From Candidatus Levybacteria bacterium RIFCSPLOWO2_12_FULL_41_12 (GTDB taxonomy: Bacteria > Patescibacteriota > Microgenomatia > Levybacterales > UBA12049): DNA of 64,000 nt. The stretch spans positions 87,280-151,279 of the forward strand of contig MFPL01000006.1 of NCBI GenBank assembly GCA_001784155.1, in the 5' to 3' direction. Within the stretch, counting starts at the first letter, position 1. Every line of letters starts with the position of its first letter. This document shows, one piece after another, positions 1-64,000 of this stretch. Made by a program: the position numbers and the translations under genes. Below the pieces are notes generated by a model that worked only from the letters and a program-made list of their open reading frames with translations, was not told where the DNA came from and did not search any database.

Positions 1-12
1 AATAAATTTGCA

Positions 13-411
13 ATGACACAATTTTCAAGAACTTATAACTTGGAGGAGAGAACTGCAAAATTTGGGGAGGATGTAATATTGCTTTGTAGGGGAATTGGTC
101 AAGACCCAATAACAAAGCCTATCATCTCTCAACTTGTGAGATCTGCCACAAGTATCGGCGCTAATTATACGGAAGCAAATGCTGCGAGTTCAAGAAAAGA
201 TTTTGCAAACAAGATTTTTATCTGCAAAAAAGAATCGCAGGAAACTAAACATTGGTTAAGAATGCTCGCCAAAAGCCTGCCTGAGCTTAACGAAAAAATC
301 CGGATTCTTTGGAAGGAATGTCAAGAACTGACTCTTATATTCCAACGCATAACATCAACAATCAGAAATGGCAGATCAAGAATTGAAAATTCAATGAAAA
401 TTAAAAACTGA
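13..411 (+). CDS. four-helix-bundle protein (23S rRNA intervening-sequence protein family)
   Basis: 132 aa. Motif pattern QLVRSATSIGANYTEA...SRKDFANKIFICKKESQETKHWL is typical of the TIGR02436-type four-helix-bundle proteins, recognised from memory. Confidence 0.6.
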   Translation: MTQFSRTYNLEERTAKFGEDVILLCRGIGQDPITKPIISQLVRSATSIGANYTEANAASSRKDFANKIFICKKESQETKHWLRMLAKSLPELNEKIRILWKECQELTLIFQRITSTIRNGRSRIENSMKIKN

Positions 412-434
412 AAATTAGAAATTAATATTAATTT

Positions 435-1091
435 ATGAAGAAGACTGTCCTACCAAAAGCATCAACACAAAAGTTTACCGAAGTCAAAGAAATTCAAGAC
501 AATCTGGTTCTTTTCCTAGACAACAGCGCTGTTTCGGTTGTTGAGGTTAATGCTACGAATTTTACCCTTCAAAGCCAGGCAGAACAAGACTCAAAGATCG
601 CGTCCTATGCTTCATTTCTTAACTCTTTGTCGTTTTCGATAGAAATAATCATAAGAAGTCAAAAGCTTGACATCGCCTCATATCTTGCGACTCTTGATAT
701 TGAAGCACAAAGATCAAAAAACCAAAACCTTTCATCCTTCATAAAATCCTATAAAACGTTCGTTGAAGAACTCCTAAAAACAAAGGTTGTTCTTGATAAA
801 AGATTTTATATAGTAATTCCCTACTCTCCCCTAGAAAGAGGCGTGAGCGGCGCGAAGAAGAAATCTTCCCAGACCGCAGCAATGGAGGCCAACTCAGTTC
901 TTCGCTCTAAGACGGAGTCGGTACTAATGCAAATAAAAAGGGTTGGCCTTTCGGCAAAGCTTTTGTCAAAAGAGGAGTTAATAGCCCTGTTCCATGATTT
1001 TTATAACATCTCTGGAGGCGCGTCAGCGCATGATGCAAAAAGTCCTATGGTTCTATCCCAAAAACCCTTCGACGTTGCTCAGGGTAAATAA
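435..1091 (+). CDS. hypothetical protein, possible T4SS accessory component
   Basis: 218 aa ORF ending 2 nt before the VirB4-like gene. No TM segment and no catalytic motif recognised. A function is inferred only from its position. Confidence 0.45.
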   Translation: MKKTVLPKASTQKFTEVKEIQDNLVLFLDNSAVSVVEVNATNFTLQSQAEQDSKIASYASFLNSLSFSIEIIIRSQKLDIASYLATLDIEAQRSKNQNLSSFIKSYKTFVEELLKTKVVLDKRFYIVIPYSPLERGVSGAKKKSSQTAAMEANSVLRSKTESVLMQIKRVGLSAKLLSKEELIALFHDFYNISGGASAHDAKSPMVLSQKPFDVAQGK

Positions 1092-1093
1092 AT

Positions 1094-2989
1094 ATGAAAT
1101 TTTTAAAGAAAAAAGGCAAGGCGAGGGAGGAGACAGTTACCCAAGCTGGATCTTCGCAGTTTGAAAAAGGGATGATGTCTGTAACCGACATAATAGCACC
1201 GTCATCAATTGAGATAGATTTTAATCACATAAGGGTCGGCGAAAAATTTTCAAGAACTTTTTTTGTGGTAGGGTATCCGCGCTTTGTGTCTCCCAACTGG
1301 CTTGAGCCACTTATAGATTTTGATCATTCGCTTAACATTTCTATGTTTTGTTATCCTGCCTCCGGACCCGATGTGTTGTCAGACATTAGACGCAAAATCG
1401 CAGAAATGGAAGCCACTGTTTCTATCCAGGAAGAACACGGAGAAGTATCTGACCCAAAGGTGATTGCGGCTCTGGAGGACGCCTTATCTGTTCAAGAGGA
1501 ATTGGCAAAAGGGATGGAGCGCTTTTTCCAGTTTAGCTTATATATTACGCTTAACTCTGACTCCATAGCAGATCTGGAAAGTGCATCCAAGGCGTTAAAA
1601 TCACTTATGGCATCAATCCTCGTGATGGCAAAGCCCGCAACTCTCCAGATGGAGGAAGGACTTAAATCCACTCTTCCAATGGGATCGGACAGACTTTATA
1701 TTGCACGCAACATGGACACCACCTCTCTTGCGTCAACTTTCCCGTTCACGTCATCTATTCTTACCCAAGACAAAGGTGTGATGTACGGGATTAATCAGCT
1801 CAACGGTTCGCTCATTATTTTTGACAGATTTAGCCTTGAGAACGCGAACGAAGTAGTTTTCGGAAAGTCAGGTTCGGGAAAATCCTATCTTACAAAACTT
1901 GAAACGCTCAGACAGTTCATGTTTGGAACCGAGGTAATAATTATTGATCCTGAGGGAGAATATGAAAAGATGACAAAAGCGCTGGGCGGGGAATATCTTT
2001 CCTTCACTCCGTCTTCTCCTATTAAAATCAATCCGTTTGATCTATCAGGACTTTATGAGGAGGGGGAAAATGAATTGGGGCTTAAGATCCTGTCTCTCCA
2101 CGCTCTCTTAAAAATAGTCATGGGAGCACTCGACTCAGGGCACGAAGCAATTTTAGACAGAGCGTTTGTGCAAGCTTATCAGCAAAAAGGGATAACTGCA
2201 GATCCATCTACCCAAACAAAAGAACCTCCCCTCATGGAGGACCTTTACAAAATTCTTTTAGGGATGGAGGACGCAACCGCAAAAGACCTGGCTCTAAGGC
2301 TAGAGCGATTTATCAAAGGGTCTTTGTCCGGAATTTTTAACCAGCAGTCAAATTTCAACATACAAAACCCGTTTACTGTTTTTTCTACCAAAGAACTTGA
2401 GGATCAACTGCGTCCGATTGCAATGCACATAATTCTTGATTTTGTCTGGACGAAAATTAGAAAGGATCTTAAAAAAAGACTGTTAGTTTTGGATGAGGCT
2501 TGGTACCTTATGAAATACGAAGACTCTGCGTCTTTTGTTTATGGCATTGCCAAGAGAGCAAGGAAGTACTACCTGGGACTTACCACAATAACCCAGGACG
2601 TCCAAGACTTCCTTTCAACAGACTATGGCAAGGCAGTCCTTTCGAACTCATCTATACAGATACTTCTCAAGCAAAGCCCGACCGAAATTGACCAGATAGC
2701 CGAAGTTTTCTATCTTTCCCAGCAGGAAAAGCAGCTCCTTCTCTCAAGCGATATTGGAGAGGGACTATTCTTCGCAGGACAAAACCACGTCGCAATAAAG
2801 GCAATAGCCGCGCCATTTGAACACAATATTATTACATCAAAACCTGAGGAGATACTAAAATCGCAAGAAGAAATCACTGAGCCACTCCAGCCAAGCCCAG
2901 ACCTTGCGGCTGAGTTCATTAGCCCCCAACCGGGGGCTTCTGATCCCTCCGAGGACATTTCTTCTGAAATAAAAGATCAGAAAACATAA
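1094..2989 (+). CDS. VirB4/TrsE-family type IV secretion ATPase
   Basis: 631 aa. Walker A 'GKSGSGKS' and Walker B-like 'LLVLDEAW' (the DEAW motif is a VirB4 hallmark). The N-terminal region 'FVVGYPRFVSPNWLEPL' is typical of Gram-positive VirB4 (TraE/TcpF) cores. Confidence 0.75.
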   Translation: MKFLKKKGKAREETVTQAGSSQFEKGMMSVTDIIAPSSIEIDFNHIRVGEKFSRTFFVVGYPRFVSPNWLEPLIDFDHSLNISMFCYPASGPDVLSDIRRKIAEMEATVSIQEEHGEVSDPKVIAALEDALSVQEELAKGMERFFQFSLYITLNSDSIADLESASKALKSLMASILVMAKPATLQMEEGLKSTLPMGSDRLYIARNMDTTSLASTFPFTSSILTQDKGVMYGINQLNGSLIIFDRFSLENANEVVFGKSGSGKSYLTKLETLRQFMFGTEVIIIDPEGEYEKMTKALGGEYLSFTPSSPIKINPFDLSGLYEEGENELGLKILSLHALLKIVMGALDSGHEAILDRAFVQAYQQKGITADPSTQTKEPPLMEDLYKILLGMEDATAKDLALRLERFIKGSLSGIFNQQSNFNIQNPFTVFSTKELEDQLRPIAMHIILDFVWTKIRKDLKKRLLVLDEAWYLMKYEDSASFVYGIAKRARKYYLGLTTITQDVQDFLSTDYGKAVLSNSSIQILLKQSPTEIDQIAEVFYLSQQEKQLLLSSDIGEGLFFAGQNHVAIKAIAAPFEHNIITSKPEEILKSQEEITEPLQPSPDLAAEFISPQPGASDPSEDISSEIKDQKT

Positions 2990-2999
2990 TCTTTAAGCT

Positions 3000-3833
3000 A
3001 TGGCCGACGACCAAAGACAAAAAACAAGAGTTAGCCCTTCAGGTATTAGAACCGCAATCAAAATTGCCAGATGGGCATTTTCTCCAGGCAAAATGGTCTT
3101 CGCGTCGGTTTTTGGAATTATGATATCGACCTTTATCTTTGTTACGGTTTTTGCTGCCACAGAAGGAGGAGTTATAGCTCCAGTTGATATCCCCCCCGGC
3201 GAAGAGCAGCCTCCCCCACCACCCGGCGAAGAACCCCCGCCGCCTCCGCCGCCCCCACTGTGCGGAACAGTTTGGGACAGTATTAAAAATGACTTTTCGG
3301 TTAGTGTATTTGTTGAAAAAACCAATAACAGATATGACAACTGTTCAGATCTTCAAGAGATTTATGAGGCCTATCAGAAAGCATCCCAATCAGATAGATA
3401 CAGATCACTTCTTAATGGCACCTCAACAACCATGAGAATTTATACCGACGAGGGATGTTCGGCATATACTCATAGCCCCTTTATAGACATTTATATTAAG
3501 GGCTGTCGGGACATAACCATAACCTACCTAACTCTCCATGAAACAGGACATCGTCTTTCTAGATTTATGCAGCCAGAATTCTCAAGGAATAAATTAGACG
3601 AACTTATAGAAAAAGATCCCACATGTTATGATCAGGGATACTTAAAGTCTTATTTCCGAAGAAAAGGAAGCAAACACGGCGAGTCGTTTGCCGAAATGGC
3701 GGCTTTATATGTTATGGGCGGAAGAGAAAGAGTAGCGGGAGAGGGAAGACCCATATCGGACTTTAAAAGCGAGTGCGACGACAGCTACAATTATATAGGT
3801 GGGGCTCTTTATGGAGGCTATGAATTTAGATGA
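3000..3833 (+). CDS. membrane-anchored secreted protein with poly-proline linker and HExxH zinc-metallopeptidase-like motif
   Basis: 277 aa. N-terminal TM helix, then 'PPGEEQPPPPPGEEPPPPPPPP', then a C-terminal domain containing 'LHETGHRL'. The antisense Gly-rich ORF is judged spurious. Confidence 0.45.
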   Translation: MADDQRQKTRVSPSGIRTAIKIARWAFSPGKMVFASVFGIMISTFIFVTVFAATEGGVIAPVDIPPGEEQPPPPPGEEPPPPPPPPLCGTVWDSIKNDFSVSVFVEKTNNRYDNCSDLQEIYEAYQKASQSDRYRSLLNGTSTTMRIYTDEGCSAYTHSPFIDIYIKGCRDITITYLTLHETGHRLSRFMQPEFSRNKLDELIEKDPTCYDQGYLKSYFRRKGSKHGESFAEMAALYVMGGRERVAGEGRPISDFKSECDDSYNYIGGALYGGYEFR

Positions 3834-4432
3834 TTTTTTATAAAAAAAGCTTAATTTTGATTATTGGTTCTATTTTGCTGATGGCAGTTCTCTTGATATC
3901 CCTTTTGTTTACACAAAGAGGGCAGGAGATAAAGGAGATTAGTCCAAAAACAATTGATAAGAGCAGTCCTTTTAAAGACTATACAAACATGAACTTTCTA
4001 AAACCGGGGATACATACAGAGGCAGATGTTGAAAAAATTCTAGGCATGCCAAAAACTATAACCCACAAAGGGGACAAGAAATATCTTCTGTACGATACTC
4101 CCTTTAATGACTTTGGGAATTTTGTTGTATTAAGAGATGGGAAAGTAGAATATGCTTTGGAAAATGTTTTTGGAAATTATCGAGGAAACCTAGATGATTA
4201 TAGGAAAATGTGTGGGAAAGAAGATAGGGTTTATTATGAAGACGGGGATGATGGAGAATGGTATGTTTTTCTAAAATGCGGGGTCGCTGTCGATGTTTTT
4301 GAATTCACAAGACAGGTGTTTTACTTTATCCCTCAAAACGAAGTTTCTTTTTTCAAAAACTTTTCAGGAGAACTTAAGATGCAAAAAGAGCCCCCTGAAG
4401 AAGACATAGAAACATTTATCCCTGCACCCTGA
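3830..4432 (+). CDS. membrane-anchored hypothetical protein
   Basis: 200 aa. N-terminal TM segment and a 4-nt overlap with the upstream gene. No recognisable domain. Confidence 0.4.
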   Translation: MIFYKKSLILIIGSILLMAVLLISLLFTQRGQEIKEISPKTIDKSSPFKDYTNMNFLKPGIHTEADVEKILGMPKTITHKGDKKYLLYDTPFNDFGNFVVLRDGKVEYALENVFGNYRGNLDDYRKMCGKEDRVYYEDGDDGEWYVFLKCGVAVDVFEFTRQVFYFIPQNEVSFFKNFSGELKMQKEPPEEDIETFIPAP

Positions 4433-5576
4433 TTGGCATTATGATATGGAGGAAGTTTTTATTTCCTTCTTCTTTAAAAACCCCAGGAGAAAGAGGCCCT
4501 GACATTTCAAAAAGGACACTATCTCCGTCCATAACAGAAAGTATGTCTAGTAAATATCTCGCGTTAAACGCGATCTCGTTTTCCTCGCCATTCACTTTTG
4601 CCTCCACCTCTACGCTATTTTCTCCAACAGATGAGGCGCTGGATGAAAAAATAACCTTATCTTTTTTTACAGTGAGTCTCATTACGTTTGCAGCATCTCT
4701 TGCAAAAACAGAGCAAATCCTGACTGCGTTTTGCGCTTCATTTTTGTCAAAAATCGCAGTTACCGAAAGATCGTGGGGAACTATCTTTGCGTAATCCGGA
4801 AACTCCGCTTCTATAAGCCTGCCAACTAGGGTTGATGAGTCCTGCACGAAGATTGCCTGGCTGTTTTCCCCAGACACAAAAAGTTTTATTTCGTCACTCA
4901 TGTTTTTCTGAGACAAAAGCTCTTTTATTACACGGGCGGGCAAGAGAAGCTTTTCTATCTTTTTTGAACCAAAAGAAAACCCCTTAAGAAGAGAGAGCCT
5001 GTAGCCGTCGGCTGCCACAACGTCTGTCCCGCCACCCCCCATTCCTGTTATTAAAACTCCCGATAAGGCCGGCCTGCCGGAGTCTTGAGACGCAGCGAAA
5101 ACCACCTTGTTCAAAAGGAGCATGTCTTCTTTTTTTATAACGCCCATGCCTTCTCCTTTTTCGCTTTGTATTTTGGGGAATTCGCCCGCTGGCATAGTAG
5201 AAAAGGAGGTTTTAATTTTTTCCCCGGTAATATTAAGAAGTGGTCCTTCAAGAGATAAAACCAGCTTCTCCTGAGTTACGTTTGAGATGAGGTCAAAAAG
5301 TGTTTTTGCTGGAACTGTTGTCTCTCCCTCTTCGTCTGTTTTTGCTGGTACATTAACAGTTATGCCTATTTCTAAATCCGTCGCGCTTATAACAAGCTCT
5401 CCTTTTTTTGCCTGAATAAGAAAGTTAAGAAGTATCGGAAGTTGGCTTCTTGAAGAAACAGCGTGATTTACAAAAGTTAACCCTTCCCTGAAGTTCTCTG
5501 TTAAAACCGTGGCTTTCATAAGTAATATAATTTGTTGTTGTAGTAGGTTAGCAGGAAAAGTGGAAAAAAGCAACAC
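4416..5576 (-). CDS. dnaN: DNA polymerase III beta sliding clamp
   Basis: 386 aa with a DnaN-like N-terminus (MKATVLTENFREGLTFVNHAVSSRSQLPILLNFLIQAKKGELVISATDLEIGI). Sits immediately downstream of dnaA. Confidence 0.9.
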   Translation of the reverse strand: MLLFSTFPANLLQQQIILLMKATVLTENFREGLTFVNHAVSSRSQLPILLNFLIQAKKGELVISATDLEIGITVNVPAKTDEEGETTVPAKTLFDLISNVTQEKLVLSLEGPLLNITGEKIKTSFSTMPAGEFPKIQSEKGEGMGVIKKEDMLLLNKVVFAASQDSGRPALSGVLITGMGGGGTDVVAADGYRLSLLKGFSFGSKKIEKLLLPARVIKELLSQKNMSDEIKLFVSGENSQAIFVQDSSTLVGRLIEAEFPDYAKIVPHDLSVTAIFDKNEAQNAVRICSVFARDAANVMRLTVKKDKVIFSSSASSVGENSVEVEAKVNGEENEIAFNARYLLDILSVMDGDSVLFEMSGPLSPGVFKEEGNKNFLHIIMPIRVQG

Positions 5577-5594
5577 TTTCGAGGCTAAAATTTA

Positions 5595-5603
5595 TGTGGA
5601 TAA
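5595..5603. promoter_or_regulatory. DnaA box (TGTGGATAA, perfect reverse-complement of TTATCCACA) in dnaA-dnaN intergenic region
   Basis: Exact 9-mer seen in the sequence. A second 8/9 box, TAATCCACA, lies at 5653-5661 and overlaps the dnaA stop. Confidence 0.55.
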
Positions 5604-5642
5604 CTGGTGGAAGAGAACCCAGGCAACTTGTTGACAAAAAAA

Positions 5643-6989
5643 TTAGGATTTGTAATCCACATTTGACAGGTAATTCTTTCCGGTTATCCCCAACATATCC
5701 TTAGAAAGTGTAGTCTTTTCAAGTAAGCCCTCTATTTTTTCAACACCATGCATGATTGTTGTATGATCCCGTCCGCCCAAAAGATTACCAATTTCTGAAA
5801 AAGTAAGCTCGGACTCTTTTTTCAAAAGATACATACAAACCTGTCTTGCCCTAACAAGTCCTGCATCCCTCTTCGGTCCTTTAAGCAGGGTGGGCTTGAT
5901 ATTGTAAAAATTACAAGTATTTCTAATTACTTCATCTGCCCCAAAGCCCGCGGTGCCACCATTTTGGGTATTCGCAAGAACGCCAGATCTGATTACATCA
6001 TCTTGTTCAACTCCGCGAGTCTCGGTTTCTGTGATAAGCCTTAAAAGGATTCCTTCGAGCTCCCTGGCGTCTTGTGTTTTTTCTGCAATAGATTTTGCCG
6101 TGTCCATTGACAGGTCGTAATCATACTTCTTCGCTTTTATAAGAAGTATTGCGCATCGAAGCTCAAAATCCAGGGGCCCAATGTCTACGGTGAGCCCTCC
6201 GCTGAATCTTGAAATAAGCCTTTTCTCAACCTTTTTCATTTCAGATGGGGGATGATCAGATGAAAGAACTATTTGCGCGCCGCCGTCAATGAGAGTGTTA
6301 AATGTGTGAAAAAGCTCTTCTTGAACTCTTTCTTTTCCAGCCAAAAACTGAACATCGTCCAAAAGAAATAGGGACGCTGATCGAAACCTCCTCTTCATGT
6401 CTGCGGTGTTGTTTGTTCTTATGGCATTTACCACCTCGTTTGTAAATTCCTCGCTCGTTATGTAGATAACCTTAGAGGACGGGGTTTTTAGATATACCTC
6501 ATTTGCAACAGCCTGCATGAGATGCGTTTTACCAACCCCTACCGGTCCATAAATGAAAAGAGGATTGTAAGTTCTTCCTATTTTTTCGGCAACTGTTTTG
6601 GCGCTAACGTATGCAAGCTGGTTGCTCGTTGAGACAGCCATGTTTTGAAACGTATAGTCGGCTCTTACTCTGGGGAGATGGCCTACTGTTCTTGTTGCGC
6701 TAGCTTCAAATAATGGCGCTTCTGTAACAGCCTCCTTGGTGATGGTCTTTGGTACGAACAGAAGTTTTGTGGTCTGTCCGGTGTGAGCGTCGAGCGACTT
6801 TTTAATAAGATCATAGAACCTTTTTTGGATAAGATCTATTATCATCGCTGAGGGCGCGGCTATAGTTACCGCTCCGTTTTCGAAAGAAACTAGAGATGTA
6901 TTTTTGAATAAAGTCAGGAAAATCGCTTTTGAAACTTCTGTTTGTATTTCAGCAAGCACCTTGTCCCAAAGCTTTGCGTCTAATGTCAT
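5643..6989 (-). CDS. dnaA: chromosomal replication initiator DnaA
   Basis: 448 aa. AAA+ Walker A 'GPVGVGKTHL' and Walker B 'LLDDVQFL'. The C-terminal DnaA DNA-binding region is present. Confidence 0.95.
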   Translation of the reverse strand: MTLDAKLWDKVLAEIQTEVSKAIFLTLFKNTSLVSFENGAVTIAAPSAMIIDLIQKRFYDLIKKSLDAHTGQTTKLLFVPKTITKEAVTEAPLFEASATRTVGHLPRVRADYTFQNMAVSTSNQLAYVSAKTVAEKIGRTYNPLFIYGPVGVGKTHLMQAVANEVYLKTPSSKVIYITSEEFTNEVVNAIRTNNTADMKRRFRSASLFLLDDVQFLAGKERVQEELFHTFNTLIDGGAQIVLSSDHPPSEMKKVEKRLISRFSGGLTVDIGPLDFELRCAILLIKAKKYDYDLSMDTAKSIAEKTQDARELEGILLRLITETETRGVEQDDVIRSGVLANTQNGGTAGFGADEVIRNTCNFYNIKPTLLKGPKRDAGLVRARQVCMYLLKKESELTFSEIGNLLGGRDHTTIMHGVEKIEGLLEKTTLSKDMLGITGKNYLSNVDYKS

Positions 6990-7111
6990 AGGGTAACTAA
7001 GGAGTTTACCAGACGCTCATGTTTTGCTGTCAAGATAATAAAGTGGATATAACCAGATACTAAATTAGCACTTTTAAAGAATACCCCGTTTTGTTATACT
7101 AAATCGAATTT

Positions 7112-7246
7112 ATGGAAAAGCTTATCAAGCTCAAAAAAATAAAAAGGAAAAGAAAACACGGTTTTAGAGAAAGAGCAAAGACTTCTGGAGGCCGGAAGGT
7201 TCTTAAGAAAAGAAGGCAGACAAAAAGAGCGAGACTTACCATCTAA
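7112..7246 (+). CDS. rpmH: 50S ribosomal protein L34
   Basis: A 44-aa ORF absent from the ORF track (below its length cutoff). MEKLIKLKKIKRKRKHGFRERAKTSGGRKVLKKRRQTKRARLTI matches the L34 pattern (..KR..HGFR.R......GR.VL..RR.KGR..L). It lies divergent from dnaA and its stop overlaps the rnpA ATG. Confidence 0.85.
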   Translation: MEKLIKLKKIKRKRKHGFRERAKTSGGRKVLKKRRQTKRARLTI

Positions 7247-7587
7247 TGCTTAAGAAGAAATATCGTTTGGTAGGACACAGTCTAGGAGCAAAAAGAAAAG
7301 TTGAAGACGCGCTTTTCATCTTAAGAATTTCAAACAACAAGCAAAAGGATTCAAGGTTTGGATTTATCGTTTCAAAATCCATTGACAAAAGAGCGGTAGT
7401 GAGAAATAGGGTTAAAAGAGTTTTCCGTTCACTAATTGAGGAAAGGATAGCTGGAATAAAGCCGGGTAAAGACTTTTCGTTTATAATAAAAAGAAAAGCA
7501 ATAGAAGCGGACAGAAACGAGCTCTCAAGGTCTCTAATTTCCGTTTTAAGAAAAGAAGAAGTATTAAATGAAAAAACTAACAGTTGA
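7246..7587 (+). CDS. rnpA: RNase P protein component
   Basis: 113 aa, basic. Has the RnpA-like 'RLKKRKDF...VVRNRVKRVFR' pattern in the conserved rpmH-rnpA order. Confidence 0.85.
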   Translation: MLKKKYRLVGHSLGAKRKVEDALFILRISNNKQKDSRFGFIVSKSIDKRAVVRNRVKRVFRSLIEERIAGIKPGKDFSFIIKRKAIEADRNELSRSLISVLRKEEVLNEKTNS

Positions 7588-7786
7588 ATTTATCCACGTT
7601 TACAGAATAACCTTCTCCTTTTTACTGAAGAATATTTTAGGCGTTCCCAGGATGTGCAGATTTGATATTACATGTTCAGACTACGCTATCCACTCCATAG
7701 AAAAATACGGTATCTTAAAGGGCGGACAAATGTCGGTTTCAAGGCTTTTAAAATGTCAGCCGTTTTATAAAGAGGGGGCTTATTAA
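7568..7786 (+). CDS. yidD: membrane protein insertion efficiency factor YidD
   Basis: 72 aa with the conserved Cys pattern 'CRFDITCSDY...LLKCQPF'. Positioned between rnpA and yidC. Confidence 0.8.
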   Translation: MKKLTVEFIHVYRITFSFLLKNILGVPRMCRFDITCSDYAIHSIEKYGILKGGQMSVSRLLKCQPFYKEGAY

Positions 7787-7788
7787 AA

Positions 7789-8610
7789 ATGAGCGGAATT
7801 TATAATGCTTTAATTCTCCATCCGCTGGTAAGTATTCTTGTCGGAATTTACCAGATCATAAATGCCATAGGTATTCCCTACGCTTTAGGTTTTTCAATAA
7901 TAGGCCTAACAATAGTCATAAGGTTTGTTCTATATCCCCTAATGTCCACTCAGCTTAGGGCGTCTCAAAAGATGCAGAAGGTGGCTCCGCACATCTCAAA
8001 AATTAAGGAACTACACAAGGGGGATTCTAAAAGAATTCAGTCCGAGACAATGAGGCTTTATAAAGAGCATGGTGTAAATCCGTTCGCCGGGTGCCTACCT
8101 GCGCTTGTCCAGCTGCCTGTTCTCTTCGGGCTTTATTCAGTTCTCAATAAAGTTTTCCATTTAAAAAGTAACGAGGTGGTAGCCGAAGTGAACAGGCTTA
8201 CTTATAATTTCGATTTTCTTAAACTTAAAGAAGCATGGGATCCGACTTTTTTTGGAATTGCGCTGGGAGCAAGCCCATCTCAACTATTTGGTGATTATGG
8301 ACCATTTGTTTTTTTAGTTCCCCTACTCACAGGATTTCTCCAGTTCATCCAGTCGAAAATGATTTATGCTCCAAAAAGCAAGGAAGATAAGGCCAAGAAA
8401 AAAGACCAAGATTTCGCAAGTGCTTTTCAGTCACAAGCCACATACATATTCCCAGTAATGATAGGATTCTTTTCATTCTCTTTTCCCTTGGGTCTCTCGC
8501 TCTACTGGAATACATTCACCGTTTTTGGTATCATACAGCAGTATAAAATCCAAGGACTTGGAGGATTGGAACAAGACATAGCATGGATAAAAACGAAAGC
8601 AAAACGATAG
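7789..8610 (+). CDS. yidC: YidC/Oxa1-family membrane protein insertase (short form)
   Basis: 273 aa, polytopic. Contains 'GCLPALVQLPVLFGLYSVL'. Synteny with yidD and jag supports the call. Confidence 0.85.
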   Translation: MSGIYNALILHPLVSILVGIYQIINAIGIPYALGFSIIGLTIVIRFVLYPLMSTQLRASQKMQKVAPHISKIKELHKGDSKRIQSETMRLYKEHGVNPFAGCLPALVQLPVLFGLYSVLNKVFHLKSNEVVAEVNRLTYNFDFLKLKEAWDPTFFGIALGASPSQLFGDYGPFVFLVPLLTGFLQFIQSKMIYAPKSKEDKAKKKDQDFASAFQSQATYIFPVMIGFFSFSFPLGLSLYWNTFTVFGIIQQYKIQGLGGLEQDIAWIKTKAKR

Positions 8611-9038
8611 AGGAAACCGCAACGAAACTTTTCGATCTCCTGGGTATTGATGAACCATTTGAAGTTAAAGAAATTGAAGAAGGAGCGGAAGTTGTTATAA
8701 ATGCTACTGATTCGGGCGTCATCATCGGGCGCCATGGTGAAAACCTTGAAGGGCTTCAGCTGGTTCTTTCTCTTTGTGTTTCTCAAAAGCTCGGTGAGTT
8801 TAAAAGGATTTCCGTAGAGGTTGGGGACTATAAAAAGAAAAGAGAAGAATGGTTAACAAATCTTGCCGTCCAAACAAAAGAGCGGGCTTTGTCTGAAAAC
8901 CGGGAAATAGCCCTGTCAAATCTTAAATCGTGGGAAAGACGGATAGTTCATATATATCTTCAAGAAGATGGTGAGGTTGTCTCGGAGTCCATGGGGGAAG
9001 GGAAAGACAGAGTACTTATTGTCAAACCTAAGAACTAA
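8583..9038 (+). CDS. jag: Jag/SpoIIIJ-associated KH + R3H RNA-binding protein
   Basis: 151 aa. KH-like 'VIIGRHGENLEGLQLVL' and R3H-like 'ERRIVHIYLQEDGEV'. Confidence 0.8.
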   Translation: MDKNESKTIEETATKLFDLLGIDEPFEVKEIEEGAEVVINATDSGVIIGRHGENLEGLQLVLSLCVSQKLGEFKRISVEVGDYKKKREEWLTNLAVQTKERALSENREIALSNLKSWERRIVHIYLQEDGEVVSESMGEGKDRVLIVKPKN

Positions 9039-10260
9039 TCCTGAGATTTTCTTTTTTTACCTCCTTTTGCTTTTATTGCCCACACAATTAGGCAAACATT
9101 TTTGGCCCACGTTTTCTTATGTCCTGGGAACAAGGGTGGACTATTTATCCCCTACCCTTTATCTGACAGATATCATCATCCTTTTTATAACCCTTTTTTA
9201 TTTGCCAAAAGCAAAAATCTTTCAGAGGATAGAAAAGTACAAAAAGTATATCTTCCTATTTTTTCTCTTTACCTTTTTAAGCATCGCATCCTCAGCATCT
9301 CCCCTATCGGGAATCTACTCACAACTTAAGCTTCTGGAATTTTTAATTCTTTTTCTTTTCATCAGCGATAACTACGAGAGGGTTAAAAACTTTATTGCGC
9401 CTGCCATGGCTATGGGAATTATTTTCGTGTCGGTACTTGCTATTGCGCAGTTTTTAAATGGCGGATCGATTGGCGGAATTTTCTACTTTGCCGGAGAAAG
9501 ATTTTTTTCGTCCAGCTCGCCAAACATTGCAAATGCGTTTATAGCAGGAGAATTGGTTCTCCGCCCTTACGCAACATTTCCCCATCCAAATGTTCTCGCA
9601 GCCTATATCTTAATAGGAACTTTTTTTATTCTTAAAGAGTTATCAACGCGCAGGCCTGTTGGAAGTTTCTTTTATTTTATCTCCTTAGGGATGGGATCTA
9701 TTGCTATCGTGCTGACATTAAGCCGCATGGCTATATTTTTGTATGCTTTGCTTTTGATTTATACCGTCTTAGGAAGAGCAAGAATTAACAAAAAGTTAAA
9801 CTTAAAAATACTCCTTTTCCTCGCTCCCCTGTTCGTATTATCGCGTGAGATTTTTATAAGGTTTCAAAATCTTTTCTTGATCGACCAGTCGGTTGTTGAA
9901 AGACTTGATCTGACGCGCGCATCCATGAAGATGTTTTTTGACCATCCATTCACGGGGGCCGGTCTGGGGAATTTTCTACATACTATCCCCTATTATTACA
10001 AGTCCGATAGTCTCTTTTTTTTACAACCTGTTCATAATATTTTTCTATTTGCTGCAAGCGAAGTAGGGATAGTAGGCTTAGGTCTTTTAACTGCAATTTT
10101 TGTTATTCTTTTTAAGAATGCATCGAGAAATAATTTTATCTTAAGTTTTATAGTCCTTGCGCTTTCTCTATCTGATCACTTTTTTCTTACTCTTCAGCAG
10201 GGACAGATATTATTTATTTTAACAGCGGCTTATATTCTGGCGGACAAATCCCGAAATTAA
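8968..10260 (+). CDS. O-antigen ligase/polymerase-like polytopic membrane protein
   Basis: 430 aa with at least 10 predicted TM helices and the overall Wzy_C-like architecture. The start is uncertain, because the annotated start overlaps the jag 3' end by about 70 nt. Confidence 0.5.
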   Translation: MVRLSRSPWGKGKTEYLLSNLRTNPEIFFFYLLLLLLPTQLGKHFWPTFSYVLGTRVDYLSPTLYLTDIIILFITLFYLPKAKIFQRIEKYKKYIFLFFLFTFLSIASSASPLSGIYSQLKLLEFLILFLFISDNYERVKNFIAPAMAMGIIFVSVLAIAQFLNGGSIGGIFYFAGERFFSSSSPNIANAFIAGELVLRPYATFPHPNVLAAYILIGTFFILKELSTRRPVGSFFYFISLGMGSIAIVLTLSRMAIFLYALLLIYTVLGRARINKKLNLKILLFLAPLFVLSREIFIRFQNLFLIDQSVVERLDLTRASMKMFFDHPFTGAGLGNFLHTIPYYYKSDSLFFLQPVHNIFLFAASEVGIVGLGLLTAIFVILFKNASRNNFILSFIVLALSLSDHFFLTLQQGQILFILTAAYILADKSRN

Positions 10261-10367
10261 TGCTAGAATATAAAAGTAAACTTAGACGTTCTTCGGATTA
10301 CCAATTCGAATAATTTTTTTTGATAGTCCTATAAAAGTAGAATTATACCGGAAATGGATTCACAAAG

Positions 10368-10793
10368 ATGACAAACGACACTAACGAGATAAATGTGTTT
10401 GCCGATGGCGGTGCTAGGGGTAATCCTGGTCCTTCTGCAATTGGCGTTCATATCGAGGATTCCGAGGGAAATCACGTGGCGAGCCTTGGTAAAAAGATAG
10501 GCCACGGAACAAATAATATGGCAGAATATACTGCGGTAGTTGAAGCGTTTGACTTAATTCTTGAAATGGATATCAAGCCATCTAAGGTCAATTTCTACCT
10601 GGATTCAAATCTTGTGGTATCTCAGCTCAACGGAGTTTTTAAAATTAAAAACGCTAATCTAAGGGAACTCCTTTTTAAGATAAAAGAGAAAGAGACTCTT
10701 GTTGGGTGTCCTACTACCTACTCCCACATTCCCAGAGAAAAAAATATAAAGGCAGACGAGTTGGTAAACAAGGCGCTGGACAACCTGCTTTAG
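10368..10793 (+). CDS. rnhA: ribonuclease HI
   Basis: 141 aa. 'FADGGARGNPGPSAIGV' and 'TNNMAEYTAV' match the RNase HI catalytic-core motifs. Confidence 0.75.
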   Translation: MTNDTNEINVFADGGARGNPGPSAIGVHIEDSEGNHVASLGKKIGHGTNNMAEYTAVVEAFDLILEMDIKPSKVNFYLDSNLVVSQLNGVFKIKNANLRELLFKIKEKETLVGCPTTYSHIPREKNIKADELVNKALDNLL

Positions 10794-10814
10794 ATAAGAA
10801 TAAAATAGATCTAA

Positions 10815-13463
10815 ATGTCTATCCCTCCTGTCCAAGAAGATACAGAAAAACCCCCTATTCTTGTTGTAGATAAAGCAGGACTTTTCGGTTCAAAACTTGC
10901 TGAACTTCTTGCTAAAAAGCATCTAGTTGTTTTGGTAACAGGCAGACTAGACAGCGCTGAAAAAGAAAACATTATTACAGTCCCCTTCGTAAAACGGGTT
11001 CCGCGTATCCCCGACAATAAGTACTCTCAGATATTTATTATTGATGATCAGTCTCGGGAAACGCGTAATTCCCTAAACGGATACATAAACAAAAGTCAAT
11101 TTGATAAGGTCGCACTATTTTTTGTAACAGATATCAGAAAGCTCGATGGCCGGATCCTGAGTGAAATTAATGCTTCCCCACAGAGGGTTAAGCTCATCCT
11201 TCTGGGAGATCTGTTTGGCAGAGACAAGATATATGATGACGTCTCAGTCATTAGCAGGTTTCACGAGAGTGCTAAAAAAAAGGGGGGGGTGCTTGTGGAG
11301 GGCACAGGTCTCAACCATTCGCTTCCGGTTTTTGATGAGGACGTATTAGATTTTCTTGTAAAGCAAACGGAAGAGACTGGAAGTTCGAAAAAAATTCTGT
11401 ATTTATTTCCAAATCGCGAGATTACAGACCTTTCGCTAGCAAGGATGATAAAAAAGATATATCCCCCTATCTCAATAGATTTTGTAAAAGGGGGCAACCC
11501 TAGAAAATACTTTATTCCTGAAGGAGGAGACTTTGTAATGGGGGATTATAAAGTTGAGGATAAGATTAGGAAACTTAACCTGGACGAACTGGGAGGAAAA
11601 ATCGAGAAAAAAAAGATTATCAGGCAAGGTGTAAGGCTTTATTCCTATAAAACTTTTTGGATTATCTTCATGATTTTTTTCTTGCTATCTTTGCCTCTTC
11701 TTACAGCACTGTTCTATTCGTTTTTGGGAATCTACTCACTTAATTCGGCAAAGAACTCTTTGGAAAAGGGAAATCTAGTAAGCGCCCATAAAGATGCAAA
11801 AAGAGGATTAACATTTTTTAATGTAGCAGAGAAATCCTCGCGTCTTATGGTATCTGAAGCAAGCATAGTTGGAATAAATGGTCAATCAAGAAGACTAAAT
11901 AATGAAGTAAGGCTAGGCAAAGAAGTTTCGTCTGCAGCAGTGTATTTCATAGAGGCCTCAGAAAAACTAAAAGCAATATACATTGGTAAATCACAAGACC
12001 CAAGAAGAGAATTTATAGAAGCGACCAATCTGTTAAAAAACTCAATATCGGTTTTTAGAAAAATTGAAGCGGATAAAAATCTCAATTCAGAATTCTCACG
12101 GGAAATTAAATCGCTAGAGCCGCTTCTTGAGATGCTTGTCTCAACGTCCGAAGTTCTGCCGGACCTACTGGGTTTTGAAGATGAAAAAACTTATCTACTT
12201 CTTTTTCAAAACAATATGGAGCTTCGCCCGGGCGGCGGGTTCATAGGGTCCTACGGAATACTAAAAATGAAAAAAGGTAGGGTAGAGGATTTTAAGATTA
12301 ACGATGTTTACTCAGCAGATGGGCAGCTAAAGGCTCACGTTGAGCCTCCATATCCAATACGTAGATACTTACCATCAGCAAACTGGTACATGAGAGACAG
12401 TAACTTCGACCCGGATTTTCCTACATCCGCCCGAAGCGCCGCTTACTTATTGAATTTGGAAACGGGAGTTAGGGTAGACGGAGTTATAGCCGTGGATGTT
12501 TCGTTCGTCAAGGAGGTACTTAAGAGTATAGGTACGGTTGAGGTTTCTGATTATAAACAGAAGGTAAGCGCAAATAATTTCTATACACTTACGCAAAAAC
12601 ATGCGGAGGAAAACTTTTTCCCTGGATCTACACAAAAAAAAGATTTTTTAAGTTCACTTTATAAGTCAATTCAGTTGTCCTTAAGTGGCAAAAAAAATAA
12701 AAGCTATTTTTCTCTTTCACAGGCAGTCTCAAAGGCATTAACAGGTAAACATATTCTTTTTGCGCTTAATGATTCGCGAGCACAAGAGGCTTTCTCTATT
12801 GGGGGATGGTCTTCGGCACTAATTGATAATAGAGTAAATGAAAGCGGCGTCTATAATGACTACGTTGCAATTAACGAAGCAAATTTAGGAGTAAATAAGG
12901 CAAACTTTTCAGTCAAAAGAAGGGTTTATCACGACGTACTCATCGATGATGGGGACGCCGTAGCAGCAAGCCTGGAAATAATTTATGATAACGACGGAAA
13001 AAGCGACTACAAGAATTATCTTAGAGCAATTGTTCCGTTTGGTGCGGTTTTAAAAGACATAAAGCTCGACGGGAAAAGACAGGAAATATCCCCGGCAGTA
13101 ACAAACCCAGGCATTTATGAAAAGAGCGGATTTATCCCACCTCAAGGGCTAGAGGTTGAAGATTATGAGCAGTATGATAAGAGGGTATTTGGGTTTTTGG
13201 TAAATGTTCCAAAAGGAAAGAAGAGGATAGTGACAATTACCTACACTTTGCCAAAGGCTCAATTTAAGAACGGGAAGCTTGATTACAGCATGAGCTATTT
13301 TAAACAGCCCGGAACTGAAGAATACCCTTTTACCCTGAATTTAAAATTCCCCTCTGGGGTAGCGATAGTCTCTACTAAAGGAAGAAGGGAAGAGGATAGG
13401 GTAGTCTATTCGGACCGAATATCCTCCGACTTTACCTTTCTCAGCTCTTTTGCTAGGAGGTAG
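10815..13463 (+). CDS. large single-pass membrane protein, DUF4012-like C-terminal domain
   Basis: 882 aa. Cytoplasmic N-domain, a TM helix near aa 280, and an extracytoplasmic domain with 'ELRPGGGFIGSYG'. The DUF4012 assignment is from memory. Confidence 0.5.
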   Translation: MSIPPVQEDTEKPPILVVDKAGLFGSKLAELLAKKHLVVLVTGRLDSAEKENIITVPFVKRVPRIPDNKYSQIFIIDDQSRETRNSLNGYINKSQFDKVALFFVTDIRKLDGRILSEINASPQRVKLILLGDLFGRDKIYDDVSVISRFHESAKKKGGVLVEGTGLNHSLPVFDEDVLDFLVKQTEETGSSKKILYLFPNREITDLSLARMIKKIYPPISIDFVKGGNPRKYFIPEGGDFVMGDYKVEDKIRKLNLDELGGKIEKKKIIRQGVRLYSYKTFWIIFMIFFLLSLPLLTALFYSFLGIYSLNSAKNSLEKGNLVSAHKDAKRGLTFFNVAEKSSRLMVSEASIVGINGQSRRLNNEVRLGKEVSSAAVYFIEASEKLKAIYIGKSQDPRREFIEATNLLKNSISVFRKIEADKNLNSEFSREIKSLEPLLEMLVSTSEVLPDLLGFEDEKTYLLLFQNNMELRPGGGFIGSYGILKMKKGRVEDFKINDVYSADGQLKAHVEPPYPIRRYLPSANWYMRDSNFDPDFPTSARSAAYLLNLETGVRVDGVIAVDVSFVKEVLKSIGTVEVSDYKQKVSANNFYTLTQKHAEENFFPGSTQKKDFLSSLYKSIQLSLSGKKNKSYFSLSQAVSKALTGKHILFALNDSRAQEAFSIGGWSSALIDNRVNESGVYNDYVAINEANLGVNKANFSVKRRVYHDVLIDDGDAVAASLEIIYDNDGKSDYKNYLRAIVPFGAVLKDIKLDGKRQEISPAVTNPGIYEKSGFIPPQGLEVEDYEQYDKRVFGFLVNVPKGKKRIVTITYTLPKAQFKNGKLDYSMSYFKQPGTEEYPFTLNLKFPSGVAIVSTKGRREEDRVVYSDRISSDFTFLSSFARR

Positions 13464-13524
13464 CTCTCCCTTGCCCCTCGTAGTTTTAAACGAAGTGGGG
13501 TGCTATAAATGCCTCAATAAAAAG

Positions 13525-13914
13525 TTAGGATTTTGCAACTGCGATTACTTCTATCTCAACATCAACTCCATTTATTGGCGATGCGGCTTGGACCGAAACT
13601 TTCGTAGGTTCTTGTCCTTCAGAAAAATACTGTTTGTAAATTTCATTAATTTCTTTCCTATCTTTAACATTCCTAAAATAAATAACTACCCGAACTGTGT
13701 CGTCCATTTCGCACACGCATTGAGACAGTAAGTATTTTATATTTTCCATTGTTCTTTTTGTTTGCTCTTTAATATTCCCTGGAATTATTTCTCCTGTTTT
13801 AAGATCTGAAGATAGTTGGCTGCTTAGAAGTATGAAATTTCCTGCTTTAACAATATGGTTAAAACCGGTCGTTGGTTTTTTGACACCTTTTGGAATGACA
13901 ACCTGCTTTTTCAT
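13525..13914 (-). CDS. ridA: RidA/YjgF-family reactive-intermediate deaminase
   Basis: 129 aa with the typical RidA length and pattern (…NFILLSSQL…PINGVDVEIEVIA). Preferred over the overlapping plus-strand ORF 13450..13731. Confidence 0.75.
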   Translation of the reverse strand: MKKQVVIPKGVKKPTTGFNHIVKAGNFILLSSQLSSDLKTGEIIPGNIKEQTKRTMENIKYLLSQCVCEMDDTVRVVIYFRNVKDRKEINEIYKQYFSEGQEPTKVSVQAASPINGVDVEIEVIAVAKS

Positions 13915-13968
13915 TATCTTGTGGCATCATTGTACCAAAAACCAAATAAGCTCTGCTATAATTGCCTC

Positions 13969-14331
13969 ATGCCGAAGTATAAATATACAGTCGAGGAAGC
14001 CAATAAATTTAACAAACACGGAATAGATCTTACCGTTTACCCGACCGATATTGAATCAGCAAACGTAGTTCATGTTTCTGTCGAAAAAGGACACTTTCAA
14101 GAGTTTTACGATAAAGAAAGCTGGTATATTTACTACATTTATGAAGGCAGTGGAGAGTTTGTATTAAACGATGAGAAAATAAAAGTTGAGGCAACAGATC
14201 TTTTAGCAATTCCCCCAAAAACAAGGATTCATTATTTTGGGAAAATGAAAATGGTCTTAACAGTTTCGCCTGCATTTAAACCAGAAAACGAAGTGCACGT
14301 AAAATTTATTGAGGAGCCAAAGAATGGATAA
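13969..14331 (+). CDS. cupin-domain protein
   Basis: Start taken at the internal ATG (MPKYKY). A two-β-sheet cupin-like pattern is visible ('WYIYYIYEGSGEFVLNDEK…AIPPKTRIHYFG'). Confidence 0.5.
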   Translation: MPKYKYTVEEANKFNKHGIDLTVYPTDIESANVVHVSVEKGHFQEFYDKESWYIYYIYEGSGEFVLNDEKIKVEATDLLAIPPKTRIHYFGKMKMVLTVSPAFKPENEVHVKFIEEPKNG

Positions 14332-16513
14332 GGTCTATAAGCATAAAGATGTTGAAGAGAAAATTTATAAGTCTTGGGAAGAAAAAGGTTTTTTCCGCCC
14401 CGAAGTAAATCCTAAGGGAAAACCTTTTTCAATAATCTTACCTCCTCCTAATGCTAATGCGCCGCTTCACTTCGGACATGCAATGTATGTTATTGAGGAT
14501 ATTTTAATCCGCTACCACAGAATGAAGGGTGACAAAACTCTTTGGCTTCCCGGAGCAGACCACGCAGGATTTGAAACACAATTTGTTTTTGAAAAAAAGC
14601 TCCAAGGTGAGGGAAAGTCTCGTTTTGATTTTGATCGAGAGACGTTATACAAGATGATCTGGGATTTTGTCTCTGAGAACAGGCCTGTTATGGAAGGACA
14701 GCTGAGACGTCTTGGCTTTTCTTTGGACTGGGGAAGAAAAAAGTTTACTTTGGACCCTGACATCGTTAAAATAGTTTATAGGACTTTTAAAAAACTTTAT
14801 GACGACGGACTGGTTTATCGCGCAGAGCGTCTTGTTAACTATTGCACCTATGACGGGACGAGCTTTTCTGATTTAGAAGTCCTTTATGAAGAGAGAAAAG
14901 ACCCCCTTTACTACATCAAATATGGTCCTCTTGTTTTAGCTACCACAAGACCTGAGACCAAGTTTGGCGACACTGCAGTTGCCGTTCACCCCGATGACAA
15001 ACGTTATCAAAAATACATTGACAAAGAAATTGAAATAGAAACTGTTTTGGGGAAAGCCAAAATAAAAGTTATAGCAGATGACTTTGTTGATATGGAATTT
15101 GGAACAGGAGTTGTAAAAATAACTCCCGCACATGACTTTGACGATAATGAAGTAGCCAGTCGCCACAATTTGCCGTTAAAACAGGTTATAGGGTTTGATG
15201 GGAAAATGAACGAAAAAGCAGGGAAGTTTGAAGGGCTTTATGTTAAGCAAGCAAGGAAAGCAGTAGTTGAGGAAATGCAAAATAAAGGTTTGCTTGAGAA
15301 AGTTGACGAGAACTACACTCATAGAATCGGACTTTGCTATAAATGTAAAAATCCTATTGAGCCACTTCCTTTGGAACAGTGGTTTGTCAAAACAGGAGAG
15401 CTTGCAAAGCCGGCAATTTCTGCCGTTAAAAAAGGCCTGCCTGCCGGCAGGCAGGGAAAAATAAAAATCTACCCCAAAAACTTTGAGAAAATATATTTTG
15501 ACTTTCTGGAGAACATTAGAGACTGGAACATCTCCCGTCAGATTGTATGGGGAATAAGAGTACCGGCATATAAATGCAGAAATCCGAAATCCGAAATCCG
15601 AAATCCGAAATCAAAGAACGAATGGTTTATTTCCGAAATCAAACCCGAGAAGTGTGAAGTTTGCGGAGAGTGTGATTTTGAGCAGGATCCCGATACCTTT
15701 GATACTTGGTTTTCTTCCGGACAGTGGCCTTTCGCAACGCTTCAAACAAACAAGGAAGGGGATTTTAAAACTTTCTATCCCACATCTGTTATGGAAACGG
15801 GTTATGACATTTTGCGCTGGTGGGTGGCGCGAATGGTCATGCTTGGAATTTATGAAACAGGAAAGATCCCATTCGTAAATATTTTACTTCACGGTCTTGT
15901 TAACGATCCGCTGGGAAAGAAAATGAGTAAGTCAAAAGGAAATGCGGTAAATCCGCTTGAGCTTGTTGATCAGTACGGGGCGGATGCAGTAAGGTTTGCG
16001 CTTGTATACGGGACAGCTACGGGGAATGATCAAAGTCTTTCGTATCCCAAGCTTCAGTCAATGCGCAATTTCACGAATAAGCTTTGGAATATTGGAAGAT
16101 TTCTGCAGCTTCAGCTAGACTCCGGTCTTTTTAAAGACATAAAACCTGCAGAAGGAAAAAGGGAACCAGAAAAATATAAAGAAATGGTAGAGTCTGTGGA
16201 CAATCTTTCTAAAAAGGTATCTGAGTCCCTAGATCAGTACAGATTTCATGACGCAGCAAATGAACTTTACGAATTTATATGGCACGTATTCGCAGACAAA
16301 TACATAGAAGAGCTAAAAGAACCCCTCAAAGACGGAGAAATAGAAGCACTTGCTGCATTTATTTATGTTTGGGAAACGTCTCTTAAGCTTCTCCATCCTT
16401 TTATGCCTTTTATAACAGAAGAGCTTTGGAGGAAAATACCTGAAGCCGAAGGGGATTTAATTGTTTCCAAATGGCCCTCTTTCGCTAAAGCTTCAGAGGG
16501 CAAGCCCCTATGA
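14309..16513 (+). CDS. valS: valyl-tRNA synthetase (short form)
   Basis: 734 aa. ValRS-specific 'PPPNANAPLHFGHA' (HIGH motif) and 'KMSKSKGN'. Zn knuckles CYKCKN…CEVCGEC. Lacks the long C-terminal coiled coil. Confidence 0.85.
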   Translation: MRSQRMDKVYKHKDVEEKIYKSWEEKGFFRPEVNPKGKPFSIILPPPNANAPLHFGHAMYVIEDILIRYHRMKGDKTLWLPGADHAGFETQFVFEKKLQGEGKSRFDFDRETLYKMIWDFVSENRPVMEGQLRRLGFSLDWGRKKFTLDPDIVKIVYRTFKKLYDDGLVYRAERLVNYCTYDGTSFSDLEVLYEERKDPLYYIKYGPLVLATTRPETKFGDTAVAVHPDDKRYQKYIDKEIEIETVLGKAKIKVIADDFVDMEFGTGVVKITPAHDFDDNEVASRHNLPLKQVIGFDGKMNEKAGKFEGLYVKQARKAVVEEMQNKGLLEKVDENYTHRIGLCYKCKNPIEPLPLEQWFVKTGELAKPAISAVKKGLPAGRQGKIKIYPKNFEKIYFDFLENIRDWNISRQIVWGIRVPAYKCRNPKSEIRNPKSKNEWFISEIKPEKCEVCGECDFEQDPDTFDTWFSSGQWPFATLQTNKEGDFKTFYPTSVMETGYDILRWWVARMVMLGIYETGKIPFVNILLHGLVNDPLGKKMSKSKGNAVNPLELVDQYGADAVRFALVYGTATGNDQSLSYPKLQSMRNFTNKLWNIGRFLQLQLDSGLFKDIKPAEGKREPEKYKEMVESVDNLSKKVSESLDQYRFHDAANELYEFIWHVFADKYIEELKEPLKDGEIEALAAFIYVWETSLKLLHPFMPFITEELWRKIPEAEGDLIVSKWPSFAKASEGKPL
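15579..15612 (+). repeat. tandem heptanucleotide repeat (GAAATCC)x4.9 inside valS
   Basis: Seen directly in the sequence. Encodes 'RNPKSEIRNPKSKNE' in the valS frame. Confidence 0.9.
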
Positions 16514-16881
16514 GCAAAAATAACAAACGAATAGAATTCCCGAGCATTTACCGCGCAATTACCGATAAAAATAACGCTCCATTTATTGTATTGTCAATTT
16601 TACTAGTTATTGCTGTTTTTATGGTAGGAATAGATTTAGATAAAAACGTGTCAGAAAGAGATTCAAAAAAAAAGCTGTACGAAGAAAAGTCTAAAGAGAT
16701 TAAATTTTGGGAAGAAGGAGTAGTTAGGTATACGGGCTTTAGAGACGGATATTTTAAACTTGCACTTCTTGAGTTTCAACGCGGTAACTTTAATAAATCA
16801 AGAGAGTATTTGGAAAAAGCTCTGTCTATTGACCCTTCTTTTGAAGAAGGAAAAAGTCTCGAAAAAATCCTAGAGGATTAG
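16510..16881 (+). CDS. small membrane protein with TPR-like C-terminus
   Basis: 123 aa with one TM helix. 'ALLEFQRGNFNKSREYLEKALSIDP' is TPR-like. Confidence 0.4.
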   Translation: MSKNNKRIEFPSIYRAITDKNNAPFIVLSILLVIAVFMVGIDLDKNVSERDSKKKLYEEKSKEIKFWEEGVVRYTGFRDGYFKLALLEFQRGNFNKSREYLEKALSIDPSFEEGKSLEKILED

Positions 16882-17621
16882 CCTTCCTGCTTTTCTTCTG
16901 GAGCCTTTTCCTCAGTAACAGGTTCTGCCGATCCCTTTTGTTCGCCTTCAGATGGTGTCTCTTCGCCTTCCTTAGGTTCTACAGCTTCGCCTTCTACTGT
17001 TTCTGCAGATTCAGCTGCCGCTGCCTCGGCTGCCGCTGCCTCTTCGGCTGCCTGTTCCTGAGCCTCCTTGGAAATAAGCTCTCCTATTTTTGCTACAACT
17101 TGGGCTGCGTCACTGAGAATCTCGACGCCCTCAGGTCTTTTAAGATCGCCGACCGTTATCTGCTCGTCAATGTTAGCTAGATGCGCAACATCTACAGATA
17201 TATTTTCCGGAAGGTCCGTTGGAAACGCTTCCACTTCCACTTCGGATACGATATACATAAGGAGACCTATTTTATCTACAACGGCTTTGGACTCTCCGGT
17301 AAATTCAAGCGGAACCATTGTTTTAACTTTTTCCTTAAGATTCACCTTAAAAAGATCAGCGTGTAAAACATTCTCTTTATAGTTGGTGTGAACGTTGTGG
17401 ATCAAAACGGGGATTGTATCTTTTCCGAGCTTTACGTCAACCAGTCCTGTTTCTCCGGCTTCGACGTAAACCTGCATGAAATCCTTAAGCGTTACCTGAA
17501 CTGCCTGGGATTTTATATCCTTGCCGTAAATGTTGGCGGGGATTACGCCTTCGCGTCTTAATTTTTTTACTGCTTTACCAAGCTCTGTTCTTTTTTCAAC
17601 TTTTAGGGAATACCTTTTCAT
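16878..17621 (-). CDS. rplY: 50S ribosomal protein L25 / general stress protein Ctc, with acidic C-terminal tail
   Basis: 247 aa. N-terminus 'MKRYSLKVEKRTELGKAVKKLRREGVIPANIYGKD' matches L25. The C-terminus is an E/A-rich low-complexity tail. Confidence 0.8.
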   Translation of the reverse strand: MKRYSLKVEKRTELGKAVKKLRREGVIPANIYGKDIKSQAVQVTLKDFMQVYVEAGETGLVDVKLGKDTIPVLIHNVHTNYKENVLHADLFKVNLKEKVKTMVPLEFTGESKAVVDKIGLLMYIVSEVEVEAFPTDLPENISVDVAHLANIDEQITVGDLKRPEGVEILSDAAQVVAKIGELISKEAQEQAAEEAAAAEAAAAESAETVEGEAVEPKEGEETPSEGEQKGSAEPVTEEKAPEEKQEG

Positions 17622-17679
17622 TAAGAGACAATTTTACCTGAAAATGCCACGTTTTACAACTTTACGCACGGGAAGATGC

Positions 17680-17685
17680 TATAAT
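17680..17685 (+). promoter_or_regulatory. -10 box TATAAT upstream of ruvC
   Basis: Reads 'gatgcTATAATgag', 16 nt before the ruvC ATG. Confidence 0.4.
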
Positions 17686-17701
17686 GAGTTATTAAATCTA
17701 A

Positions 17702-18187
17702 ATGATTGTTCTGGGACTAGATCCGGGAATTGCCCGTCTCGGCTGGGCAATACTAAGTGTAGATAAAGGGAAAGTAAAGGCAATAAGCTTTGACTGCTTC
17801 GAGACGAAAAAAGAATTAAACCTGCCTGAAAGAATTTTTCTGGTTCACGAGAAAGTTTCAGGATTAATTAAAAAATACAAACCAGACTGTCTGTCAATTG
17901 AAGAGATATTTTTTAGTTCAAATGCAAAAACTGCATTTAGCGTAGGGCAATCAAGAGGCGTATGTATTCTTGCGGCAGAGCAAATGGGAGTGCCGACATA
18001 TTCATACACTCCGCTTCAAGTTAAAGTGGCAGTGACGGGGTACGGCAAGGCAGATAAATATCAGGTGGGGCAAATGGTAAAAACTATACTGGGTTTAAAA
18101 ATTGTCCCAAAGCTTGACGATACCTCTGATGCTTTGGCAGTTGCAATTACTCACGCCTTTTCGTATAAAATGAAGGGCAAAATATGA
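17702..18187 (+). CDS. ruvC: Holliday junction resolvase RuvC
   Basis: 161 aa. The N-terminus 'MIVLGLDPGIARLGWAIL' is diagnostic. Confidence 0.85.
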   Translation: MIVLGLDPGIARLGWAILSVDKGKVKAISFDCFETKKELNLPERIFLVHEKVSGLIKKYKPDCLSIEEIFFSSNAKTAFSVGQSRGVCILAAEQMGVPTYSYTPLQVKVAVTGYGKADKYQVGQMVKTILGLKIVPKLDDTSDALAVAITHAFSYKMKGKI

Positions 18188-18229
18188 TGCATTCGACAAG
18201 CTCAGCATCATATTGAGTAAAATCGAAAT

Positions 18230-18799
18230 ATGATCGGTTCATTACGAGGAAAAGTCCAATTTATCCAGGGACAAGAAATAATAATTGACGTCGGAGGAGT
18301 AGGTTACAGGGTAAGTCTTCCTAGATCTGTAGGTACTGTTTCAGGAGGAGACAGTATTTCTCTTTTTATTTACACACACGTTAGGGAGGACGAACTTTCT
18401 CTTTTTGGATTTAAAGAAATTCATGATCTAAGGCTTTTCGAGAACCTTCTAAAAGTTTCGGGAATTGGACCCAAAACCGCCCTTGGAGTTTTTTCTGCGG
18501 GAACACGGGACGAAATTATAAAAGCCACAATTGCGGGAGACGTAGAGTTCTTTGAAAAAGTTCCGCGCTTAGGACGTAAAAATGCTCAGAAAATAATAAT
18601 TGAGCTAAAAAGTAAGTTCGGAGACCTCTCAGACATCGACTTATCAGACAAAGACAAAGAAGAAAATAACGAAGTGATACTTGCCCTTCGTACGTTTGGG
18701 TTTTCAACAAATGAGGCCAGGGATGCGATAAAGAACCTTAAAGATGCTAAGACACTGGACGAGAAAATTAAACAGTCTTTAAGATACCTGGGAAAATAG
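18230..18799 (+). CDS. ruvA: Holliday junction branch-migration protein RuvA
   Basis: 189 aa with a RuvA N-terminus (MIGSLRGKV…). HhH motifs 'VSGIGPKTA'. Confidence 0.85.
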   Translation: MIGSLRGKVQFIQGQEIIIDVGGVGYRVSLPRSVGTVSGGDSISLFIYTHVREDELSLFGFKEIHDLRLFENLLKVSGIGPKTALGVFSAGTRDEIIKATIAGDVEFFEKVPRLGRKNAQKIIIELKSKFGDLSDIDLSDKDKEENNEVILALRTFGFSTNEARDAIKNLKDAKTLDEKIKQSLRYLGK

Positions 18800-18872
18800 A
18801 ACAATTTACAATAATGACTCATTGAAACATTGAAAATTCAATGGAAATTGAGAATTGCGAATTGAAAATTAA

Positions 18873-19958
18873 TTGAGTATGACTGATAAATTAATAAAAA
18901 ACAAAGATAAACAAGAGGAGCAGGAAAGTCCGGAAGAGGAGGTACTGTTCACCTCTCTTAGGGCGGGGGCATGGGATGAATTTTTCGGTCAAGAAGGAGT
19001 AAAGCAGGCTCTTCATATTGCCATTTCTGCGGCAAAAAAAAGAAAAGAACCCATGGAACACATACTTCTCTATGGTCCTCCGGGTCTTGGTAAAACAACA
19101 GTGTCCCATCTCATAGCGAAGGAAATGGGAGTTTCTATAAAAATTACGTCCGGGCCTGCGATTGAGCGGGCAGGGGATTTGGCGTCAATTCTCACCAATC
19201 TTGAGGCAGGCGACATTCTTTTTATTGACGAGATTCATAGACTAAATAAAGTAGTTGAGGAGACTTTATATCCTGCGATGGAAGACTATGCATTAGACAT
19301 AGTTATAGGTAAAGGGCCTTCTGCTCGAACCTTAAGGCTTGATCTTCCGAGATTTACCCTGATTGGTGCTACAACTCGAATAGGGCTTTTATCCGCTCCC
19401 ATGAGAGACAGATTTGGAGTAGTCCATAGGCTAAGTTTCTATAAACCTGAGGAGTTGGAGCGGATAATTATTAAGGCAGCATCAAAGCTTAAAATCCCAA
19501 TTGATAAAGATTCTATTAAAGAAATATCCATTCGAGCCCGCGGAACACCAAGAATTGCGCTCAAGTTCTTAAAAAGAGTCCGCGACTTCGCACAGGTAAA
19601 AGGAGAGGGCAAAGTGACAAAAGATCTTACGGATAAGGCGCTAGCGCTTCTTGAAGTTGACACGATAGGGCTAGACAGTGGGGACATAAGATTCATCAAA
19701 GCAATTATTGAGAAGCATGGAGGAGGTCCAGTAGGCCTTGAAACCCTGTCCTCAACTATTTCTGAGGACATATCAACAATTGAAGAGGTTATTGAGCCGT
19801 ACCTTCTCCAGGTAGGATTCATAAAAAGAACTTCAAGGGGAAGAATGGCTACAAAACTAGCGTATTCACATTTCGGATTAAAACACCCTGAAGAGCCTGC
19901 CCGCAATGCTTCGCATAGCGATGCAGGCGGGAAAAAATCCCAACAAAAACTACTCTAA
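18873..19958 (+). CDS. ruvB: Holliday junction ATP-dependent helicase RuvB
   Basis: 361 aa. '[12 protein letters not shown]', 'FIDEIHRL' and sensor motifs. Confidence 0.9.
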
Positions 19959-20530
19959 TGGATGATTTAATCAAAAGAGAGAAGGATCTTCATAGTGAAG
20001 GCGAGCAGGTATTAGAAAAACTACAAATATTAAATATCCTCTCTAGGTTTGGGTCTCCCAAAACTGTTGGAAGCTTTGCAACAGGGCTAATGGTTTGGAG
20101 AGACCTTGATATTGTACTTGAAAAAGAAATAGATGAAAAAGGTTATTGGGAGACAGTAAATTTGCTTTTCTACAGCCCAAGACTAAAATATTTAACACTC
20201 ACCGACTTTAGGAATAGTACGAACCCCAACACTCCCAAAGGGCTATATCTGGGGATTAAATATTGGTTTGAAAATAAAGAATGGAAAATAGATGTTTGGT
20301 TTATAGCTCCTAGGGCACCAGGATCAGAAAATTTTAACGAATGGATTAAAGAAAAGCTGGATGAAAAATCTCGAAGAATAATCCTGGGAATAAAAAGCAA
20401 GATATACAACAACCCTGATTACAAAAAGAAAATCTATAGCGTCGACATCTATAAAGCTGTTATAAATGAGGGGATAGTCGATCTAGGAGGCTTTAGAAAA
20501 TATCTAGCAAAGTCAGGCAGAAGTATTTGA
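19958..20530 (+). CDS. hypothetical protein, nucleotidyltransferase-like
   Basis: 190 aa. 'GSFATGLMVWRDLDIVL' resembles a Pol-β-type NTase GS…D.D motif. Weak evidence. Confidence 0.35.
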   Translation: MDDLIKREKDLHSEGEQVLEKLQILNILSRFGSPKTVGSFATGLMVWRDLDIVLEKEIDEKGYWETVNLLFYSPRLKYLTLTDFRNSTNPNTPKGLYLGIKYWFENKEWKIDVWFIAPRAPGSENFNEWIKEKLDEKSRRIILGIKSKIYNNPDYKKKIYSVDIYKAVINEGIVDLGGFRKYLAKSGRSI

Positions 20531-20532
20531 AT

Positions 20533-21201
20533 TTACTTTAATTCCTCGAGGATTACGACTTTGGAATTTTTTACTTCTCTTTTGAATTTATCTTCAGCGT
20601 CTTTGTAACTATCCCCCAGAAGTAATTTGTAATGCATGGGGATCGTTATCTTCGCAGCAATGGTGTTTGCTGCCTCTATTGCCTCCGAGACGTCCATAGT
20701 GAACTTTCCTCCCATGGGGATCAGAGCCACGTCAATGTGGTCGTTTTTTAACTCTGCCATCTCCGGGGGAAAGTCAGTGTCACCTGCATGATAAATTTTC
20801 TTGTCATTCATCTCGAAAATATAACCCACCCAATTGTTTCCCCTGGGATGAAACTGTAAACGGTCAGGATGAGTATTGTATGCTGGAACTGTAGAAAATT
20901 TAAAACCTTTGACCTCATAGCTATTGTTAGGAGAAACTTCTATCTTCCTCTCGTTTGGTAAGTCAATTTTCGCCAGAATATCAGGAGGAGCTATTATTGT
21001 TGTTTGGTCTGCCAAAACTTGCGAAAGATCCTCTGGTGAGAAATGGTCGTAGTGGGCATGGGTTATAAAAATTAAATCAGCCTTTTCCAAGCTTCTTCCT
21101 TTTAAATCAAAAGGATCGACATAATATATTCTATTTCCGTTCTCGTCGATAAAGAAAAAGCTTGCGTGCCCAAGCCACTTTATATTTTCTAAGTCTTCCA
21201 T
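20533..21201 (-). CDS. MBL-fold metallo-hydrolase
   Basis: 222 aa with 'FITHAHYDHF'. Confidence 0.7.
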   Translation of the reverse strand: MEDLENIKWLGHASFFFIDENGNRIYYVDPFDLKGRSLEKADLIFITHAHYDHFSPEDLSQVLADQTTIIAPPDILAKIDLPNERKIEVSPNNSYEVKGFKFSTVPAYNTHPDRLQFHPRGNNWVGYIFEMNDKKIYHAGDTDFPPEMAELKNDHIDVALIPMGGKFTMDVSEAIEAANTIAAKITIPMHYKLLLGDSYKDAEDKFKREVKNSKVVILEELK

Positions 21202-21203
21202 AT

Positions 21204-23564
21204 TTAGAACCCTATCTTAAAAAGATCTTGGAAAAAAGGAGTCACAGTTATTATAACCTGGAGGAAAATCGTAAATAAGACTGAAGCCACGAGCAAGCGG
21301 TTTCCTCTAAAAAGAAGTCTTCCCCTGACTATAAACGCCAGCATCATGTGAGAGAAGATGAGCGTGTTGAATACTACCGTTCTCGCAAATACTTCAGAAT
21401 GACTCTGAAGCGATAAGTAAAAAACAGCTAGGAGAAGTATTGCTAAACCGAATCCGAAGGAAAAAATGAAAGTAAGTCTTTCTTTTGAGAGAATCGGAGC
21501 ATGCGGGTTTCTAGGTGATCTTTTTAGAATATCAGGAGACTTCTTATCGCTCGCTAATGCGAGAGCCGGAAGTCCATCGGTTACCAAATTGATCCACAAA
21601 ATTTGAGTGGGGAGTAGAGGAAGAGGCATGTTTAAAAGAAACGCCAGAACAATTAACGATATCTCAGACAGATTGCTTGTCAAGAGATAAGTTATTGCCT
21701 TTAAAATATTGTCATAGATTTTTCTTCCCTCTTCTACGGCGTGGACAATGGTTGAGTAGTTATCGTCTGAAAGAACTATATCTGCCGCCTCTTTCGCAAC
21801 GTCAGTTCCCGTGTCTCCCATTGCAATTCCTACATCTGCTCGCTTTAGGGCAAGCGTATCGTTAATCCCGTCTCCTGTAACTCCAACAATAAGCCCCTTC
21901 CTTTTTGCTGCCTCAACTATACGAAGCTTGTCCTCGGGCTCTATCCTCGCAAAGACGCTTACTCTTTCTATTTCTTTATCCAGCTCTTCGTCCGTGAGCT
22001 TTTTGAGCCCATCTCCTGTAATAACACCATCTTCTTCAACAAGCCCTATTTCTTTTGCAATGGCAAGCGCTGTTATTTCATTGTCGCCTGTTACCATTAT
22101 TGTTCTTATCCCCGCATTTCTTGCCTCTCTGATTGCGTCCTTTGCCTCTACTCTGGGCGGATCATAAATTCCAATCAGTCCTATGAACTCCAGATCTGAC
22201 TCAAGACTTTTCTTCCAATCTGATGACCCGATTTTTTTTGAGGCAAACCCAATGACTCTTAAGCCTAAACTTGCGTACTCGTCGATCTTTTTTTCTATCT
22301 CCTCTTTGTTAACATTCTCACTTCTCTCAAGAATTTCCTCAGGCGCACCTCGTACTAGAACTTTTAGACTCTCACCCTCTTTTACGACTGTTGTAATTGA
22401 TTTTGTTTCCGTATCAAAGAGATACTCATCAACAATAGAAGCATTTTTTCGTAGATTTTGATAATTCGGTTCGTGCTGAGACGCCCAGTAAAGAAGTGCT
22501 ACGTCTGTTTTGTCTCCTACGATTTCTACTGCTCCCTCGTAAGTCCCAGATACTATAGAAGATGCATTATTTAAAACGCTAGCAAGAATAATATCTGGCA
22601 AGAGGGTCTCTTTAAGAGGCCAGTGTTCTCTAACTTTCATTTGATTCTGGGTCAGAGTGCCTGTTTTATCGGTTATGATAAGTTGCACCGCACCCAAAGT
22701 CTCAACGGATGGCATTTTCCTCACAATTGCTTTTTTCTTTGCCATCCGGCTTACCCCAATTGCCAAAGCGATAGTCACGACTGCAGGAAGCCCTTCGGGA
22801 ATGGCAGCTACTCCTATGCTGACCGCAAGCAGGAGTAAGGGGTAAAGTTCTTTGCCCTGCATTATGCCAAGAGGTACTAATAGTGCAGAAGTTGCTACAA
22901 CGATTATAGTTATATAGCGGCCAAGCTGGGTAAGCTTTTTCTCAAGGGGAGTTTTGTCTGCTTCGATGCTTGAAATTCCTTTCGCAATCTTTCCAAACTT
23001 TGTATTAAGCCCTGTTGCGGATACTTCCATATAGGCTTTGCCTTTGGAGACCATAGTTCCTGAAAAAAGAATGTCTGAGTCTTTTTTAAGAACCGGCATT
23101 GATTCTCCCGTGAGGATAGATTCATCTACCTCAAGCCTATTGCTTTTGATGATTCTTCCGTCTGCCGGAATTCTGTCACCATCTGAAAGTATTACTACAT
23201 CTCCGGGGACAAGAAGAGAAGAGTCTATGGAGGTCTCTTTGCCGTCCCTTACTACCCGAACCTCTGAGGTGGCAAGTTTTTTAAGTTTCTCAATAGCCTT
23301 TTCCGCTCTGTATTCCTGAATAAAGCCGAATATTGCGTTAAGAATAAGGATTGAAAAGATAAGAAAAGCATCAGTATAGTCGCCAATTACTACAGATATT
23401 ACGGCTGCGATTGAAAGAATAAGATTGATGAACGTAGGGAACTGCGAGAAAAATATAGCAACAGCTCTGAATCTTTTAGCCTCCGGAAGAACGTTTTTTC
23501 CGGATTTTTTAAGAAGTTCTATTGCTTCTTGCGATGTGAGTCCTTTCAAGGTAAGGCTTTCCAT
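21204..23564 (-). CDS. P-type cation-transporting ATPase (type II, Ca2+/Mg2+-like)
   Basis: 786 aa. 'DKTGTLT', 'TGDGINDTLALKRADVGIAMG' and 10 TM helices. Confidence 0.85.
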   Translation of the reverse strand: MESLTLKGLTSQEAIELLKKSGKNVLPEAKRFRAVAIFFSQFPTFINLILSIAAVISVVIGDYTDAFLIFSILILNAIFGFIQEYRAEKAIEKLKKLATSEVRVVRDGKETSIDSSLLVPGDVVILSDGDRIPADGRIIKSNRLEVDESILTGESMPVLKKDSDILFSGTMVSKGKAYMEVSATGLNTKFGKIAKGISSIEADKTPLEKKLTQLGRYITIIVVATSALLVPLGIMQGKELYPLLLLAVSIGVAAIPEGLPAVVTIALAIGVSRMAKKKAIVRKMPSVETLGAVQLIITDKTGTLTQNQMKVREHWPLKETLLPDIILASVLNNASSIVSGTYEGAVEIVGDKTDVALLYWASQHEPNYQNLRKNASIVDEYLFDTETKSITTVVKEGESLKVLVRGAPEEILERSENVNKEEIEKKIDEYASLGLRVIGFASKKIGSSDWKKSLESDLEFIGLIGIYDPPRVEAKDAIREARNAGIRTIMVTGDNEITALAIAKEIGLVEEDGVITGDGLKKLTDEELDKEIERVSVFARIEPEDKLRIVEAAKRKGLIVGVTGDGINDTLALKRADVGIAMGDTGTDVAKEAADIVLSDDNYSTIVHAVEEGRKIYDNILKAITYLLTSNLSEISLIVLAFLLNMPLPLLPTQILWINLVTDGLPALALASDKKSPDILKRSPRNPHAPILSKERLTFIFSFGFGLAILLLAVFYLSLQSHSEVFARTVVFNTLIFSHMMLAFIVRGRLLFRGNRLLVASVLFTIFLQVIITVTPFFQDLFKIGF

Positions 23565-24427
23565 TATTTGTCTTTCTGTCTCTCAAAAATAATCTTTGAA
23601 ATCTCGGCAATGGCTCTTTTTGCTTCCCCTTCTTCTTCTCCAATGTCTGAAGTCATTACGCCTAAATAGTAAGCATTTTCTCCGTTCTTTATTATCCCCA
23701 CGTCATGCACCCCTCCTTCTGCGTCTCCGGTCTTATGGTAGACAATCGTTCCCTCTGGAAGGAGAGCGGGGAGCCTGTCTTCAAAGTCTGAGTCTGTGAA
23801 GAAGCTGAGAAGTTCCTGAGTATGGGCTGCGTTGGTTACTTCGCCGTTATATATTTTTCTGAAAAGTAAATACACATCGTAGTTAGAAGTTTTATTATCT
23901 GCCATATTTGTCTGGGTAAGTCCCCACTCATCAATAGTTTTTTGAATTTTATCCATTCCAATCCTTACCCCTAAAACGTGTGCTGCAGTATTATCTGACT
24001 GCTTAAGGCTTAGCTTGGCTAAGTTCCTCAAGCTGTAAGACCCGCCCGGCTTCTCGTACCTGAGACTTCCTGTCCCGTAGTCCTGAATGTCTTTTTCAAG
24101 GATTGTAATTTTGCTGTCTAGATTAATCTCGCCTTTACTGGCTAGGTAATAAAGAACAGCAATTAGTGGAGTCTTATTTACCGAGGCTGAAACTATAATT
24201 TGGCGCTCATCAATTCCAAAAGAAGAATTGTTCTGAAAATTATTATAGTAAACAGAGTAAGACCCTTTTTGTTTTTGAGTATATTCGGTAACGTCGCTTC
24301 GTAAAGACACTGCATTTCTAGCCGCGGTATTGGGAAGCGAAAGCTTGGGCACGAAATCCAGATTTTTCCCCAAAATCATGAAGAATAAGGCAAAGACGAT
24401 GGTACCGATCAGCTTTCTTCTGGTCAT
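23564..24427 (-). CDS. class A beta-lactamase-like serine hydrolase (membrane-anchored)
   Basis: 287 aa. N-terminal TM segment. SxxK 'SVNK', 'SDNTAAHVL' (SDN) and 'HKTGDAEGG' (KTG). Confidence 0.55.
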   Translation of the reverse strand: MTRRKLIGTIVFALFFMILGKNLDFVPKLSLPNTAARNAVSLRSDVTEYTQKQKGSYSVYYNNFQNNSSFGIDERQIIVSASVNKTPLIAVLYYLASKGEINLDSKITILEKDIQDYGTGSLRYEKPGGSYSLRNLAKLSLKQSDNTAAHVLGVRIGMDKIQKTIDEWGLTQTNMADNKTSNYDVYLLFRKIYNGEVTNAAHTQELLSFFTDSDFEDRLPALLPEGTIVYHKTGDAEGGVHDVGIIKNGENAYYLGVMTSDIGEEEGEAKRAIAEISKIIFERQKDK

Positions 24428-25959
24428 TATAGATAGTCCATTTTTGGCCGGTATTGTAGAGCTTCAGCAATGTGTGCTGGCTTTATTTCTTTTGAACCTT
24501 CAAGGTCAGCAATAGTTTGGGATACCTTTATTATTCTGCTATACGACCTTGCAGACAGCTTCATTTTTGTTACTGCGAGCTTAAGCAGGTCTATACACTC
24601 GGTAGAAAGGATACAGTATTTCTTAATTTCCTTGTTGCCCATTTCTGAATTGGTAAGAATTTTTTTGTTCTTCGCGAAGCGCTTTGTTTGAAGATCCCGT
24701 GCTTTCTGTACCCTTCTTCTTACACTTGAGGAATCTTCTTCATTGTCTTTGCCCTCGTCCGCGACCAGCTTTTCCAGTTTTACAGCTGGTACTTCTAAAT
24801 GTATATCGATCCGGTCAAGCATTGGCCCTGAGATTCTTTTCTGGTAACGAAGAATTTCAGAAGTCGTGCATCGGCATTCACTCATCGGATCTCCAAAATG
24901 GCCGCATGGACAGGGATTTTGTGCAGCAACAAGCATAAATTTGGAAGGGAATGTAATTCTTCCGCGCGCCCTGGAAACTGTTACAAACCCGTCTTCCATG
25001 GGTTGGCGAAGGGCCTCCAGAACGTTTCTTTGAAATTCTGGGAATTCGTCTAAAAAAAGTACTCCTCTGTGGGCCAGTGAAATATCCCCAGGTTTTGGAT
25101 ACGCCCCTCCGCCCACGAGTCCAATATAGGACGTAGTGTGATGAGGAGATCGGAAAGGTCTTTTGGTGATTAGCGAATCATTCTCGAGGTAACCTGAGAT
25201 GCTATAAATCTTAGTTATTTCAAGCGCCTCATCGAATGTAGCTTTTGGCAAGATTGACGGAAGAGTCCTAGCCAAAAGCGTTTTTCCTGCTCCGGGAGGG
25301 CCTTTTAGAAGTATATTGTGTGATCCGGCAGCTGCGATTTCAAAAGCTCTTTTGGCCTGCTCCTGTCCTTTGATGTCTTTCATGTCGAATTCAAAAGATT
25401 CGGAATAGATGCTTTTTAAAGACAATGGCTTTTGTTTTTTTATTTCTGCCTTTCCCGACAGATGATTAAATATTTCAAAAAGTGAAGTTACCGGGTAGAC
25501 GTTTATTCCCTTAACAACAGATGCTTCTATTGCATTGGCAACAGGCACGAATATCGAGGTTATCTTTTTGTCTTTAGCCATAATCACAGATGATAGAACT
25601 CCGGTGCTTCGCCTCAACTTCCCATCAAGAGAAAGCTCGCCAATAAACATAGAGCTTACTGTATCTGTTTTTAGCTGCTCGCTAGCAATAAGAATTCCTA
25701 AAGCAATGGGTAAATCATAGCTAGGTCCTTCTTTTGGGAGGTCTGCGGGTGCCAGATTCACGGTTATTCTTTTTGCAGGAAAATCTGCCCCGGTATTCTT
25801 GATGGCGGATCTGACTCTTTCTTTTGACTCTTCAACGGCTTTATCGGGAAGTCCAACTATCGTAAAAGAGGGGAGGCCTTGGGAGGAGATATCTACTTCT
25901 ACTTCGACCGGTAGAGAATTTAGTCCTACTACTGCTGCGGAAATTACCTTTGCAAGCAT
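24427..25959 (-). CDS. comM: YifB/ComM Mg-chelatase-like AAA+ ATPase
   Basis: 510 aa. N-terminal Lon-like domain 'MLAKVISAAVVGLNSLPVEVEVDIS' and an AAA+ core. Confidence 0.85.
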   Translation of the reverse strand: MLAKVISAAVVGLNSLPVEVEVDISSQGLPSFTIVGLPDKAVEESKERVRSAIKNTGADFPAKRITVNLAPADLPKEGPSYDLPIALGILIASEQLKTDTVSSMFIGELSLDGKLRRSTGVLSSVIMAKDKKITSIFVPVANAIEASVVKGINVYPVTSLFEIFNHLSGKAEIKKQKPLSLKSIYSESFEFDMKDIKGQEQAKRAFEIAAAGSHNILLKGPPGAGKTLLARTLPSILPKATFDEALEITKIYSISGYLENDSLITKRPFRSPHHTTSYIGLVGGGAYPKPGDISLAHRGVLFLDEFPEFQRNVLEALRQPMEDGFVTVSRARGRITFPSKFMLVAAQNPCPCGHFGDPMSECRCTTSEILRYQKRISGPMLDRIDIHLEVPAVKLEKLVADEGKDNEEDSSSVRRRVQKARDLQTKRFAKNKKILTNSEMGNKEIKKYCILSTECIDLLKLAVTKMKLSARSYSRIIKVSQTIADLEGSKEIKPAHIAEALQYRPKMDYL

Positions 25960-26008
25960 AAGTACATAATAGCATTTTTGAGGCGAGTTAGGTATAATTT
26001 GGCCCTAA

Positions 26009-27142
26009 ATGAACACGGAACGGAAGGGAGGAGTGAGACAGCCTACAGTTCTCGGGAATAATTCGGGAAATCTTCGGGAAATACAAAATGGGGAAGTAGC
26101 GGTTAGCTACCCCCCCTTAGTGTCTATATTTAAAGGCATAGTTGTGACTTCAGTACAAAGGACAGCAATGGGTATCCTGGATGACCTTGGTTTGGCTACA
26201 GAAGACAAGAGACTCCTATTTTTTTCTTATTTATGGCACGAGAGCGGGTCGCTTGTTCAGGTGCGTAGATTTGGCGGAGCGGATGAGACCGTTGATGGGT
26301 TACTAGGAAGGTTAGATGATCGCTTATCAGAAAAATATGACCAATTTTACGATGGATACTCTAGTGTGCTTGCTCAACAAGCGGAAGGTGAGATGGTAAA
26401 AAGATCAAAAGCAGTTTTGGCAAAGCATAACTATACAGAAGTTATGGAAATGAAAAACAAAAAAACGCCTCATAAGGTTATTGCTGAAGCTTTAGGAATA
26501 CCTCTTACTAAGGTACATGGAATAGCTAAAGATCTCATTACAGCAGGTTTGATAGAGCCTTCTGCAAAAGGTAGGTTTAGAGCGGCAACTTTTGCTGAAT
26601 TCTGCGATAAGGTGCTTAGGTTAAGGCAACAGGGGGTAATAGATTATGAGGAAGTGGCAAGGAGATTGGGTGTCAGCAGGGGAAGCGTAGATAGGGCTAT
26701 AGGAAGACTATCTTCTTCTGGAAGACTGAAGGTTTTTACCAAGAAAGAATTGGGAGCGATTAAGTCTCGGAAGAAAAAGGGTTTCAGGGAAAAGGTAAAA
26801 TCATATCGTAATAACACGGATTTAAGCGTAGAGGAGATAGCGGTGGTAACGGAGAGTACGGTAGACCAGGTTCGGATCCAGATATCAAAGCTAATACGGA
26901 GCGGAGAAATTATTTCGCAAGAGGTCCAAGATAGAAAAAGAAAAAAAGCGGAATTGAGAAAAATATTACAATCAGGCCGGTACCGCACTCTTAAGGGTAG
27001 GATCAACCTTAAAGCGGCAATGAAAGAATTGGGGGCGTCATTTTATAGCACGCGCTCTTTGTATGATGAAATTGCCCAAGAAGAAACAGTTCCTCCCAGA
27101 ATCAGACAAGTTCATAAAAGCTCCTTGGTTAATCCTAAGTAG
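26009..27142 (+). CDS. hypothetical protein with several winged-HTH-like repeats
   Basis: 377 aa. At least three HTH-like segments (…VIAEALGIPLTKVHGIAKDL…, …EEVARRLGVSRGSVDRAI…, …VEEIAVVTESTVDQVRIQI…). Composition is higher in GC than the neighbouring genes. Confidence 0.4.
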   Translation: MNTERKGGVRQPTVLGNNSGNLREIQNGEVAVSYPPLVSIFKGIVVTSVQRTAMGILDDLGLATEDKRLLFFSYLWHESGSLVQVRRFGGADETVDGLLGRLDDRLSEKYDQFYDGYSSVLAQQAEGEMVKRSKAVLAKHNYTEVMEMKNKKTPHKVIAEALGIPLTKVHGIAKDLITAGLIEPSAKGRFRAATFAEFCDKVLRLRQQGVIDYEEVARRLGVSRGSVDRAIGRLSSSGRLKVFTKKELGAIKSRKKKGFREKVKSYRNNTDLSVEEIAVVTESTVDQVRIQISKLIRSGEIISQEVQDRKRKKAELRKILQSGRYRTLKGRINLKAAMKELGASFYSTRSLYDEIAQEETVPPRIRQVHKSSLVNPK

Positions 27143-28433
27143 GTTTCGGGCGTGACCTTTCGGAGTTCATCTTTGACAGACTCTTTTACCGAAAGCTCGT
27201 TAATTAAACCGAGCCAATCTTCTCTTGAAAGTTTTTTACCTTTTACAGACTTCATGATAGATAAATAGGCATCTTTTTTACCTTCTTTGCGAAGAACAGT
27301 TTGCAAAGCTTCAGTCAGAATTGACCAGTCGCTATTTAAATCGTCTTTGATCTTTAATAAGTTAGGAGTGATTTTAGAGAGTCCATCGTGCGTACCGTTA
27401 TAGGAAATAAGTGAATGGGCGAGGATAACTCCCAGATTCCTTATGATTGTGCTTCCCGATAAGTCTCGCTGCAGGCGTGATAACGGAAGCTTTCTTTCCA
27501 AGACCTCAATTAGACCGTTTGCTATTTCCAAATTTCCCTCCGAATTTTCAAAATCAATCGGATTAATTTTTTGAGGCATAGTAGAGGAGCCTACCTGTCC
27601 TGTTCTTGATTCTAAAACAAACCACCCATCGCTAATATATCTCCAAAAGTCTTGATTTAAGTCCAAAAGAATGCCGTTTATTCTCTGGATGGTTTGAAAG
27701 TATTCGATTATATCTTCGGGTGGGTTGACTTGAGTTGTTAGTGGGTTAAATCTAAAATCCAGAGACTCAACAAGTTTTTGACTAAACTTTATCCAGTTGA
27801 TCTTAGGATAGGCAAAGTAAAGAGCATTGTAATTTCCTACTGCGCCGTTTAATTTTCCGGAAAACTCAAAATCTTTTAATTTATTTCTCTCTCTTCTTAG
27901 TCTTGAGGCAAAAACAGCCATCTCTTTTCCTAAAGTGGTAGGAACCGCGGGCTGGCCGTGGGTCCGGGCAAGCATTGGAACGCCTTTGTAACTCTTGGCA
28001 AGCTCCAACAGTTTGTTTGTTAAATCTTCAAGAGGGGGGACTATTGTCTCATCTGACGCACTTCTAAGCATAATTCTGTAGGAAAGATTGTTTATATCCT
28101 CAGAAGTCAGGCCAAAATGGATCATTTCGGAAGACTTACTTGATAAAACACTTCTCAGATAAATCTCAACTGCCTTTACATCGTGGTGTGTTTGATCTTC
28201 TATCTTTTTTATCTTTTCCGCTTCCTTTAAATCGAATTCTTCAAGAACCTTTAGAAGTTTACTTTTTTCGGAGGAGGACAGATCTACTATCCCTAGTTTT
28301 GATAGAGCAAATAGGTATTTAATTTCCACTCCAAGCCGAGCCTTAATTAGCGCATACTCCGACACAAATTCCGAAAGCTCTGTCGTCTTTTCCTTATACC
28401 TTCCATCAATTGGGCTTATCGCCAAAAGCATGC

Positions 28434-28437
<4 letters not shown>
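27112..28437 (-). CDS. purB: adenylosuccinate lyase
   Basis: 441 aa. 'SPIDGRYKEKT' N-terminus and fumarate-lyase signatures. Confidence 0.85.
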
Positions 28438-30459
<2,022 letters not shown>

Positions 30460-30528
30460 TTAGGCCATTGGATTTTAATACATGCGAGGTGTTAAATGCA
30501 ATAAGAAGTGCTAAAATAACTTACGCTT

Positions 30529-32286
30529 ATGGACCAGGTAGCAAGAGTCAGAGAAAAAATCGATATCGTTTCATTTATTTCAGAATATCTGACTCTTAAA
30601 AAATCAGGCAGGAACTTTTCTGCCCCATGTCCCTTCCACAATGAGAAAACCCCATCTTTTATTATCTCGCCTGAGCGTCAGATTTGGCATTGCTTTGGGT
30701 GTGGAAAAGGAGGAGACATTTTTTCATTCCTAATGGAGTATGAAAAAATTGAATTCCTCGAGGCGCTTCGCAGTCTAGCTAAAAGAGTTGGAATAGAAAT
30801 TAAAACCGGAGATTTTGCTACTTCCTCAATTAAGGAAAAGATTTATCAAGTAAATAAGATTGCCTCCGGCTTTTACCAATACATACTTACAGAGCACAGG
30901 GCTGGAGAGAAGGCGCTATCCTATCTTCTTGAAAAACGGAAAATGAATAAAGCTCTTATTAAAAGTTTTGGCTTGGGCTACTCTCCCTCAAACAACGCTT
31001 TGGCAGCATATCTGATCAATAAGAAGAAATACAAAAAGCAGGATTTATCAGATGCCGGATTAATATTCCAAAGGGGTAATGATGCTTTCGACTTTTTCAG
31101 AGGAAGGCTGATATTTCCCCTCACGGATCATAGGGGAAATATTTTAGGGTTTTCCGGAAGAGTGCTTGATGACCACGACAGCCCTAAGTATATAAATACT
31201 AAGGAAACTCCGGTCTACCACAAGGGTTCAACTTTCTTCGGAATAGACAGGGCGCTTGATGAAATTAAAAAGGCAGGCGAGGCCGTTTTAATGGAAGGAG
31301 AGTTTGATGTTATATCTTCATTTAGGGAGGGAATTAAAAATGCCGTAGCTATAAAAGGTACTGCACTGACAGATGAACAGTCCATTTTTCTCTCAAGGTT
31401 TGCTCAGAAAATAATTCTTTGTCTGGATCAAGACGAGGCAGGGATTGAAGCAACGAAAAGAAGCCTCGCGGTCCTTGAGAAAAAAAATCTAACATCATAT
31501 GTGGCATCAATGCCCGGAAATAAAGATCCAGACGATGCATTAAATTCAGACCCCGTTCTTTTTAAATCCGCACTTAAAGAAAGCGCCGGAGCATACGATT
31601 TCTTAATCACTGAGGCATTAGACCGAAATAGTGTTAAGACATTTGAAGGCAAGAAAAAAATATCTGAATCTCTTTTGCCTGCATTTTCATTAATTTCAAA
31701 CGAAGTAGTAAAAGAGCATTACTTAAGAAAGCTTAGTTCTGAAATTGATACTTCTCTTGATTCATTGAAAAAACAGCTTGATAAAATTGACAAAAAACCC
31801 GAGGACAAGACTGCTGAATCTTCGCAGACAGACAAGAGAGGTAAGCGGGAAATTCGCGAGGAATATCTCCTTTCTTTAATTGTTCAGTCTGAAAAGCCGA
31901 AAGAGTCTTTTGACGCCGTATTGCTAATTCTTGAAGACTACGAATTTGAAACAGAAGTGTATAAAAAAGTAATGGAGCGCTTGATACTTTTCTTTAAGAC
32001 CAACAACGATTTTGAGAGTAAAAACTTTGTAAAAAACCTTCCGAAGGAATTAGTTGAAGCATTTGACCAGATATTTTTATTCCCTATCCCCAAATTTGAA
32101 ACCAAAGACCCTTTTCTTATAGACTTGAAAAGAACAGCTAAGGATCTTAGAGCTATCTATTTAAAAAACAAAATACAGGATTTAAGCGATAGGCTCAAGA
32201 AGGTGAAAGAAAAAGAAGATCCCAAGGCCGAAGATACGCTTAAAACTGAGATTTCAGAAATCACCTCAAAGCTCACGACTTTGTAA
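30529..32286 (+). CDS. dnaG: DNA primase
   Basis: 585 aa. Zn-ribbon 'CPFHNEKTPSF…CFGCG' and a TOPRIM domain 'EGEFDVIS'. Confidence 0.85.
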   Translation: MDQVARVREKIDIVSFISEYLTLKKSGRNFSAPCPFHNEKTPSFIISPERQIWHCFGCGKGGDIFSFLMEYEKIEFLEALRSLAKRVGIEIKTGDFATSSIKEKIYQVNKIASGFYQYILTEHRAGEKALSYLLEKRKMNKALIKSFGLGYSPSNNALAAYLINKKKYKKQDLSDAGLIFQRGNDAFDFFRGRLIFPLTDHRGNILGFSGRVLDDHDSPKYINTKETPVYHKGSTFFGIDRALDEIKKAGEAVLMEGEFDVISSFREGIKNAVAIKGTALTDEQSIFLSRFAQKIILCLDQDEAGIEATKRSLAVLEKKNLTSYVASMPGNKDPDDALNSDPVLFKSALKESAGAYDFLITEALDRNSVKTFEGKKKISESLLPAFSLISNEVVKEHYLRKLSSEIDTSLDSLKKQLDKIDKKPEDKTAESSQTDKRGKREIREEYLLSLIVQSEKPKESFDAVLLILEDYEFETEVYKKVMERLILFFKTNNDFESKNFVKNLPKELVEAFDQIFLFPIPKFETKDPFLIDLKRTAKDLRAIYLKNKIQDLSDRLKKVKEKEDPKAEDTLKTEISEITSKLTTL

Positions 32287-32341
32287 GGGTTTTAATTTAG
32301 GCTCATTCATGGTAAAATAATTTGTACAGAAAGGGACTCCT

Positions 32342-33424
32342 ATGGCTAAAGATGACCTCAGCGTATTAACGGACATTATTTCATCGGCAAAAAAAAGAGG
32401 GTATATAACACAGGAAGAAATTCTAGCGATTTTTCCAAAGCCTGAAGAACACATAAAGGACCTTGACGCTTTGTACGATAAACTTCTTCGTTCTGAAGTA
32501 GATGTTTTTGAGTCGGTTGCAGAAGATAAAGACACGGAAAAGCCCATAGAGGACTTGGAAAAAGAATTAGAAGCATTAACAGTTCTTACGGAGGGAACGG
32601 TTTCTGATCCTGTTAGAATGTATCTTAAGGAAATAGGACGAATTCCGCTTCTTAATTTCGAACAGGAAATTGCCCTCGCCAAAAGGGTAGAGAAAAAAGA
32701 CAAACAGGCAAAAGAGATATTAATCAATTCGAATCTTCGCTTGGTCGTTTCTATTGCAAAAAAATATGTTGGTCGGGGACTTACTCTTTTGGATTTGATT
32801 CAGGAGGGAAATAACGGTTTAATAAGAGCTGTTGAGAAATATGACTGGAGACGCGGATTTAAATTTTCAACATACGCTACCTGGTGGATCAGGCAATCCA
32901 TAACACGCGCAATTGCTGATCAGGCAAGGACGATAAGAATTCCGGTTCATATGGTAGAAAATATAAATAGATTTTTAAGAGCATCTAGAAAACTTATGCA
33001 GGAATTGGGACGCGAGCCGACACCTGAGGAAGTGGCAAAGGTTTTGGGAATTGATCCCGAAAAGGCTTTGGAAATAATTAAGATTTCTCAGGAGCCCGCG
33101 AGTCTTGAAGCACCGGTTTCCGATGAAGAAGACAGCCGCCTCGGAGATTTCATCCACGATACTGCGGCTCCGACGCTTTTTGATTCTGCGTCGCGTGAAC
33201 TTTTGAAAGAGCAGGTAGATCAAGTCCTCTCAACTTTATCGGACAGAGAAAGAAGAGTTCTTGAGGAAAGGTTTGGATTAAAGGACGGGAGACCAAAGAC
33301 TCTTGAGGAAGTAGGAAAGATGTTTGCAGTAACGCGTGAAAGAATACGTCAAATTGAGGCAAAATCTTTAAGAAAGCTTCGTCATCCCTCTCGCGGAAAC
33401 AAGCTCAAAGATTATTTGGGGTAG
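32342..33424 (+). CDS. rpoD: RNA polymerase sigma-70 factor
   Basis: 360 aa. Region 2 '[35 protein letters not shown]' and region 4 HTH. Confidence 0.9.
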
Positions 33425-33430
33425 GGGATT

Positions 33431-33772
33431 CTATTTAGCAAGCCTTCCGGACTGAAGAAAGGAGTTTATCGCAGTAAGCACCAGGCTTAAAACTAAAGCC
33501 CACAAAAATGAATCCACATCAAATCCAGGAACCACCCTGGCAGCAAGCATTACTAAAAGAGCCTGAATCACAAATGTGAATAGGCCTAGAGTAATAAGAG
33601 TTATAGGGAGGGTTAGGATTACCAAAACCGGTTTTAGGACCGCATTAAAAATTCCCAAAACTAATGCAGCAATAAGTGCTGCGGTAAAGCTCGTTACATG
33701 AACGCCTGGCAAAATATATGCTGCGGCAAAAACAGCCATCGCGCTTACAATCCAGTTAAGTAAAATATTCAT
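33431..33772 (-). CDS. DUF360 / phage-holin-4-like small membrane protein
   Basis: 113 aa with 4 TM helices and a DUF360-like pattern. Confidence 0.45.
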   Translation of the reverse strand: MNILLNWIVSAMAVFAAAYILPGVHVTSFTAALIAALVLGIFNAVLKPVLVILTLPITLITLGLFTFVIQALLVMLAARVVPGFDVDSFLWALVLSLVLTAINSFLQSGRLAK

Positions 33773-34282
33773 TTAGTAAACAATATGCGCTGGTCTAAAA
33801 ACAGTTAATCTATAAGACTTTCCGTCTTTTGTTTTCTTACTAATGAACGTGCTGCTGTGGACAATTCTTGTGGAAACAGTACCTGTTCCTATTGGATTAT
33901 CATCCTGATCTAATGCCTGAACAAACCAGTTAACTACGCCTTCAGAATTGTCGGTTACCGGCTTGGTGGCAAATCTAATCCCTGGAGCTCTAAGTTTTAC
34001 CTCACTACCGGGACTGTAACCCCAGTTACGAACAGGAATTCCTTTTTCCATTCTCAATACTTGATTTTGACTTTGTGCTTCTGGTCTTGGATCAATTGAC
34101 CTGTCTGTAATATTTGGATATTTTGGCTTAGTATCTTTTTTTGGCTTCTCATCCACGGCAACTCCAACTTGAACGGCGAGAGGAGACAAAGCGGGAGTGG
34201 CATCTCCTCTTCTGATAATCCTTCGCCCTCTTCTAGCTGAGCGCTCTGGGTTTCCAAATCTAGGCCTTGCGGTTTCTGCCAT
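33773..34282 (-). CDS. hypothetical protein
   Basis: 169 aa with an arginine-rich N-terminus. No domain recognised. Confidence 0.35.
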   Translation of the reverse strand: MAETARPRFGNPERSARRGRRIIRRGDATPALSPLAVQVGVAVDEKPKKDTKPKYPNITDRSIDPRPEAQSQNQVLRMEKGIPVRNWGYSPGSEVKLRAPGIRFATKPVTDNSEGVVNWFVQALDQDDNPIGTGTVSTRIVHSSTFISKKTKDGKSYRLTVFRPAHIVY

Positions 34283-36599
34283 TTCTTCTAAAGTATAACA
34301 TAGGAAATATCAAAGTTCCGATCGCTCCGACTACTGCAAGCAGGACTCCATATTTAAAGCCTTGCGGGTTATAAACAAATTCTACTTTATGTTTTCCAGC
34401 GGGCACAGGAACAGCCCGAAATGTATAGTCTGCTCTATAAATCTTTACTTCTTTTCCGTCAATCTTTGCCTTCCACCCCGGATAATAAACATCGCTTAGG
34501 AAAAGGAGCGAAGCCTGAAGAGAATCTGTTTGTACTACAACACTATTAAGTGAATACTTTGTAATCCCTGCAAAACCAGAAGCGTTCAGTCTTTTAGAAA
34601 CATTAGGGTCTTCCTCAAGAATAATTTGTCTTCTTATATCGAAATCTTCGGAAAAAAGCTTTTCAATTATTTGCTCATCATTTTTTTCGACGATATAATC
34701 AGAGGTTAGAAATGTCCGCGGGACAAAATCTCGTGCCTCAAAAACTCTATAAATTCCGTCGTCAAAAATTTCTTTAAATTTATCATCTGGGAACAGACTA
34801 AAAGGATAAGACCATCCTTTGCCGTCATCGGACACTTTATGAACTATAAAACGTACTCCCAATAGGTCTAGCGCTTTTGATACATTGGGCCCATATTTTG
34901 GGAAGACGACGCCAGATCTTGCCCCAGAAGATGGTTTGCCAGTCTGAACAGCATTTACGAACTCTCCGTACCTTTTTATATAGACGGCATCATATCCTTC
35001 AATTCCAGGCAGTTGATAATAATCCGAATTGTCAGCGCCATAATTTCCAAATACACGGTCAAATGATGTTATCTTTGGATAATAGTCAATTACTTGTGTC
35101 TTTGGATGAATCATGTCTTTGGGATCAAAAGGGAGCCACTTGTTGGCAAAGCGAAGCATATCGAAGGACACTATAAAAATAAGAGCAAGTCCTAAAATTG
35201 CTGCCAGTCTTTTGTTAAGAGTGGCAATGCCGATGACAAAAAGTGATCCCGCAAAAACTAGCGTAGGAAGAATTAAATTGTTTCTTGCAATAAGTTTCCT
35301 TGTATCGTCAAGTCCCATACCTGCGATTACCATTACCCACAACGACGCCATTACGAGTGTCCAAAGAATTCCCCACACGACTATTCTTTTAGATAGCTTA
35401 TTGCTTTTTATTTCTGCTAATAGGTAGTCAAATCCGAATGCTGAGAGAGTGGCAATCGAGAAACTAAAAATTACAATAACTCTAGATGCAGCAGCAGTTG
35501 AGATAACCGGAATTTTTAGTCTTACCAGAATATCTAAAAAAGGCGTGTCAAATGCTAGAAGAAGAGCGATTACACCGGCAATAGCAAAAAATAGGGCTTC
35601 CTTTCTTCGTTTGATTAGAGCAAATAATGCAAGAAAAAGAGGAAGAGCCCCGGTATACGCATTCCACTCTGCATAATGACCAAACCATGCATTCCTAGTT
35701 ACAGGATTCCCAAATATGTCCGGCGCAACAAAAGTAGGAATATAATTTAGCGGAATTGTTTCTATTTTTTGAAAAAGATCGCTTCTTAGAGACTGTGAAT
35801 ACACCTCTATTGACGGAAGAATTTGGGGCATAGAAAGAAGAAGTCCGAAGACTATAAAAAGGAAGGGAATTGTAAAAAGCGAGAGGTTCCGATTTTTAAG
35901 GTGAGAAAAGAAAAGATAGCCTGTCACGAAGATTAGGAAATAAAGACTTGTCTGGAAATGGCCGCTTAGGAAGGAGAGGGGTATTGTTAAAGAAAGAAGA
36001 ACTAAATAGATAGGATTTTTTTGTACTTTGTATTTTTCAATTGCCAGAAGCGCTAGCGGAAGAAAAAGAATTGCATATCCAAGAGTTGCGTACTCCATCC
36101 AAGTAGTGATGAAGCCGCAGAACATAAACGAAATTCCTCCAACGAGAGATCCCTCCCGGCTAATTTTTAATGTTCTTAAGAACAAATACGTAAAAAGAGA
36201 GGCCAAAAGGGGCTGAAGAAGAACCAGGATAGACCATGCGTTTTTAAAATCAAAAATGAAGAACAGAACATTAAGAGGAGAAAGAACAGCGGATTGATAA
36301 TTAGCTAAATGCGTAGTCCCCGAAAAACTGTATGGATTCCAGAGAGCAATCTCTCCGTTTTTATATCCTTCAATTGAAAGATGTCTCCAGGGATAAATCT
36401 GTACCAAAATATCGGGCATCGCATCGTTTTTTACAGGTCGACCAAATTCAGGATATGCACTCCAAGGCGGGAAAGTAGTCACCTGATAATTTGCAGGATA
36501 TGGAGCCTTATTTTGTAGGAAAAAGGGAAAGGAGAAAACAAACCAAAGGAGAACAAGAAATAAAACGGGATAGTGTCTTTTTATAAATTGTACTATCAT
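34260..36599 (-). CDS. large polytopic membrane protein, YfhO-like
   Basis: 779 aa with more than 12 TM helices and a C-terminal soluble domain. Resemblance to YfhO is from memory. Confidence 0.45.
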   Translation of the reverse strand: MIVQFIKRHYPVLFLVLLWFVFSFPFFLQNKAPYPANYQVTTFPPWSAYPEFGRPVKNDAMPDILVQIYPWRHLSIEGYKNGEIALWNPYSFSGTTHLANYQSAVLSPLNVLFFIFDFKNAWSILVLLQPLLASLFTYLFLRTLKISREGSLVGGISFMFCGFITTWMEYATLGYAILFLPLALLAIEKYKVQKNPIYLVLLSLTIPLSFLSGHFQTSLYFLIFVTGYLFFSHLKNRNLSLFTIPFLFIVFGLLLSMPQILPSIEVYSQSLRSDLFQKIETIPLNYIPTFVAPDIFGNPVTRNAWFGHYAEWNAYTGALPLFLALFALIKRRKEALFFAIAGVIALLLAFDTPFLDILVRLKIPVISTAAASRVIVIFSFSIATLSAFGFDYLLAEIKSNKLSKRIVVWGILWTLVMASLWVMVIAGMGLDDTRKLIARNNLILPTLVFAGSLFVIGIATLNKRLAAILGLALIFIVSFDMLRFANKWLPFDPKDMIHPKTQVIDYYPKITSFDRVFGNYGADNSDYYQLPGIEGYDAVYIKRYGEFVNAVQTGKPSSGARSGVVFPKYGPNVSKALDLLGVRFIVHKVSDDGKGWSYPFSLFPDDKFKEIFDDGIYRVFEARDFVPRTFLTSDYIVEKNDEQIIEKLFSEDFDIRRQIILEEDPNVSKRLNASGFAGITKYSLNSVVVQTDSLQASLLFLSDVYYPGWKAKIDGKEVKIYRADYTFRAVPVPAGKHKVEFVYNPQGFKYGVLLAVVGAIGTLIFPMLYFRRNGRNRKA

Positions 36600-38272
36600 G
36601 CTTTTTTAGTCAATTTCCCCTTAATAAGGATTAATGATCCCCAGCTGATAACTGTAATAATCGATACAAGCGTTACATAGTCTGCGAAAAGCCTAAGTTT
36701 CGTTTCCTCAAAAACTGCGTACACTTTATGATGGCCTTTGGATAAATTAAAGGTCATAAGTCCCCTATGATTTGGGTCCTGAAACTGTAGATTCAGGGAG
36801 GTTCCGTCTGCAAATATTTTCCATCCTGGAAAATAAAGAGTATTTTCTTTAATCCTGGCATTGTCTGTGATTACGTCTATTTCATATGAGTGCTTTGCTG
36901 AATTTCTTGCTAGCTTTTTAATTACTGCTTCCCCCTCAATTATTTCAATAGTATCTTTGGATTCTTTCTCCATAAATCTCACAGACCATATTGGTGCAGA
37001 TTCCCCCGTATCAGTAGTACTTTTATAAATTCCTCTAAGCGAAGAATCGTCTCGATATAGATATCCTTTGACTTTCCAATAATTAAAACTGAGAGTAATA
37101 GACGCAATAATTATCAGGCCAGCTGCGAAAACCTTTTGCTTTTTGGGAATAGAATAAACAAGAAAAGCACCCATAATGGATGCCATAAATATTGATACTG
37201 ATAGAAATCTCCATGGGAATTGAAGTTTCTGAAGAGTAGTTAATATATTGTAAAGGGGGTTTGAAATTGCGAGCATGAAAAATACTGAAATAAGGAAATA
37301 TGAAAAAGCGAATACGTAAAAAATCAGGAGCCTTCTCTCTTTTAGTTTTTTTAAAACCAGGGGTAATGAAAGAACAGCAAGTATGTTTAATAATCCTATT
37401 TGAACGCTAAACTGTCCGGTTCCTCCAAAGTTCCAGGGAGAGTAGATTAGAGACACTGGGTTTACAAAGCTTGAAGCATAAGTCCCCGCTGTTACGATAT
37501 CGCGAAGAGTGTATTTTCCTTCAAAAAATGCCGGAAACCAAAAAAATGCAGAGACTGCCCCCCCCAGCGCAAACATAGTGATAAAACTTGTTGCAGGGTT
37601 TTTATACTTCTTGTTTTGCCAGACCAAAAACAAAGCGTAAAAAAGAATAAATGGTGCGAAAAGGAGACTAATGGCGTTATGGGACAAGATAAACCCCCCC
37701 AGAGATAGTGCTCCACCCAAAGTGAGTAGAAATGTTTTCTTATCTAATATTTCATTTCTGTTTTCAGAAAGCTTATAGAGGAAATAAAGGATGAGCGGAG
37801 GAAAAATAAAAGCAACGTGTTCTCCTATTGCTCCCCGGACGTACATATCCACGAAACGGTATGGAGCAAAGAGATATAGAACGCTTGCGACTAGTCCTTC
37901 TTTCTCGCCCAGGAAATTCTTCACCCAAAGAAACATTGTCAAACCGGAAAGGACGTAGGAGGCTGCGAAAACCAACTTGATAGAATCGATAAGGGAGAAT
38001 CCGAGGAAATGAAAAATAGACGCAATGTAAGAGGGAAGAGGATAGAGAAACATTAGAATTGGGTGACCATATCCCCAGTTCAGATTGCCGGCCCATCTGG
38101 GAATTAAGTTGCCTTCAGAAAGACTCTGGTAGAAATTAGCTATTCTCGCAACATGATCTATTCCGTCGTGCGTTATGGGGAGTCCTGAATGTAGAAATAA
38201 CCAAAGAGGAAGAATCGAAAGCAAAAAGATTAACAGGGGAAAACGTAGCTTCCTTGACTTAAAAAGTCCCAT
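36596..38272 (-). CDS. polytopic membrane protein, GT-C glycosyltransferase-like
   Basis: 558 aa with many TM helices. The conserved 'HDGIDHVARIANF' lies in the first periplasmic loop. Shares a 4-nt overlap with the upstream YfhO-like gene (tandem pair). Confidence 0.4.
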   Translation of the reverse strand: MGLFKSRKLRFPLLIFLLSILPLWLFLHSGLPITHDGIDHVARIANFYQSLSEGNLIPRWAGNLNWGYGHPILMFLYPLPSYIASIFHFLGFSLIDSIKLVFAASYVLSGLTMFLWVKNFLGEKEGLVASVLYLFAPYRFVDMYVRGAIGEHVAFIFPPLILYFLYKLSENRNEILDKKTFLLTLGGALSLGGFILSHNAISLLFAPFILFYALFLVWQNKKYKNPATSFITMFALGGAVSAFFWFPAFFEGKYTLRDIVTAGTYASSFVNPVSLIYSPWNFGGTGQFSVQIGLLNILAVLSLPLVLKKLKERRLLIFYVFAFSYFLISVFFMLAISNPLYNILTTLQKLQFPWRFLSVSIFMASIMGAFLVYSIPKKQKVFAAGLIIIASITLSFNYWKVKGYLYRDDSSLRGIYKSTTDTGESAPIWSVRFMEKESKDTIEIIEGEAVIKKLARNSAKHSYEIDVITDNARIKENTLYFPGWKIFADGTSLNLQFQDPNHRGLMTFNLSKGHHKVYAVFEETKLRLFADYVTLVSIITVISWGSLILIKGKLTKKA

Positions 38273-38292
38273 TTAGAAAATTATACCAAAGT

Positions 38293-39237
38293 TTACCTAT
38301 TTCTTTTGCTTTTTAGAGATGGAAGAATAACACCAAAATTGGCACCTGACTTATGGAAAAAATAACCGACTGTTAAAAACATAATGATAGGAGAAACCCA
38401 AGCGGGTATATGATGTCCAAAACCGTCCAGTATCATTATAATTCCTAAGAAAAATATTGAATACATTGCTCCGTTTTTTAAGTACTTATAGGTTTTTATT
38501 CTTTCTATGTTGCTGACAGTTATTTTTCTGAGTACGATTGCCCCCAGCCCATTTCCGATTAAAATTAAGGGAACGGAAAAGGTAAAGGCAAATGCTCCTA
38601 TAACTCCATCTACGGAGAACGTGGCATCCAAAACTTCGAGATAAAGAATTTTGCTTAGATCCGATACGTTCCCCCTTAGGAGTCTTTTCTCTTGCTGTTC
38701 TGCGTATTGACGGAAACCGTGAATTATGAAGAAGGCCGTTGATCCCACAACTGCTCCAAATGCCAGAATAGAGCCTTCTTTAAGGGCAAACCATACAATA
38801 ACAGCAAGAATTACTGCAACAACTGTGAAGAACCATGCACCCTGAGAATGGAAAAACTTTTCTGCCCTAAGTCCGAAATTCTTGGTTTCCAAGAATAGCC
38901 AGTGAAAAAAGATAAATAGAAGAAATACCCCTCCTCCCAAGAGTAGGGCTCTGGCTGTTTGCTCAATAGTTTTTCTTACTTCTTCTCCTGAGGACATTGT
39001 AACTCTGACTATTTCTATAAATGAAAGATCTGGCATCGTTGCCCAAATGATAACGAAAGGCAAAAGTCCTCTTATAACAAAAACCGCAAATAGTATTCCC
39101 CAGAAAAGGAACCATCTTTTTGCCCGCTCACTCATCGTGGAGAGAACCTCGGCATTAATAATTGCGTTATCAACACTTGTTATAATCTCAAAGAGGGAAA
39201 GTCCAAAAATGGTTATAATAATGAATAAGATCTCCAT
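38293..39237 (-). CDS. TerC/DUF475-family integral membrane protein
   Basis: 314 aa. The 'SVDNAIINAEVL' motif is characteristic of TerC-family proteins. Confidence 0.55.
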   Translation of the reverse strand: MEILFIIITIFGLSLFEIITSVDNAIINAEVLSTMSERAKRWFLFWGILFAVFVIRGLLPFVIIWATMPDLSFIEIVRVTMSSGEEVRKTIEQTARALLLGGGVFLLFIFFHWLFLETKNFGLRAEKFFHSQGAWFFTVVAVILAVIVWFALKEGSILAFGAVVGSTAFFIIHGFRQYAEQQEKRLLRGNVSDLSKILYLEVLDATFSVDGVIGAFAFTFSVPLILIGNGLGAIVLRKITVSNIERIKTYKYLKNGAMYSIFFLGIIMILDGFGHHIPAWVSPIIMFLTVGYFFHKSGANFGVILPSLKSKRNR

Positions 39238-39274
39238 ATTTATAGACAGTAGTATATCATTTGAAGCCTAGTTC

Positions 39275-39391
39275 TCAGCGGGTAAAAAGATAAAGAAGTA
39301 TTGCTATTGTGACTCCAATTCCTGAAACTCCAAATCCAATTGTGAGCCATTTGAGGTAGAGATACATGTCAAACTTTTTCTTATCTCCCAT
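39275..39391 (-). CDS. possible 38-aa small membrane protein
   Basis: Short ORF not in the track (MGDKKKFDMYLYLKWLTIGFGVSGIGVTIAILLYLFTR), hydrophobic. Speculative. Confidence 0.25.
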   Translation of the reverse strand: MGDKKKFDMYLYLKWLTIGFGVSGIGVTIAILLYLFTR

Positions 39392-39889
39392 TTATTTAAG
39401 AAGAGGATATTTCTTAACAAGCTTCATCTGTCCCCAAACTTTGCCTAATCCAAAATAGTTTCCTGCATTTGACCGCGCAATACCCAAAAGTACTGTTATG
39501 TAGACAATATGCTCATCGAGAAGGGGATTGTTAACTGGTGGAAAAAGAGAAAGGTAAATTAAAAACATCATTAAAGATCCGGCATATCCTGCGATTCGGA
39601 GTCCAATTCCCAAGAGAAGTGCCAGCCCTACCAAGAAAAGTCCAGCCATAAAAAGGAAATCAACGAAAACATTCCCGGAAAGACTTTGAAAGTATGAAGC
39701 AAATACTCCGCCTTCTGTGCCGAATTTTAAAAAACCTGCAGTAGGAGAGCCGCCGGATAGCCATGACCTTGGTGCTTCCGTAGCAAAACCAAGACCTAAG
39801 AGCTTGTCAAAAAATGCCCAAAGGAAAATTCCTGACATAACTAGACGAATAGAGGGCCAAAAATATTTCTCTCTCATATTATTTTTCAA
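39392..39889 (-). CDS. DoxX-family membrane protein
   Basis: 165 aa with 4 TM helices and a DoxX-like N-terminal pattern. Confidence 0.45.
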   Translation of the reverse strand: MKNNMREKYFWPSIRLVMSGIFLWAFFDKLLGLGFATEAPRSWLSGGSPTAGFLKFGTEGGVFASYFQSLSGNVFVDFLFMAGLFLVGLALLLGIGLRIAGYAGSLMMFLIYLSLFPPVNNPLLDEHIVYITVLLGIARSNAGNYFGLGKVWGQMKLVKKYPLLK

Positions 39890-40259
39890 GCAGATCTTTA
39901 ATCGGGCCTAAATAGTAGTCGTCCCAACCCTTATCAATGTCTTTCGCCTCATCATCCGGTACGTTTTCATGTAACAAATGAAGAATGGTCTTTCCATCTT
40001 TTTCAAAGAGTTCAAACCTGAGCCTTGATGGCTTACTCCAGTCTCCGCTGTACCAATCTTGTTTAAGTATTTTATTTTTCTCGACCTTTATGTTTTTTCC
40101 GTGAATATCCCCGCCCCAGATCTCAAACTTAAAGTTTTGAGTTGCCTCCATCTTCACAGGACCGCCACCCCATTTGTCTATTGTTACAGGATTTACGAGT
40201 GCGTCCCAGACTTTTTCAATAGGAGCATTTATTGTGTAGTTTTTCGTGATTGTTCTCAT
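39879..40259 (-). CDS. SRPBCC-superfamily protein (AHSA1/activator-of-Hsp90-ATPase-like)
   Basis: 126 aa. 'INAPIEKVWDALVNPVTIDKW' is typical of the AHSA1/SRPBCC N-terminus. Confidence 0.6.
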   Translation of the reverse strand: MRTITKNYTINAPIEKVWDALVNPVTIDKWGGGPVKMEATQNFKFEIWGGDIHGKNIKVEKNKILKQDWYSGDWSKPSRLRFELFEKDGKTILHLLHENVPDDEAKDIDKGWDDYYLGPIKDLLEK

Positions 40260-40513
40260 GAGGCCAAATACACGATGTCTCCCTCTCTGACTTTGTCCGA
40301 AAGTTTTATTCCTACCTCCTGGCCTTTCTTTGCAGTTTCGATATCTTTGTGATCAAATTGCATCTGTTCTGCCTCTTGTTCAAAATCAGTGGCGTTCCCT
40401 TGAAATTTAAGCTTGTCTCCGATCTTTATTTCACTGTCAAGCTTAACAATCCCAACGCCTATCTTATCGTAGAAATGTGTGACTACCCCTATTTTTTTGC
40501 CTTCATCTGACAT
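40256..40513 (-). CDS. small hypothetical protein
   Basis: 85 aa. Possibly a β-barrel fold. No confident assignment. Confidence 0.35.
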   Translation of the reverse strand: MSDEGKKIGVVTHFYDKIGVGIVKLDSEIKIGDKLKFQGNATDFEQEAEQMQFDHKDIETAKKGQEVGIKLSDKVREGDIVYLAS

Positions 40514-40626
40514 AAGCTCACCTCCTAACAGATTTTAATAGCTTCAGTTCGCATAATCTCTCTTTTTCCCAAAAAAGTCAAATAGGAGTGGATTTAAGGC
40601 TAGTAAGATGATAAAATGTTTGAACA

Positions 40627-40649
40627 TTCCGTGATAGCTCAATGGTAGA
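40627..40649 (+). other. tRNA 5'-half-like fragment (acceptor + D-arm) similar to tRNA-Asn
   Basis: 'TCCGTGATAGCTCAATGGTAGAG' closely resembles the tRNA-Asn 5' half 'TCCGCAGTAGCTCAACGGTAGAG' found at 40930. No anticodon arm, T-arm or acceptor 3' strand follows. Confidence 0.5.
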
Positions 40650-40676
40650 GTCGCGTAGAACGCGATTAACGACAAG

Positions 40677-40919
40677 GTGAATTATTGGATTTACGTTCTT
40701 GAAAATGAGATTGGGCGATGGTATATTGGCCAAACAAATAATTGGAAGTTGCGGATTGAAAAACATAATAGTCAAAAGGTAAAATCAACTAAGAATAGGG
40801 GGATTTGGAAATTGATTTATAAGAAAGGGTTTAAAACAAGATCAGAAGCAATGAGACATGAAGAATATTTAAAATCTGGGGCAGGAAGAAGATACCTGAA
40901 AGAGTTATTAAACAGATAA
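40677..40919 (+). CDS. GIY-YIG nuclease-family protein (YhbQ/UPF0213-like)
   Basis: 80 aa. 'YWIYVLENEIGRWYIGQTNN…RIEKHN' is a GIY-YIG core. Paralogous to the ORF at 51619. Confidence 0.75.
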   Translation: MNYWIYVLENEIGRWYIGQTNNWKLRIEKHNSQKVKSTKNRGIWKLIYKKGFKTRSEAMRHEEYLKSGAGRRYLKELLNR

Positions 40920-40929
40920 CTAACAGGGC

Positions 40930-41001
40930 TCCGCAGTAGCTCAACGGTAGAGCAGATCCCTGTTAAGGATAAGGTTCTAGGTTCGAATCCTAGCTGCGGA
41001 G
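40930..41001 (+). tRNA. tRNA-Asn (anticodon GUU)
   Basis: Hand-folded cloverleaf:
- acceptor: TCCGCAG paired with CTGCGGA
- U8 and A9 present
- D-stem: GCTC paired with GAGC
- anticodon stem: GATCC paired with GGATA (one G·A mismatch)
- anticodon loop: CU-GUU-AA
- T-arm: CTAGG-TTCGAAT-CCTAG
- discriminator: G
The 3' CCA is not encoded. Confidence 0.85.
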
Positions 41002-42477
41002 CCCTGTTGGATTATCAGTGTAATTGAGGATAGCGTCAAAGGGTTTTAGCAGGCTATATTTGACTAATCGTCCATCTAATACAGAGTTCTGAAGTATTAA
41101 CTTCAAAAGTTGCCTCTTTTCTTCTATTTCCGAACTTACGAACAAATTATAAGCGTTTTGAAGAAGCCGTAGAATGTATTCTGAGGTCAAATAGTAGTCG
41201 TCTTCGGCTTTCTGAAGATTAAATAGCTTAGTATCAATTTCGTCTATCTTTAGCTTAAAGGCTTTATACATTTTGTCATACCCATCGGCAGTAATACGCC
41301 CATCAAGTCTGTCTAAATACATTTCCTCAATCCTTTTTGCGTATTTTTCTTTTTCCTCGCTTAATTTCTTAACCTGTTCTTCTCTAAATTCGCTTTTACC
41401 CAGATGAACATTTCTAAGCGTTTCAATGGTTTCGTCTACCACACCCTCTGGCAACTGCAATTTTTTGAATAACTTCCCGAACTGTTCGGTTATATCTTCC
41501 TCACGAAGCCACTCTGCGTTGTGCTTGCCTTTATATTGAGTGCAGTGATAGTAAACATACTTATCTTTAGCCTTTTCAGGCGTTATCATACACCCGCAAT
41601 CGGCACAGCGAATAAGACCCCTATACATATAAGGCAACCCAGCGAATTTGAAGTGTTTTTTGTTGTATCCAGCCTTAATCTGTTGAACCTTGTCAAAAAG
41701 CTCTTTTGAAATAATCGTTTGGTATTTGTGTGAATAAAGTTTTCCCTTACTTAACATTTCCCCATAATAGAAAGGTTGCTTAAGGATAAAATCTACATAG
41801 CTGTTTGAAAAATTAAGATTGTAATCAGCTTTTAACTTTTCTCTTATGAGACGCATTGAAAATGCACCGGATGAATACCATTCATACATTTTTAGGACTA
41901 TTTTAGATTCAAATTCATCAGGCACTATATCTTTCTTTTCATTTTCTAAAGTAATGTTTTTATAGCCGTAAGGAGCTTTTCCAATCCATTGACCGCTTCT
42001 TAGCATTTGCTCTTGAGCCCTTTTAACATTGTCGCTTATTGCATCCGAGAAGTATTTCGCAAGCCCTAAACTAATACCAAACTGAAACTTTTCAACTGCT
42101 GATATTTGGCTGTTTATAACCTGCCCGTCTGATGGAAAATGTAGTTCTACCTCGTCTCTCAATGCCTTCTCGTATAGCGTTGCAACCCTTACATCAAAAA
42201 CATTCCTTGATAGTCTATCTACCTTATCAAAACAGACAACCATCTTTTCTTTTTGTCCAATTACGAAGTCTAAAATTTCGTCAAAGTCTTCTCTTTGGTC
42301 TTTATAAGCACTTTCATCAAAACTAAATTTCTTAATAATTTCGTATCCTTTTTTCTGGCAATATCCTTCAAGACGAGCTATCTGAGCAGGAAGAGAATTG
42401 CCTGCATCTTTTTGTTCTTCTGTTGATACACGAGCTATAATTATCGCTTCCATAATTAAAACTTTATTCTTTCCCAT
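40990..42477 (-). CDS. large serine recombinase (integrase)
   Basis: 495 aa. Resolvase catalytic domain 'IIARVSTEEQ…VDRLSRN', recombinase domain and Zn-ribbon 'CADCGCMITPEK…YYHC'. The stop overlaps the tRNA-Asn 3' end. The true start may be the internal Met at 42453. Confidence 0.85.
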   Translation of the reverse strand: MGKNKVLIMEAIIIARVSTEEQKDAGNSLPAQIARLEGYCQKKGYEIIKKFSFDESAYKDQREDFDEILDFVIGQKEKMVVCFDKVDRLSRNVFDVRVATLYEKALRDEVELHFPSDGQVINSQISAVEKFQFGISLGLAKYFSDAISDNVKRAQEQMLRSGQWIGKAPYGYKNITLENEKKDIVPDEFESKIVLKMYEWYSSGAFSMRLIREKLKADYNLNFSNSYVDFILKQPFYYGEMLSKGKLYSHKYQTIISKELFDKVQQIKAGYNKKHFKFAGLPYMYRGLIRCADCGCMITPEKAKDKYVYYHCTQYKGKHNAEWLREEDITEQFGKLFKKLQLPEGVVDETIETLRNVHLGKSEFREEQVKKLSEEKEKYAKRIEEMYLDRLDGRITADGYDKMYKAFKLKIDEIDTKLFNLQKAEDDYYLTSEYILRLLQNAYNLFVSSEIEEKRQLLKLILQNSVLDGRLVKYSLLKPFDAILNYTDNPTGLRS

Positions 42478-44726
42478 CCCTTTGCAGTCGTATTTTTGTT
42501 ATATTTGGCACCTTCATGAACGAACATTCCAGCCGATTTTGAGATTACTATTCCGCCAATAAGTTTCCTTGCCTTGTTTTTCCGAATGTAATCGTGTAAA
42601 ACATTTGCTTTCACTACAGTTTCATCACTTTCTGCGTGGATGCCTGATTTTGTATCGTAAATGCCTATTTTATCTTTGAAGAAAACTATGTAATCCGGAT
42701 AAAAAGAATGTTGTAATCCATCTTGAGGATGGATGTAGGGTATAGCAAAATATACTTCTTTATTCGTTCCATTTTTATACCAATAAAGAACAGATTTACT
42801 CTTGCTTATCATTTCTTCAAACTTCTGTTCTGGAATGCTACGAGAAGTTCTAAGATAACATGGACTCAGAGAATAATTCTTAACTTCAACCTTTTCGTGT
42901 AATTCATTGAAGTATTCTACCTCTGGAACATCCCAAAGCAATTCTTTCTTAACTTGCTTAGCTTCTTTATCTTTTCTATCTAATTCTTTGAATCTTTCTT
43001 TTGCCGACTCAATAATTTCCTTGAAGATTTTTTGATTGGATTCGGAACAAATTACAATTCTCTGAATTTCAATTCTACTAACATCTCCATAACCTAAGTA
43101 GTTATCAAACCAATCATATAAGCCTTGTTGAATCTTTGTGTGCGAACGAACAGGAGCATAAGGCAAGGAGCACGCTTTAGCAAAAAACTCAAACTTAAAT
43201 TTCAAATCGTCTTCCGACATAGTAAAGTTAACAATCTTTCCAATAACATTTTCTACATCGTCAATTCCTTGAAGGATAACATCGGAAATTATGGGTGTTG
43301 TTAATTCTTTTGGTAATAATTCAAGTTCCTTGTCAGCCTTCTTTTTGGCGACAGCTGGCATGTCTTTTTCCTTAATCCCAAAATACTTATTTGCTTCCTC
43401 TATTAGAAGTTTTCTAAAAGACAAGGTAAGGTCACCATAATCTATTCTTCTAAGGTATGTTGATGGAAGTTTTACTTCTTTATATTTTCCGATTCTATGA
43501 GCGGGTTGTATACGAAAGAAGGATTTGCTCTCAGAATCTTTTGCAATCTGAATCTTCGGTAGATTACTGTATACAAAGCCTTGATTTAATTCATCACTGT
43601 CGTAATGTTTCGCCTCAGGCATCCTCAAAATCCTTCCTACAGTTTGTATTTCAAAAGTCACGCTTTTTATGTCACGAAACATAATTAAGATTTGAGCACG
43701 AGGACAATCCCACCCTAAAGCTATTGCCTGCTTGAAAATAAGAACACGAACACCGTCATCGTTATTTGATATAGTCTCAATGTTTTCTTTCCTGTCAGAT
43801 AACCAAATTCCTAAAAGTCCATTTCCTACAGTTATATTATGTTTTGCATGCAAATATCTCATCACAAATATAATTTTTCTCACATCAAGAGCACTCATAG
43901 TTTCGCTTTCATTAGGCAGTTGAATAAGAATTAAGGGATTTATCTTTAATCTATTTTTATAAAGTTCAATAAGTTCTTTTTGTTTAGCGAGTGCAGATTC
44001 TAAAATAACCTCATCTGCAACGGAATTGAAGTCTTTATATTTTCCTATTTCCTCATTTATAACAACATCCTTTTTTATCATGCCCTGTTCTATTACATCC
44101 TCAAACTTAACAGAAATGTAACCAGCGTCTTCATTAGCAATATCCTCTGGTTTTGGCTCAAGTTTTGGAGTTGCAGAAACCTCAATTGTGAGCTTAGGAG
44201 CTATGACATCTTGCACAAGATTCTGTGATTTTTCTGACCAATAATGATAATGGCTCTCATCAACAATTAGTATTATTTGTAAGCCCTTTTCTTTTGTGTT
44301 GTTTATGAAAGTCCGGAGATTTCTATCATTTTCGTTTTCTCGCATATATAGATTGGTATACTCACCAGTTCTTCTATCTTGTTTTATAAGGCTATGCCAG
44401 TTAACAAAAGCAATTTCATTTTCTTTCAGTTCGTTATTTTGAATATCATCAAGATAGGAAAATGTATATCTGCTGGGATTAAGGTAATCTTCTAATTTTC
44501 CTCTGCTCTGTTTATGTAAATCGTTTCCGCTAATCCATAAGAAAGCATACTTAGAAGGTAATTGTTCATCTGCAAGATTTCTAAGGTAATCTGCTACAAC
44601 AATAGTTTTTCCAGAACCTGTAGGAGCCTTGAATACACATACTCTTTGACCATCTTTTGCAAGAAGAATCCTGCTGGCTTTCAGCAATTTATCTACTGCT
44701 GTTTCTTGGTAACGCTTAAGTTTCAT
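42456..44726 (-). CDS. res: Type III restriction enzyme Res subunit (SF2 helicase + PD-(D/E)xK nuclease)
   Basis: 756 aa. 'APTGSGKT', 'DESHYHYW', and a C-terminal 'PDYIVFFKDK…YDTKSG' nuclease motif. Immediately downstream of mod. Confidence 0.75.
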   Translation of the reverse strand: MKLKRYQETAVDKLLKASRILLAKDGQRVCVFKAPTGSGKTIVVADYLRNLADEQLPSKYAFLWISGNDLHKQSRGKLEDYLNPSRYTFSYLDDIQNNELKENEIAFVNWHSLIKQDRRTGEYTNLYMRENENDRNLRTFINNTKEKGLQIILIVDESHYHYWSEKSQNLVQDVIAPKLTIEVSATPKLEPKPEDIANEDAGYISVKFEDVIEQGMIKKDVVINEEIGKYKDFNSVADEVILESALAKQKELIELYKNRLKINPLILIQLPNESETMSALDVRKIIFVMRYLHAKHNITVGNGLLGIWLSDRKENIETISNNDDGVRVLIFKQAIALGWDCPRAQILIMFRDIKSVTFEIQTVGRILRMPEAKHYDSDELNQGFVYSNLPKIQIAKDSESKSFFRIQPAHRIGKYKEVKLPSTYLRRIDYGDLTLSFRKLLIEEANKYFGIKEKDMPAVAKKKADKELELLPKELTTPIISDVILQGIDDVENVIGKIVNFTMSEDDLKFKFEFFAKACSLPYAPVRSHTKIQQGLYDWFDNYLGYGDVSRIEIQRIVICSESNQKIFKEIIESAKERFKELDRKDKEAKQVKKELLWDVPEVEYFNELHEKVEVKNYSLSPCYLRTSRSIPEQKFEEMISKSKSVLYWYKNGTNKEVYFAIPYIHPQDGLQHSFYPDYIVFFKDKIGIYDTKSGIHAESDETVVKANVLHDYIRKNKARKLIGGIVISKSAGMFVHEGAKYNKNTTAKGWERIKF

Positions 44727-46399
44727 TTGAATAATTTCCTATATACCTCCAATATGCTTTCAGGAATAGGACATAATTCGTGCTTTAATTCTAAATCTTC
44801 AAAGTCCTCATTAAAAGTATCATTTGTTAGAGAAAAAACATAAATACTAGCGGGAAGGTTTTGCTCTTTTAGCTTCTTCTTTAGTTCATCTAAATCATCT
44901 AAGTTAAATAAAATTCCAGTTGTATGCTTAGCATCTTTATAAATCTTAAAACCAGTCTTATCAAGAACTTTTTCAAAGGTGTTTTCTCTAATACATATCA
45001 TTTCTGTTGAGCGTTTAACTAATTCTTTCCTTGTATCGTCAGACACTTTAGACTTTGATACGAAAGAAGTTTTGAAATATCTTAAGTTAATTGGAATCCC
45101 AGTTAAATCTTCTAGACCTGAAACGCTTTTCGTAATAGCTTTAATCCTTTTGTAGGTAACATTCTCTGCGATATTGTTCTCATTGTTTGTGCAGAGGATA
45201 AATTGCCTCTTAAGACCATCCTTTTTATTGAGGATTGCTACTGCATGACCAGTCGTTCCAGAACCTGCAAAGAAATCAAGAATAATTGGTTGCCTCCTTT
45301 TTTTTGTTGCATAAGAGATAAAATCTATCATTGTATAAATTGATTTTGGAAATGGAAAATCAGTATCAGGCAACAATTTTTTTAAGAACATTGTTCCATG
45401 CGGTCCTGCATTATATCTTGAATCAAACCAATTACTGTAAACTGGTTTATAAACCTTGCTTCTTTTTTTTATCACTTTCATTGATAAGTTAGGAAGCGAA
45501 GCCTTGATTTCCTGTTTTGAAATTAAATCAATCATTGTCTCCCTTCCGTATCGCCATCTTCTTTCTCCGCCATTTCCATCAAGGGGATAAACTCTCTTGT
45601 ATCCCTCTGGAGTATCTTCCGTAGGATATTTTTCATCTTTTTTCAATTCTTCCCCGACACCTTTAATTTGTCCTGTTTTTTTATCTACTAGAATAGCAAA
45701 AAACATTCGTGGTCTTCCTATTCTATAGTAATCATTACCAGCACCTGCCTTGAGTAGGCTCCATTCTTCCGTGACTTCTTCAATGTAATCCCCTAAGAAT
45801 AGGTTTTTCCCTTTAGGAACTGAGACAATTGCATATTCATGTGTTGCTGAAATGTTAAGACCTCCTGAACCTTGAGGATGATGATTAACAACAACCACCT
45901 CATGCGTATACGAGGGCAGTATTTCTTCAAGTAACAATTTCAGATTTGCAAATTCATTATCGTCAATAGCACAGATAAGAATCCCATCCTCTGTTAATAG
46001 ATTTCTAGCAAGTGTAAGCCTGTGATGCATCATGTTAATCCATTTGCTATGTCTATAGTTATCATTACTATCTACATAATGATTGTTATATTTCCAATCT
46101 TTAGCTCCAGTATTGTAAGGAGGGTCAATATATATAACATCTATCTTTCCAGCATGGGTATAATTTAAAACCGAAAGTGAATGATAATTATCTCCTTCAA
46201 TTATTAAATTAGTAGGTAAGCCTTCATCTTTTTGTATAGCTTTATCTTTTGATTCTTCAAGGACTGGTAACTCTTTTTTACATTGCTCAACGACATCCTC
46301 AGGCTTATCTTCCCAAACTAAACCATATTTTTTACGCTTTTTAACTTCCTTAACAAGGGCAACCAATTCTTCCTTTGTCATGTCATCTATTTTTTTCAT
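44723..46399 (-). CDS. mod: Type III R-M Mod subunit (beta-class N6-adenine DNA methyltransferase)
   Basis: 558 aa. Motif IV 'IYIDPPYN' precedes motif I 'FAGSGTTG'. Contains two A8 homopolymer tracts. Confidence 0.8.
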   Translation of the reverse strand: MKKIDDMTKEELVALVKEVKKRKKYGLVWEDKPEDVVEQCKKELPVLEESKDKAIQKDEGLPTNLIIEGDNYHSLSVLNYTHAGKIDVIYIDPPYNTGAKDWKYNNHYVDSNDNYRHSKWINMMHHRLTLARNLLTEDGILICAIDDNEFANLKLLLEEILPSYTHEVVVVNHHPQGSGGLNISATHEYAIVSVPKGKNLFLGDYIEEVTEEWSLLKAGAGNDYYRIGRPRMFFAILVDKKTGQIKGVGEELKKDEKYPTEDTPEGYKRVYPLDGNGGERRWRYGRETMIDLISKQEIKASLPNLSMKVIKKRSKVYKPVYSNWFDSRYNAGPHGTMFLKKLLPDTDFPFPKSIYTMIDFISYATKKRRQPIILDFFAGSGTTGHAVAILNKKDGLKRQFILCTNNENNIAENVTYKRIKAITKSVSGLEDLTGIPINLRYFKTSFVSKSKVSDDTRKELVKRSTEMICIRENTFEKVLDKTGFKIYKDAKHTTGILFNLDDLDELKKKLKEQNLPASIYVFSLTNDTFNEDFEDLELKHELCPIPESILEVYRKLFK

Positions 46400-46400
46400 A

Positions 46401-46568
46401 TTATTTTTGCTTTAAAAATTTTTCCAAATCTTCCCTTCTTATCCTATATTGCTTTCCCGCCTTTAAGGCAATAAGTTTCTTTGCTCGTATCCATCTATAG
46501 ACGGTAAGGTAGGCGACATTAAGCATTTGAGAAACTTCTTCAATAGAATAAAACTGTTCTTCTTTCAT
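46401..46568 (-). CDS. excisionase-family HTH DNA-binding protein (Xis-like)
   Basis: A 55-aa ORF not in the track. MKEEQFYSIEEVSQMLNVAYLTVYRWIRAKKLIALKAGKQYRIRREDLEKFLKQK has the MerR/Xis-type HTH pattern (…s.eEva..L.vs..TvyrW.r.g.l.a.k.G…ri…dle.fl). Confidence 0.55.
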   Translation of the reverse strand: MKEEQFYSIEEVSQMLNVAYLTVYRWIRAKKLIALKAGKQYRIRREDLEKFLKQK

Positions 46569-47173
46569 ATTTTTAACCAATTTCTAATATCGCTCCACAT
46601 ATTCTCTTTTTCATTTTCCCAGTTGAGACAAATATAATCAAAGTGATAAAGCATTCTTCTGAAGGAAATGCTTTCTTCCGCTTTTGAATGACCCTCAAAA
46701 TTGTCAAATGCAAACATTGCCTTAACTTTTGGAAATAGTCTTTTAATATCGCCGGATATTACATTTGCGGAAATTGCATCGTGACTTGGGAAATTTGATA
46801 GCTTACTCGTGGTTCTTCTTGTAGCTTTTTTAAGCTCCATAATAATCGCTGGAACAATAATGTTTCCTCTTACCATTACGCCCGTTGTTTTTACAAAATC
46901 CCCAATTAGTTTTTCTCTTGGAATTGTCTGCTCATAGATGATTACATCTATTTCTTGTGCACCGCCATATAGCTTCCATTCTCCATCTTTTGTTTTGAAA
47001 AAGGAGAAATCACGAAGAATATAATTGTCCGAAGCATCGCTCTCATAGCCTCCTATTACTTTTATGGTTTTATTATCTATGCTTTTTAATTTTTCCCGTA
47101 AGAAACGGACGACTTCTCTGTTAAATTCCTGCTCCGTAGCAAAGATAGTATTTCGCATATCCTTATTTATCAT
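46565..47173 (-). CDS. hypothetical protein with putative PD-(D/E)xK nuclease motif
   Basis: 202 aa. 'EIDVIIYEQ' followed about 35 aa later by 'VPAIIMELKK', giving a D…E.K pattern. Inference only. Confidence 0.4.
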   Translation of the reverse strand: MINKDMRNTIFATEQEFNREVVRFLREKLKSIDNKTIKVIGGYESDASDNYILRDFSFFKTKDGEWKLYGGAQEIDVIIYEQTIPREKLIGDFVKTTGVMVRGNIIVPAIIMELKKATRRTTSKLSNFPSHDAISANVISGDIKRLFPKVKAMFAFDNFEGHSKAEESISFRRMLYHFDYICLNWENEKENMWSDIRNWLKI

Positions 47174-48308
47174 TATTTATCATTTCAGCTTCAAAGTCAA
47201 CTAGGCTTAATGGTTCAAACTGTTCTATGCTCTGCCTAATAGGTTTGAATACATCAAGAGAATTTTTAGGATAATTATAGCTGTTCATTTGAGAATTAAA
47301 ATCATACCAACTGTTTCTAGGATGTTTTTTTAGTAGTTCTCGTAATTCTCTTGGATTATTTTCTTCCAATGCTTTACGAAAGCCTAAGGCTGTAAATACA
47401 TCTTTTATTTTTGTTTTGGTATTGTCTATTTCAAACTGAGCAATAAAATCTTTGCTTGATTTTGGGTCAAAATAAAGAGGTTTTGGGTATCCTTTTTCAA
47501 TATCTTCAAGATAGCTTAGAAGTATTTTTTGAGCAATTTCCTTTTTAAATATATTTTGAAAAGTTGGTTCTACCTTATATCCATTATCACTGAGCACTTT
47601 CCTCAATTTTTGCCTTGTGTTGATTCTTAACTCCATTCTCAAAACTTCAAAAGGCTTGTGTTTTCTTGCTTCTTGAATGTCGCTAAAAAGATTCATTTGA
47701 AGGGAATTATCTTTTTCTATTGCCCTTTTTTCGCTAATTTTTGCTTGCTCCAAATCTTTTATTTTGTCATAGAATGTTAATTCCCATGTATTGGCATGCC
47801 ATTTAATTGAATGTCCTTCATTTCTAAAATCTGATTGGTTGAAATCAAGCCTCTTCGTTATGTTGGCTTTGCTTAGTTCTTTTAAAACTGTGAAGGCAAT
47901 CAATCCATTTGTTAGTTTGATATTTTTAGAATAATGAACTGACGAAACTGGTGCTTTTATGAAAAGTTCCCAAAACACTTTGACTCCCATTTCGCTTAGC
48001 TTTGTTTGTAATAACTTAGCAACTGCTTTAAAATTCTCATCATCTAATTCTTCAAAATTATTTCCATAAAGCAACTTAGGTAAGGATAACTCTATTGAAA
48101 GGGTTGGTTCAAAGCGACCAGAGGAATTAAACCTTTTTTGTAAAGTTAATTTTGGTTTGTATATTCCGCTCATCAACTCTGATTTAGTCGGGTTTTGGAC
48201 AAGTGAAAAAAATCCTCTCGCAGAGTTCATAGTGTCTTTTTGAAATCGCCCAATATCTGTTACAAAAAACATATTATTTTCCAAAACTATTTTCACTGTA
48301 TCTATCAT
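47163..48308 (-). CDS. hypothetical protein (possible replication-initiator-like cargo protein)
   Basis: 381 aa. No confident motif. The Rep-like idea rests only on its size and its mobile-element context. Confidence 0.4.
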   Translation of the reverse strand: MIDTVKIVLENNMFFVTDIGRFQKDTMNSARGFFSLVQNPTKSELMSGIYKPKLTLQKRFNSSGRFEPTLSIELSLPKLLYGNNFEELDDENFKAVAKLLQTKLSEMGVKVFWELFIKAPVSSVHYSKNIKLTNGLIAFTVLKELSKANITKRLDFNQSDFRNEGHSIKWHANTWELTFYDKIKDLEQAKISEKRAIEKDNSLQMNLFSDIQEARKHKPFEVLRMELRINTRQKLRKVLSDNGYKVEPTFQNIFKKEIAQKILLSYLEDIEKGYPKPLYFDPKSSKDFIAQFEIDNTKTKIKDVFTALGFRKALEENNPRELRELLKKHPRNSWYDFNSQMNSYNYPKNSLDVFKPIRQSIEQFEPLSLVDFEAEMINNDK

Positions 48309-48564
48309 TTTTCATTACATCTTCAAACTCTTTGATGACCTCCTTTTCTATTGATTTTGCGAAAACTTTGTTTATCGGATGGAAAATATTTATATTTCTT
48401 TCTCCTACTTTCTTTGTCGGGTATACTAACCGGTAACCGCCTTCTGGTCGTGTCAGAATGCCAATAGAACCTAAATATAGGCTCTCGTTTAATACGAAGC
48501 TCGCAAAGGCAACTAAGCCATTCTGTGGCTTAATAGGAATAATCTGAATTTCAGTTATTTTCAT
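48274..48564 (-). CDS. SpoVG-family nucleic-acid-binding protein
   Basis: 96 aa. 'ITEIQIIPIKPQNGLVAFASFVLNESLYLGSIGILTRPEGGYRLVYPTKK…INIFHPINK' parallels SpoVG (VTDVRL…G.L.A.ASIT.D..FV.HDIRVI.G..GLFVAMPS.R…..DIAHPI). Confidence 0.6.
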   Translation of the reverse strand: MKITEIQIIPIKPQNGLVAFASFVLNESLYLGSIGILTRPEGGYRLVYPTKKVGERNINIFHPINKVFAKSIEKEVIKEFEDVMKNDRYSENSFGK

Positions 48565-48722
48565 TATTTTCTTTTCTTAGTTCTCTGGTCTATTTCAACC
48601 AAAAGACCCATAAACTTTACAAATCTATCTTTATATTCCCTTACTTCTTCGTCAGATAATTTCTTTCCATACATCTGCTCTAAGAAGTTTTTAAGTTTTT
48701 GCTTGCTGTCTGCTTTTTCCAT
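48564..48722 (-). CDS. possible 52-aa small protein
   Basis: Short ORF not in the track (MEKADSKQKLKNFLEQMYGKKLSDEEVREYKDRFVKFMGLLVEIDQRTKKRK). Fits the minus-strand operon. Speculative. Confidence 0.3.
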   Translation of the reverse strand: MEKADSKQKLKNFLEQMYGKKLSDEEVREYKDRFVKFMGLLVEIDQRTKKRK

Positions 48723-48826
48723 TAGGATAAGCGTGCTACCTCAATAAGCGTTGAGGTCAAGATTTAGGACATTTAGGTTATGAGGGTAAATTTGAAACCT
48801 CTATAGAGATTTCAAACCTAAAGGGG

Positions 48827-50233
48827 TTAAGGTTTTGGCAGTATTTTAATTCTGTATGCACCCACGGCTGGCTTATCTTCTGCGTTGTCGTCTTGTGTAG
48901 ATACTATAATTATTTTTTTCTTTGCTTCTTCGGGCATTCTATCTTCAATCTGTTTTATAGTTGAGCGAACATATCCAACATCTTTATTGCCTTTCATCTC
49001 ATTTATAGTAGCCCAACCGCCTTTTTTATCAGTAAGTGCCTTAAATATGTGTCTTCTATCTTCACTATTAAAGTCAATTTTCCCTAAAGTTCCAAAAACG
49101 AAACTATTACCTTCCCATCTAAAATCATCTTGCCAAGAAATTTTACTTTTATTTGTTTTTTCAAGAGCTTTGGTTGTTATTTGCTGATTTTCATTTTTTT
49201 GAATGAGCACCGGCTTATCTACGAGTTTATTTCCCCTAGACTTAATAGCTTTTACTTTATCAAGTAGATCATAATAGCTATTTATATTTAGCGTTATCTC
49301 TGCATCAAGAGACATTTCTCTATGTAGATAATCTATTATTACGCCTATTTTCTTTAGATAATCTAAAACTTTAATATAGCCACCTGTTAAGTCATCAATG
49401 TCTGAAGTATCATAGCCCTCAACATCGTGAAATGATGAAACGAAACTAAAGTTTATTTTATCTGATTGGACTATTTGCAATTGTTCTTCAATTTGCGTTA
49501 GCACAAGATAGATTTCGTTGAGATTACTTTCCGTAAGATTTTCTATACTTGTCCTGCGTTGAATTAAATAATTTGAATGCCATCTATGAAACTCAGGAAT
49601 ATCCAGCAAAAAATAATGAGTTGGCTGTTGATTAGGGGGTAGAAGTCTATTGTTTAATGGGTGGACTTTAAGAGCTTTCTCGTCTTGGAGTTGGAGAAGA
49701 ATGTTGCGTATTTCCTCTCTCGGTAATCGGTCTAACCCGTTTGTAGCATTTAAGTAAAGTGTTGCCGTAAAAAAGCCTTTGTGAAGAGTTTTACTAGCCT
49801 CTACTACCGCTTTAACGATAAGGTCTAGTTTTTCCTCATAGGTCATTACGGCGTTGCTGTTGGGCTTCGTTTGGCTACCTGCGGGCTTTTTGCCTGTAAA
49901 CTCTTGGTATTCTAGTTCTTGTTGGATTTTCAAGAAGTAGCTGTCAAAGGCTGGTAGAAGCTTTATATGCCAGCAACCATCGTCTGCGTGGTCGTAGGGG
50001 TCGGGGTCAAGTTCACCAAGAGTTGAATTTGCTCTCTTTGATGCTTTTAAGACTTTCAAAACCCGTTCGTCTTTTTCTAACTTGGCAAACAGTTGTGATA
50101 ATTCAACATCTCTGAAATTGCCATTCAGGTCGTTCATGGGGTCTATTTTCAAAGGTTGACCAGAAGGGGCTATAGTCCTTGCGTCGTCAATTGCGTCTAG
50201 GAGAAAGTAGAGTTTTTCTTTACCGTTCATCAT
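48827..50233 (-). CDS. hypothetical acidic protein (468 aa), first gene of the island cargo block
   Basis: Long ORF with an amino-acid composition typical of this genome. No recognisable domain. Confidence 0.5.
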   Translation of the reverse strand: MMNGKEKLYFLLDAIDDARTIAPSGQPLKIDPMNDLNGNFRDVELSQLFAKLEKDERVLKVLKASKRANSTLGELDPDPYDHADDGCWHIKLLPAFDSYFLKIQQELEYQEFTGKKPAGSQTKPNSNAVMTYEEKLDLIVKAVVEASKTLHKGFFTATLYLNATNGLDRLPREEIRNILLQLQDEKALKVHPLNNRLLPPNQQPTHYFLLDIPEFHRWHSNYLIQRRTSIENLTESNLNEIYLVLTQIEEQLQIVQSDKINFSFVSSFHDVEGYDTSDIDDLTGGYIKVLDYLKKIGVIIDYLHREMSLDAEITLNINSYYDLLDKVKAIKSRGNKLVDKPVLIQKNENQQITTKALEKTNKSKISWQDDFRWEGNSFVFGTLGKIDFNSEDRRHIFKALTDKKGGWATINEMKGNKDVGYVRSTIKQIEDRMPEEAKKKIIIVSTQDDNAEDKPAVGAYRIKILPKP

Positions 50234-50286
50234 AATTCATTACATTTTCAGTAGCAGTATTGTAATATTTTGCTAATATATACTCA

Positions 50287-50460
50287 ATGGTTGATATTAA
50301 AAGAGCGAGGGAATTATTAGGCAAAAGGGGCGAGCGGATGACTGATGAGGAAATTATGAGGGTTGAGGAGCAAATGAGAATCTGGGTAAATATAATAATT
50401 GATAGAGTTTTAGAAGATAAAAGAAATGGTGTGATGAAACATAAAAAACCGAGGGTGTAA
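50287..50460 (+). CDS. possible 57-aa small protein
   Basis: ORF not in the track (MVDIKRARELLGKRGERMTDEEIMRVEEQMRIW…). Preferred over the overlapping junk-like minus-strand ORF 50220..50501. Low confidence. Confidence 0.25.
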   Translation: MVDIKRARELLGKRGERMTDEEIMRVEEQMRIWVNIIIDRVLEDKRNGVMKHKKPRV

Positions 50461-50469
50461 CACCCTCGG
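50449..50469 (+). terminator. perfect 9-bp hairpin CCGAGGGTG-taa-CACCCTCGG
   Basis: Seen directly in the sequence. Not followed by a U-run, so at best a weak terminator or a structural element. Confidence 0.35.
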
Positions 50470-50549
50470 TTGACTTCTCGCAGACCCCTCTCTAACCACA
50501 AGCTATTTCCCCGACTTATTGTATATTGTTTTTGTGCTATAATTTAGAT

Positions 50550-51152
50550 ATGAAAAGTGCTACCCCCAAGAAAAAATTAAAAGAGCTAATAGTCTACATC
50601 GCAACTAAATGTAGCAATGACGAAAACTACGGAGAAACTAAACTGAATAAAATTCTTTATTATTCTGACTTTCTTTACTTTTTTAAGACATACAAGCCAA
50701 TCACTGGTCACGAGTATGTGCATCTTCCAAATGGACCAATTCCTAATGATATGAAAAAAATCTTAAAAGAAATGGAAGGAAAGGATATAAGCATTGCAAT
50801 CTCAAGGTCGGGTCCATATACACAACATAGAATAATTGCTTTAAGAGAAGCTGATTTAAGTTTATTTAGTGCGGATATGATTTCCCATGTTGATTCAATT
50901 ATTGATGAGGTCTCCAACAAATATCCTCTGACTGCCAGTCAATTAAGCGAATTGAGCCATAGGAATATGGGTTGGATTGTAACCTCAAACGGAGAAACCA
51001 TTCCGTATCAAACAGTATTTGTAAAAGATAAGAAACACCAAGTTGCAACAGAACGAGAAGTAGGAAAAGCTAAGGAAATAGCAAAGGAGTATGCAGGCAG
51101 GTATGGATACCCCAAAGATACCCAAAACATTAGAGGAGTCTCCTCGTTATAA
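50550..51152 (+). CDS. Panacea-domain (DUF4065, SocA-like) antitoxin
   Basis: 'KLKELIVYIATKCSNDENYGETKLNKILYYSDFLYF…TGHEYVHLPNGPIP' matches the Panacea/DUF4065 pattern. Start chosen at the ATG 6 nt after 'gcTATAAT' (50538-50543). The track start at 50526 is a TTG. Confidence 0.6.
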   Translation: MKSATPKKKLKELIVYIATKCSNDENYGETKLNKILYYSDFLYFFKTYKPITGHEYVHLPNGPIPNDMKKILKEMEGKDISIAISRSGPYTQHRIIALREADLSLFSADMISHVDSIIDEVSNKYPLTASQLSELSHRNMGWIVTSNGETIPYQTVFVKDKKHQVATEREVGKAKEIAKEYAGRYGYPKDTQNIRGVSSL

Positions 51153-51387
51153 ACAGAACATAAAGAAAATCAACAAGAACACAAAAGCTCTTGATGTTCA
51201 TCTTGTTGGTGCAACTTTTACCATTGCTTGTAAAGCAGACGAATATCCTTTGCTTGATGCTTTTGGCACGAGGTCAATAAAAATTGATGGTCAAGGGAAA
51301 ATCCCACCTATAACAATATACTTTAAGGAATTTGAGGAAAAGATTGTTTTACTTGATGTAGAGGAAACACCTGAAATAATTTCTTAA
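51103..51387 (+). CDS. small protein partnered with Panacea antitoxin (candidate toxin, RelE/ParE-like C-terminus?)
   Basis: About 94 aa, overlapping the antitoxin 3' end in a different frame. The C-terminal 'PITIYFKEFEEKIVLLDVEE' is reminiscent of RelE/ParE terminal strands. Inference. Confidence 0.35.
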   Translation: MDTPKIPKTLEESPRYKQNIKKINKNTKALDVHLVGATFTIACKADEYPLLDAFGTRSIKIDGQGKIPPITIYFKEFEEKIVLLDVEETPEIIS

Positions 51388-51440
51388 ACTTAAGACTTAA
51401 GTGGTTATTGGAAGATTGAGGTTGGAATATAGAATTTTTA

Positions 51441-51497
51441 AGTCTTCTAAGCTATAATCAAACTCAATCCCTTTGTTAATGAATAAGTCCTTTAGGG
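51441..51497 (+). repeat. about 57-nt intergenic repeat, copy A (contains TATAAT)
   Basis: 'agtcttctaagcTATAATcaaactcaatccctttgttaatgaataagtccttta' aligns at roughly 85% with copy B at 53093-53152. Confidence 0.8.
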
Positions 51498-51538
51498 GGA
51501 GCCCTGTTAAACTGGACCAACGGTGACGTTTTACGTCA

Positions 51539-51558
51539 TTCGAGTCCTAGTCGCGGAG
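51539..51558 (+). repeat. degenerate direct repeat of tRNA-Asn 3' end (putative attR of the island)
   Basis: 'TTCGAGTCCTAGTCGCGGAG' versus the tRNA 'TTCGAATCCTAGCTGCGGAG': T-loop, T-stem 3' strand and acceptor 3' strand. A further 'GGAGCCCTGTT' at 51498-51508 matches the tRNA 3' end plus its flank. Confidence 0.6.
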
Positions 51559-51618
51559 CAATCTTTCGCTAAAACTACAGAATTGCATGCAGTTACGTAG
51601 TAAAATACGAAGTGTTGC

Positions 51619-51930
51619 ATGCATTACTGTTATATTCTGCTAAGTTCAAAATCCCACACATTTTATTTTGGTTCAACTAATAATTTAAAAATAAGATTAA
51701 CTCTTCATAATAATGGCGAGGTAAGGTCAACAAAGCCACACATTCCTTGGAAACTTGTTTGGTATGGAGGATTTCAGACAGAAAAGGAAGCTAGAGATTT
51801 TGAACTTTATCTAAAAACAGGGTCAGGAAAAGCATTTGCATACAAAAGATTAGTCAATGTAGCTTTGGAGAAAGATTTTTCGAGTGGCAGACGTAGTAGT
51901 CCGAAGTCAAAAAAGACGAAGGATACCTAG
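51619..51930 (+). CDS. GIY-YIG nuclease-family protein (paralogue of 40677..40919)
   Basis: 103 aa. 'YCYILLSSKSHTFYFGSTNNLKIRLTLHNNG…STKPHIPWKLVWYGGFQTEKEARDFELYLKTGSG' aligns position-by-position with the upstream paralogue. Confidence 0.75.
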   Translation: MHYCYILLSSKSHTFYFGSTNNLKIRLTLHNNGEVRSTKPHIPWKLVWYGGFQTEKEARDFELYLKTGSGKAFAYKRLVNVALEKDFSSGRRSSPKSKKTKDT

Positions 51931-51941
51931 TCACGGAGCAA
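51926..51941 (+). repeat. tRNA-3'-end-like motif 'CCTAGTCACGGAGCAA' (copy 2)
   Basis: Shares the CCTAG…CGGAGCAA core with 51539-51560 and 52538-52562. Overlaps the stop codon of the GIY-YIG gene. Confidence 0.5.
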
Positions 51942-52017
51942 GTTAACCATTGCCTTGAATATTTTTTTCTGGTTCACGCCTCTTTTTTATGCTAAAATCA
52001 GTCTTGTGGAAGAAGCA

Positions 52018-52476
52018 ATGCCTAGAGGTAAACTCACGGCTGTTAAAGAAAGTCTTGAAGATAATCTGCTTTGGAATGGGCCGCAAAGTGTTGGTACTGC
52101 CCGCGTACTCCACGTCGAACACCCGATGCATGACATGGTATTTATTGACTGTGGTGGCGATGATATTACTGCTCATGAGTTTGTATTTACTGCTCCGGGT
52201 AAAATAAAAAAAAATCAAATTGTCGAAGTTATTGTTAGGACAAAAAAACAACTAAGAAAACCGTTTACATTTCCTGATTGTCAGGTAGCTATTAGACCCT
52301 ATACACAAGAAACCTATGGGAAAATAACAGCTGAGGATAGGGCTACATTAAGACCTACGTTTGAATATGATTCTAACAGAAAAGATGCTTTTTTCTCGCG
52401 AGCTTTTTATCGAAGATTCTTCCCCGGAGGAAGAAGCACTCTTAAACCTTTTCCTGATGTATCAGGTTCTGAATGA
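52018..52476 (+). CDS. hypothetical protein
   Basis: Start taken at the internal ATG (MPRGKL…), preceded by 'gcTAAAAT'. No domain recognised. Confidence 0.45.
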   Translation: MPRGKLTAVKESLEDNLLWNGPQSVGTARVLHVEHPMHDMVFIDCGGDDITAHEFVFTAPGKIKKNQIVEVIVRTKKQLRKPFTFPDCQVAIRPYTQETYGKITAEDRATLRPTFEYDSNRKDAFFSRAFYRRFFPGGRSTLKPFPDVSGSE

Positions 52477-52537
52477 TTATTGTAATTACAAAAATTAATT
52501 GCCGATTATAGGACTCAAACGAACTATAGCGTTGAAG

Positions 52538-52562
52538 GGTCCTAAGTAGGCTCGCGGAGCAA
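52538..52562 (+). repeat. tRNA-3'-end-like motif 'GGGTCCTAAGTAGGCTCGCGGAGCAA' (copy 3)
   Basis: Same CGCGGAGCAA core. Lies in the intergenic region. Confidence 0.5.
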
Positions 52563-52596
52563 CTTAGCCTCAGAATAAAGTGATATAATCTAATTT

Positions 52597-53082
52597 ATGA
52601 AACCAAAATTTATTCCCCAAGAGCTATTTGATTTTATAGATAGAGCAGGAAAAGCAACTTATGCAGGCGGTGGAAAATATGAGCAGAATCCAGAAAGACC
52701 TGGATTTTTTGAATTAGTTTACGATAAAGAATTACCTTGGTATTACAGAGATAGCTATGCGGGACATTCCAGATCTGGAGGACAAGAAGTTGTTAGGTTA
52801 AATGATGAACCAATTTGGTGGTCAGGTTATGGTGGAGGTATGGTTGAAGGAAAAGAAAATATGTCCGACCAAACTTTTGATTTCCTCAAGAAAGCGTTAT
52901 CACAAGACGAAGAAGGATTTGGATCTTTAAGAGGTCCGCATGAATTAACAGATGGAGATTGGAAATATACCTATACCCAAGACGGAGATATTACAGATTT
53001 TTATGGATATGAAGAAATTTCTTATAAAGGAGAGCGAGTATTCTGGCATAGGGCGGTTGGAGGGATACTAAAGCATAAATAG
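52597..53082 (+). CDS. hypothetical protein
   Basis: 161 aa, preceded by TATAAT at 52584-52589. Gly/Tyr/Trp-rich. No confident family. Confidence 0.5.
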   Translation: MKPKFIPQELFDFIDRAGKATYAGGGKYEQNPERPGFFELVYDKELPWYYRDSYAGHSRSGGQEVVRLNDEPIWWSGYGGGMVEGKENMSDQTFDFLKKALSQDEEGFGSLRGPHELTDGDWKYTYTQDGDITDFYGYEEISYKGERVFWHRAVGGILKHK

Positions 53083-53092
53083 AGCTTTTTCA

Positions 53093-53152
53093 AATCTTCT
53101 AGACTATAATCAAACTCAATCCTTCTGTTGATGAATAAGACCTTCAGGCGGA
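53093..53152 (+). repeat. about 57-nt intergenic repeat, copy B (contains TATAAT and a 'GGCGGAGCA' motif)
   Basis: 'aatcttctagacTATAATcaaactcaatccttctgttgatgaataagaccttcaggcggagc'. Confidence 0.8.
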
Positions 53153-53213
53153 GCACGAGTCGATAATTATCGCTAAAAATAGTATAATATAAAGTAAGAA
53201 AGGAGGTATATTA

Positions 53214-53411
53214 ATGAACGGAACAATTAAAACAAAAACAGATAGAGGATTTGGATTCATTTCTCGAGAAGGAGAGCCAAAAGATCTTTTCTTTCATTCT
53301 AATGATTTAGTCGGAGTTACTTTTGACGAGCTTCAGGTTGGAGCAGCAGTAACATTTGATGTTGTTGATGGCGAAAAGGGTCAAAGTGCAAAAAACGTAA
53401 AGCTTGCTTAA
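53214..53411 (+). CDS. cspA: cold-shock protein (CSD)
   Basis: 65 aa. 'GTIKTKTDRGFGFISREGEPKDLFFH' contains the RNP1-like 'KGFGFI' motif. SD 'aaggagg' lies upstream. Confidence 0.85.
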   Translation: MNGTIKTKTDRGFGFISREGEPKDLFFHSNDLVGVTFDELQVGAAVTFDVVDGEKGQSAKNVKLA

Positions 53412-53502
53412 AATTAATAAGAGAAGCGGATTCAAAACGACACTCAAGAAAATTTTTACAACTCTTATTCCACGCGGTAAATTAGCTTAAAAATCTTCTG
53501 CT

Positions 53503-53508
53503 ATAATC
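53503..53508 (+). promoter_or_regulatory. -10 box (gcTATAAT) 5 nt before ATG, implying leaderless mRNA
   Basis: 'tctgcTATAATcacaccATG'. The same arrangement recurs at 50538, 52584, 55862, 56992 and 57318. Confidence 0.45.
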
Positions 53509-53513
53509 ACACC

Positions 53514-53933
53514 ATGAAAAAACTTGTCACTTCAGACAAGGTATATATTGGGAAGTCGAAGATTGTAGGGGCTGGTAGAGGAGTCTTTGCGGGGCGTAAT
53601 ATCAAAAAAGGCGAACTTATTGAAAAATGCCCGATTATTGAAATCCCCAAACATGATTTTTCCAGTCTAAGAGAGAGTGTTCTTGTTACTTATTTTTTCT
53701 ATTTCGGCAAAAAAAAAGAGCGTTTGGTAGTTGCGTTGGGTTTTGGATCAATATATAACCACTCGTATCAACCAAACGCCAAATATAAGATAAATCATAC
53801 AGAAAAGACAATTGATTTTACTGCTTTAAGAGATATCGAGAAGGATGATGAGATAACGGTTAATTACAATTCGGGAAATTCAAAAGATAAGAGTCCGTTA
53901 TGGTTTGAAGTGGTTCCAACTCGCAAGATTTGA
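53514..53933 (+). CDS. SET-domain protein (putative protein-lysine methyltransferase)
   Basis: 139 aa. 'GAGRGVFAGRNIKKGELI', 'NHSYQPN' (compare NHSCxPN) and 'DDEITVNY' (compare GEELTxxY). Confidence 0.65.
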   Translation: MKKLVTSDKVYIGKSKIVGAGRGVFAGRNIKKGELIEKCPIIEIPKHDFSSLRESVLVTYFFYFGKKKERLVVALGFGSIYNHSYQPNAKYKINHTEKTIDFTALRDIEKDDEITVNYNSGNSKDKSPLWFEVVPTRKI

Positions 53934-53968
53934 AATATATAAGTGTGAGGGTATATACTTTTCTTACC

Positions 53969-54045
53969 CATGACTAAGAATCCTTTTGCTAATACTACTG
54001 GAGCGACGTTGCATAGCATTAATATCCAAATTTTTGGGAGATAAG
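53969..54045 (+). pseudogene. truncated duplicate of the 5' end of gene 55874 (ATGACTAAGAATCCTTTTG…)
   Basis: The first 30 nt or so are nearly identical to the 55874 start ('MTKNPFANT' versus 'MTKNPFVNA'). The reading frame terminates after 25 codons. Confidence 0.5.
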
Positions 54046-55590
54046 TTGCTCTAGTTCGCTATTTGTTCCCTCGTAGCCGACCGCCCAAACTCCAATACCT
54101 TTTAGATTTCTTTCATTGACCAGGTCGTATTTAAGTCCTAATGAACGAACGTTATCAAAATAAACTTTATGAGTTTTATTTTGTCCATCAACGTATTGGT
54201 ACCATGGGGTTCCTGATGCAGAATCCCATTGTAAATTATTGAACGCATTGGTGCCTACAATATCAGCATAGGATAGAATACCAGTTGTGCCTGGGGATGG
54301 ATCACTTATCACCCAATCATATCCATAATAAGGTACTGCCAAAATAATCTTTTCGGCAGGAACTCGCTGCAGGTAATTGGCTAAATAGCCGACTATACTT
54401 TGTTCCCCAGTAAGAGGTGCTACCGGGCCCGGAGCAGTATATGGCGTATGAAAATCATAGCCCATGATAATAAACGTATCAACAACGTGTGCGAGAGTTG
54501 GTAAATCAAATAGGTCATTACCCACTCCCGAAGAAGCATAAGTATCAATAGTTAAGCTTGCTGTTGGAAACTCTTTTTTTAACTCTGTGTTAAGAGCTCC
54601 AACAAAATTAGTAAATCCGTTTCGAGCACTTTCAGACGGAGTGCCGACGTATTCGAAGTCAAGGTTAACTCCGTCTAAGTTTTTTGAGCCAACCATGTAA
54701 ACAATATTTGAAATTAATTTTTTTTGAGCATCAGTAGAAGAGAGCATTGCCTCCATGCGACGATTGGAAAACATTTTTATAGTTATATTGGTACGAACTT
54801 GCTTTTTCTTCAGGGTATCGATAACTGAAGGTAGTTTTGGATTATTCCACATTGCCCATCCCTGATCAGCACTGCCTTGAGCATCTGTAATAATAATATT
54901 TCCCTCACCGTCTGGTTCAATCCCGAATAAATTAGCTGACGTAAGCTGCTCAACCCTAAGCTTATCGAATGAGCCTATTACCCAATATGGTATAAATCCG
55001 ACAACTTCCCTCTTTGGCCGTATCGAGGGGCCAAGCTTAATGTCTTTAACGGGATAGGAAAATACCTTTTCCATCTTAACTGGTAATTCATTTGCATAAA
55101 CTTTTCTAACAAGACCTCCCGAGGGAGACGTCGGCAAAGGGGTATCATTTTGTACGACCGGTTTGGGAATAACGTAGATTATCTCTTTTTCTCTTTTTTG
55201 CGTTGGTACAAAAAATATGAAGGCTAGCATTACAGCAAGGGCTATGAAATAAAATACTAAAAAGAGTAATGTGTGACTTTTTCCCATAGCCTGTTGGGGG
55301 GTTGATAAGGGAACTATCGGGTGCGGAGCGTGTTTTGTTGCCTCTACAACAATATCTTTTATGTACTTATCGGGGATTCCGATTATTTTCAACCGAAACG
55401 CAAGTTGATCGGGATCGCGTAGGTATTCTGGATGCTCTGCAATGTATTGCCTAGCAAAGTCGGTATATTTGTTTTTCATGCTATTCTTGAGCTTCATCGC
55501 AGATGAGCTTAGGCTTTGGTTGACAGGAGGGTTTACCCGAACATTCGCTGAAATCAACTGCAAGATGGCAATTTGGGGGCAAAGCCTCAC
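54019..55590 (-). CDS. membrane-anchored glycoside hydrolase family 18 protein
   Basis: 523 aa. TM helix, then a GH18 domain with 'DGVNLDFEY' (the DxxDxDxE catalytic motif). The true start may be the internal Met at about 55497. Confidence 0.65.
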   Translation of the reverse strand: MRLCPQIAILQLISANVRVNPPVNQSLSSSAMKLKNSMKNKYTDFARQYIAEHPEYLRDPDQLAFRLKIIGIPDKYIKDIVVEATKHAPHPIVPLSTPQQAMGKSHTLLFLVFYFIALAVMLAFIFFVPTQKREKEIIYVIPKPVVQNDTPLPTSPSGGLVRKVYANELPVKMEKVFSYPVKDIKLGPSIRPKREVVGFIPYWVIGSFDKLRVEQLTSANLFGIEPDGEGNIIITDAQGSADQGWAMWNNPKLPSVIDTLKKKQVRTNITIKMFSNRRMEAMLSSTDAQKKLISNIVYMVGSKNLDGVNLDFEYVGTPSESARNGFTNFVGALNTELKKEFPTASLTIDTYASSGVGNDLFDLPTLAHVVDTFIIMGYDFHTPYTAPGPVAPLTGEQSIVGYLANYLQRVPAEKIILAVPYYGYDWVISDPSPGTTGILSYADIVGTNAFNNLQWDSASGTPWYQYVDGQNKTHKVYFDNVRSLGLKYDLVNERNLKGIGVWAVGYEGTNSELEQLISQKFGY

Positions 55591-55792
55591 TTACCGTGGG
55601 GGTCTGTGTTGATGCATAGTTATCAGACTGGAATAACTCTCCCCAAGTTTTTGTCACAATAATGGGGACTAAAAGAATAATAATAATCGTCAGCTTGGTA
55701 AAAAGACTTAATCCAACAATTTCCATCCATACTAATTTGAAAACGCTGGTTTTCTTCCCTCCTAATTTTCCAAAGGAAATAATCTCTGCCAT
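55481..55792 (-). CDS. small membrane protein with Cys-rich C-terminus
   Basis: 103 aa with one TM helix. Overlaps the annotated GH18 start. Weak evidence. Confidence 0.3.
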   Translation of the reverse strand: MAEIISFGKLGGKKTSVFKLVWMEIVGLSLFTKLTIIIILLVPIIVTKTWGELFQSDNYASTQTPTVSEALPPNCHLAVDFSECSGKPSCQPKPKLICDEAQE

Positions 55793-55873
55793 ATAGTTAT
55801 TTTAGTGCAAAGCGCCCAATAATAAAAGTCAAGCTTAGTGGGAGTTACGTCTTAGCTTTGCTATAATTGCCCT

Positions 55874-56179
55874 ATGACTAAGAATCCTTTTGTTAATGCT
55901 GGGGCTGCAACAGCATATATAGTTTTAATTGCCTGTGTTATGTATTATGGAACACAGTATGTTCGTCCGGGTAATTCGGTTATGGCTCCCATCGCTGCGC
56001 TTTCTCTTTTTTCTCTCTCTGCCGCGGTAATGGGGTACATTTTTTTATTCCAACCCCTCCAGCTTTATCTTGATGGAAAGAAAAAAGTGGCGGTAAATCT
56101 TTTTCTCCAAACGGTTGCAGTATTTGCAGGAATTACGACTCTTATCCTCATCCTCTTTTTCTCAGGGAGCGTGTATTAA
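55874..56179 (+). CDS. small membrane protein (3 TM)
   Basis: 101 aa, hydrophobic. Preceded by 'gcTATAATtgccct'. Confidence 0.4.
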   Translation: MTKNPFVNAGAATAYIVLIACVMYYGTQYVRPGNSVMAPIAALSLFSLSAAVMGYIFLFQPLQLYLDGKKKVAVNLFLQTVAVFAGITTLILILFFSGSVY

Positions 56180-56255
56180 AATTTGGCCTCATCATTTCCG
56201 AGAAAATTACAAACGAATTGATAAATCAGGCTTTTCGTGTTAATATCCCAGCATT

Positions 56256-56996
56256 ATGGCACCTCAAGAAGGAAGTTTGGGAAGAACGGCAAGCCTAGCT
56301 TCTCCCGATGGACTAAATCTGTCTGCAAGACCACAACTAAAGGAAACAACTTATGACGGGACCACCTATGTTGCTCCGAGCTGGGAGGAGATGGGTTCCT
56401 ATACCCGTGATTTGGCGCAACAGATAATTAGATCAGGTCAATCATTTGATAGAATAGTAGCGCTTGCAAAAGGAGGATGGACTTGGGCGAGGACATTGGC
56501 CGATTATTTAAAAATGGATCAGCTATCTTCAGTGAGAATAAAAAGATACGGTGATGTAAATCAATCAGGGGAGCCAGTGATACTCCAGCCATTGACAGAT
56601 TCTGTTCACGGAGAAGTAGTTCTTTTGTTTGACGAAGTTATTGATGAGGGTCCTACAATTAGAAAAGGGCAAGAGCTTTTAAGGGTAATGGGAGCTGCGG
56701 AAATCTACACAGCAGCGCTTTGTTATAAGCCCCACTCGGTAGTTAGACCCGATTTCTTCGAGCTTGAAACAACAGCTTGGGTAGTTTTCCCTCACGAAGC
56801 AAGGGAATTTATTGAAGGGGAAGGTAAAAAATGGCTTGCTGCGGGACTATCTATGGATGAGGTTGAAGACAGATTCTTCGAGATTGGTCTTCATCCCGAA
56901 GACATCGAACAATACTTCACTCCATTAAGAAATTTGGATATTCAGACAACTTTAGGAATTGTAACAGGAGAATCAAAATATACCTCTCTGCTATAA
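56256..56996 (+). CDS. phosphoribosyltransferase-family protein
   Basis: PRPP-binding motif 'VVLLFDEVIDEGPTI'. The start is uncertain (internal Met at about 56388). Confidence 0.55.
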   Translation: MAPQEGSLGRTASLASPDGLNLSARPQLKETTYDGTTYVAPSWEEMGSYTRDLAQQIIRSGQSFDRIVALAKGGWTWARTLADYLKMDQLSSVRIKRYGDVNQSGEPVILQPLTDSVHGEVVLLFDEVIDEGPTIRKGQELLRVMGAAEIYTAALCYKPHSVVRPDFFELETTAWVVFPHEAREFIEGEGKKWLAAGLSMDEVEDRFFEIGLHPEDIEQYFTPLRNLDIQTTLGIVTGESKYTSLL

Positions 56997-57003
56997 TTGC
57001 CGT

Positions 57004-57294
57004 GTGGGAGAAAGTAAAAGCCCTTATAAAAATTTCTCTAAGGAAGAATTAATCTTAAGAGATCACTTAGCTATTGATAGAACAATTTTGGCAAATGATC
57101 GAACTTTTCTTTCCTATGTCAGAACTTCCCTAGCTATCATTGCAGCGGGGGGAGCAGTAATTCATTTTTTTGAAGGAGAATGGATTAAGACAGGCGGTAT
57201 TGCCTTAGCATTGATAGGAATAGCAATTCTTATGGTAGGCTATGTTAGGTATAAAAAAATGGATAGGCTAATTAAGCAGGTAAAACGGGCTTAG
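57004..57294 (+). CDS. DUF202/YidH-family membrane protein
   Basis: 96 aa with a GTG start. 'ANDRTFLSYVRTSLAIIAAG' matches the DUF202 signature. Confidence 0.5.
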   Translation: MGESKSPYKNFSKEELILRDHLAIDRTILANDRTFLSYVRTSLAIIAAGGAVIHFFEGEWIKTGGIALALIGIAILMVGYVRYKKMDRLIKQVKRA

Positions 57295-57329
57295 TATTTA
57301 GTTCTGGAAATTATTGTTATAATTGCCTC

Positions 57330-57977
57330 ATGTTAAAAGCAGTTCTTTTTGATGTTGACGGGGTTCTCCTCGATTCCTTCGAAGCAAATCTTAAGTTTTA
57401 TCAGGATTTAATGAAGCACGCAGGTCATAGATCACCAACGAGAGAAGAGTATAGGCCGTTTTTTCATTTATCCATGCGAGATTTAATTCCAAAATTCAGT
57501 GGATTAACAGAAGAGGATGAAATAAATAAAATTTGGGAGATCGGCAGAAAAAGAGAAGTAAGGTATCCTGATGAGTTAGTGAAAATGCCAAGCGATATAG
57601 AAGAAGCTATAGGAAGTCTTGGTGAAAAATATATATTGGGAATCGTTACCGGCCGTGTTAAGGAAAATATCTTAAAAACTGGAGGTTTAGAAAAGTTAAA
57701 AAAACTTTTTACTGTTGTTGTGGGTTACCAGGATACAGAGAATCATAAACCAGACCCAGAACCTCTTCTATTTGCCTGTAAGAAGCTTAAGATAAAGCCG
57801 AGCGAGGCAGTCTATGTAGGGGATGCGGAGGGTGATATTACAGCCGGAAAATCTGCTGGGATGAAGACAATTCTTTTTCACCCAGACAATAAATTCGATA
57901 ACGCCGATGCACACGCCTCATCCTTTAAAGATCTCCCTGGGGTTATTGAAGCGATCAGCCACAGCCTTTTGATTTAA
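57330..57977 (+). CDS. HAD-superfamily hydrolase (phosphatase, subfamily IA)
   Basis: 'LFDVDGVLLDS' and 'VGDAEGDITAGKSAGM'. Confidence 0.75.
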   Translation: MLKAVLFDVDGVLLDSFEANLKFYQDLMKHAGHRSPTREEYRPFFHLSMRDLIPKFSGLTEEDEINKIWEIGRKREVRYPDELVKMPSDIEEAIGSLGEKYILGIVTGRVKENILKTGGLEKLKKLFTVVVGYQDTENHKPDPEPLLFACKKLKIKPSEAVYVGDAEGDITAGKSAGMKTILFHPDNKFDNADAHASSFKDLPGVIEAISHSLLI

Positions 57978-57995
57978 CGAAGAGGGACTAATTCT

Positions 57996-58442
57996 TTAGC
58001 CTATTGTTCTTTGTCCGAGGCTTTTTCTTAGAGCAGAATCTATAACTCTCTGGCCTACGGTTAAATCTTGCTTCGTTTGCTCAGACAGACCAAGCCTTGC
58101 AATCTGTCGAAATGTAAACCATCCGAAAAGACGCCCCTTGGATACTGTGAACTTTTTTTGCGTCTTCACCTCGCCATAAGTTATGGATTGATTTCTACCC
58201 TTTTGTGAATGAAAATATTCATAAACCGGATGTACGGAAGAAAGGCTAAGTCTGATATTCAATACTTCAAGAGCTATTCTTTTAAAAGCTATTTCAGAAG
58301 ACTCGTCCAATAAGCGCTTGCCTTCAAATAAGGTCCACTTTTGTTGGTCGCTAGGGTCAGTAGACTGTTGCAAGAGAATTTGCTGGGATCGTGGGTGATA
58401 AAGAAATCCGCTTGCATAAAAATCTTTATGCATCAAATACAT
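57996..58442 (-). CDS. NUDIX-like protein with degenerate Nudix box
   Basis: 148 aa. 'GKRLLDESSEIAFKRIALEVL' fits Gx5Ex7R but lacks the REuxEE residues. Confidence 0.35.
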   Translation of the reverse strand: MYLMHKDFYASGFLYHPRSQQILLQQSTDPSDQQKWTLFEGKRLLDESSEIAFKRIALEVLNIRLSLSSVHPVYEYFHSQKGRNQSITYGEVKTQKKFTVSKGRLFGWFTFRQIARLGLSEQTKQDLTVGQRVIDSALRKSLGQRTIG

Positions 58443-59175
58443 TATAGCAGATTCACGGACAAATTACTTATTGAAGATGACTTTTCCTAGGCGTACGATA
58501 AATAAAGGTAATGTCAGTTGCTAGGTCTGAATCGCTTACTTCTGGTGGAGTATCAGCCCAGGATTCTGGGTTTATTATAGTTCCCCTGTCTCCAGAAGCA
58601 GATCGCATGCCGATCCTAATGAGATATGCTCGTGGTGTTGATCTTGTAAGAAAACCAATAGATGGTTCAGTGGACAAAGGAACACTTGCGGGTCGAGAAT
58701 ATGAACATGAGTGTTTTGCCAACAGGGTAAGACTTATTCCTCCCGACCAATATGCTTTGGGTCCTGGTATAGTCGATGAAGCGTTTAGCATGTTGTGAAT
58801 TGGAATTCCAGATGAATTAGTATTGGACATAGGCCCAGAAAGCCTAACATTAGCTAGAATGGCAGAGTATAGAATTGGTAGAAGACACTCAGTCTCAAGG
58901 GTTAAGGATTTTTCTAGGCTCACTAGGTATTTGCGTAAGCACCCTGAAGCATTTTCCAATAATGGAGGAGAATTATTGGTGCTCTGCCTTTCCGCAGCAT
59001 GACTGTCCCTCCAAACAGGGATATAGTAGTTGAATTTGTTTCCCCTCGTGAATACAGCCCTATAGAGGAAGTTCGCGTAAAGGGCTTCCCTTTTAGAATG
59101 CGTTACTCGACAGTACCTCTTCCCCATACAGACACATAAGTTCTTCTATTCTTCTTCTGAGAACTTTAGGGTATT

Positions 59176-60126
59176 TTAGTTGAAATACTCGAAGACTTTT
59201 TCAGAGAACTTAGCAATCTTCTCGGCTGCAATAGTTGGATCTTTGGTCTTTGATAGTACAACTATAATATAGTCGTCTTTAGTACCAAAGACTATGCCTG
59301 CATCATGCTTGAATTCTCCGATCTCCCCTGTTTTATGAGCGACAGCCACACTTTCTGGTAAATATTTGGGAATTCTATCATTTAAAGACTGCCTTTTCAG
59401 AATATCAATCATGCGTTCTGAGAATTCTGAATCAACAACCTCTTTCTTGTAAAGCTTTTCAAAAAAAAGAGCAACGTCTCCTGCTGTTGTTTGAGGCGGT
59501 TGGCGGAAATTTGAATTTTTTAATCCGTATCCTTTAATAAAATTGACGATAGACGCTGTTCCTGAGCGGGACGCCACTAAGAGAGCGGCATAGTTGTCTG
59601 ATACTGTTATCATTTTTTCTATCGCAATGTCTGTTCTCATTGAAATTTCTTCAGATTCTCCCGGAGCTCCTGTTGGCTTAATTTCTCCTTCGAGAGTGGG
59701 TGTGGGAGTGGTGGTAGATAGAGCGTCGTTTAGGTATGAGACGGGAAGACTAAGTACTTCATTTTCATTTAAACTTCCGTCTTTTATTTTTTGAAAAGCT
59801 ACGGCCATCACCCAAAGCTTGTAAAGACTTGCAGAGTCAAATGTTTCATTTTCATTTTGCGCGTATAGCCCTCCTGATCTAAGATTTTTAACAACTACAG
59901 CGTAGTTATTTTCCTTTCCCAACTCCTCCTGCGCTATTTGTTTGATACCGCTATCCATGAAAGGAATGTCAATGTTCTCCACCAAGGGTGAGATGACTTT
60001 TGTTTGGATCTGAGACTTTGCAAATGTTGAAAGAAGCAGTGGAATTCCTATTAAAGGCAAAATAAGCCAGACAAATTTTAAAGGCATATGCTTTTGGATT
60101 CTATCATCAAACACGCGAGGAGCCAA
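59176..60126 (-). CDS. class A beta-lactamase-like serine hydrolase (membrane-anchored), paralogue of 23564..24427
   Basis: 316 aa. 'SLYK' (SxxK), 'SDNYAALLV' (SDN) and 'HKTGEIGEF' (KTG). Confidence 0.55.
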   Translation of the reverse strand: MAPRVFDDRIQKHMPLKFVWLILPLIGIPLLLSTFAKSQIQTKVISPLVENIDIPFMDSGIKQIAQEELGKENNYAVVVKNLRSGGLYAQNENETFDSASLYKLWVMAVAFQKIKDGSLNENEVLSLPVSYLNDALSTTTPTPTLEGEIKPTGAPGESEEISMRTDIAIEKMITVSDNYAALLVASRSGTASIVNFIKGYGLKNSNFRQPPQTTAGDVALFFEKLYKKEVVDSEFSERMIDILKRQSLNDRIPKYLPESVAVAHKTGEIGEFKHDAGIVFGTKDDYIIVVLSKTKDPTIAAEKIAKFSEKVFEYFN

Positions 60127-60168
60127 CGGGTAGTGGAGAAGTGTTTGTGAAAGCTCTACATAAACGCA

Positions 60169-60471
60169 TTGACTTTTAACAGAAGTAGAGTGAATACTTG
60201 TTCTATGTTGGAGATTCCGTTAGGGATCGATCCAGACAAGTGTTTAATTCCTCCTGCTTCAATTGCAGATTTGACTCCTAGGGCTCAAGACGATATTGAC
60301 CTTTCTCAAGCAACCCCAAACCCAGACATACTTGCACTAAGAGGATCCTTAGTAGGAGAAAAACCGCCAGGCTACCTTTCGGAAGGGGATTGGATTGTTC
60401 TAAAAAATAACTCAAAACCATTTAATGGTGAGCCGATCCACAATCCTCACGATTGTCCTCGGTGTGGCTGA
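60169..60471 (+). CDS. hypothetical protein
   Basis: 100 aa with a C-terminal 'CPRCG'. No family recognised. Confidence 0.3.
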   Translation: MTFNRSRVNTCSMLEIPLGIDPDKCLIPPASIADLTPRAQDDIDLSQATPNPDILALRGSLVGEKPPGYLSEGDWIVLKNNSKPFNGEPIHNPHDCPRCG

Positions 60472-60521
60472 TAGGAATTTTACTTTTCCTTGACTTTTGA
60501 TTCCTCTAGTTTTATTATCAT

Positions 60522-61031
60522 TTGACTATGAACCTCGCTTCGGTTTTAAATTTTTTTCAAGTTAAAATCGCGTATGCGCATTGTGATATACCGTGCGGAA
60601 TTTATGATCCTCACAATGCACAATTGGCTGCGCATACTATAATAAGAATGACCCAACTTCTGGGCGAAGTAAAACCCGTTCGGCAGGCTCAGGGCAAGCG
60701 AGAGGATGAGACAAAAGCGGAGCATGACATAGCACGAATCACGCACGTTAAGGAAGAACACGCAAGTCTTCTTGAGAATGAATTAACTACGCTTCAAAAC
60801 GATTACTTTAAAGAGGAGCATATAAAAGAATATCCAAGTCTCCCTGAGCTTTTCAAAAATGCATCAAGGCTCGGTGCCAAGGCGAGGCAGGGAATAGATA
60901 CGGATTCAGCTCAGAAACTTCTCTTAGTGGTTCAAGATATCGCCGAGATATTTTTTAAAACAAAAGGAGTTATTCCTGTACGGGTAAAGTCAGTCTATCC
61001 GACTGGAGGAGAAATAGTAACCTACAAGTAA
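60522..61031 (+). CDS. sodN: nickel-containing superoxide dismutase precursor
   Basis: Propeptide, then the 'HCDIPCGIYDP' Ni-hook (compare Streptomyces HCDLPCGVYDP). Downstream 'YFKEEHIKEYPSLPEL' and 'IFFKTKG' parallel Ni-SOD. A SodX-like peptidase gene lies immediately downstream. Confidence 0.8.
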   Translation: MTMNLASVLNFFQVKIAYAHCDIPCGIYDPHNAQLAAHTIIRMTQLLGEVKPVRQAQGKREDETKAEHDIARITHVKEEHASLLENELTTLQNDYFKEEHIKEYPSLPELFKNASRLGAKARQGIDTDSAQKLLLVVQDIAEIFFKTKGVIPVRVKSVYPTGGEIVTYK

Positions 61032-61306
61032 TGCTTCTATCCGTTTTTAAGGTAAAAGGCCACAGCATGGAGCCTTTTATAAAAGAAGGCTCCCTTTTAA
61101 TAACTAGCAGTATCCCCTTTTATATAATTAAACCTAGGGAAAAAGATATTATTTTATTTAAATCTCAAGGGAAAACAATTGTTAAGAGAATAGTTGGTAA
61201 AGAAAAAAACACATATTTCGTTGAGGGCGACAATAAATCTGACAGTAAAAAGTTTGGCGCTGTATCAAGATCAGATATACTAGGGAGAGTAGTTTTAAAG
61301 ATCTGA
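61031..61306 (+). CDS. sodX: S26-family signal-peptidase-like Ni-SOD maturation protease
   Basis: 91 aa. 'KGHSMEP' (compare GDSMxP) and the conserved sodN-sodX adjacency. Confidence 0.6.
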   Translation: MLLSVFKVKGHSMEPFIKEGSLLITSSIPFYIIKPREKDIILFKSQGKTIVKRIVGKEKNTYFVEGDNKSDSKKFGAVSRSDILGRVVLKI

Positions 61307-61822
61307 ATGTTATTAAATTTATTTATAGTCCTTGTTATAATTTTCCTTGTATTCCTTCTTTCTATGGTTTGGCCGCCTGATTCGCCATGGTCACCATGGT
61401 GGAGAACAAGTAATAAGGTGGCACGCAGGGCATTTAAACTAGCCAATCTTACAGAGAAAGATATTGTTTTTGAACTGGGATCAGGCGAAGGGCTGGCATT
61501 AATGATCGCTTCTGAAGAATTTGGTGCACGAGGTGTGGGAATTGAAATAGATCCGATAAGGTTTTACCTTTCACGATTATTGGTCTGGAGAAAAGGATTA
61601 ACGGATAAGATAAAACTTAAGCGGGGGAATTTTTTCAAACATGATATTTCAGAAGCCTCAGTAGTTTTTGTTTACTTAGTCCCTAAGGCCCTAGACAGGC
61701 TTATCCCCAAATTTCAAAGAGAGCTAAAGAAGGGCACAAGAATAGTGAGCTATAAGTATGAAATGGATTTACCGCTTCTTAAGGAAGATAAAGAATACGG
61801 GTTAAGACTTTATACCACCTGA
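61307..61822 (+). CDS. membrane-anchored class I SAM-dependent methyltransferase
   Basis: N-terminal TM helix. Motif I 'VFELGSGEGL'. Confidence 0.55.
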   Translation: MLLNLFIVLVIIFLVFLLSMVWPPDSPWSPWWRTSNKVARRAFKLANLTEKDIVFELGSGEGLALMIASEEFGARGVGIEIDPIRFYLSRLLVWRKGLTDKIKLKRGNFFKHDISEASVVFVYLVPKALDRLIPKFQRELKKGTRIVSYKYEMDLPLLKEDKEYGLRLYTT

Positions 61823-62842
61823 TTTTCTGAGCTTTAGATATGTCCACCTTGCTTTATCAGCTAGCCTCAAAGTTTTATAAATTAAAGGATTTATAACTAA
61901 ATCAAAACTGCCCGCAAATTCTATCAGATCTGGTCCGTACCCCTGCTTAAATCTGTGAAATCCGTACCACGGATCTTTTGGATCTGGAGTTGCGCCTAAA
62001 GATCCCCACATGTCAAGCTTTTTAAGCCCGAGGTTTTTGCCAAATCTTATTGCCTCCCACATCATTAAGTTTGACGCCATTACTTCACGGTTTTCTGAAG
62101 AGGATGCGCCGTAAGGATAATAAAGGGTGTCCTTAAAAGAGAAAAGGATCCAAGAAGCCAGCGTTTTCTGCTCGTACAATGCAGTTAACAAATGCGCCTG
62201 AAGTTTTTCTGGATCAAACCCTGAAGCTTTAAGAGTCTGCCACATTTTCGTGTGGTAGTCTTTATCATGCGCATAGAATCCTTTACGCTTTGTTGTTTCA
62301 CTTGCAAGTCTTAAATATTCTTTGAACGCATTCTCGCTATCGTCTTTTATAACTCTAACCCCATATTTCTGCGCAACTTTAATGTTATATCTGGTTTTAT
62401 GATGCATGCCTTTTAAGAGTTCTTCTTCTGATAGGGTGAGGTCCAGGACAAAAGTATATTTAGTAAATAGAGGATGAAAGCTGGGCTTAAGGCCCAAATT
62501 TCCAATTTTCCCCGCTTCGCCCAAGCTTCGCGGGGCGAGCAATTTCCAATTTCCAATTTCGACATTAGGCTCAAGCTGTATGTATGCGCAATTTTCTTCT
62601 TTTCCGATTTCTTTAAGTTTTGACAAAAGATTTTCATTCGGGGCTTCTCCTTTGGGAAGATAGCCGATACCGGTCTTAAAAAATGGAACTTTGTGAATTG
62701 TGAGTTGAAATGCTTGATTGCCAATAGTTTCCCTTACCACTTTTATTCCCGTTTTTTCCCGGAACTCACCCCATTCGTATGCTTGAAGTGGATGAGACAC
62801 GAAGGAGTTAAACGCCATTCTATCTATTTTTTCATCAATCAT
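61802..62842 (-). CDS. FemAB-family peptidoglycan peptidyl-transferase-like protein
   Basis: 346 aa. The C-terminal 'TLYYPYGASSSENREVMASNLMMWEAIRFGKNLGLKKLDMWG' matches the FemAB pattern. Contains an in-frame repeat insertion at 62496-62561. Confidence 0.55.
   Translation of the reverse strand: MIDEKIDRMAFNSFVSHPLQAYEWGEFREKTGIKVVRETIGNQAFQLTIHKVPFFKTGIGYLPKGEAPNENLLSKLKEIGKEENCAYIQLEPNVEIGNWKLLAPRSLGEAGKIGNLGLKPSFHPLFTKYTFVLDLTLSEEELLKGMHHKTRYNIKVAQKYGVRVIKDDSENAFKEYLRLASETTKRKGFYAHDKDYHTKMWQTLKASGFDPEKLQAHLLTALYEQKTLASWILFSFKDTLYYPYGASSSENREVMASNLMMWEAIRFGKNLGLKKLDMWGSLGATPDPKDPWYGFHRFKQGYGPDLIEFAGSFDLVINPLIYKTLRLADKARWTYLKLRKSGGIKS
62496..62561. repeat. palindromic GC-rich element flanked by (AATTTCC)n heptamer repeats, inserted in-frame in the FemAB-like gene
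   Basis: 'aaatttccaatttt-CCCCGCttcgcccaagcttcGCGGGGcgagc-aatttccaatttccaatttcg'. Local GC is far above that of the surrounding gene. Confidence 0.8.
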
Positions 62843-64000
62843 AGATATTCGGGCACATCATCCGTATTATATACTTTTCCCGAGATCAGCTCTTTCGGCA
62901 AGTCCATTAAAAATCGCGAGGCAGTATTTGAAGATGTCATACCCTGGAAGAGTCTTTTTCTAGCATAGGTTAGAAAAAGTTTTTCTTTTGCGCGCGTTAT
63001 GCCCACATAACACAGCCTTCTTTCCTCTTCAAGCTCATTTCTGTCTAGTAGCGATCGGGAATGTGGGAAAAGTCCCTCTTCCATACCAACTATAAAAACT
63101 ACAGGAAATTCAAGGCCTTTTGAGGCATGCAGGGTCATTAGGGTTACAGCGTCTTTTTTCCCATACCTCTTGTTGGGATGGTCTGGCATATATTCTTGTT
63201 CAACTAGAGCAATGTTTTCTAGGAATTGGTCCAGGCTTGGAAACTCAATTGCAACAGAGCGAAGTTCTTTTATGTTCTCAAGTCTTTGTCTGTCATCCTC
63301 GTCTTTTTCATCGAAAAGTGATAGGTATTCTGTTTTCTCAAGAGTTTTATCTAGAATTTCTATGGTAGGTAAATCGTTAGACAAACTATCTTTAACATCA
63401 AGGAATTTCTTAAGTCTTCCTTTACCAATTTTCTCAATCCTTTTGTAAGAAACTCCATCCTTCTCGTTGGCAAAAAACCTAAGGTATGACAAAACATCTT
63501 TAATTTCTTTTCTCTCGTAGAATCTTGTTCCACCCACTAAAACATAGGGCACTCCATGATGAAGAAATACTTCTTCAAGGACGCGTGATTGGGCGTTTGT
63601 TCTGTATAGTACAGCTACGTCTGAAAGGTGCAGCCCCATTCCGATAATTGTCTGTAAAATAAATTCTCCTTCATTGTGTTCGTTTCTCGCCTCATAAAGA
63701 ACTATCTCATCGCCTTTTTTGTTTTCGGTCCATAACTTTAAAACAGGGTGTCCGGTATTTTTGGAAATAACTGAAAATGCAGCATCGAGTATGCTTTGAG
63801 TTGAACGATAGTTCTGAGACAGATGAAAAGTTCTCACATCCCTAAAGTCTTCCTTAAAAGTAATGAGGTTTTGAAAATTTGCTCCGCGGAAGCCATAAAT
63901 GCTTTGGGAAAAATCTCCCACGACACAAATATTTTTCCACTTCTTAGATAGAATTTTTGTAAGAACATACTGTGCATGATTAGTGTCCTGGTATTCATCT
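62839..64000 (-). CDS. UvrD/PcrA-family DNA helicase (partial, N-terminus beyond window end)
   Basis: The frame continues upstream of the annotated Met. Translating 63922-64000 gives 'DEYQDTNHAQY', which is helicase motif III. The C-terminal helicase domains are present. Confidence 0.8.
   Translation of the reverse strand, partial: DEYQDTNHAQYVLTKILSKKWKNICVVGDFSQSIYGFRGANFQNLITFKEDFRDVRTFHLSQNYRSTQSILDAAFSVISKNTGHPVLKLWTENKKGDEIVLYEARNEHNEGEFILQTIIGMGLHLSDVAVLYRTNAQSRVLEEVFLHHGVPYVLVGGTRFYERKEIKDVLSYLRFFANEKDGVSYKRIEKIGKGRLKKFLDVKDSLSNDLPTIEILDKTLEKTEYLSLFDEKDEDDRQRLENIKELRSVAIEFPSLDQFLENIALVEQEYMPDHPNKRYGKKDAVTLMTLHASKGLEFPVVFIVGMEEGLFPHSRSLLDRNELEEERRLCYVGITRAKEKLFLTYARKRLFQGMTSSNTASRFLMDLPKELISGKVYNTDDVPEYL

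What the first reader, a model, noticed from the sequence alone, without database searches (positions are those of the whole stretch)
40930..51558. About 10.6 kb integrative island at tRNA-Asn, led by a large serine recombinase
A complete tRNA-Asn(GUU) at 40930-41001 is directly abutted by a large serine recombinase gene on the opposite strand, and the recombinase stop overlaps the tRNA 3' end. About 10.5 kb downstream, a 20-nt degenerate copy of the tRNA T-loop/acceptor 3' strand ('TTCGAGTCCTAGTCGCGGAG', 51539-51558) plus 'GGAGCCCTGTT' (51498-51508) repeats the tRNA end and its flank, as expected for attL/attR. Every gene in between is on the minus strand as one tight operon-like array:
- unknown 468 aa
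- small ORF
- SpoVG-like
- unknown 381 aa
- PD-(D/E)xK-like
- Xis-like HTH
- Type III mod
- Type III res
- recombinase
A Panacea toxin-antitoxin pair lies at the far end. Using a large serine recombinase for tRNA-targeted integration is uncommon, since tRNA sites are typically used by tyrosine integrases. The element is a compact defense island in a small-genome, probably CPR, host.
Basis: partly seen in the sequence, partly recalled or inferred. Interest (0 to 1): 0.7.

Follow-up and report, generated by a model that had tools for sequence, protein, structure and literature searches.

The report
Serine-integrase element split at tRNA-Asn
A 10.5-kb mobile element carrying restriction and toxin-antitoxin genes sits at the end of a tRNA-Asn gene in a Levybacteria (CPR) genome, inserted by a serine integrase whose own gene loses its last ~33 codons each time it integrates, which has not been described for serine integrases.

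Summary
tRNA-Asn(GUU) lies at 40930-41001. A 495-aa large serine recombinase (LSR, 40990-42477, minus strand) ends inside the tRNA 3' end. Both tRNA-end repeats are far beyond chance.

The true junction repeat is the 11-mer GGAGCCCTGTT (40998-41008 and 51498-51508), not the 20-nt copy. That copy lies 30 nt outside the element and is a relic of an older tRNA-Asn.

In 79 related loci from CPR and Dependentiae, 61 LSR genes run into a tRNA 3' end (Asn, Glu, Asp, Gln, Arg). A conserved ~77-nt distal arm (window 51427-51504) marks the far end. In two apparently circular relatives this arm is fused to the LSR 3' end. The window's joined ends align gap-free with one of them.

Read in frame with the LSR, the arm encodes a conserved 32-43-codon tail. 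So attP lies inside the integrase gene, and integration swaps the C-terminus.

The backbone also holds an excisionase-like HTH, a rolling-circle Rep_trans-fold protein and SpoVG. The cargo is a Type III restriction-modification system plus a Panacea pair.

This is a new variant of a known kind.

The parts
40930..41001 (+). tRNA-Asn(GUU), the integration target. There is no encoded CCA; the sequence runs ...GCGGAGCC|CTG.
   Evidence: ARAGORN. Rfam RF00005, 68.6 bits.
40998..41008 (+). attL core, GGAGCCCTGTT. It covers the last acceptor-stem bases, the discriminator and the start of the element. The crossover is inferred to lie within GGAGC.
   Evidence: Exact 11-mer, 0.02 expected by chance. 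The sister element L087 shares only GGAGCT at its two ends. The minimal shared core across Asn loci is GGAGC.
40990..42477 (-). Large serine recombinase, integrated (truncated) form, 495 aa. Its 3' end is the element-side arm of the attachment site (P').
   Evidence: Pfam Resolvase 5.6e-20, Recombinase 6.2e-10, Zn_ribbon_recom 2.8e-8. R16, S18, D84 and R88 are invariant in 18 homologues. The register CCA-n3-TTGAC-n-ATC...TCAAAGGG is fixed in 61 loci.
42456..44726 (-). Type III restriction subunit (Res), cargo.
   Evidence: Pfam ResIII 1.1e-17. PADLOC REase_III 1.8e-15.
44723..46399 (-). Type III modification methyltransferase (Mod), cargo.
   Evidence: Pfam N6_N4_Mtase 3e-24. PADLOC MTase_III 1.4e-72.
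46401..46580 (-). Excisionase-like HTH_17 protein, a backbone gene and candidate directionality factor or regulator.
   Evidence: Pfam HTH_17 7.6e-16. PHROG 66, excisionase/regulator, 3.3e-10. Homologues in 25 related loci.
46565..47173 (-). 202-aa ORF of unknown function, specific to this element.
   Evidence: No Pfam, PHROG or PADLOC hit. No homologue in related loci.
47163..48308 (-). 381-aa backbone protein with a Rep_trans-like fold, inferred to be a rolling-circle replication initiator or relaxase.
48274..48564 (-). SpoVG-like protein, backbone gene.
   Evidence: Pfam SpoVG 5.1e-11. Homologues in 31 loci.
48564..48722 (-). 52-aa backbone ORF.
   Evidence: Homologues in 6 loci.
48827..50233 (-). 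468-aa multi-winged-helix protein, a backbone gene and probable DNA-binding protein.
50287..50460 (+). 57-aa ORF of unknown function in the second cargo slot, called as a gene in source assemblies.
   Evidence: No Pfam, PHROG or PADLOC hit. No homologue in related loci. Called as a 57-aa gene in L001 and L096.
50526..51387 (+). Second cargo slot: Panacea-domain protein (50526-51152) and an overlapping 98-aa ORF (51091-51387), a putative toxin-antitoxin pair.
   Evidence: Pfam SocA_Panacea 4.5e-16. The partner has no family hit. Neither has a homologue in related elements.
51397..51504 (-). Severed C-terminal exon of the recombinase: (TGL)PLKDLFINKGIEFDYSLEDLKILYSNLNLPITT*. It joins the LSR ORF only in the excised form.
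   Evidence: Translation. In-frame stop-free run of 32-43 codons in 25 of 25 arms, against medians of 2 and 7 in the other frames. Differences by codon position are 0.42, 0.29 and 0.50. It is contiguous with the LSR in L094 (514 aa) and L016 (531 aa).
51427..51504 (+). Distal attachment-site arm (P arm). It ends in GGGGGAGCC, a mimic of the tRNA acceptor 3' strand.
   Evidence: nhmmer 72.9 bits; the arm is found in the correct orientation 6-11 kb from the LSR in more than 20 loci.
51498..51508 (+). attR core, GGAGCCCTGTT.
   Evidence: Joining 51503 to 41004 gives a sequence that aligns gap-free over 174 nt with the real attP of L094.
51539..51559 (+). Relic of an older tRNA-Asn 3' end, outside the present element.
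   Evidence: 3 mismatches to the window's own tRNA. 21/21 identical to the tRNA-Asn 3' end of sister species L087.
53079..53156 (+). Second, decayed P-arm copy, marking the end of an older degraded element (51560-53156: GIY-YIG, 173-aa ORF, DUF5680).
   Evidence: 83% identical 77-nt repeat. nhmmer 69 bits. Strain variant L098 diverges exactly after GGAGC at 53154.

Best explanation
Window 41003-51503 is one integrated copy of a roughly 10.5-kb mobile element. It belongs to a large family in CPR/Patescibacteria and Dependentiae.

Shown:
- The large serine recombinase ends inside the tRNA 3' end.
- The attachment core is the last few bases of the tRNA: acceptor 3' strand, discriminator and, in most family members, CCA. 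The window's own tRNA has no encoded CCA.
- The element's distal arm ends in a mimic of that tRNA end. The mimic changes with the tRNA targeted.
- The attachment site on the element (attP) lies inside the recombinase reading frame. The excised form encodes a full-length enzyme, predicted at 526 aa here.
- Integration cuts off the last 33 codons and leaves them 10.5 kb away at the other end of the element. The integrated gene instead ends in a few codons read from the tRNA antisense strand.
- The tRNA sequence is kept intact.

Inferred:
- Crossover occurs around tRNA positions 71-74.
- After excision the circle is replicated or mobilised by the Rep_trans-fold protein, together with the HTH_17, SpoVG and winged-helix proteins.
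- The C-terminus swap changes recombinase activity or directionality, as reported for the tyrosine integrase of phage Mx8.

Cargo: a slot between the HTH/Rep genes and the recombinase carries defence genes, here a Type III restriction-modification system. A second slot carries a Panacea toxin-antitoxin pair.
For: - In 61 of 79 homologous loci the LSR 3' end abuts a tRNA 3' end in convergent orientation. This count includes 6 tRNA-Asn genes hidden by group I introns.
- The distal arm is conserved in more than 20 loci. Its end co-varies with the target: GGGGGAGCCA for Asn, GGGGACGCCA for Glu, GGGGCAGCCA for Gln, CCGCCA for Asp, ACACCA for Arg.
- Contigs L016 (9230 nt, 75-nt terminal overlap) and L094 (9579 nt, 30-nt overlap) have the arm fused to the LSR end.
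- The window's predicted attP aligns gap-free with that of L094.
- The arm shows a coding signature in frame with the LSR.
- Distant relatives carry the tail contiguously.
- The Rep fold is supported.
- Cargo varies while the backbone is constant.
- The LSR catalytic residues are invariant.
Against: - No empty tRNA-Asn site and no circular junction of this particular element was found. Two metagenome scans and one viral scan gave 0 hits.
- Every contig of this species that was examined carries the island, so current mobility here is unproven.
- Terminal overlaps of the two 'circular' contigs could also come from tandem copies.
- The Rep assignment rests on fold only. Sequence identity to the solved structures is 9%, there is no Pfam hit, and the catalytic Tyr was not aligned residue by residue.
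- Any effect of the C-terminal swap on activity is inference.
- In the window and in L087 the otherwise conserved Trp/CCA at the junction is replaced.
Confidence: 0.85

Rival explanations
1. The island is a fixed, no longer mobile remnant, a domesticated defence island. The recombinase and end sequences survive only because insertion was recent.
For: All contigs recovered for this species from several sample sets carry it at the same place. No empty site or circle was found. The junction Trp/CCA is lost in this subclade. Decayed copies lie next to it.
Against: The LSR, the Rep-like gene, the HTH gene, both arms and the severed 33-codon exon are all intact. They closely resemble those of an apparently circular relative. 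An untranslated exon would be expected to decay, as the second copy at 53079-53156 has begun to.
Confidence: 0.25
2. The 20-nt T-loop/acceptor copy at 51539-51559 is the true right junction. This would be the classical tRNA-fragment repeat made by crossover inside the tRNA, as with tyrosine integrases.
For: It is a genuine tRNA-Asn 3' fragment in direct orientation.
Against: No tyrosine integrase is present. Conservation of the distal arm, and identity to the L094 attP, stop at 51503. The fragment matches a different acceptor stem from the one in the resident tRNA. In related loci the repeat is only 5-10 nt at the tRNA end.
Confidence: 0.04
3. The element is a temperate phage or phage satellite rather than a plasmid-like element.
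For: It integrates at a tRNA, encodes an excisionase-like protein and is small. Rolling-circle Rep proteins also occur in small phages.
Against: There are no capsid, terminase, portal or morphogenesis hits in PHROGs or Pfam. The largest unknown is a winged-helix protein. No relative of the Rep-like protein exists in 2.9 million IMG/VR contigs.
Confidence: 0.05
4. The distal arm is conserved only as a protein-binding DNA site, and the in-frame open reading frame across it is incidental.
For: Serine integrase sites are conserved DNA, and the arm shows a dyad partner (CCCTTTG / CAAAGGG) about 33 nt either side of the core.
Against: Conservation runs about 105 nt, roughly four times a half-site. 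All 25 arms are stop-free for 32-43 codons in that frame only. Third codon positions vary most. The peptide is conserved where the DNA is not. Distant relatives have the tail as ordinary C-terminal sequence.
Confidence: 0.08

Closest known systems
Large serine recombinases of phages and integrative elements (phiC31, Bxb1, A118, TP901-1, SPbeta SprA, CcrAB)
   Same: Same three-domain enzyme: resolvase domain with Ser nucleophile, recombinase domain, and zinc ribbon with a coiled-coil region. Short attachment sites with a small common core. A small accessory DNA-binding protein is encoded nearby.
   Different: The target is the 3' end of tRNA genes across a whole family, covering five tRNA identities. 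attP lies inside the integrase ORF, so the C-terminus differs between the integrated and excised states. Hosts are CPR and Dependentiae. Identity to solved LSRs is detectable only in the catalytic domain.
Integrases that extend across attP: Myxococcus phage Mx8 IntP/IntX and archaeal SSV-type 'suicidal' integrases
   Same: attP lies inside the integrase gene. Integration into a tRNA gene rewrites or splits the integrase, which in Mx8 changes its activity (PMC6070905; PMC4383910; PMC8371274).
   Different: Those are tyrosine recombinases. Here it is a serine recombinase, and only the last ~33 of 526 residues are exchanged, so the catalytic domain stays whole. A 2021 review states that self-disrupting recombinases are found only in archaea.
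tRNA-integrated genomic islands of tyrosine integrases (Islander type)
   Same: The island abuts a tRNA 3' end, the integrase gene sits next to the tRNA, the tRNA is kept functional, and accessory cargo is carried.
   Different: There is no tyrosine integrase. The repeat is 5-11 nt at the very end of the tRNA, rather than a displaced fragment running from the anticodon loop or T-loop.
Integrative mobilisable elements and pSAM2-type elements (integrase + excisionase + rolling-circle Rep/MobT relaxase, about 10 kb, at tRNA 3' ends)
   Same: Similar size and gene logic: integrase, Xis-like protein and a Rep_trans-fold protein, with no transfer apparatus of its own.
   Different: The Rep-like protein is not recognised by Pfam or by relaxase profiles. 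No FtsK-like or coupling protein is present. Transfer has not been shown.
Tycheposons of Prochlorococcus
   Same: Small cargo-carrying elements at tRNA genes. A minority (27 of 937) use a large serine recombinase.
   Different: Tycheposons are overwhelmingly tyrosine-recombinase elements with different replication genes. No homology to them was tested here.

Membership tests
Large serine recombinase (serine integrase) | N-terminal resolvase catalytic domain with the serine nucleophile and conserved Arg/Asp residues | tested here: met
   PF00239 5.6e-20. R16, S18, D84 and R88 are invariant in 18 homologues. The RVST motif of homologue L094 aligns with that of TP901-1 integrase (3bvp).
Large serine recombinase (serine integrase) | Recombinase domain plus zinc-ribbon domain with a coiled-coil insertion | tested here: met
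   PF07508 6.2e-10 and PF13408 2.8e-8. Residues 336-453 give only a coiled-coil-type spurious hit. C291, C294 and C312 are invariant.
Large serine recombinase (serine integrase) | Short attP/attB with a small common core and a 2-bp staggered crossover | tested here: inconclusive
   The common core is 5-11 nt. The GTC/GAC dyad places the centre 4-5 nt before the CCA end. The cleavage position cannot be read from sequence.
Large serine recombinase (serine integrase) | Excision depends on a separate directionality factor | not testable with these tools
   An HTH_17 excisionase-like gene is conserved in 25 loci, but its role is unknown.
Integrases that span attP (Mx8 / SSV type) | attP lies inside the integrase ORF, so integration changes the gene product | tested here: met
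   The arm lies inside the LSR gene in L094 and L016. A conserved in-frame tail is present.
Integrases that span attP (Mx8 / SSV type) | Tyrosine recombinase chemistry | tested here: not met
   The enzyme is a serine recombinase. No Phage_integrase domain was found in any ORF of the island.
Classical tRNA genomic island (tyrosine integrase, Islander type) | A displaced tRNA fragment (from the anticodon loop or T-loop to the 3' end) as the direct repeat at the far end | tested here: not met
   The boundary repeat is 11 nt at the tRNA end. The 21-nt fragment lies 30 nt beyond the boundary and matches another acceptor stem.
Rep_trans rolling-circle initiators / MobT relaxases | Rep_trans fold | tested here: met
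Rep_trans rolling-circle initiators / MobT relaxases | Sequence membership (Pfam PF02486) and a catalytic Tyr in the conserved motif | tested here: inconclusive
   No Pfam hit even at E up to 10. No PDB sequence hit. FYDK with Y180 is invariant, but its equivalence to the RepD active-site Tyr rests on my recollection of that motif.
Type III restriction-modification system | Mod methyltransferase plus Res helicase-nuclease as adjacent genes | tested here: met
   PADLOC MTase_III 1.4e-72 and REase_III 1.8e-15. The genes overlap by 4 nt. A C-terminal PD..DTK nuclease motif was seen by eye only.
Panacea (PanA) toxin-antitoxin pair | Panacea-domain antitoxin with an adjacent toxin | tested here: inconclusive
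   SocA_Panacea 4.5e-16. The overlapping 98-aa partner has no family hit.
Prophage | Virion or packaging genes | tested here: not met
   No structural PHROG or Pfam hit. No relatives in IMG/VR.

The most novel reading that the evidence does not exclude
This would be the first serine-integrase family, widespread in two host-dependent small-genome phyla, in which integration rewrites the integrase's own C-terminus.

The full-length enzyme, made only from the circle, would drive integration. The truncated enzyme, made from the chromosome, would have altered or no activity. That would be a built-in directionality switch, analogous to Mx8 IntP/IntX and the archaeal 'suicidal' integrases.

In addition, the unannotated Rep_trans-fold protein (more than 1400 homologues) could be the 'very different relaxase' that a 2025 study proposed might explain why Patescibacteria type IV secretion systems appear to lack relaxases (PMC12102498).
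Probability: 0.3. Interest if true: 0.9.

Novelty: new variant of a known kind. Interest (0 to 1): 0.8.

Why it matters
- Serine integrases are prized genome-engineering tools because their sites are short and the reaction is one-way. How direction is set remains an active question.
- A natural family whose C-terminus is swapped by the reaction itself gives a direct test: compare the 526-aa and 495-aa forms on attP x attB and on attL x attR.
- It also overturns the working rule that tRNA genes are the preserve of tyrosine integrases. Here a whole clade targets five tRNA identities, with an attP core that mimics each tRNA end.
- It shows how CPR and Dependentiae, which have tiny genomes and few known mobile elements, exchange restriction-modification and other defence genes.
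- It supplies a candidate replication or transfer protein family that current profile libraries miss.

Tried and rejected
- **Whole-tRNA local alignment.** It gave the 51539 site the same score as chance sites. I replaced it with fixed-pattern searches against shuffles.
- **Crossover in the anticodon loop.** Some loci showed only a tRNA-Asn 3' half next to the recombinase, preceded by TGTAA. I rejected this because those tRNAs contain group I introns (Rfam RF00028, 52-105 bits), a known feature of Patescibacteria (PMC13011429).
- **TATAAT in the distal arm as an outward promoter.** It is more simply the codons F-D-Y-S of the recombinase tail on the other strand.
- **Long tRNA-fragment repeats as a family feature.** A search in 55 loci found them in only four.
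- **Empty site.** Two metagenome scans found nothing, one for the exact reconstructed attB and one gapped version.
- **Circular junction of this element in IMG/VR.** Nothing found.
- **Exact-protein look-ups of both flanks.** Only island-bearing contigs were returned.
- **Sequence searches for the 381-aa protein.** Pfam, PHROGs, PADLOC and PDB found nothing. Only the fold comparison worked.
- **P'-like 5' flank of the tRNA as a family trait.** The resemblance is unique to the window.

Full report
**The observation**

ARAGORN finds one tRNA in the window, tRNA-Asn(GTT) at 40929-41004. Rfam places it at 40930-41001 with 68.6 bits. The 495-aa ORF at 40990-42477 on the minus strand has Resolvase, Recombinase and Zn_ribbon_recom domains. 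Its last codons..NPTGLRS*, are read from the antisense of the tRNA 3' end.

The 21-mer at 51539-51559 is the only other place in the window within 3 mismatches of the tRNA T-loop/acceptor 3' strand; 100 shuffles gave none. The 11-mer GGAGCCCTGTT occurs exactly at 40998(+), 51498(+) and 40922(-), against 0.02 expected.

Pfam and PADLOC confirm the Type III Res and Mod genes, an HTH_17 excisionase-like protein, SpoVG and a Panacea-domain protein. GC is 0.32-0.36 from 41 kb to about 54 kb, against about 0.40 elsewhere. Database names and contigs identify the host as Candidatus Levybacteria, a CPR lineage.

**Family context**

The recombinase has more than 1800 homologues. A profile search of species-representative genomes returned 79 loci at 52-65% identity. 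They come from Patescibacteria and from Dependentiae/Babeliales.

In 55 of them ARAGORN finds a tRNA gene whose 3' end meets the recombinase 3' end within 30 nt, in convergent orientation:

| Target tRNA | Loci | Notes |
|---|---|---|
| Asn | 14 | plus 6 more with a group I intron in the tRNA |
| Glu | 15 | |
| Asp | 10 | |
| Arg | 9 | |
| Gln | 7 | |

The six intron-bearing cases have a tRNA-Asn 3' half next to the recombinase, preceded by a group I intron (Rfam RF00028, 52-105 bits). Such introns are a published feature of Patescibacteria tRNA-Asn genes (PMC13011429). The total is therefore 61 of 79. Four more loci end at a contig edge.

The conserved protein ends ..KPFDxILNxxDxQxW. The Trp codon is the reverse complement of the tRNA CCA. 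After it the ORF runs 12-66 nt or more into tRNA antisense until a chance stop. The Asn-targeting enzymes form one clade, whereas the Dependentiae enzymes are interleaved by target.

**The far end of the element**

A 77-nt stretch at 51426-51502 is repeated at 53078-53154. It has homologues in other loci at the far side of the recombinase. An HMM built from five copies finds this arm in the right orientation, 6-11 kb from the recombinase, in more than 20 loci. These include the sister Levybacterium L087, whose recombinase is 89% identical.

The arm always ends in a copy of the last 6-10 nt of the tRNA that the element sits in:

- GGGGGAGCCA for Asn
- GGGGACGCCA for Glu
- GGGGCAGCCA for Gln
- CCGCCA for Asp
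- ACACCA for Arg

The sequence shared by the two ends of one element is short. It is GGAGC in several Asn loci, GGAGCT in L087 and GGAGCCCTGTT in the window. The shared ranges intersect at positions -5 to -2 counted from the terminal A of CCA. A GTC/GAC dyad is centred between -5 and -4. I therefore infer a crossover in tRNA positions 71-74. The tRNA sequence is not changed by integration.

**Excised form**

Contig L016 is 9230 nt with a 75-nt terminal overlap. Contig L094 is 9579 nt with a 30-nt overlap. In both, the arm is joined directly to the recombinase 3' end, which is the attP configuration. Joining window 51410-51503 to 41004-41100 gives a sequence that aligns without gaps over 174 nt with the L094 attP. 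This fixes the boundaries of the window's element at about 41003 and 51503. Tandem copies could also produce such contigs; long reads would settle that.

**The recombinase gene spans attP**

The arm was read on the recombinase strand, in frame with the Trp codon. In all 25 copies examined it is stop-free for 32-43 codons (median 35). The other two frames have medians of 2 and 7. Pairwise differences by codon position are 0.42, 0.29 and 0.50.

The peptide (W)LPL[VK]DxFxN[RK]xIEF[DG][FY]SLxxIxTxxxxF is conserved between phyla where the DNA is not. In L094 and L016 the called or open ORFs are 514 and 531 aa and include this tail. More distant relatives at 31-38% identity carry the tail as ordinary C-terminal sequence.

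In the window the tail is on the minus strand at 51504 down to 51397: PLKDLFINKGIEFDYSLEDLKILYSNLNLPITT*, following the shared T-G-L. The excised element would thus encode a 526-aa enzyme and the integrated one a 495-aa enzyme ending ..TGLRS*.

Integrases that extend across attP are known for phage Mx8 and the SSV viruses, both tyrosine recombinases that integrate into tRNA genes. In Mx8 the change alters integrase activity. I found no report of this for a serine recombinase. Whether the swap regulates direction here is inference.

**Backbone and cargo**

tblastn of the window's proteins against the related loci gave these counts:

| Protein | Loci with a homologue |
|---|---|
| 381-aa protein | 61 |
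| SpoVG | 31 |
| HTH_17 | 25 |
| 468-aa protein | 13 |
| 52-aa ORF | 6 |
| Panacea pair, 57-aa and 202-aa ORFs | 0 |

Of the 82 related loci searched, only L015 shares this Type III system closely; L087 and L088 carry a distant one.

The gap between the Rep-like gene and the recombinase ranges from 77 nt to 6.7 kb. The slot contents sampled were:

- Type IIG enzymes
- Type I subunits
- an EcoRI-type methylase
- other N6 methylases
- an Mrr nuclease
- a large helicase
- an Erm-like rRNA methylase
- Type III systems

There are no virion genes, and the Rep-like protein has no relatives in IMG/VR. The element therefore behaves like an integrative rolling-circle plasmid or mobilisable element that shuttles defence genes. 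[quoted passage not shown] The Rep_trans-fold family here is a candidate, untested.

**What lies beyond the right end**

The 21-nt tRNA fragment at 51539-51559 is 21/21 identical to the tRNA-Asn 3' end of L087. It implies an acceptor stem different from that of the resident tRNA. It lies 30 nt outside the element.

The second arm copy at 53079-53156 still carries a recognisable but drifting tail ORF. A strain variant, L098, is 99.6% identical to the window from 45619 to 53154 and diverges exactly after the GGAGC core.

Together with the low GC to about 54 kb, this looks like a decayed tandem array of older elements. The history of the tRNA replacement is unresolved.

**Limits**

No empty site and no circular junction of this very element was found. 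All contigs of the species carry it. Activity of either recombinase form, the role of the HTH protein, and nicking by the Rep-like protein are untested.

**Verdict**

Its right boundary moves to about 51503. The finding opens onto an undescribed family of tRNA-end-targeting serine integrase elements whose integrase gene is rewritten by integration. This is a new variant of known kinds (serine integrase elements, and integrases that span attP). Interest 0.8.

Noticed in passing
window 40922-40932 (minus strand) and 40895-40929: A third exact copy of the att core lies in inverted orientation just 5' of the tRNA. It extends the acceptor stem by 8 bp. The reverse complement of the 5' flank resembles the element's P' arm for about 25 nt. 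This is unique to the window among 38 loci compared. It may be a relic of an inverted insertion at the acceptor-stem palindrome.
   Followed up: partly
window 40677-40919 and 51619-51930; L011, L023, L030; L068, L049, L034, L051, L043: Small GIY-YIG genes sit directly 5' of the tRNA-Asn. They also sit directly outside the element's far end, in both CPR and Dependentiae loci. In Dependentiae they are preceded by tandem hairpin-rich repeats of about 130 nt. They could be a host feature next to tRNAs or a hitch-hiking homing cassette.
   Followed up: partly
window 53079-53156; L098 7460-7536: A second, drifting copy of the distal arm. A strain variant that is 99.6% identical up to 53154 diverges exactly after the GGAGC core, and a methyltransferase gene follows instead of the CspA and SET genes. 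This is a strain-level recombination breakpoint at an att core.
   Followed up: partly
L008 11478-11692, L010, L017, L023, L033, L078: tRNA-Asn genes next to the recombinase carry group I introns and are missed by ARAGORN. This is a published feature of Patescibacteria (PMC13011429).
   Followed up: yes
L024 and L026, recombinase 3' end: Two elements abut ...TTCTCGAGCCA with no tRNA, while their far ends have ...GGGGAGCCA. These may be off-target or pseudo-site insertions sharing only GAGCCA.
   Followed up: no
L009 3417-4304 and L010 9109-9996: The cargo slot holds an rRNA adenine dimethylase (Erm/KsgA-like, PF00398 2.7e-49) instead of a restriction system.
   Followed up: no
loci L010-L012, L014, L015, L017, L023, L025 and others (titles): Many MAGs that carry this CPR/Dependentiae-type element are labelled 'uncultured Gammaproteobacteria/Pseudomonadota' in third-party assemblies. 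The labels look unreliable, or the contigs are mis-binned.
   Followed up: no
window 41001-41008; L087 attL: In the window and its sister element the otherwise near-invariant junction Trp codon/tRNA CCA is replaced (GCC|CTG, GCT|CTG). After integration, the tRNA-Asn therefore has no encoded CCA.
   Followed up: partly
L087 14869-17832: The DnaG primase of the sister Levybacterium carries an intein-splicing domain and is 987 aa, against 585 aa in the window's species.
   Followed up: no

What the first reader, a model, noticed from the sequence alone, without database searches (positions are those of the whole stretch)
46565..50233. Block of four to five uncharacterised co-oriented genes between Type III R-M and the Panacea TA: candidate novel defense or cargo module
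Genes of 468, 52, 96 (SpoVG-like), 381 and 202 aa overlap each other's starts by 11 nt (202/381) and 35 nt (381/SpoVG-like), with the other neighbours abutting within 0-100 nt, which implies translational coupling. They sit directly upstream of mod-res inside the island. The 202-aa protein carries a plausible PD-(D/E)xK nuclease core (IDVIIYEQ … IMELKK). The 381-aa and 468-aa proteins have no motif I can recognise. Defense genes cluster, and this block is embedded between an R-M system and a TA pair on a mobile element. It is therefore the best candidate in the window for an undescribed anti-phage or anti-MGE system. Alternatively it could be a replication/maintenance module for the excised element.
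Basis: inference. Interest (0 to 1): 0.65.

Follow-up and report, generated by a model that had tools for sequence, protein, structure and literature searches.

The report
Backbone of a tRNA-integrating replicative element
The gene block is not a new defence system: four of its five genes are the replication and control core of a 10.5-kb mobile element that inserts at a tRNA gene in ultra-small (CPR) bacteria, and that element carries the neighbouring restriction-modification and toxin-antitoxin genes as cargo.

Summary
The five ORFs and their overlaps are real. They do not form one cassette. 468-52-SpoVG-381, plus a missed 59-aa excisionase-family HTH and the large serine recombinase, is the backbone of an integrative element.

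- **Extent:** window ~41009-51508, bounded by an 11-bp direct repeat of the tRNA-Asn 3' end.
- **Rep:** the 381-aa protein is a very divergent relative of filamentous-phage gene II protein (G2P/Phage_CRI), a rolling-circle initiator. Support comes from fold matches, weak Pfam hits in relatives and collinear motifs.
- **Conservation:** 80 related loci (Patescibacteria/CPR, Dependentiae, Omnitrophota) keep the order [multi-winged-helix protein]-[52-aa protein]-SpoVG-Rep-HTH-[cargo]-recombinase-tRNA.
- **Cargo:** the slot between HTH and recombinase holds mostly restriction-modification genes.
- **Circular form:** two metagenomic contigs are circular and carry the predicted attP junction.
- **202-aa gene:** a rare, independently moving cargo gene with a conserved E...D...ExK pattern (PD-(D/E)xK-like; fold untested).
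- **Neighbours:** the Type III R-M and the Panacea pair are cargo of the same element.

Verdict: a new family of a known kind of element, closest in logic to actinomycete pSAM2-type rep-xis-int elements. It is not a defence system. I found no published description. Moderate interest.

The parts
40929..41004 (+). tRNA-Asn (GTT), the integration target; its 3' end overlaps the recombinase stop codon
   Evidence: ARAGORN and Rfam tRNA at 68.6 bits. In 39 of 61 related loci an opposite-strand tRNA abuts the recombinase end.
40998..41008 (+). Direct repeat GGAGCCCTGTT, copy 1 (tRNA 3' end / crossover region, tRNA-side junction)
   Evidence: Exact 11-mer found at 40998 and 51498 on the + strand, with 0.02 matches expected by chance. 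Its position matches the core of attP in circular contigs L101 and L023.
40990..42477 (-). Large serine recombinase (integrase), 495 aa. Its last ~60 nt hold the conserved P arm of attP (TTGACG...GATAATCCAAC).
   Evidence: Pfam Resolvase + Recombinase + Zn_ribbon_recom. Present co-oriented downstream of rep in 66 of 80 loci. DNA-level conservation of its 3' end across all branches.
42456..46399 (-). Type III restriction-modification cargo (res 42456-44726, mod 44723-46399) in the HTH-to-recombinase cargo slot
   Evidence: Pfam ResIII and N6_N4_Mtase; PADLOC REase_III and MTase_III. The same slot holds other R-M types in relatives.
46401..46580 (-). 59-aa excisionase-family HTH (candidate recombination directionality factor or regulator); a backbone gene
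   Evidence: PF12728 HTH_17 at 7.6e-16. TIGR01764 'excise' at 59.5 bits against a cutoff of 28.8. Found in 36 of 80 loci by BLASTP; in most of them it overlaps the rep 3' end by 16 nt.
46565..47173 (-). 202-aa rare protein with a PD-(D/E)xK-like pattern (E14, D76, E113-x-K115); a lineage-specific insert between rep and the HTH (cargo)
   Evidence: Only 12 cluster representatives among 1.84 billion. Conservation in alignment A4. Best PDB profile match is BbvCI R2, E = 0.27, aligning ExK on E177-C-K. Absent from 80 related loci. Homologue P0124 sits next to a Type ISP R-M with no rep.
47163..48308 (-). 381-aa Rep: divergent G2P/Phage_CRI-like rolling-circle initiator; invariant residues include H125, Y180-D-K, E221, R224, E226 and R228
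   Evidence: 1439 homologues, none annotated. AF2 model pLDDT 84.8. Foldseek against BFVD gives probability 1.0, including Inoviridae G2P. PF05144 is hit by 1 of 30 and 3 of 57 relatives. hhalign is collinear with 6 inovirus gpII sequences, P = 0.017.
48274..48564 (-). 96-aa SpoVG-like protein whose 3' end overlaps the rep start by 35 nt
   Evidence: PF04026 at 5.1e-11. Found in 47 of 80 loci by BLASTP; in nearly all CPR-branch loci it lies directly upstream of rep and overlaps its start by about 30-35 nt. Not detected in that position in the Dependentiae branch.
48564..48722 (-). 52-aa protein with the motif FxxLLxEIDxR followed by a basic tail; the most widely conserved partner of rep
   Evidence: jackhmmer finds it upstream of rep in 48 of 79 loci, including Dependentiae. 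The motif is visible by eye in further loci.
48723..48826 (-). Structured intergenic region: 26-nt palindrome, CCTAAA repeats, and TTGACCTCAAC-N6-TTGAGG. Candidate operator and/or replication origin.
   Evidence: Sequence. ssDNA fold z = -3.97, 0 of 200 shuffles as stable. Subgroup-specific motifs co-vary with the type of the 468-aa C-terminal domain.
48827..50233 (-). 468-aa modular protein built from winged-helix-like units (N 1-125, M 130-335, C 365-468); first gene of the backbone operon; probable sequence-specific DNA-binding regulator or origin-binding protein
   Evidence: AF2 pLDDT 82.8. Best PDB matches are all tandem-wHTH proteins, none significant. Modules shuffle between loci but the position is fixed.
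48312..48325 (-). 14-nt junction motif TGAAGATGTAATGA, 3 nt before the rep ATG
   Evidence: Only two matches in the window, both at gene starts. Found at the same two places in the CPR-branch loci; 49 loci have at least one upstream match.
50237..50250 (-). Second copy of the junction motif (TGAAAATGTAATGA), 3 nt before the ATG of the 468-aa gene
   Evidence: first seen as repeat D3.
50526..51387 (+). Panacea-domain antitoxin (50526-51152) plus a 98-aa partner (51091-51387): cargo of the element's left arm, on the strand opposite the backbone
   Evidence: PF13274. Lies inside the direct repeats. Left arms of relatives also carry opposite-strand cargo, including Panacea in L036.
51426..51508 (+). 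Conserved left-end arm of the element (P' arm of attP) ending in direct repeat copy 2 (51498-51508)
   Evidence: Repeat D1. Its reverse complement is collinear with, and nearly identical to, the P' half of attP in circular contig L101, and shares 23 nt exactly with L023 attP. The same end motif is present in L014, L016, L031, L033, L036 and L049.

Best explanation
The block is the backbone of a 10.5-kb integrative, excisable and probably self-replicating element (window ~41009-51508) inserted at the 3' end of tRNA-Asn in a Candidatus Levybacteria (CPR) genome.

Shown:
- The element is bounded by an 11-bp direct repeat of the tRNA end.
- Its two ends, joined, reproduce the attP junction seen in two circular metagenomic contigs of related elements.
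- The gene order 468-like / 52-like / SpoVG / Rep / HTH / cargo / serine recombinase / tRNA recurs in 80 loci across three phyla.
- The cargo slot is variable and dominated by restriction-modification genes.

Inferred:
- The serine recombinase integrates and excises the element, and the excisionase-family HTH sets directionality.
- The 381-aa protein, a distant homologue of filamentous-phage gpII, nicks an origin in the circle and primes rolling-circle replication, so that the excised form is maintained or amplified. The invariant Tyr180 in F-Y-D-K is the likely catalytic residue. The origin is probably in the structured 468/52 intergenic region or at the repeated 14-nt motif.
- The modular winged-helix 468-aa protein and the 52-aa protein bind DNA sites next to their genes to control the operon and/or the origin.
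- The SpoVG-like protein, translationally coupled to Rep, acts as a nucleic-acid-binding accessory.

The 202-aa PD-(D/E)xK-like gene, the Type III R-M and the Panacea TA pair are cargo.
For: - **Ends and circular form.** Direct repeat GGAGCCCTGTT at 40998 and 51498, with 0.02 expected. Circular contig L023 has a 75-nt terminal repeat. Circular contig L101 has a 30-nt terminal repeat in a k=31 assembly. Both carry recombinase-end + TGGCTCCCC + CTAAAGGACTTATTC.... Alignment A6 shows that the left half of L101 attP matches the window's recombinase end and the right half matches the window's 51426-51508 arm. L102 is an integrated copy flanked by TGGCTCCCC.
- **Family-wide synteny.** Recombinase in 66 of 80 loci, SpoVG in 47, HTH in 36, 468 modules in about 27, 52-like in 48 of 79. 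A tRNA abuts the recombinase end in 39 of 61 loci. Several copies occur per genome.
- **Rep assignment.** Foldseek against BFVD gives E 1e-10 to 3e-7 at probability 1.0, including 'Replication-associated protein G2P [Inoviridae]'. PF05144 is the only Pfam family hit by more than one relative. A collinear hhalign to six gpII sequences shares MIDT/MIDM, SxPKLLxGNNF/SPAKVLQGHNVF and LRMEVRLN/VRFEARIK.
- **HTH.** TIGR01764 excisionase family.
- **Cargo.** Of 122 slot ORFs, Pfam hits include N6_Mtase 8, N6_N4_Mtase 7, Eco57I 7, HNH 6, EcoRI_methylase 5, ResIII 4, GmrSD_N 4 and others.
- **Composition.** G+C is lower across the element, 0.33-0.36 against about 0.40.
- **Precedent.** The rep-xis-int operon logic matches pSAM2-type elements (PMC2440964).
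Against: - The window's own 381-aa protein has no significant Pfam hit.
- Foldseek finds nothing in the PDB.
- The hhalign P-value is only 0.017. That alignment places M13 Tyr197 opposite H171, nine residues before Y180, so the catalytic-Tyr assignment rests on motif resemblance.
- No origin or nick site is demonstrated. The 14-nt motif regions do not fold.
- Circular contigs show that circles exist, not that they replicate.
- No relative was found in annotated phages, plasmids or IMG/VR, so no experimentally studied close homologue anchors the function.
- Roles for the SpoVG-like, 52-aa and 468-aa proteins are inference only.
Confidence: 0.78

Rival explanations
1. The G2P-like protein acts mainly as a relaxase rather than a vegetative replicase. 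After excision it nicks the element and pilots or releases a single strand for transfer to another cell. Transfer would use a helper's machinery or DNA uptake, as Rep_trans-type (MOB_T) relaxases do in integrative mobilizable elements of Firmicutes.
For: Rep_trans-family proteins are documented relaxases of IMEs and ICEs (title and abstract of PMC7563843, listed). The element spans three phyla and occurs in several copies per genome, which implies efficient horizontal spread. No other transfer function is encoded.
Against: No conjugation, coupling-protein or T4SS gene occurs in any minimal element. No relative hits PF02486 Rep_trans; only PF05144 is hit. Conjugative systems are not known to me in CPR (own knowledge). 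Nicking for transfer and nicking for replication are not mutually exclusive.
Confidence: 0.12
2. The element is a degenerate or satellite filamentous-phage-like entity. Rep makes single-stranded circles that a helper inovirus packages, in the way RS1 depends on CTXphi. The SpoVG-like protein would play the ssDNA-binding role of gpV or RstB.
For: The only annotated structural relatives of Rep are inovirus G2P proteins. Inoviruses have been predicted in CPR (PMC6813254). A small nucleic-acid-binding-type gene is translationally coupled to rep.
Against: No pI/Zot-like ATPase or coat-like gene is found in the window element or in the complete circles L023 and L101. No relative is found in 2.9 million IMG/VR contigs or 50,697 phage records. 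The cargo is R-M, TA and metal resistance, which is typical of islands and plasmids.
Confidence: 0.06
3. One reading: the 468, 52, SpoVG, 381 and 202 genes together form a new anti-phage or anti-MGE system.
For: The location lies between R-M and TA genes. The 202-aa protein has a nuclease-like motif. No known family is assigned to three of the proteins.
Against: The five genes do not co-occur: the 202-aa gene is absent from all 80 loci. The other four track with integrase, excisionase and att sites independently of the cargo. Rep is homologous to replication initiators. PADLOC gives no hit.
Confidence: 0.03

Closest known systems
Actinomycete integrative and conjugative elements of the pSAM2 type (AICEs)
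   Same: Both are small (~10 kb) elements integrated at the 3' end of a tRNA gene. Both have a rep-xis-int gene order in one operon and a rolling-circle type Rep used after excision (PMC2440964). Both have an excised circular form.
   Different: The integrase here is a large serine recombinase, not a tyrosine recombinase. Rep is G2P/Phage_CRI-like, not RepSA (pC194-type). There are no FtsK-like TraSA, Kor/Pra or Nudix Pif genes. The hosts are CPR, Dependentiae and Omnitrophota. The cargo is mainly R-M systems.
Filamentous-phage replication initiator gpII / G2P (Pfam PF05144 Phage_CRI), e.g. M13 gene II, CTXphi RstA
   Same: Predicted fold (Foldseek probability 1.0). The N-terminal MID motif, the S-x-x-K-x-L-x-G-x-N motif, the R-x-E-x-R motif and a Y-x-K following a beta-strand are collinear over the whole length. 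Length is similar, about 380-410 aa.
   Different: About 19% identity over the hhalign alignment. The window protein itself fails the Pfam model. No internal gene X start is evident. The protein is encoded in an integrative element with no virion genes.
Integrative mobilizable elements with serine recombinases and Rep_trans (MOB_T) relaxases in Firmicutes
   Same: Small integrated elements that encode their own recombinase plus a nicking enzyme of the Rep_trans/G2P type and carry accessory cargo (listing: PMC7563843, PMC5704250).
   Different: No PF02486 match. No helper conjugative element is known. Integration is at tRNA 3' ends. The accessory genes (SpoVG-like, 52-aa, multi-wHTH protein) are different.
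Mobile restriction-modification units linked to integrases (Furuta et al. 2010, PMC2853133)
   Same: R-M gene complexes travel next to an integrase as insertions at defined sites (abstract seen).
   Different: A specific, conserved replicative backbone with two cargo regions is defined here. That work is a general survey and does not describe this family.

Membership tests
G2P / Phage_CRI rolling-circle initiators (PF05144) | Significant match to the family profile | tested here: inconclusive
   The window protein has no hit. One of 30 relatives hits at 1.7e-5 and 3 of 57 at best 1.3e-6. PF05144 is the only family hit by more than one member. hhalign of the family against six gpII sequences gives P = 0.017 and is collinear over residues 1-379.
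G2P / Phage_CRI rolling-circle initiators (PF05144) | Same fold as gpII | tested here: met
G2P / Phage_CRI rolling-circle initiators (PF05144) | Catalytic tyrosine that forms the 5'-phosphotyrosyl link (M13 Tyr197, from memory) | tested here: inconclusive
   Y180 in F-Y-D-K is invariant in 57 sequences and resembles A-Y-L-K of M13. The low-confidence hhalign column pairs M13 Y197 with H171 instead.
G2P / Phage_CRI rolling-circle initiators (PF05144) | Site-specific nicking at a cognate origin | not testable with these tools
   Candidates only: the structured intergenic region 48723-48826 and the 14-nt motif containing GTAATGA.
Integrative element with site-specific recombination at a tRNA gene | Recombinase gene at one end, abutting a tRNA gene | tested here: met
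   A tRNA abuts the recombinase end in 39 of 61 related loci.
Integrative element with site-specific recombination at a tRNA gene | Flanking direct repeats derived from the target | tested here: met
   GGAGCCCTGTT at 40998 and 51498. TGGCTCCCC at both ends of L102.
Integrative element with site-specific recombination at a tRNA gene | Existence of the excised circle with attP | tested here: met
   This was shown for relatives, not for the window's own element. L023 and L101 have terminal repeats, and their junction equals the two window ends joined.
pSAM2-type AICE | rep-xis-int order and tRNA integration | tested here: met
   The family definition is taken from PMC2440964.
pSAM2-type AICE | Tyrosine integrase, RepSA-type Rep, FtsK-like TraSA transfer protein | tested here: not met
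   The integrase is a Resolvase/Recombinase/Zn_ribbon serine recombinase. Rep is G2P-like. No FtsK/Tra domain is found in any ORF of the element or of circles L023 and L101.
Inovirus prophage | pI/Zot morphogenesis ATPase and small coat proteins | tested here: not met
   No such Pfam or PHROG hit. The complete circles have no room for them. No relative in IMG/VR or in phage records.
Known anti-phage defence systems (PADLOC-DB) | Match of block proteins to a defence-system model | tested here: not met
   No hit for the 202-, 381-, 96-, 52- or 468-aa proteins. Only mod, res and the HTH (a generic mad1-like HTH_17) hit.
PD-(D/E)xK nuclease superfamily (202-aa protein) | Conserved acidic D and (D/E)xK on consecutive beta-strands, plus an N-terminal helix Glu | tested here: met
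   E14 and D76 are invariant. E113, L114 and K115 are conserved in at least 90% of 17 sequences down to 24% identity.
PD-(D/E)xK nuclease superfamily (202-aa protein) | Restriction-endonuclease-like fold or a significant profile match | tested here: inconclusive
   No Pfam hit. The best PDB profile hit is BbvCI subunit 2, E = 0.27, with ExK aligned on E177-C-K.

The most novel reading that the evidence does not exclude
These elements are a previously unrecognised, phylum-spanning class of rolling-circle 'integrative plasmids' of ultra-small bacteria (CPR, Dependentiae, Omnitrophota). They would be a main vehicle for exchanging restriction-modification systems in lineages that largely lack CRISPR. 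Their Rep, the translationally coupled SpoVG-like protein and the 52-aa protein would form a new type of replication/ssDNA-handling module, evolutionarily linked to filamentous phages. Spread might be as single-stranded DNA.
Probability: 0.3. Interest if true: 0.7.

Novelty: new variant of a known kind. Interest (0 to 1): 0.45.

Why it matters
- Mobile elements of CPR/Patescibacteria and Dependentiae are poorly characterised, and their defence repertoires are dominated by R-M systems.
- This family has more than 1400 Rep homologues, all annotated 'hypothetical'. It has defined att ends, an observed circular form and two cargo regions. It gives a concrete mechanism for how R-M, TA and metal-resistance genes move in these organisms.
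- It gives four unannotated protein families a functional context: a G2P-like Rep, a modular multi-winged-helix protein, a 52-aa protein and an element-borne SpoVG.
- The compact serine recombinase, excisionase-type HTH and short tRNA-end att sites could also interest genome-engineering work.
- For defence-island mining, it warns that conserved unknown genes next to R-M and TA genes can be the carrier's backbone rather than a new defence system.

Tried and rejected
- **Solved structures.** Foldseek of both models against the PDB gave nothing significant. Profile searches against PDB sequences also gave nothing significant.
- **Annotated collections.** tblastn of Rep against annotated plasmids and phages gave no match. 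A scan of IMG/VR for Rep relatives gave none.
- **First boundary estimate, rejected.** Comparing L010 with L011 and L012 put the left end 20 nt upstream of the 468-like ATG and excluded the Panacea pair. The circular contigs and the direct repeat later placed the end at 51508. L010 simply has a different left arm.
- **tRNA T-arm duplicate.** A search for a duplicated tRNA T-arm as the far att site found none. The repeat covers only the last 11 nt.
- **Outward-facing promoter, dropped.** I considered that the promoter-like site at the recombinase end (41039-41011) drives the 468 operon across attP. In the circles, attP is followed by opposite-strand cargo, and the hexamers are better read as recombinase-binding half-sites.
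- **Family-wide DNA k-mer as nick site.** Only coding-sequence k-mers emerged.
- **Hairpins at the 14-nt motif.** None.
- **Empty-site search.** Contexts of the exact flanking proteins were all the same population, which carries the element.
- **Literature.** Searches for a description of this family found none.

Full report
**1. Observation**

The minus strand carries ORFs of 202 aa (46565-47173), 381 aa (47163-48308), 96 aa (48274-48564), 52 aa (48564-48722) and 468 aa (48827-50233). The 96- and 52-aa ORFs share one base (TAATG). A 104-nt gap separates the 52- and 468-aa ORFs.

The 96-aa ORF passes Pfam SpoVG. The 202-, 381- and 468-aa proteins hit nothing in Pfam, PADLOC, PHROGs or NCBIfam.

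It is an HTH_17 / TIGR01764 excisionase-family protein. The tight packing in fact continues through mod, res and a large serine recombinase (40990-42477). The recombinase stop codon lies inside the 3' end of tRNA-Asn (40929-41004). G+C is 0.33-0.36 across this stretch, against about 0.40 elsewhere.

**2. Host and spread of the 381-aa family**

The 381-aa protein has 1439 homologues at E <= 1e-3. None has a Pfam domain or a name other than 'hypothetical'. The identical sequence comes from a Candidatus Levybacteria MAG.

A scan of one genome per species returned 80 loci. They come from Levy-, Woese-, Pace-, Roizman- and Peribacteria and other Patescibacteria, and from Dependentiae/Babeliales and Omnitrophota. 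Some genomes hold up to three copies. Several loci carry implausible bin labels such as 'uncultured Gammaproteobacteria'.

The family is strongly conserved. Invariant residues in 57 sequences include M1, D3, T4, S75, K78, H125, K128, N129, D155, Y180-D181-K182, E221, R224, E226 and R228.

**3. What the 381-aa protein is**

An AlphaFold2 model built on the family alignment is confident (pLDDT 84.8, pTM 0.84). Foldseek finds nothing in the PDB. In the viral BFVD library it finds six matches at probability 1.0 (E 1e-10 to 8e-7). One of them is named 'Replication-associated protein G2P [Inoviridae]' (TM 0.51/0.54), and a weaker match is 'GST REP [Inoviridae]'.

At sequence level the window protein fails Pfam. 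One of 30 relatives and 3 of 57 relatives hit PF05144 (Phage_CRI, G2P N-terminal), best E 1.3e-6. It is the only family hit by more than one member.

A profile of the family aligned to six inovirus gene II proteins (M13, IKe, three Dulem viruses, Pseudomonas phage 42-1) gives a collinear local alignment. It covers residues 1-379 against 4-401, at 19% identity and P = 0.017. Shared landmarks are:
- MIDT / MIDM at the N-terminus;
- IELSLPKLLyGNNF / VEIKASPAKVLQGHNVF;
- VLRMEVRLN / LVRFEARIK.

The invariant F-Y180-D-K resembles M13 A-Y197-L-K. The low-confidence alignment offsets these by nine residues, so the catalytic-Tyr assignment is a motif-level inference.

I conclude, with about 0.8 confidence, that the protein is a very divergent member of the gpII-type rolling-circle initiator/nickase superfamily. 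No relative exists in 72,556 plasmid records, 50,697 phage records or IMG/VR.

**4. Gene neighbourhood across 80 loci**

BLASTP of the window's proteins against all ORFs of the loci gave these counts:

| Window protein | Loci with a match (of 80) |
|---|---|
| Serine recombinase | 66 |
| SpoVG-like | 47 |
| HTH | 36 |
| 468-aa protein | 23 |
| 52-aa protein | 10 |
| mod | 4 |
| res | 2 |
| Panacea | 1 |
| 202-aa protein | 0 |

The order is fixed and co-oriented. It runs: a first gene of about 230-570 aa, a 50-70-aa gene, SpoVG, rep, HTH, a variable stretch, recombinase, then a tRNA on the opposite strand. Specifically:
- SpoVG overlaps the rep start by about 30-35 nt.
- The HTH overlaps the rep end by 16 nt in most loci.
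- The variable stretch is 0-6.5 kb.

More sensitive searches raise the counts. The 52-aa family (motif FFxLLIEIDxR plus a basic tail) is found in 48 of 79 loci, including Dependentiae, and more are visible by eye. Modules of the 468-aa protein are found in about 27 loci, always in the first-gene position. In the Dependentiae-branch loci no SpoVG homologue was detected in the position upstream of rep.

An opposite-strand tRNA abuts or overlaps the recombinase ORF end in 39 of 61 loci. It is Asn in 24 of them; the rest are Arg, Asp, Glu and Lys (Gln also appears in the ARAGORN scan).

**5. The ends of the element and its circular form**

Two contigs are circular by the usual assembly signature. 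L023 is 9230 nt with a 75-nt terminal repeat. L101 is a 9579-nt Logan contig with a 30-nt terminal repeat, which equals k-1 for k=31.

Both carry the backbone and an R-M cargo: a Type IIG enzyme in L023, and Type III mod-res in L101, as in the window. Both also carry a few opposite-strand ORFs between the recombinase and the first gene.

In both, the recombinase 3' end (...TTGAYA-N17-GATAGTCAA..) runs into TGGCTCCCC (a mimic of a tRNA 3' end). This is followed by CTAAAGGACTTATTCaTCAAC...TTGAGTTTGATTATAGC.

In the window the first half of this junction is the recombinase end at about 41009-41060. The second half is, in reverse complement, the 77-nt repeat 'D1a' at 51426-51502 that the repeat finder had flagged. 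Alignment A6 shows the correspondence directly.

The 11-mer GGAGCCCTGTT occurs on the + strand only at 40998-41008 (the tRNA 3' end) and at 51498-51508, with 0.02 occurrences expected by chance. The element is therefore about 41009-51508, 10.5 kb.

The same left-end sequence marks the far end in L014, L016, L031, L033, L036 and L049. L102 is an integrated copy flanked by TGGCTCCCC at both ends.

My first boundary estimate came from comparing L010 with L011. It was wrong and is superseded.

**6. Cargo**

The slot between the HTH and the recombinase contains 122 ORFs of at least 70 aa across the loci. Pfam hits are dominated by restriction-modification (PADLOC agrees):

| Pfam family | ORFs |
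|---|---|
| N6_Mtase | 8 |
| N6_N4_Mtase | 7 |
| Eco57I | 7 |
| HNH | 6 |
| EcoRI_methylase | 5 |
| ResIII | 4 |
| Methylase_S | 4 |
| GmrSD_N | 4 |
| MmeI_Mtase | 4 |
| C5 DNA_methylase | 3 |

HSDR_N_2, RmuC and TaqI_C are also present.

The left arm lies between the far end and the first gene, on the opposite strand. It carries miscellaneous genes:
- the Panacea antitoxin pair in the window and a Panacea-domain gene in L036;
- an ArsP/ArsR/thioredoxin set in L016;
- a copper/heavy-metal efflux operon in L102;
- unknown genes in L023 and L101.

The window's Type III R-M and Panacea TA are therefore both cargo of the same element whose backbone is the block under study.

**7. The 202-aa protein**

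It is rare. Only 12 close homologues were found in 5.8 billion clusters, and 12 representatives among 1.84 billion by exhaustive HMMER.

Alignment down to 24% identity keeps E14, D76, P108, H131 and R173 invariant, and E113-L114-K115 in at least 90% of sequences. This is a pattern typical of PD-(D/E)xK nucleases.

The best profile match among PDB sequences is BbvCI subunit 2 (E = 0.27, not significant). It aligns the family's ExK on E177-C-K. From memory, this is that enzyme's catalytic motif. There are no Pfam hits.

The gene is absent from all 80 related loci. A 73%-identical homologue in another Levybacteria genome lies downstream of a Type ISP R-M enzyme with no rep or recombinase nearby.

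In the window it sits where other elements have the rep/HTH overlap, and the local sequence ATGATAAATA is duplicated there (read from the sequence, not returned by a tool). I read it as an independently mobile cargo gene, plausibly a nuclease.

**8. The 468-aa protein and the intergenic region**

The AF2 model (pLDDT 82.8) shows four helix-strand units separated by disordered linkers. The C-terminal unit (365-468) is predicted at pLDDT of about 95.

The best PDB matches are all tandem winged-helix proteins: RPC62/RPC3, Stn1, CodY, MukE, ScpB, RepE, TFIIE and ORC. None is significant; the best E is 1.8e-3.

The protein is modular. The N (1-125), M (130-335) and C (365-468) modules occur in different combinations in homologues, always as the first backbone gene.

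The 104-nt region downstream of it (48723-48826) contains a 26-nt near-perfect palindrome, CCTAAA repeats and TTGACCTCAAC-N6-TTGAGG. As single-stranded DNA it folds far better than shuffles (z = -3.97).

The motif set in this region co-varies with the C-domain type:
- window-type C domain: TTGACCTCAA + CCTAAA (six of six loci);
- diverged C domain: a TAGCTAAC palindrome;
- no C domain: ACNACGACA.

The two features are physically adjacent, so linkage could explain this. It is suggestive, not proof, that the protein binds these sites as operator and/or origin.

**9. An unexplained repeat**

The 14-mer TGAA[AG]A[AT]GTAATGA occurs exactly twice in the 64-kb window. Both copies are on the minus strand, 3 nt before the ATG of rep (48312-48325) and of the 468-aa gene (50237-50250).

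The CPR-branch loci show the motif at the same two places; 49 of the loci have at least one upstream match. Extra copies precede inserted ORFs. A degenerate third copy precedes the 202-aa start (repeat D3).

It contains TAATGA and does not fold. It could be a shared translation-initiation or coupling signal, a protein-binding site, or the Rep nick site. From memory, GT/AATGA resembles the T/AATAG nick sites of f1 and pT181. I could not discriminate between these.

**10. Mechanism**

*Shown:*
- an integrated element with target-derived direct repeats;
- existence of the circular attP form in relatives;
- a conserved backbone;
- variable cargo.

*Inferred:*
- the serine recombinase catalyses integration and excision, with the excisionase-family HTH as directionality factor;
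- Rep nicks the circle and primes rolling-circle replication, so the excised form is maintained or amplified;
- the winged-helix and 52-aa proteins regulate the operon or mark the origin;
- the SpoVG-like protein is a coupled nucleic-acid-binding accessory.

*Rivals:*
- Rep acts as a relaxase for single-strand transfer (0.12);
- the element is a satellite of filamentous phages (0.06);
- the block is a defence system (0.03).

**11. Comparison and novelty**

The logic (tRNA integration, a rep-xis-int operon, rolling-circle Rep) is that of pSAM2-type actinomycete elements (PMC2440964), and of serine-recombinase IMEs with Rep_trans-type nickases. Membership in either fails on defining features: the integrase class, the Rep family, and the absence of Tra or MOB genes.

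It is not an inovirus, because it has no morphogenesis or coat genes. Four literature searches found no description of this family. The library is incomplete, so this does not prove absence.

I classify it as a new variant of a known kind of element.

**12. Verdict**

- The defence-system reading is rejected.
- Interest is moderate (0.45). The kind of element is ordinary. However, the family is widespread and unannotated, it is a likely major R-M carrier in ultra-small bacteria, and it now has testable att sites, a Rep and regulators.

Noticed in passing
window 51509-53160 (repeat D1b at 53078-53154): A second, 83%-identical copy of the element's left-end arm ends in a degenerate tRNA-end-like GCGGAGC. 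The stretch between the two copies holds only a GIY-YIG gene (51619-51930), a 173-aa ORF and a DUF5680 gene. It looks like the left-arm remnant of an older element of the same family, integrated in tandem at the same tRNA.
   Followed up: partly
window 48312-48325 and 50237-50250 (minus strand); degenerate copy near 47172-47193: The 14-nt motif TGAA[AG]A[AT]GTAATGA lies 3 nt before the start codons of rep and of the 468-aa gene. It is conserved at the same places in the CPR-branch loci (49 loci have an upstream match), with extra copies before inserted ORFs. Its function is unknown: a translation-coupling signal, a binding site, or a nick site.
   Followed up: partly
window 40922-41010: The tRNA-Asn acceptor stem is extended by six further base pairs between the 5' leader (CAGGGC) and the 3' trailer (GCCCTG). 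The gene encodes CCT rather than CCA after the discriminator base. The 3' trailer is part of the element's direct repeat.
   Followed up: no
window 41011-41060 and the recombinase 3' ends of L001-L080: The last ~60 nt of the recombinase gene are conserved at DNA level across all branches, whichever tRNA is targeted: TTGAYA-N17-GATARTCAAC-NN-TGG. The sequence scores as a sigma-70-like outward promoter (10 of 12 in the window). It is more likely the P arm of attP embedded in the recombinase's own coding sequence. The ORF reads on into the tRNA for a variable distance.
   Followed up: partly
L082 (MFPM01000014.1), equivalent to window 30677-42278: A contig from a sister assembly is 99.99% identical to the window up to position 42278, inside the recombinase gene. 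It then diverges for 705 nt to the contig end. This may be a strain variant with a different cargo, or an assembly break.
   Followed up: no
L102 447-4744; L016 5442-7543: Left arms of related elements carry metal-resistance cargo. L102 has a P-type ATPase, HMA, cation-efflux and CsoR-like repressor set. L016 has an ArsP permease, ArsR and thioredoxin. The family therefore moves more than defence genes.
   Followed up: partly
record titles of L003, L004, L006, L010, L012, L013 and others: Many loci that carry this CPR-type element next to CPR-type tRNA-Asn are labelled 'uncultured Gammaproteobacteria', 'Pseudomonadales' or 'Chromatiales' in TPA MAG records. Other labels include Pedobacter, Dehalococcoidia and Alphaproteobacteria. 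These labels are probably binning or taxonomy errors rather than true hosts.
   Followed up: no
window 50447-50471 (minus strand): A strong intrinsic-terminator-like hairpin (11 bp, 7 GC, T-run) on the minus strand lies between the left-arm cargo and the promoter-like site of the 468-aa gene (50287-50259). It overlaps the 3' end of a 57-aa + strand ORF (50287-50460) of unknown status. It would insulate the backbone operon from antisense read-through.
   Followed up: no
window 40677-40919 and 51619-51930; L004, L026, L044, L052, L062, L063, L067, L073, L079: Small GIY-YIG (UPF0213-like) genes recur next to these elements. In the window they lie on both sides: an 80-aa gene beside the tRNA and a 103-aa gene in the remnant. 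It was not determined whether they are chromosomal neighbours of the target tRNAs or hitch-hiking genes.
   Followed up: no
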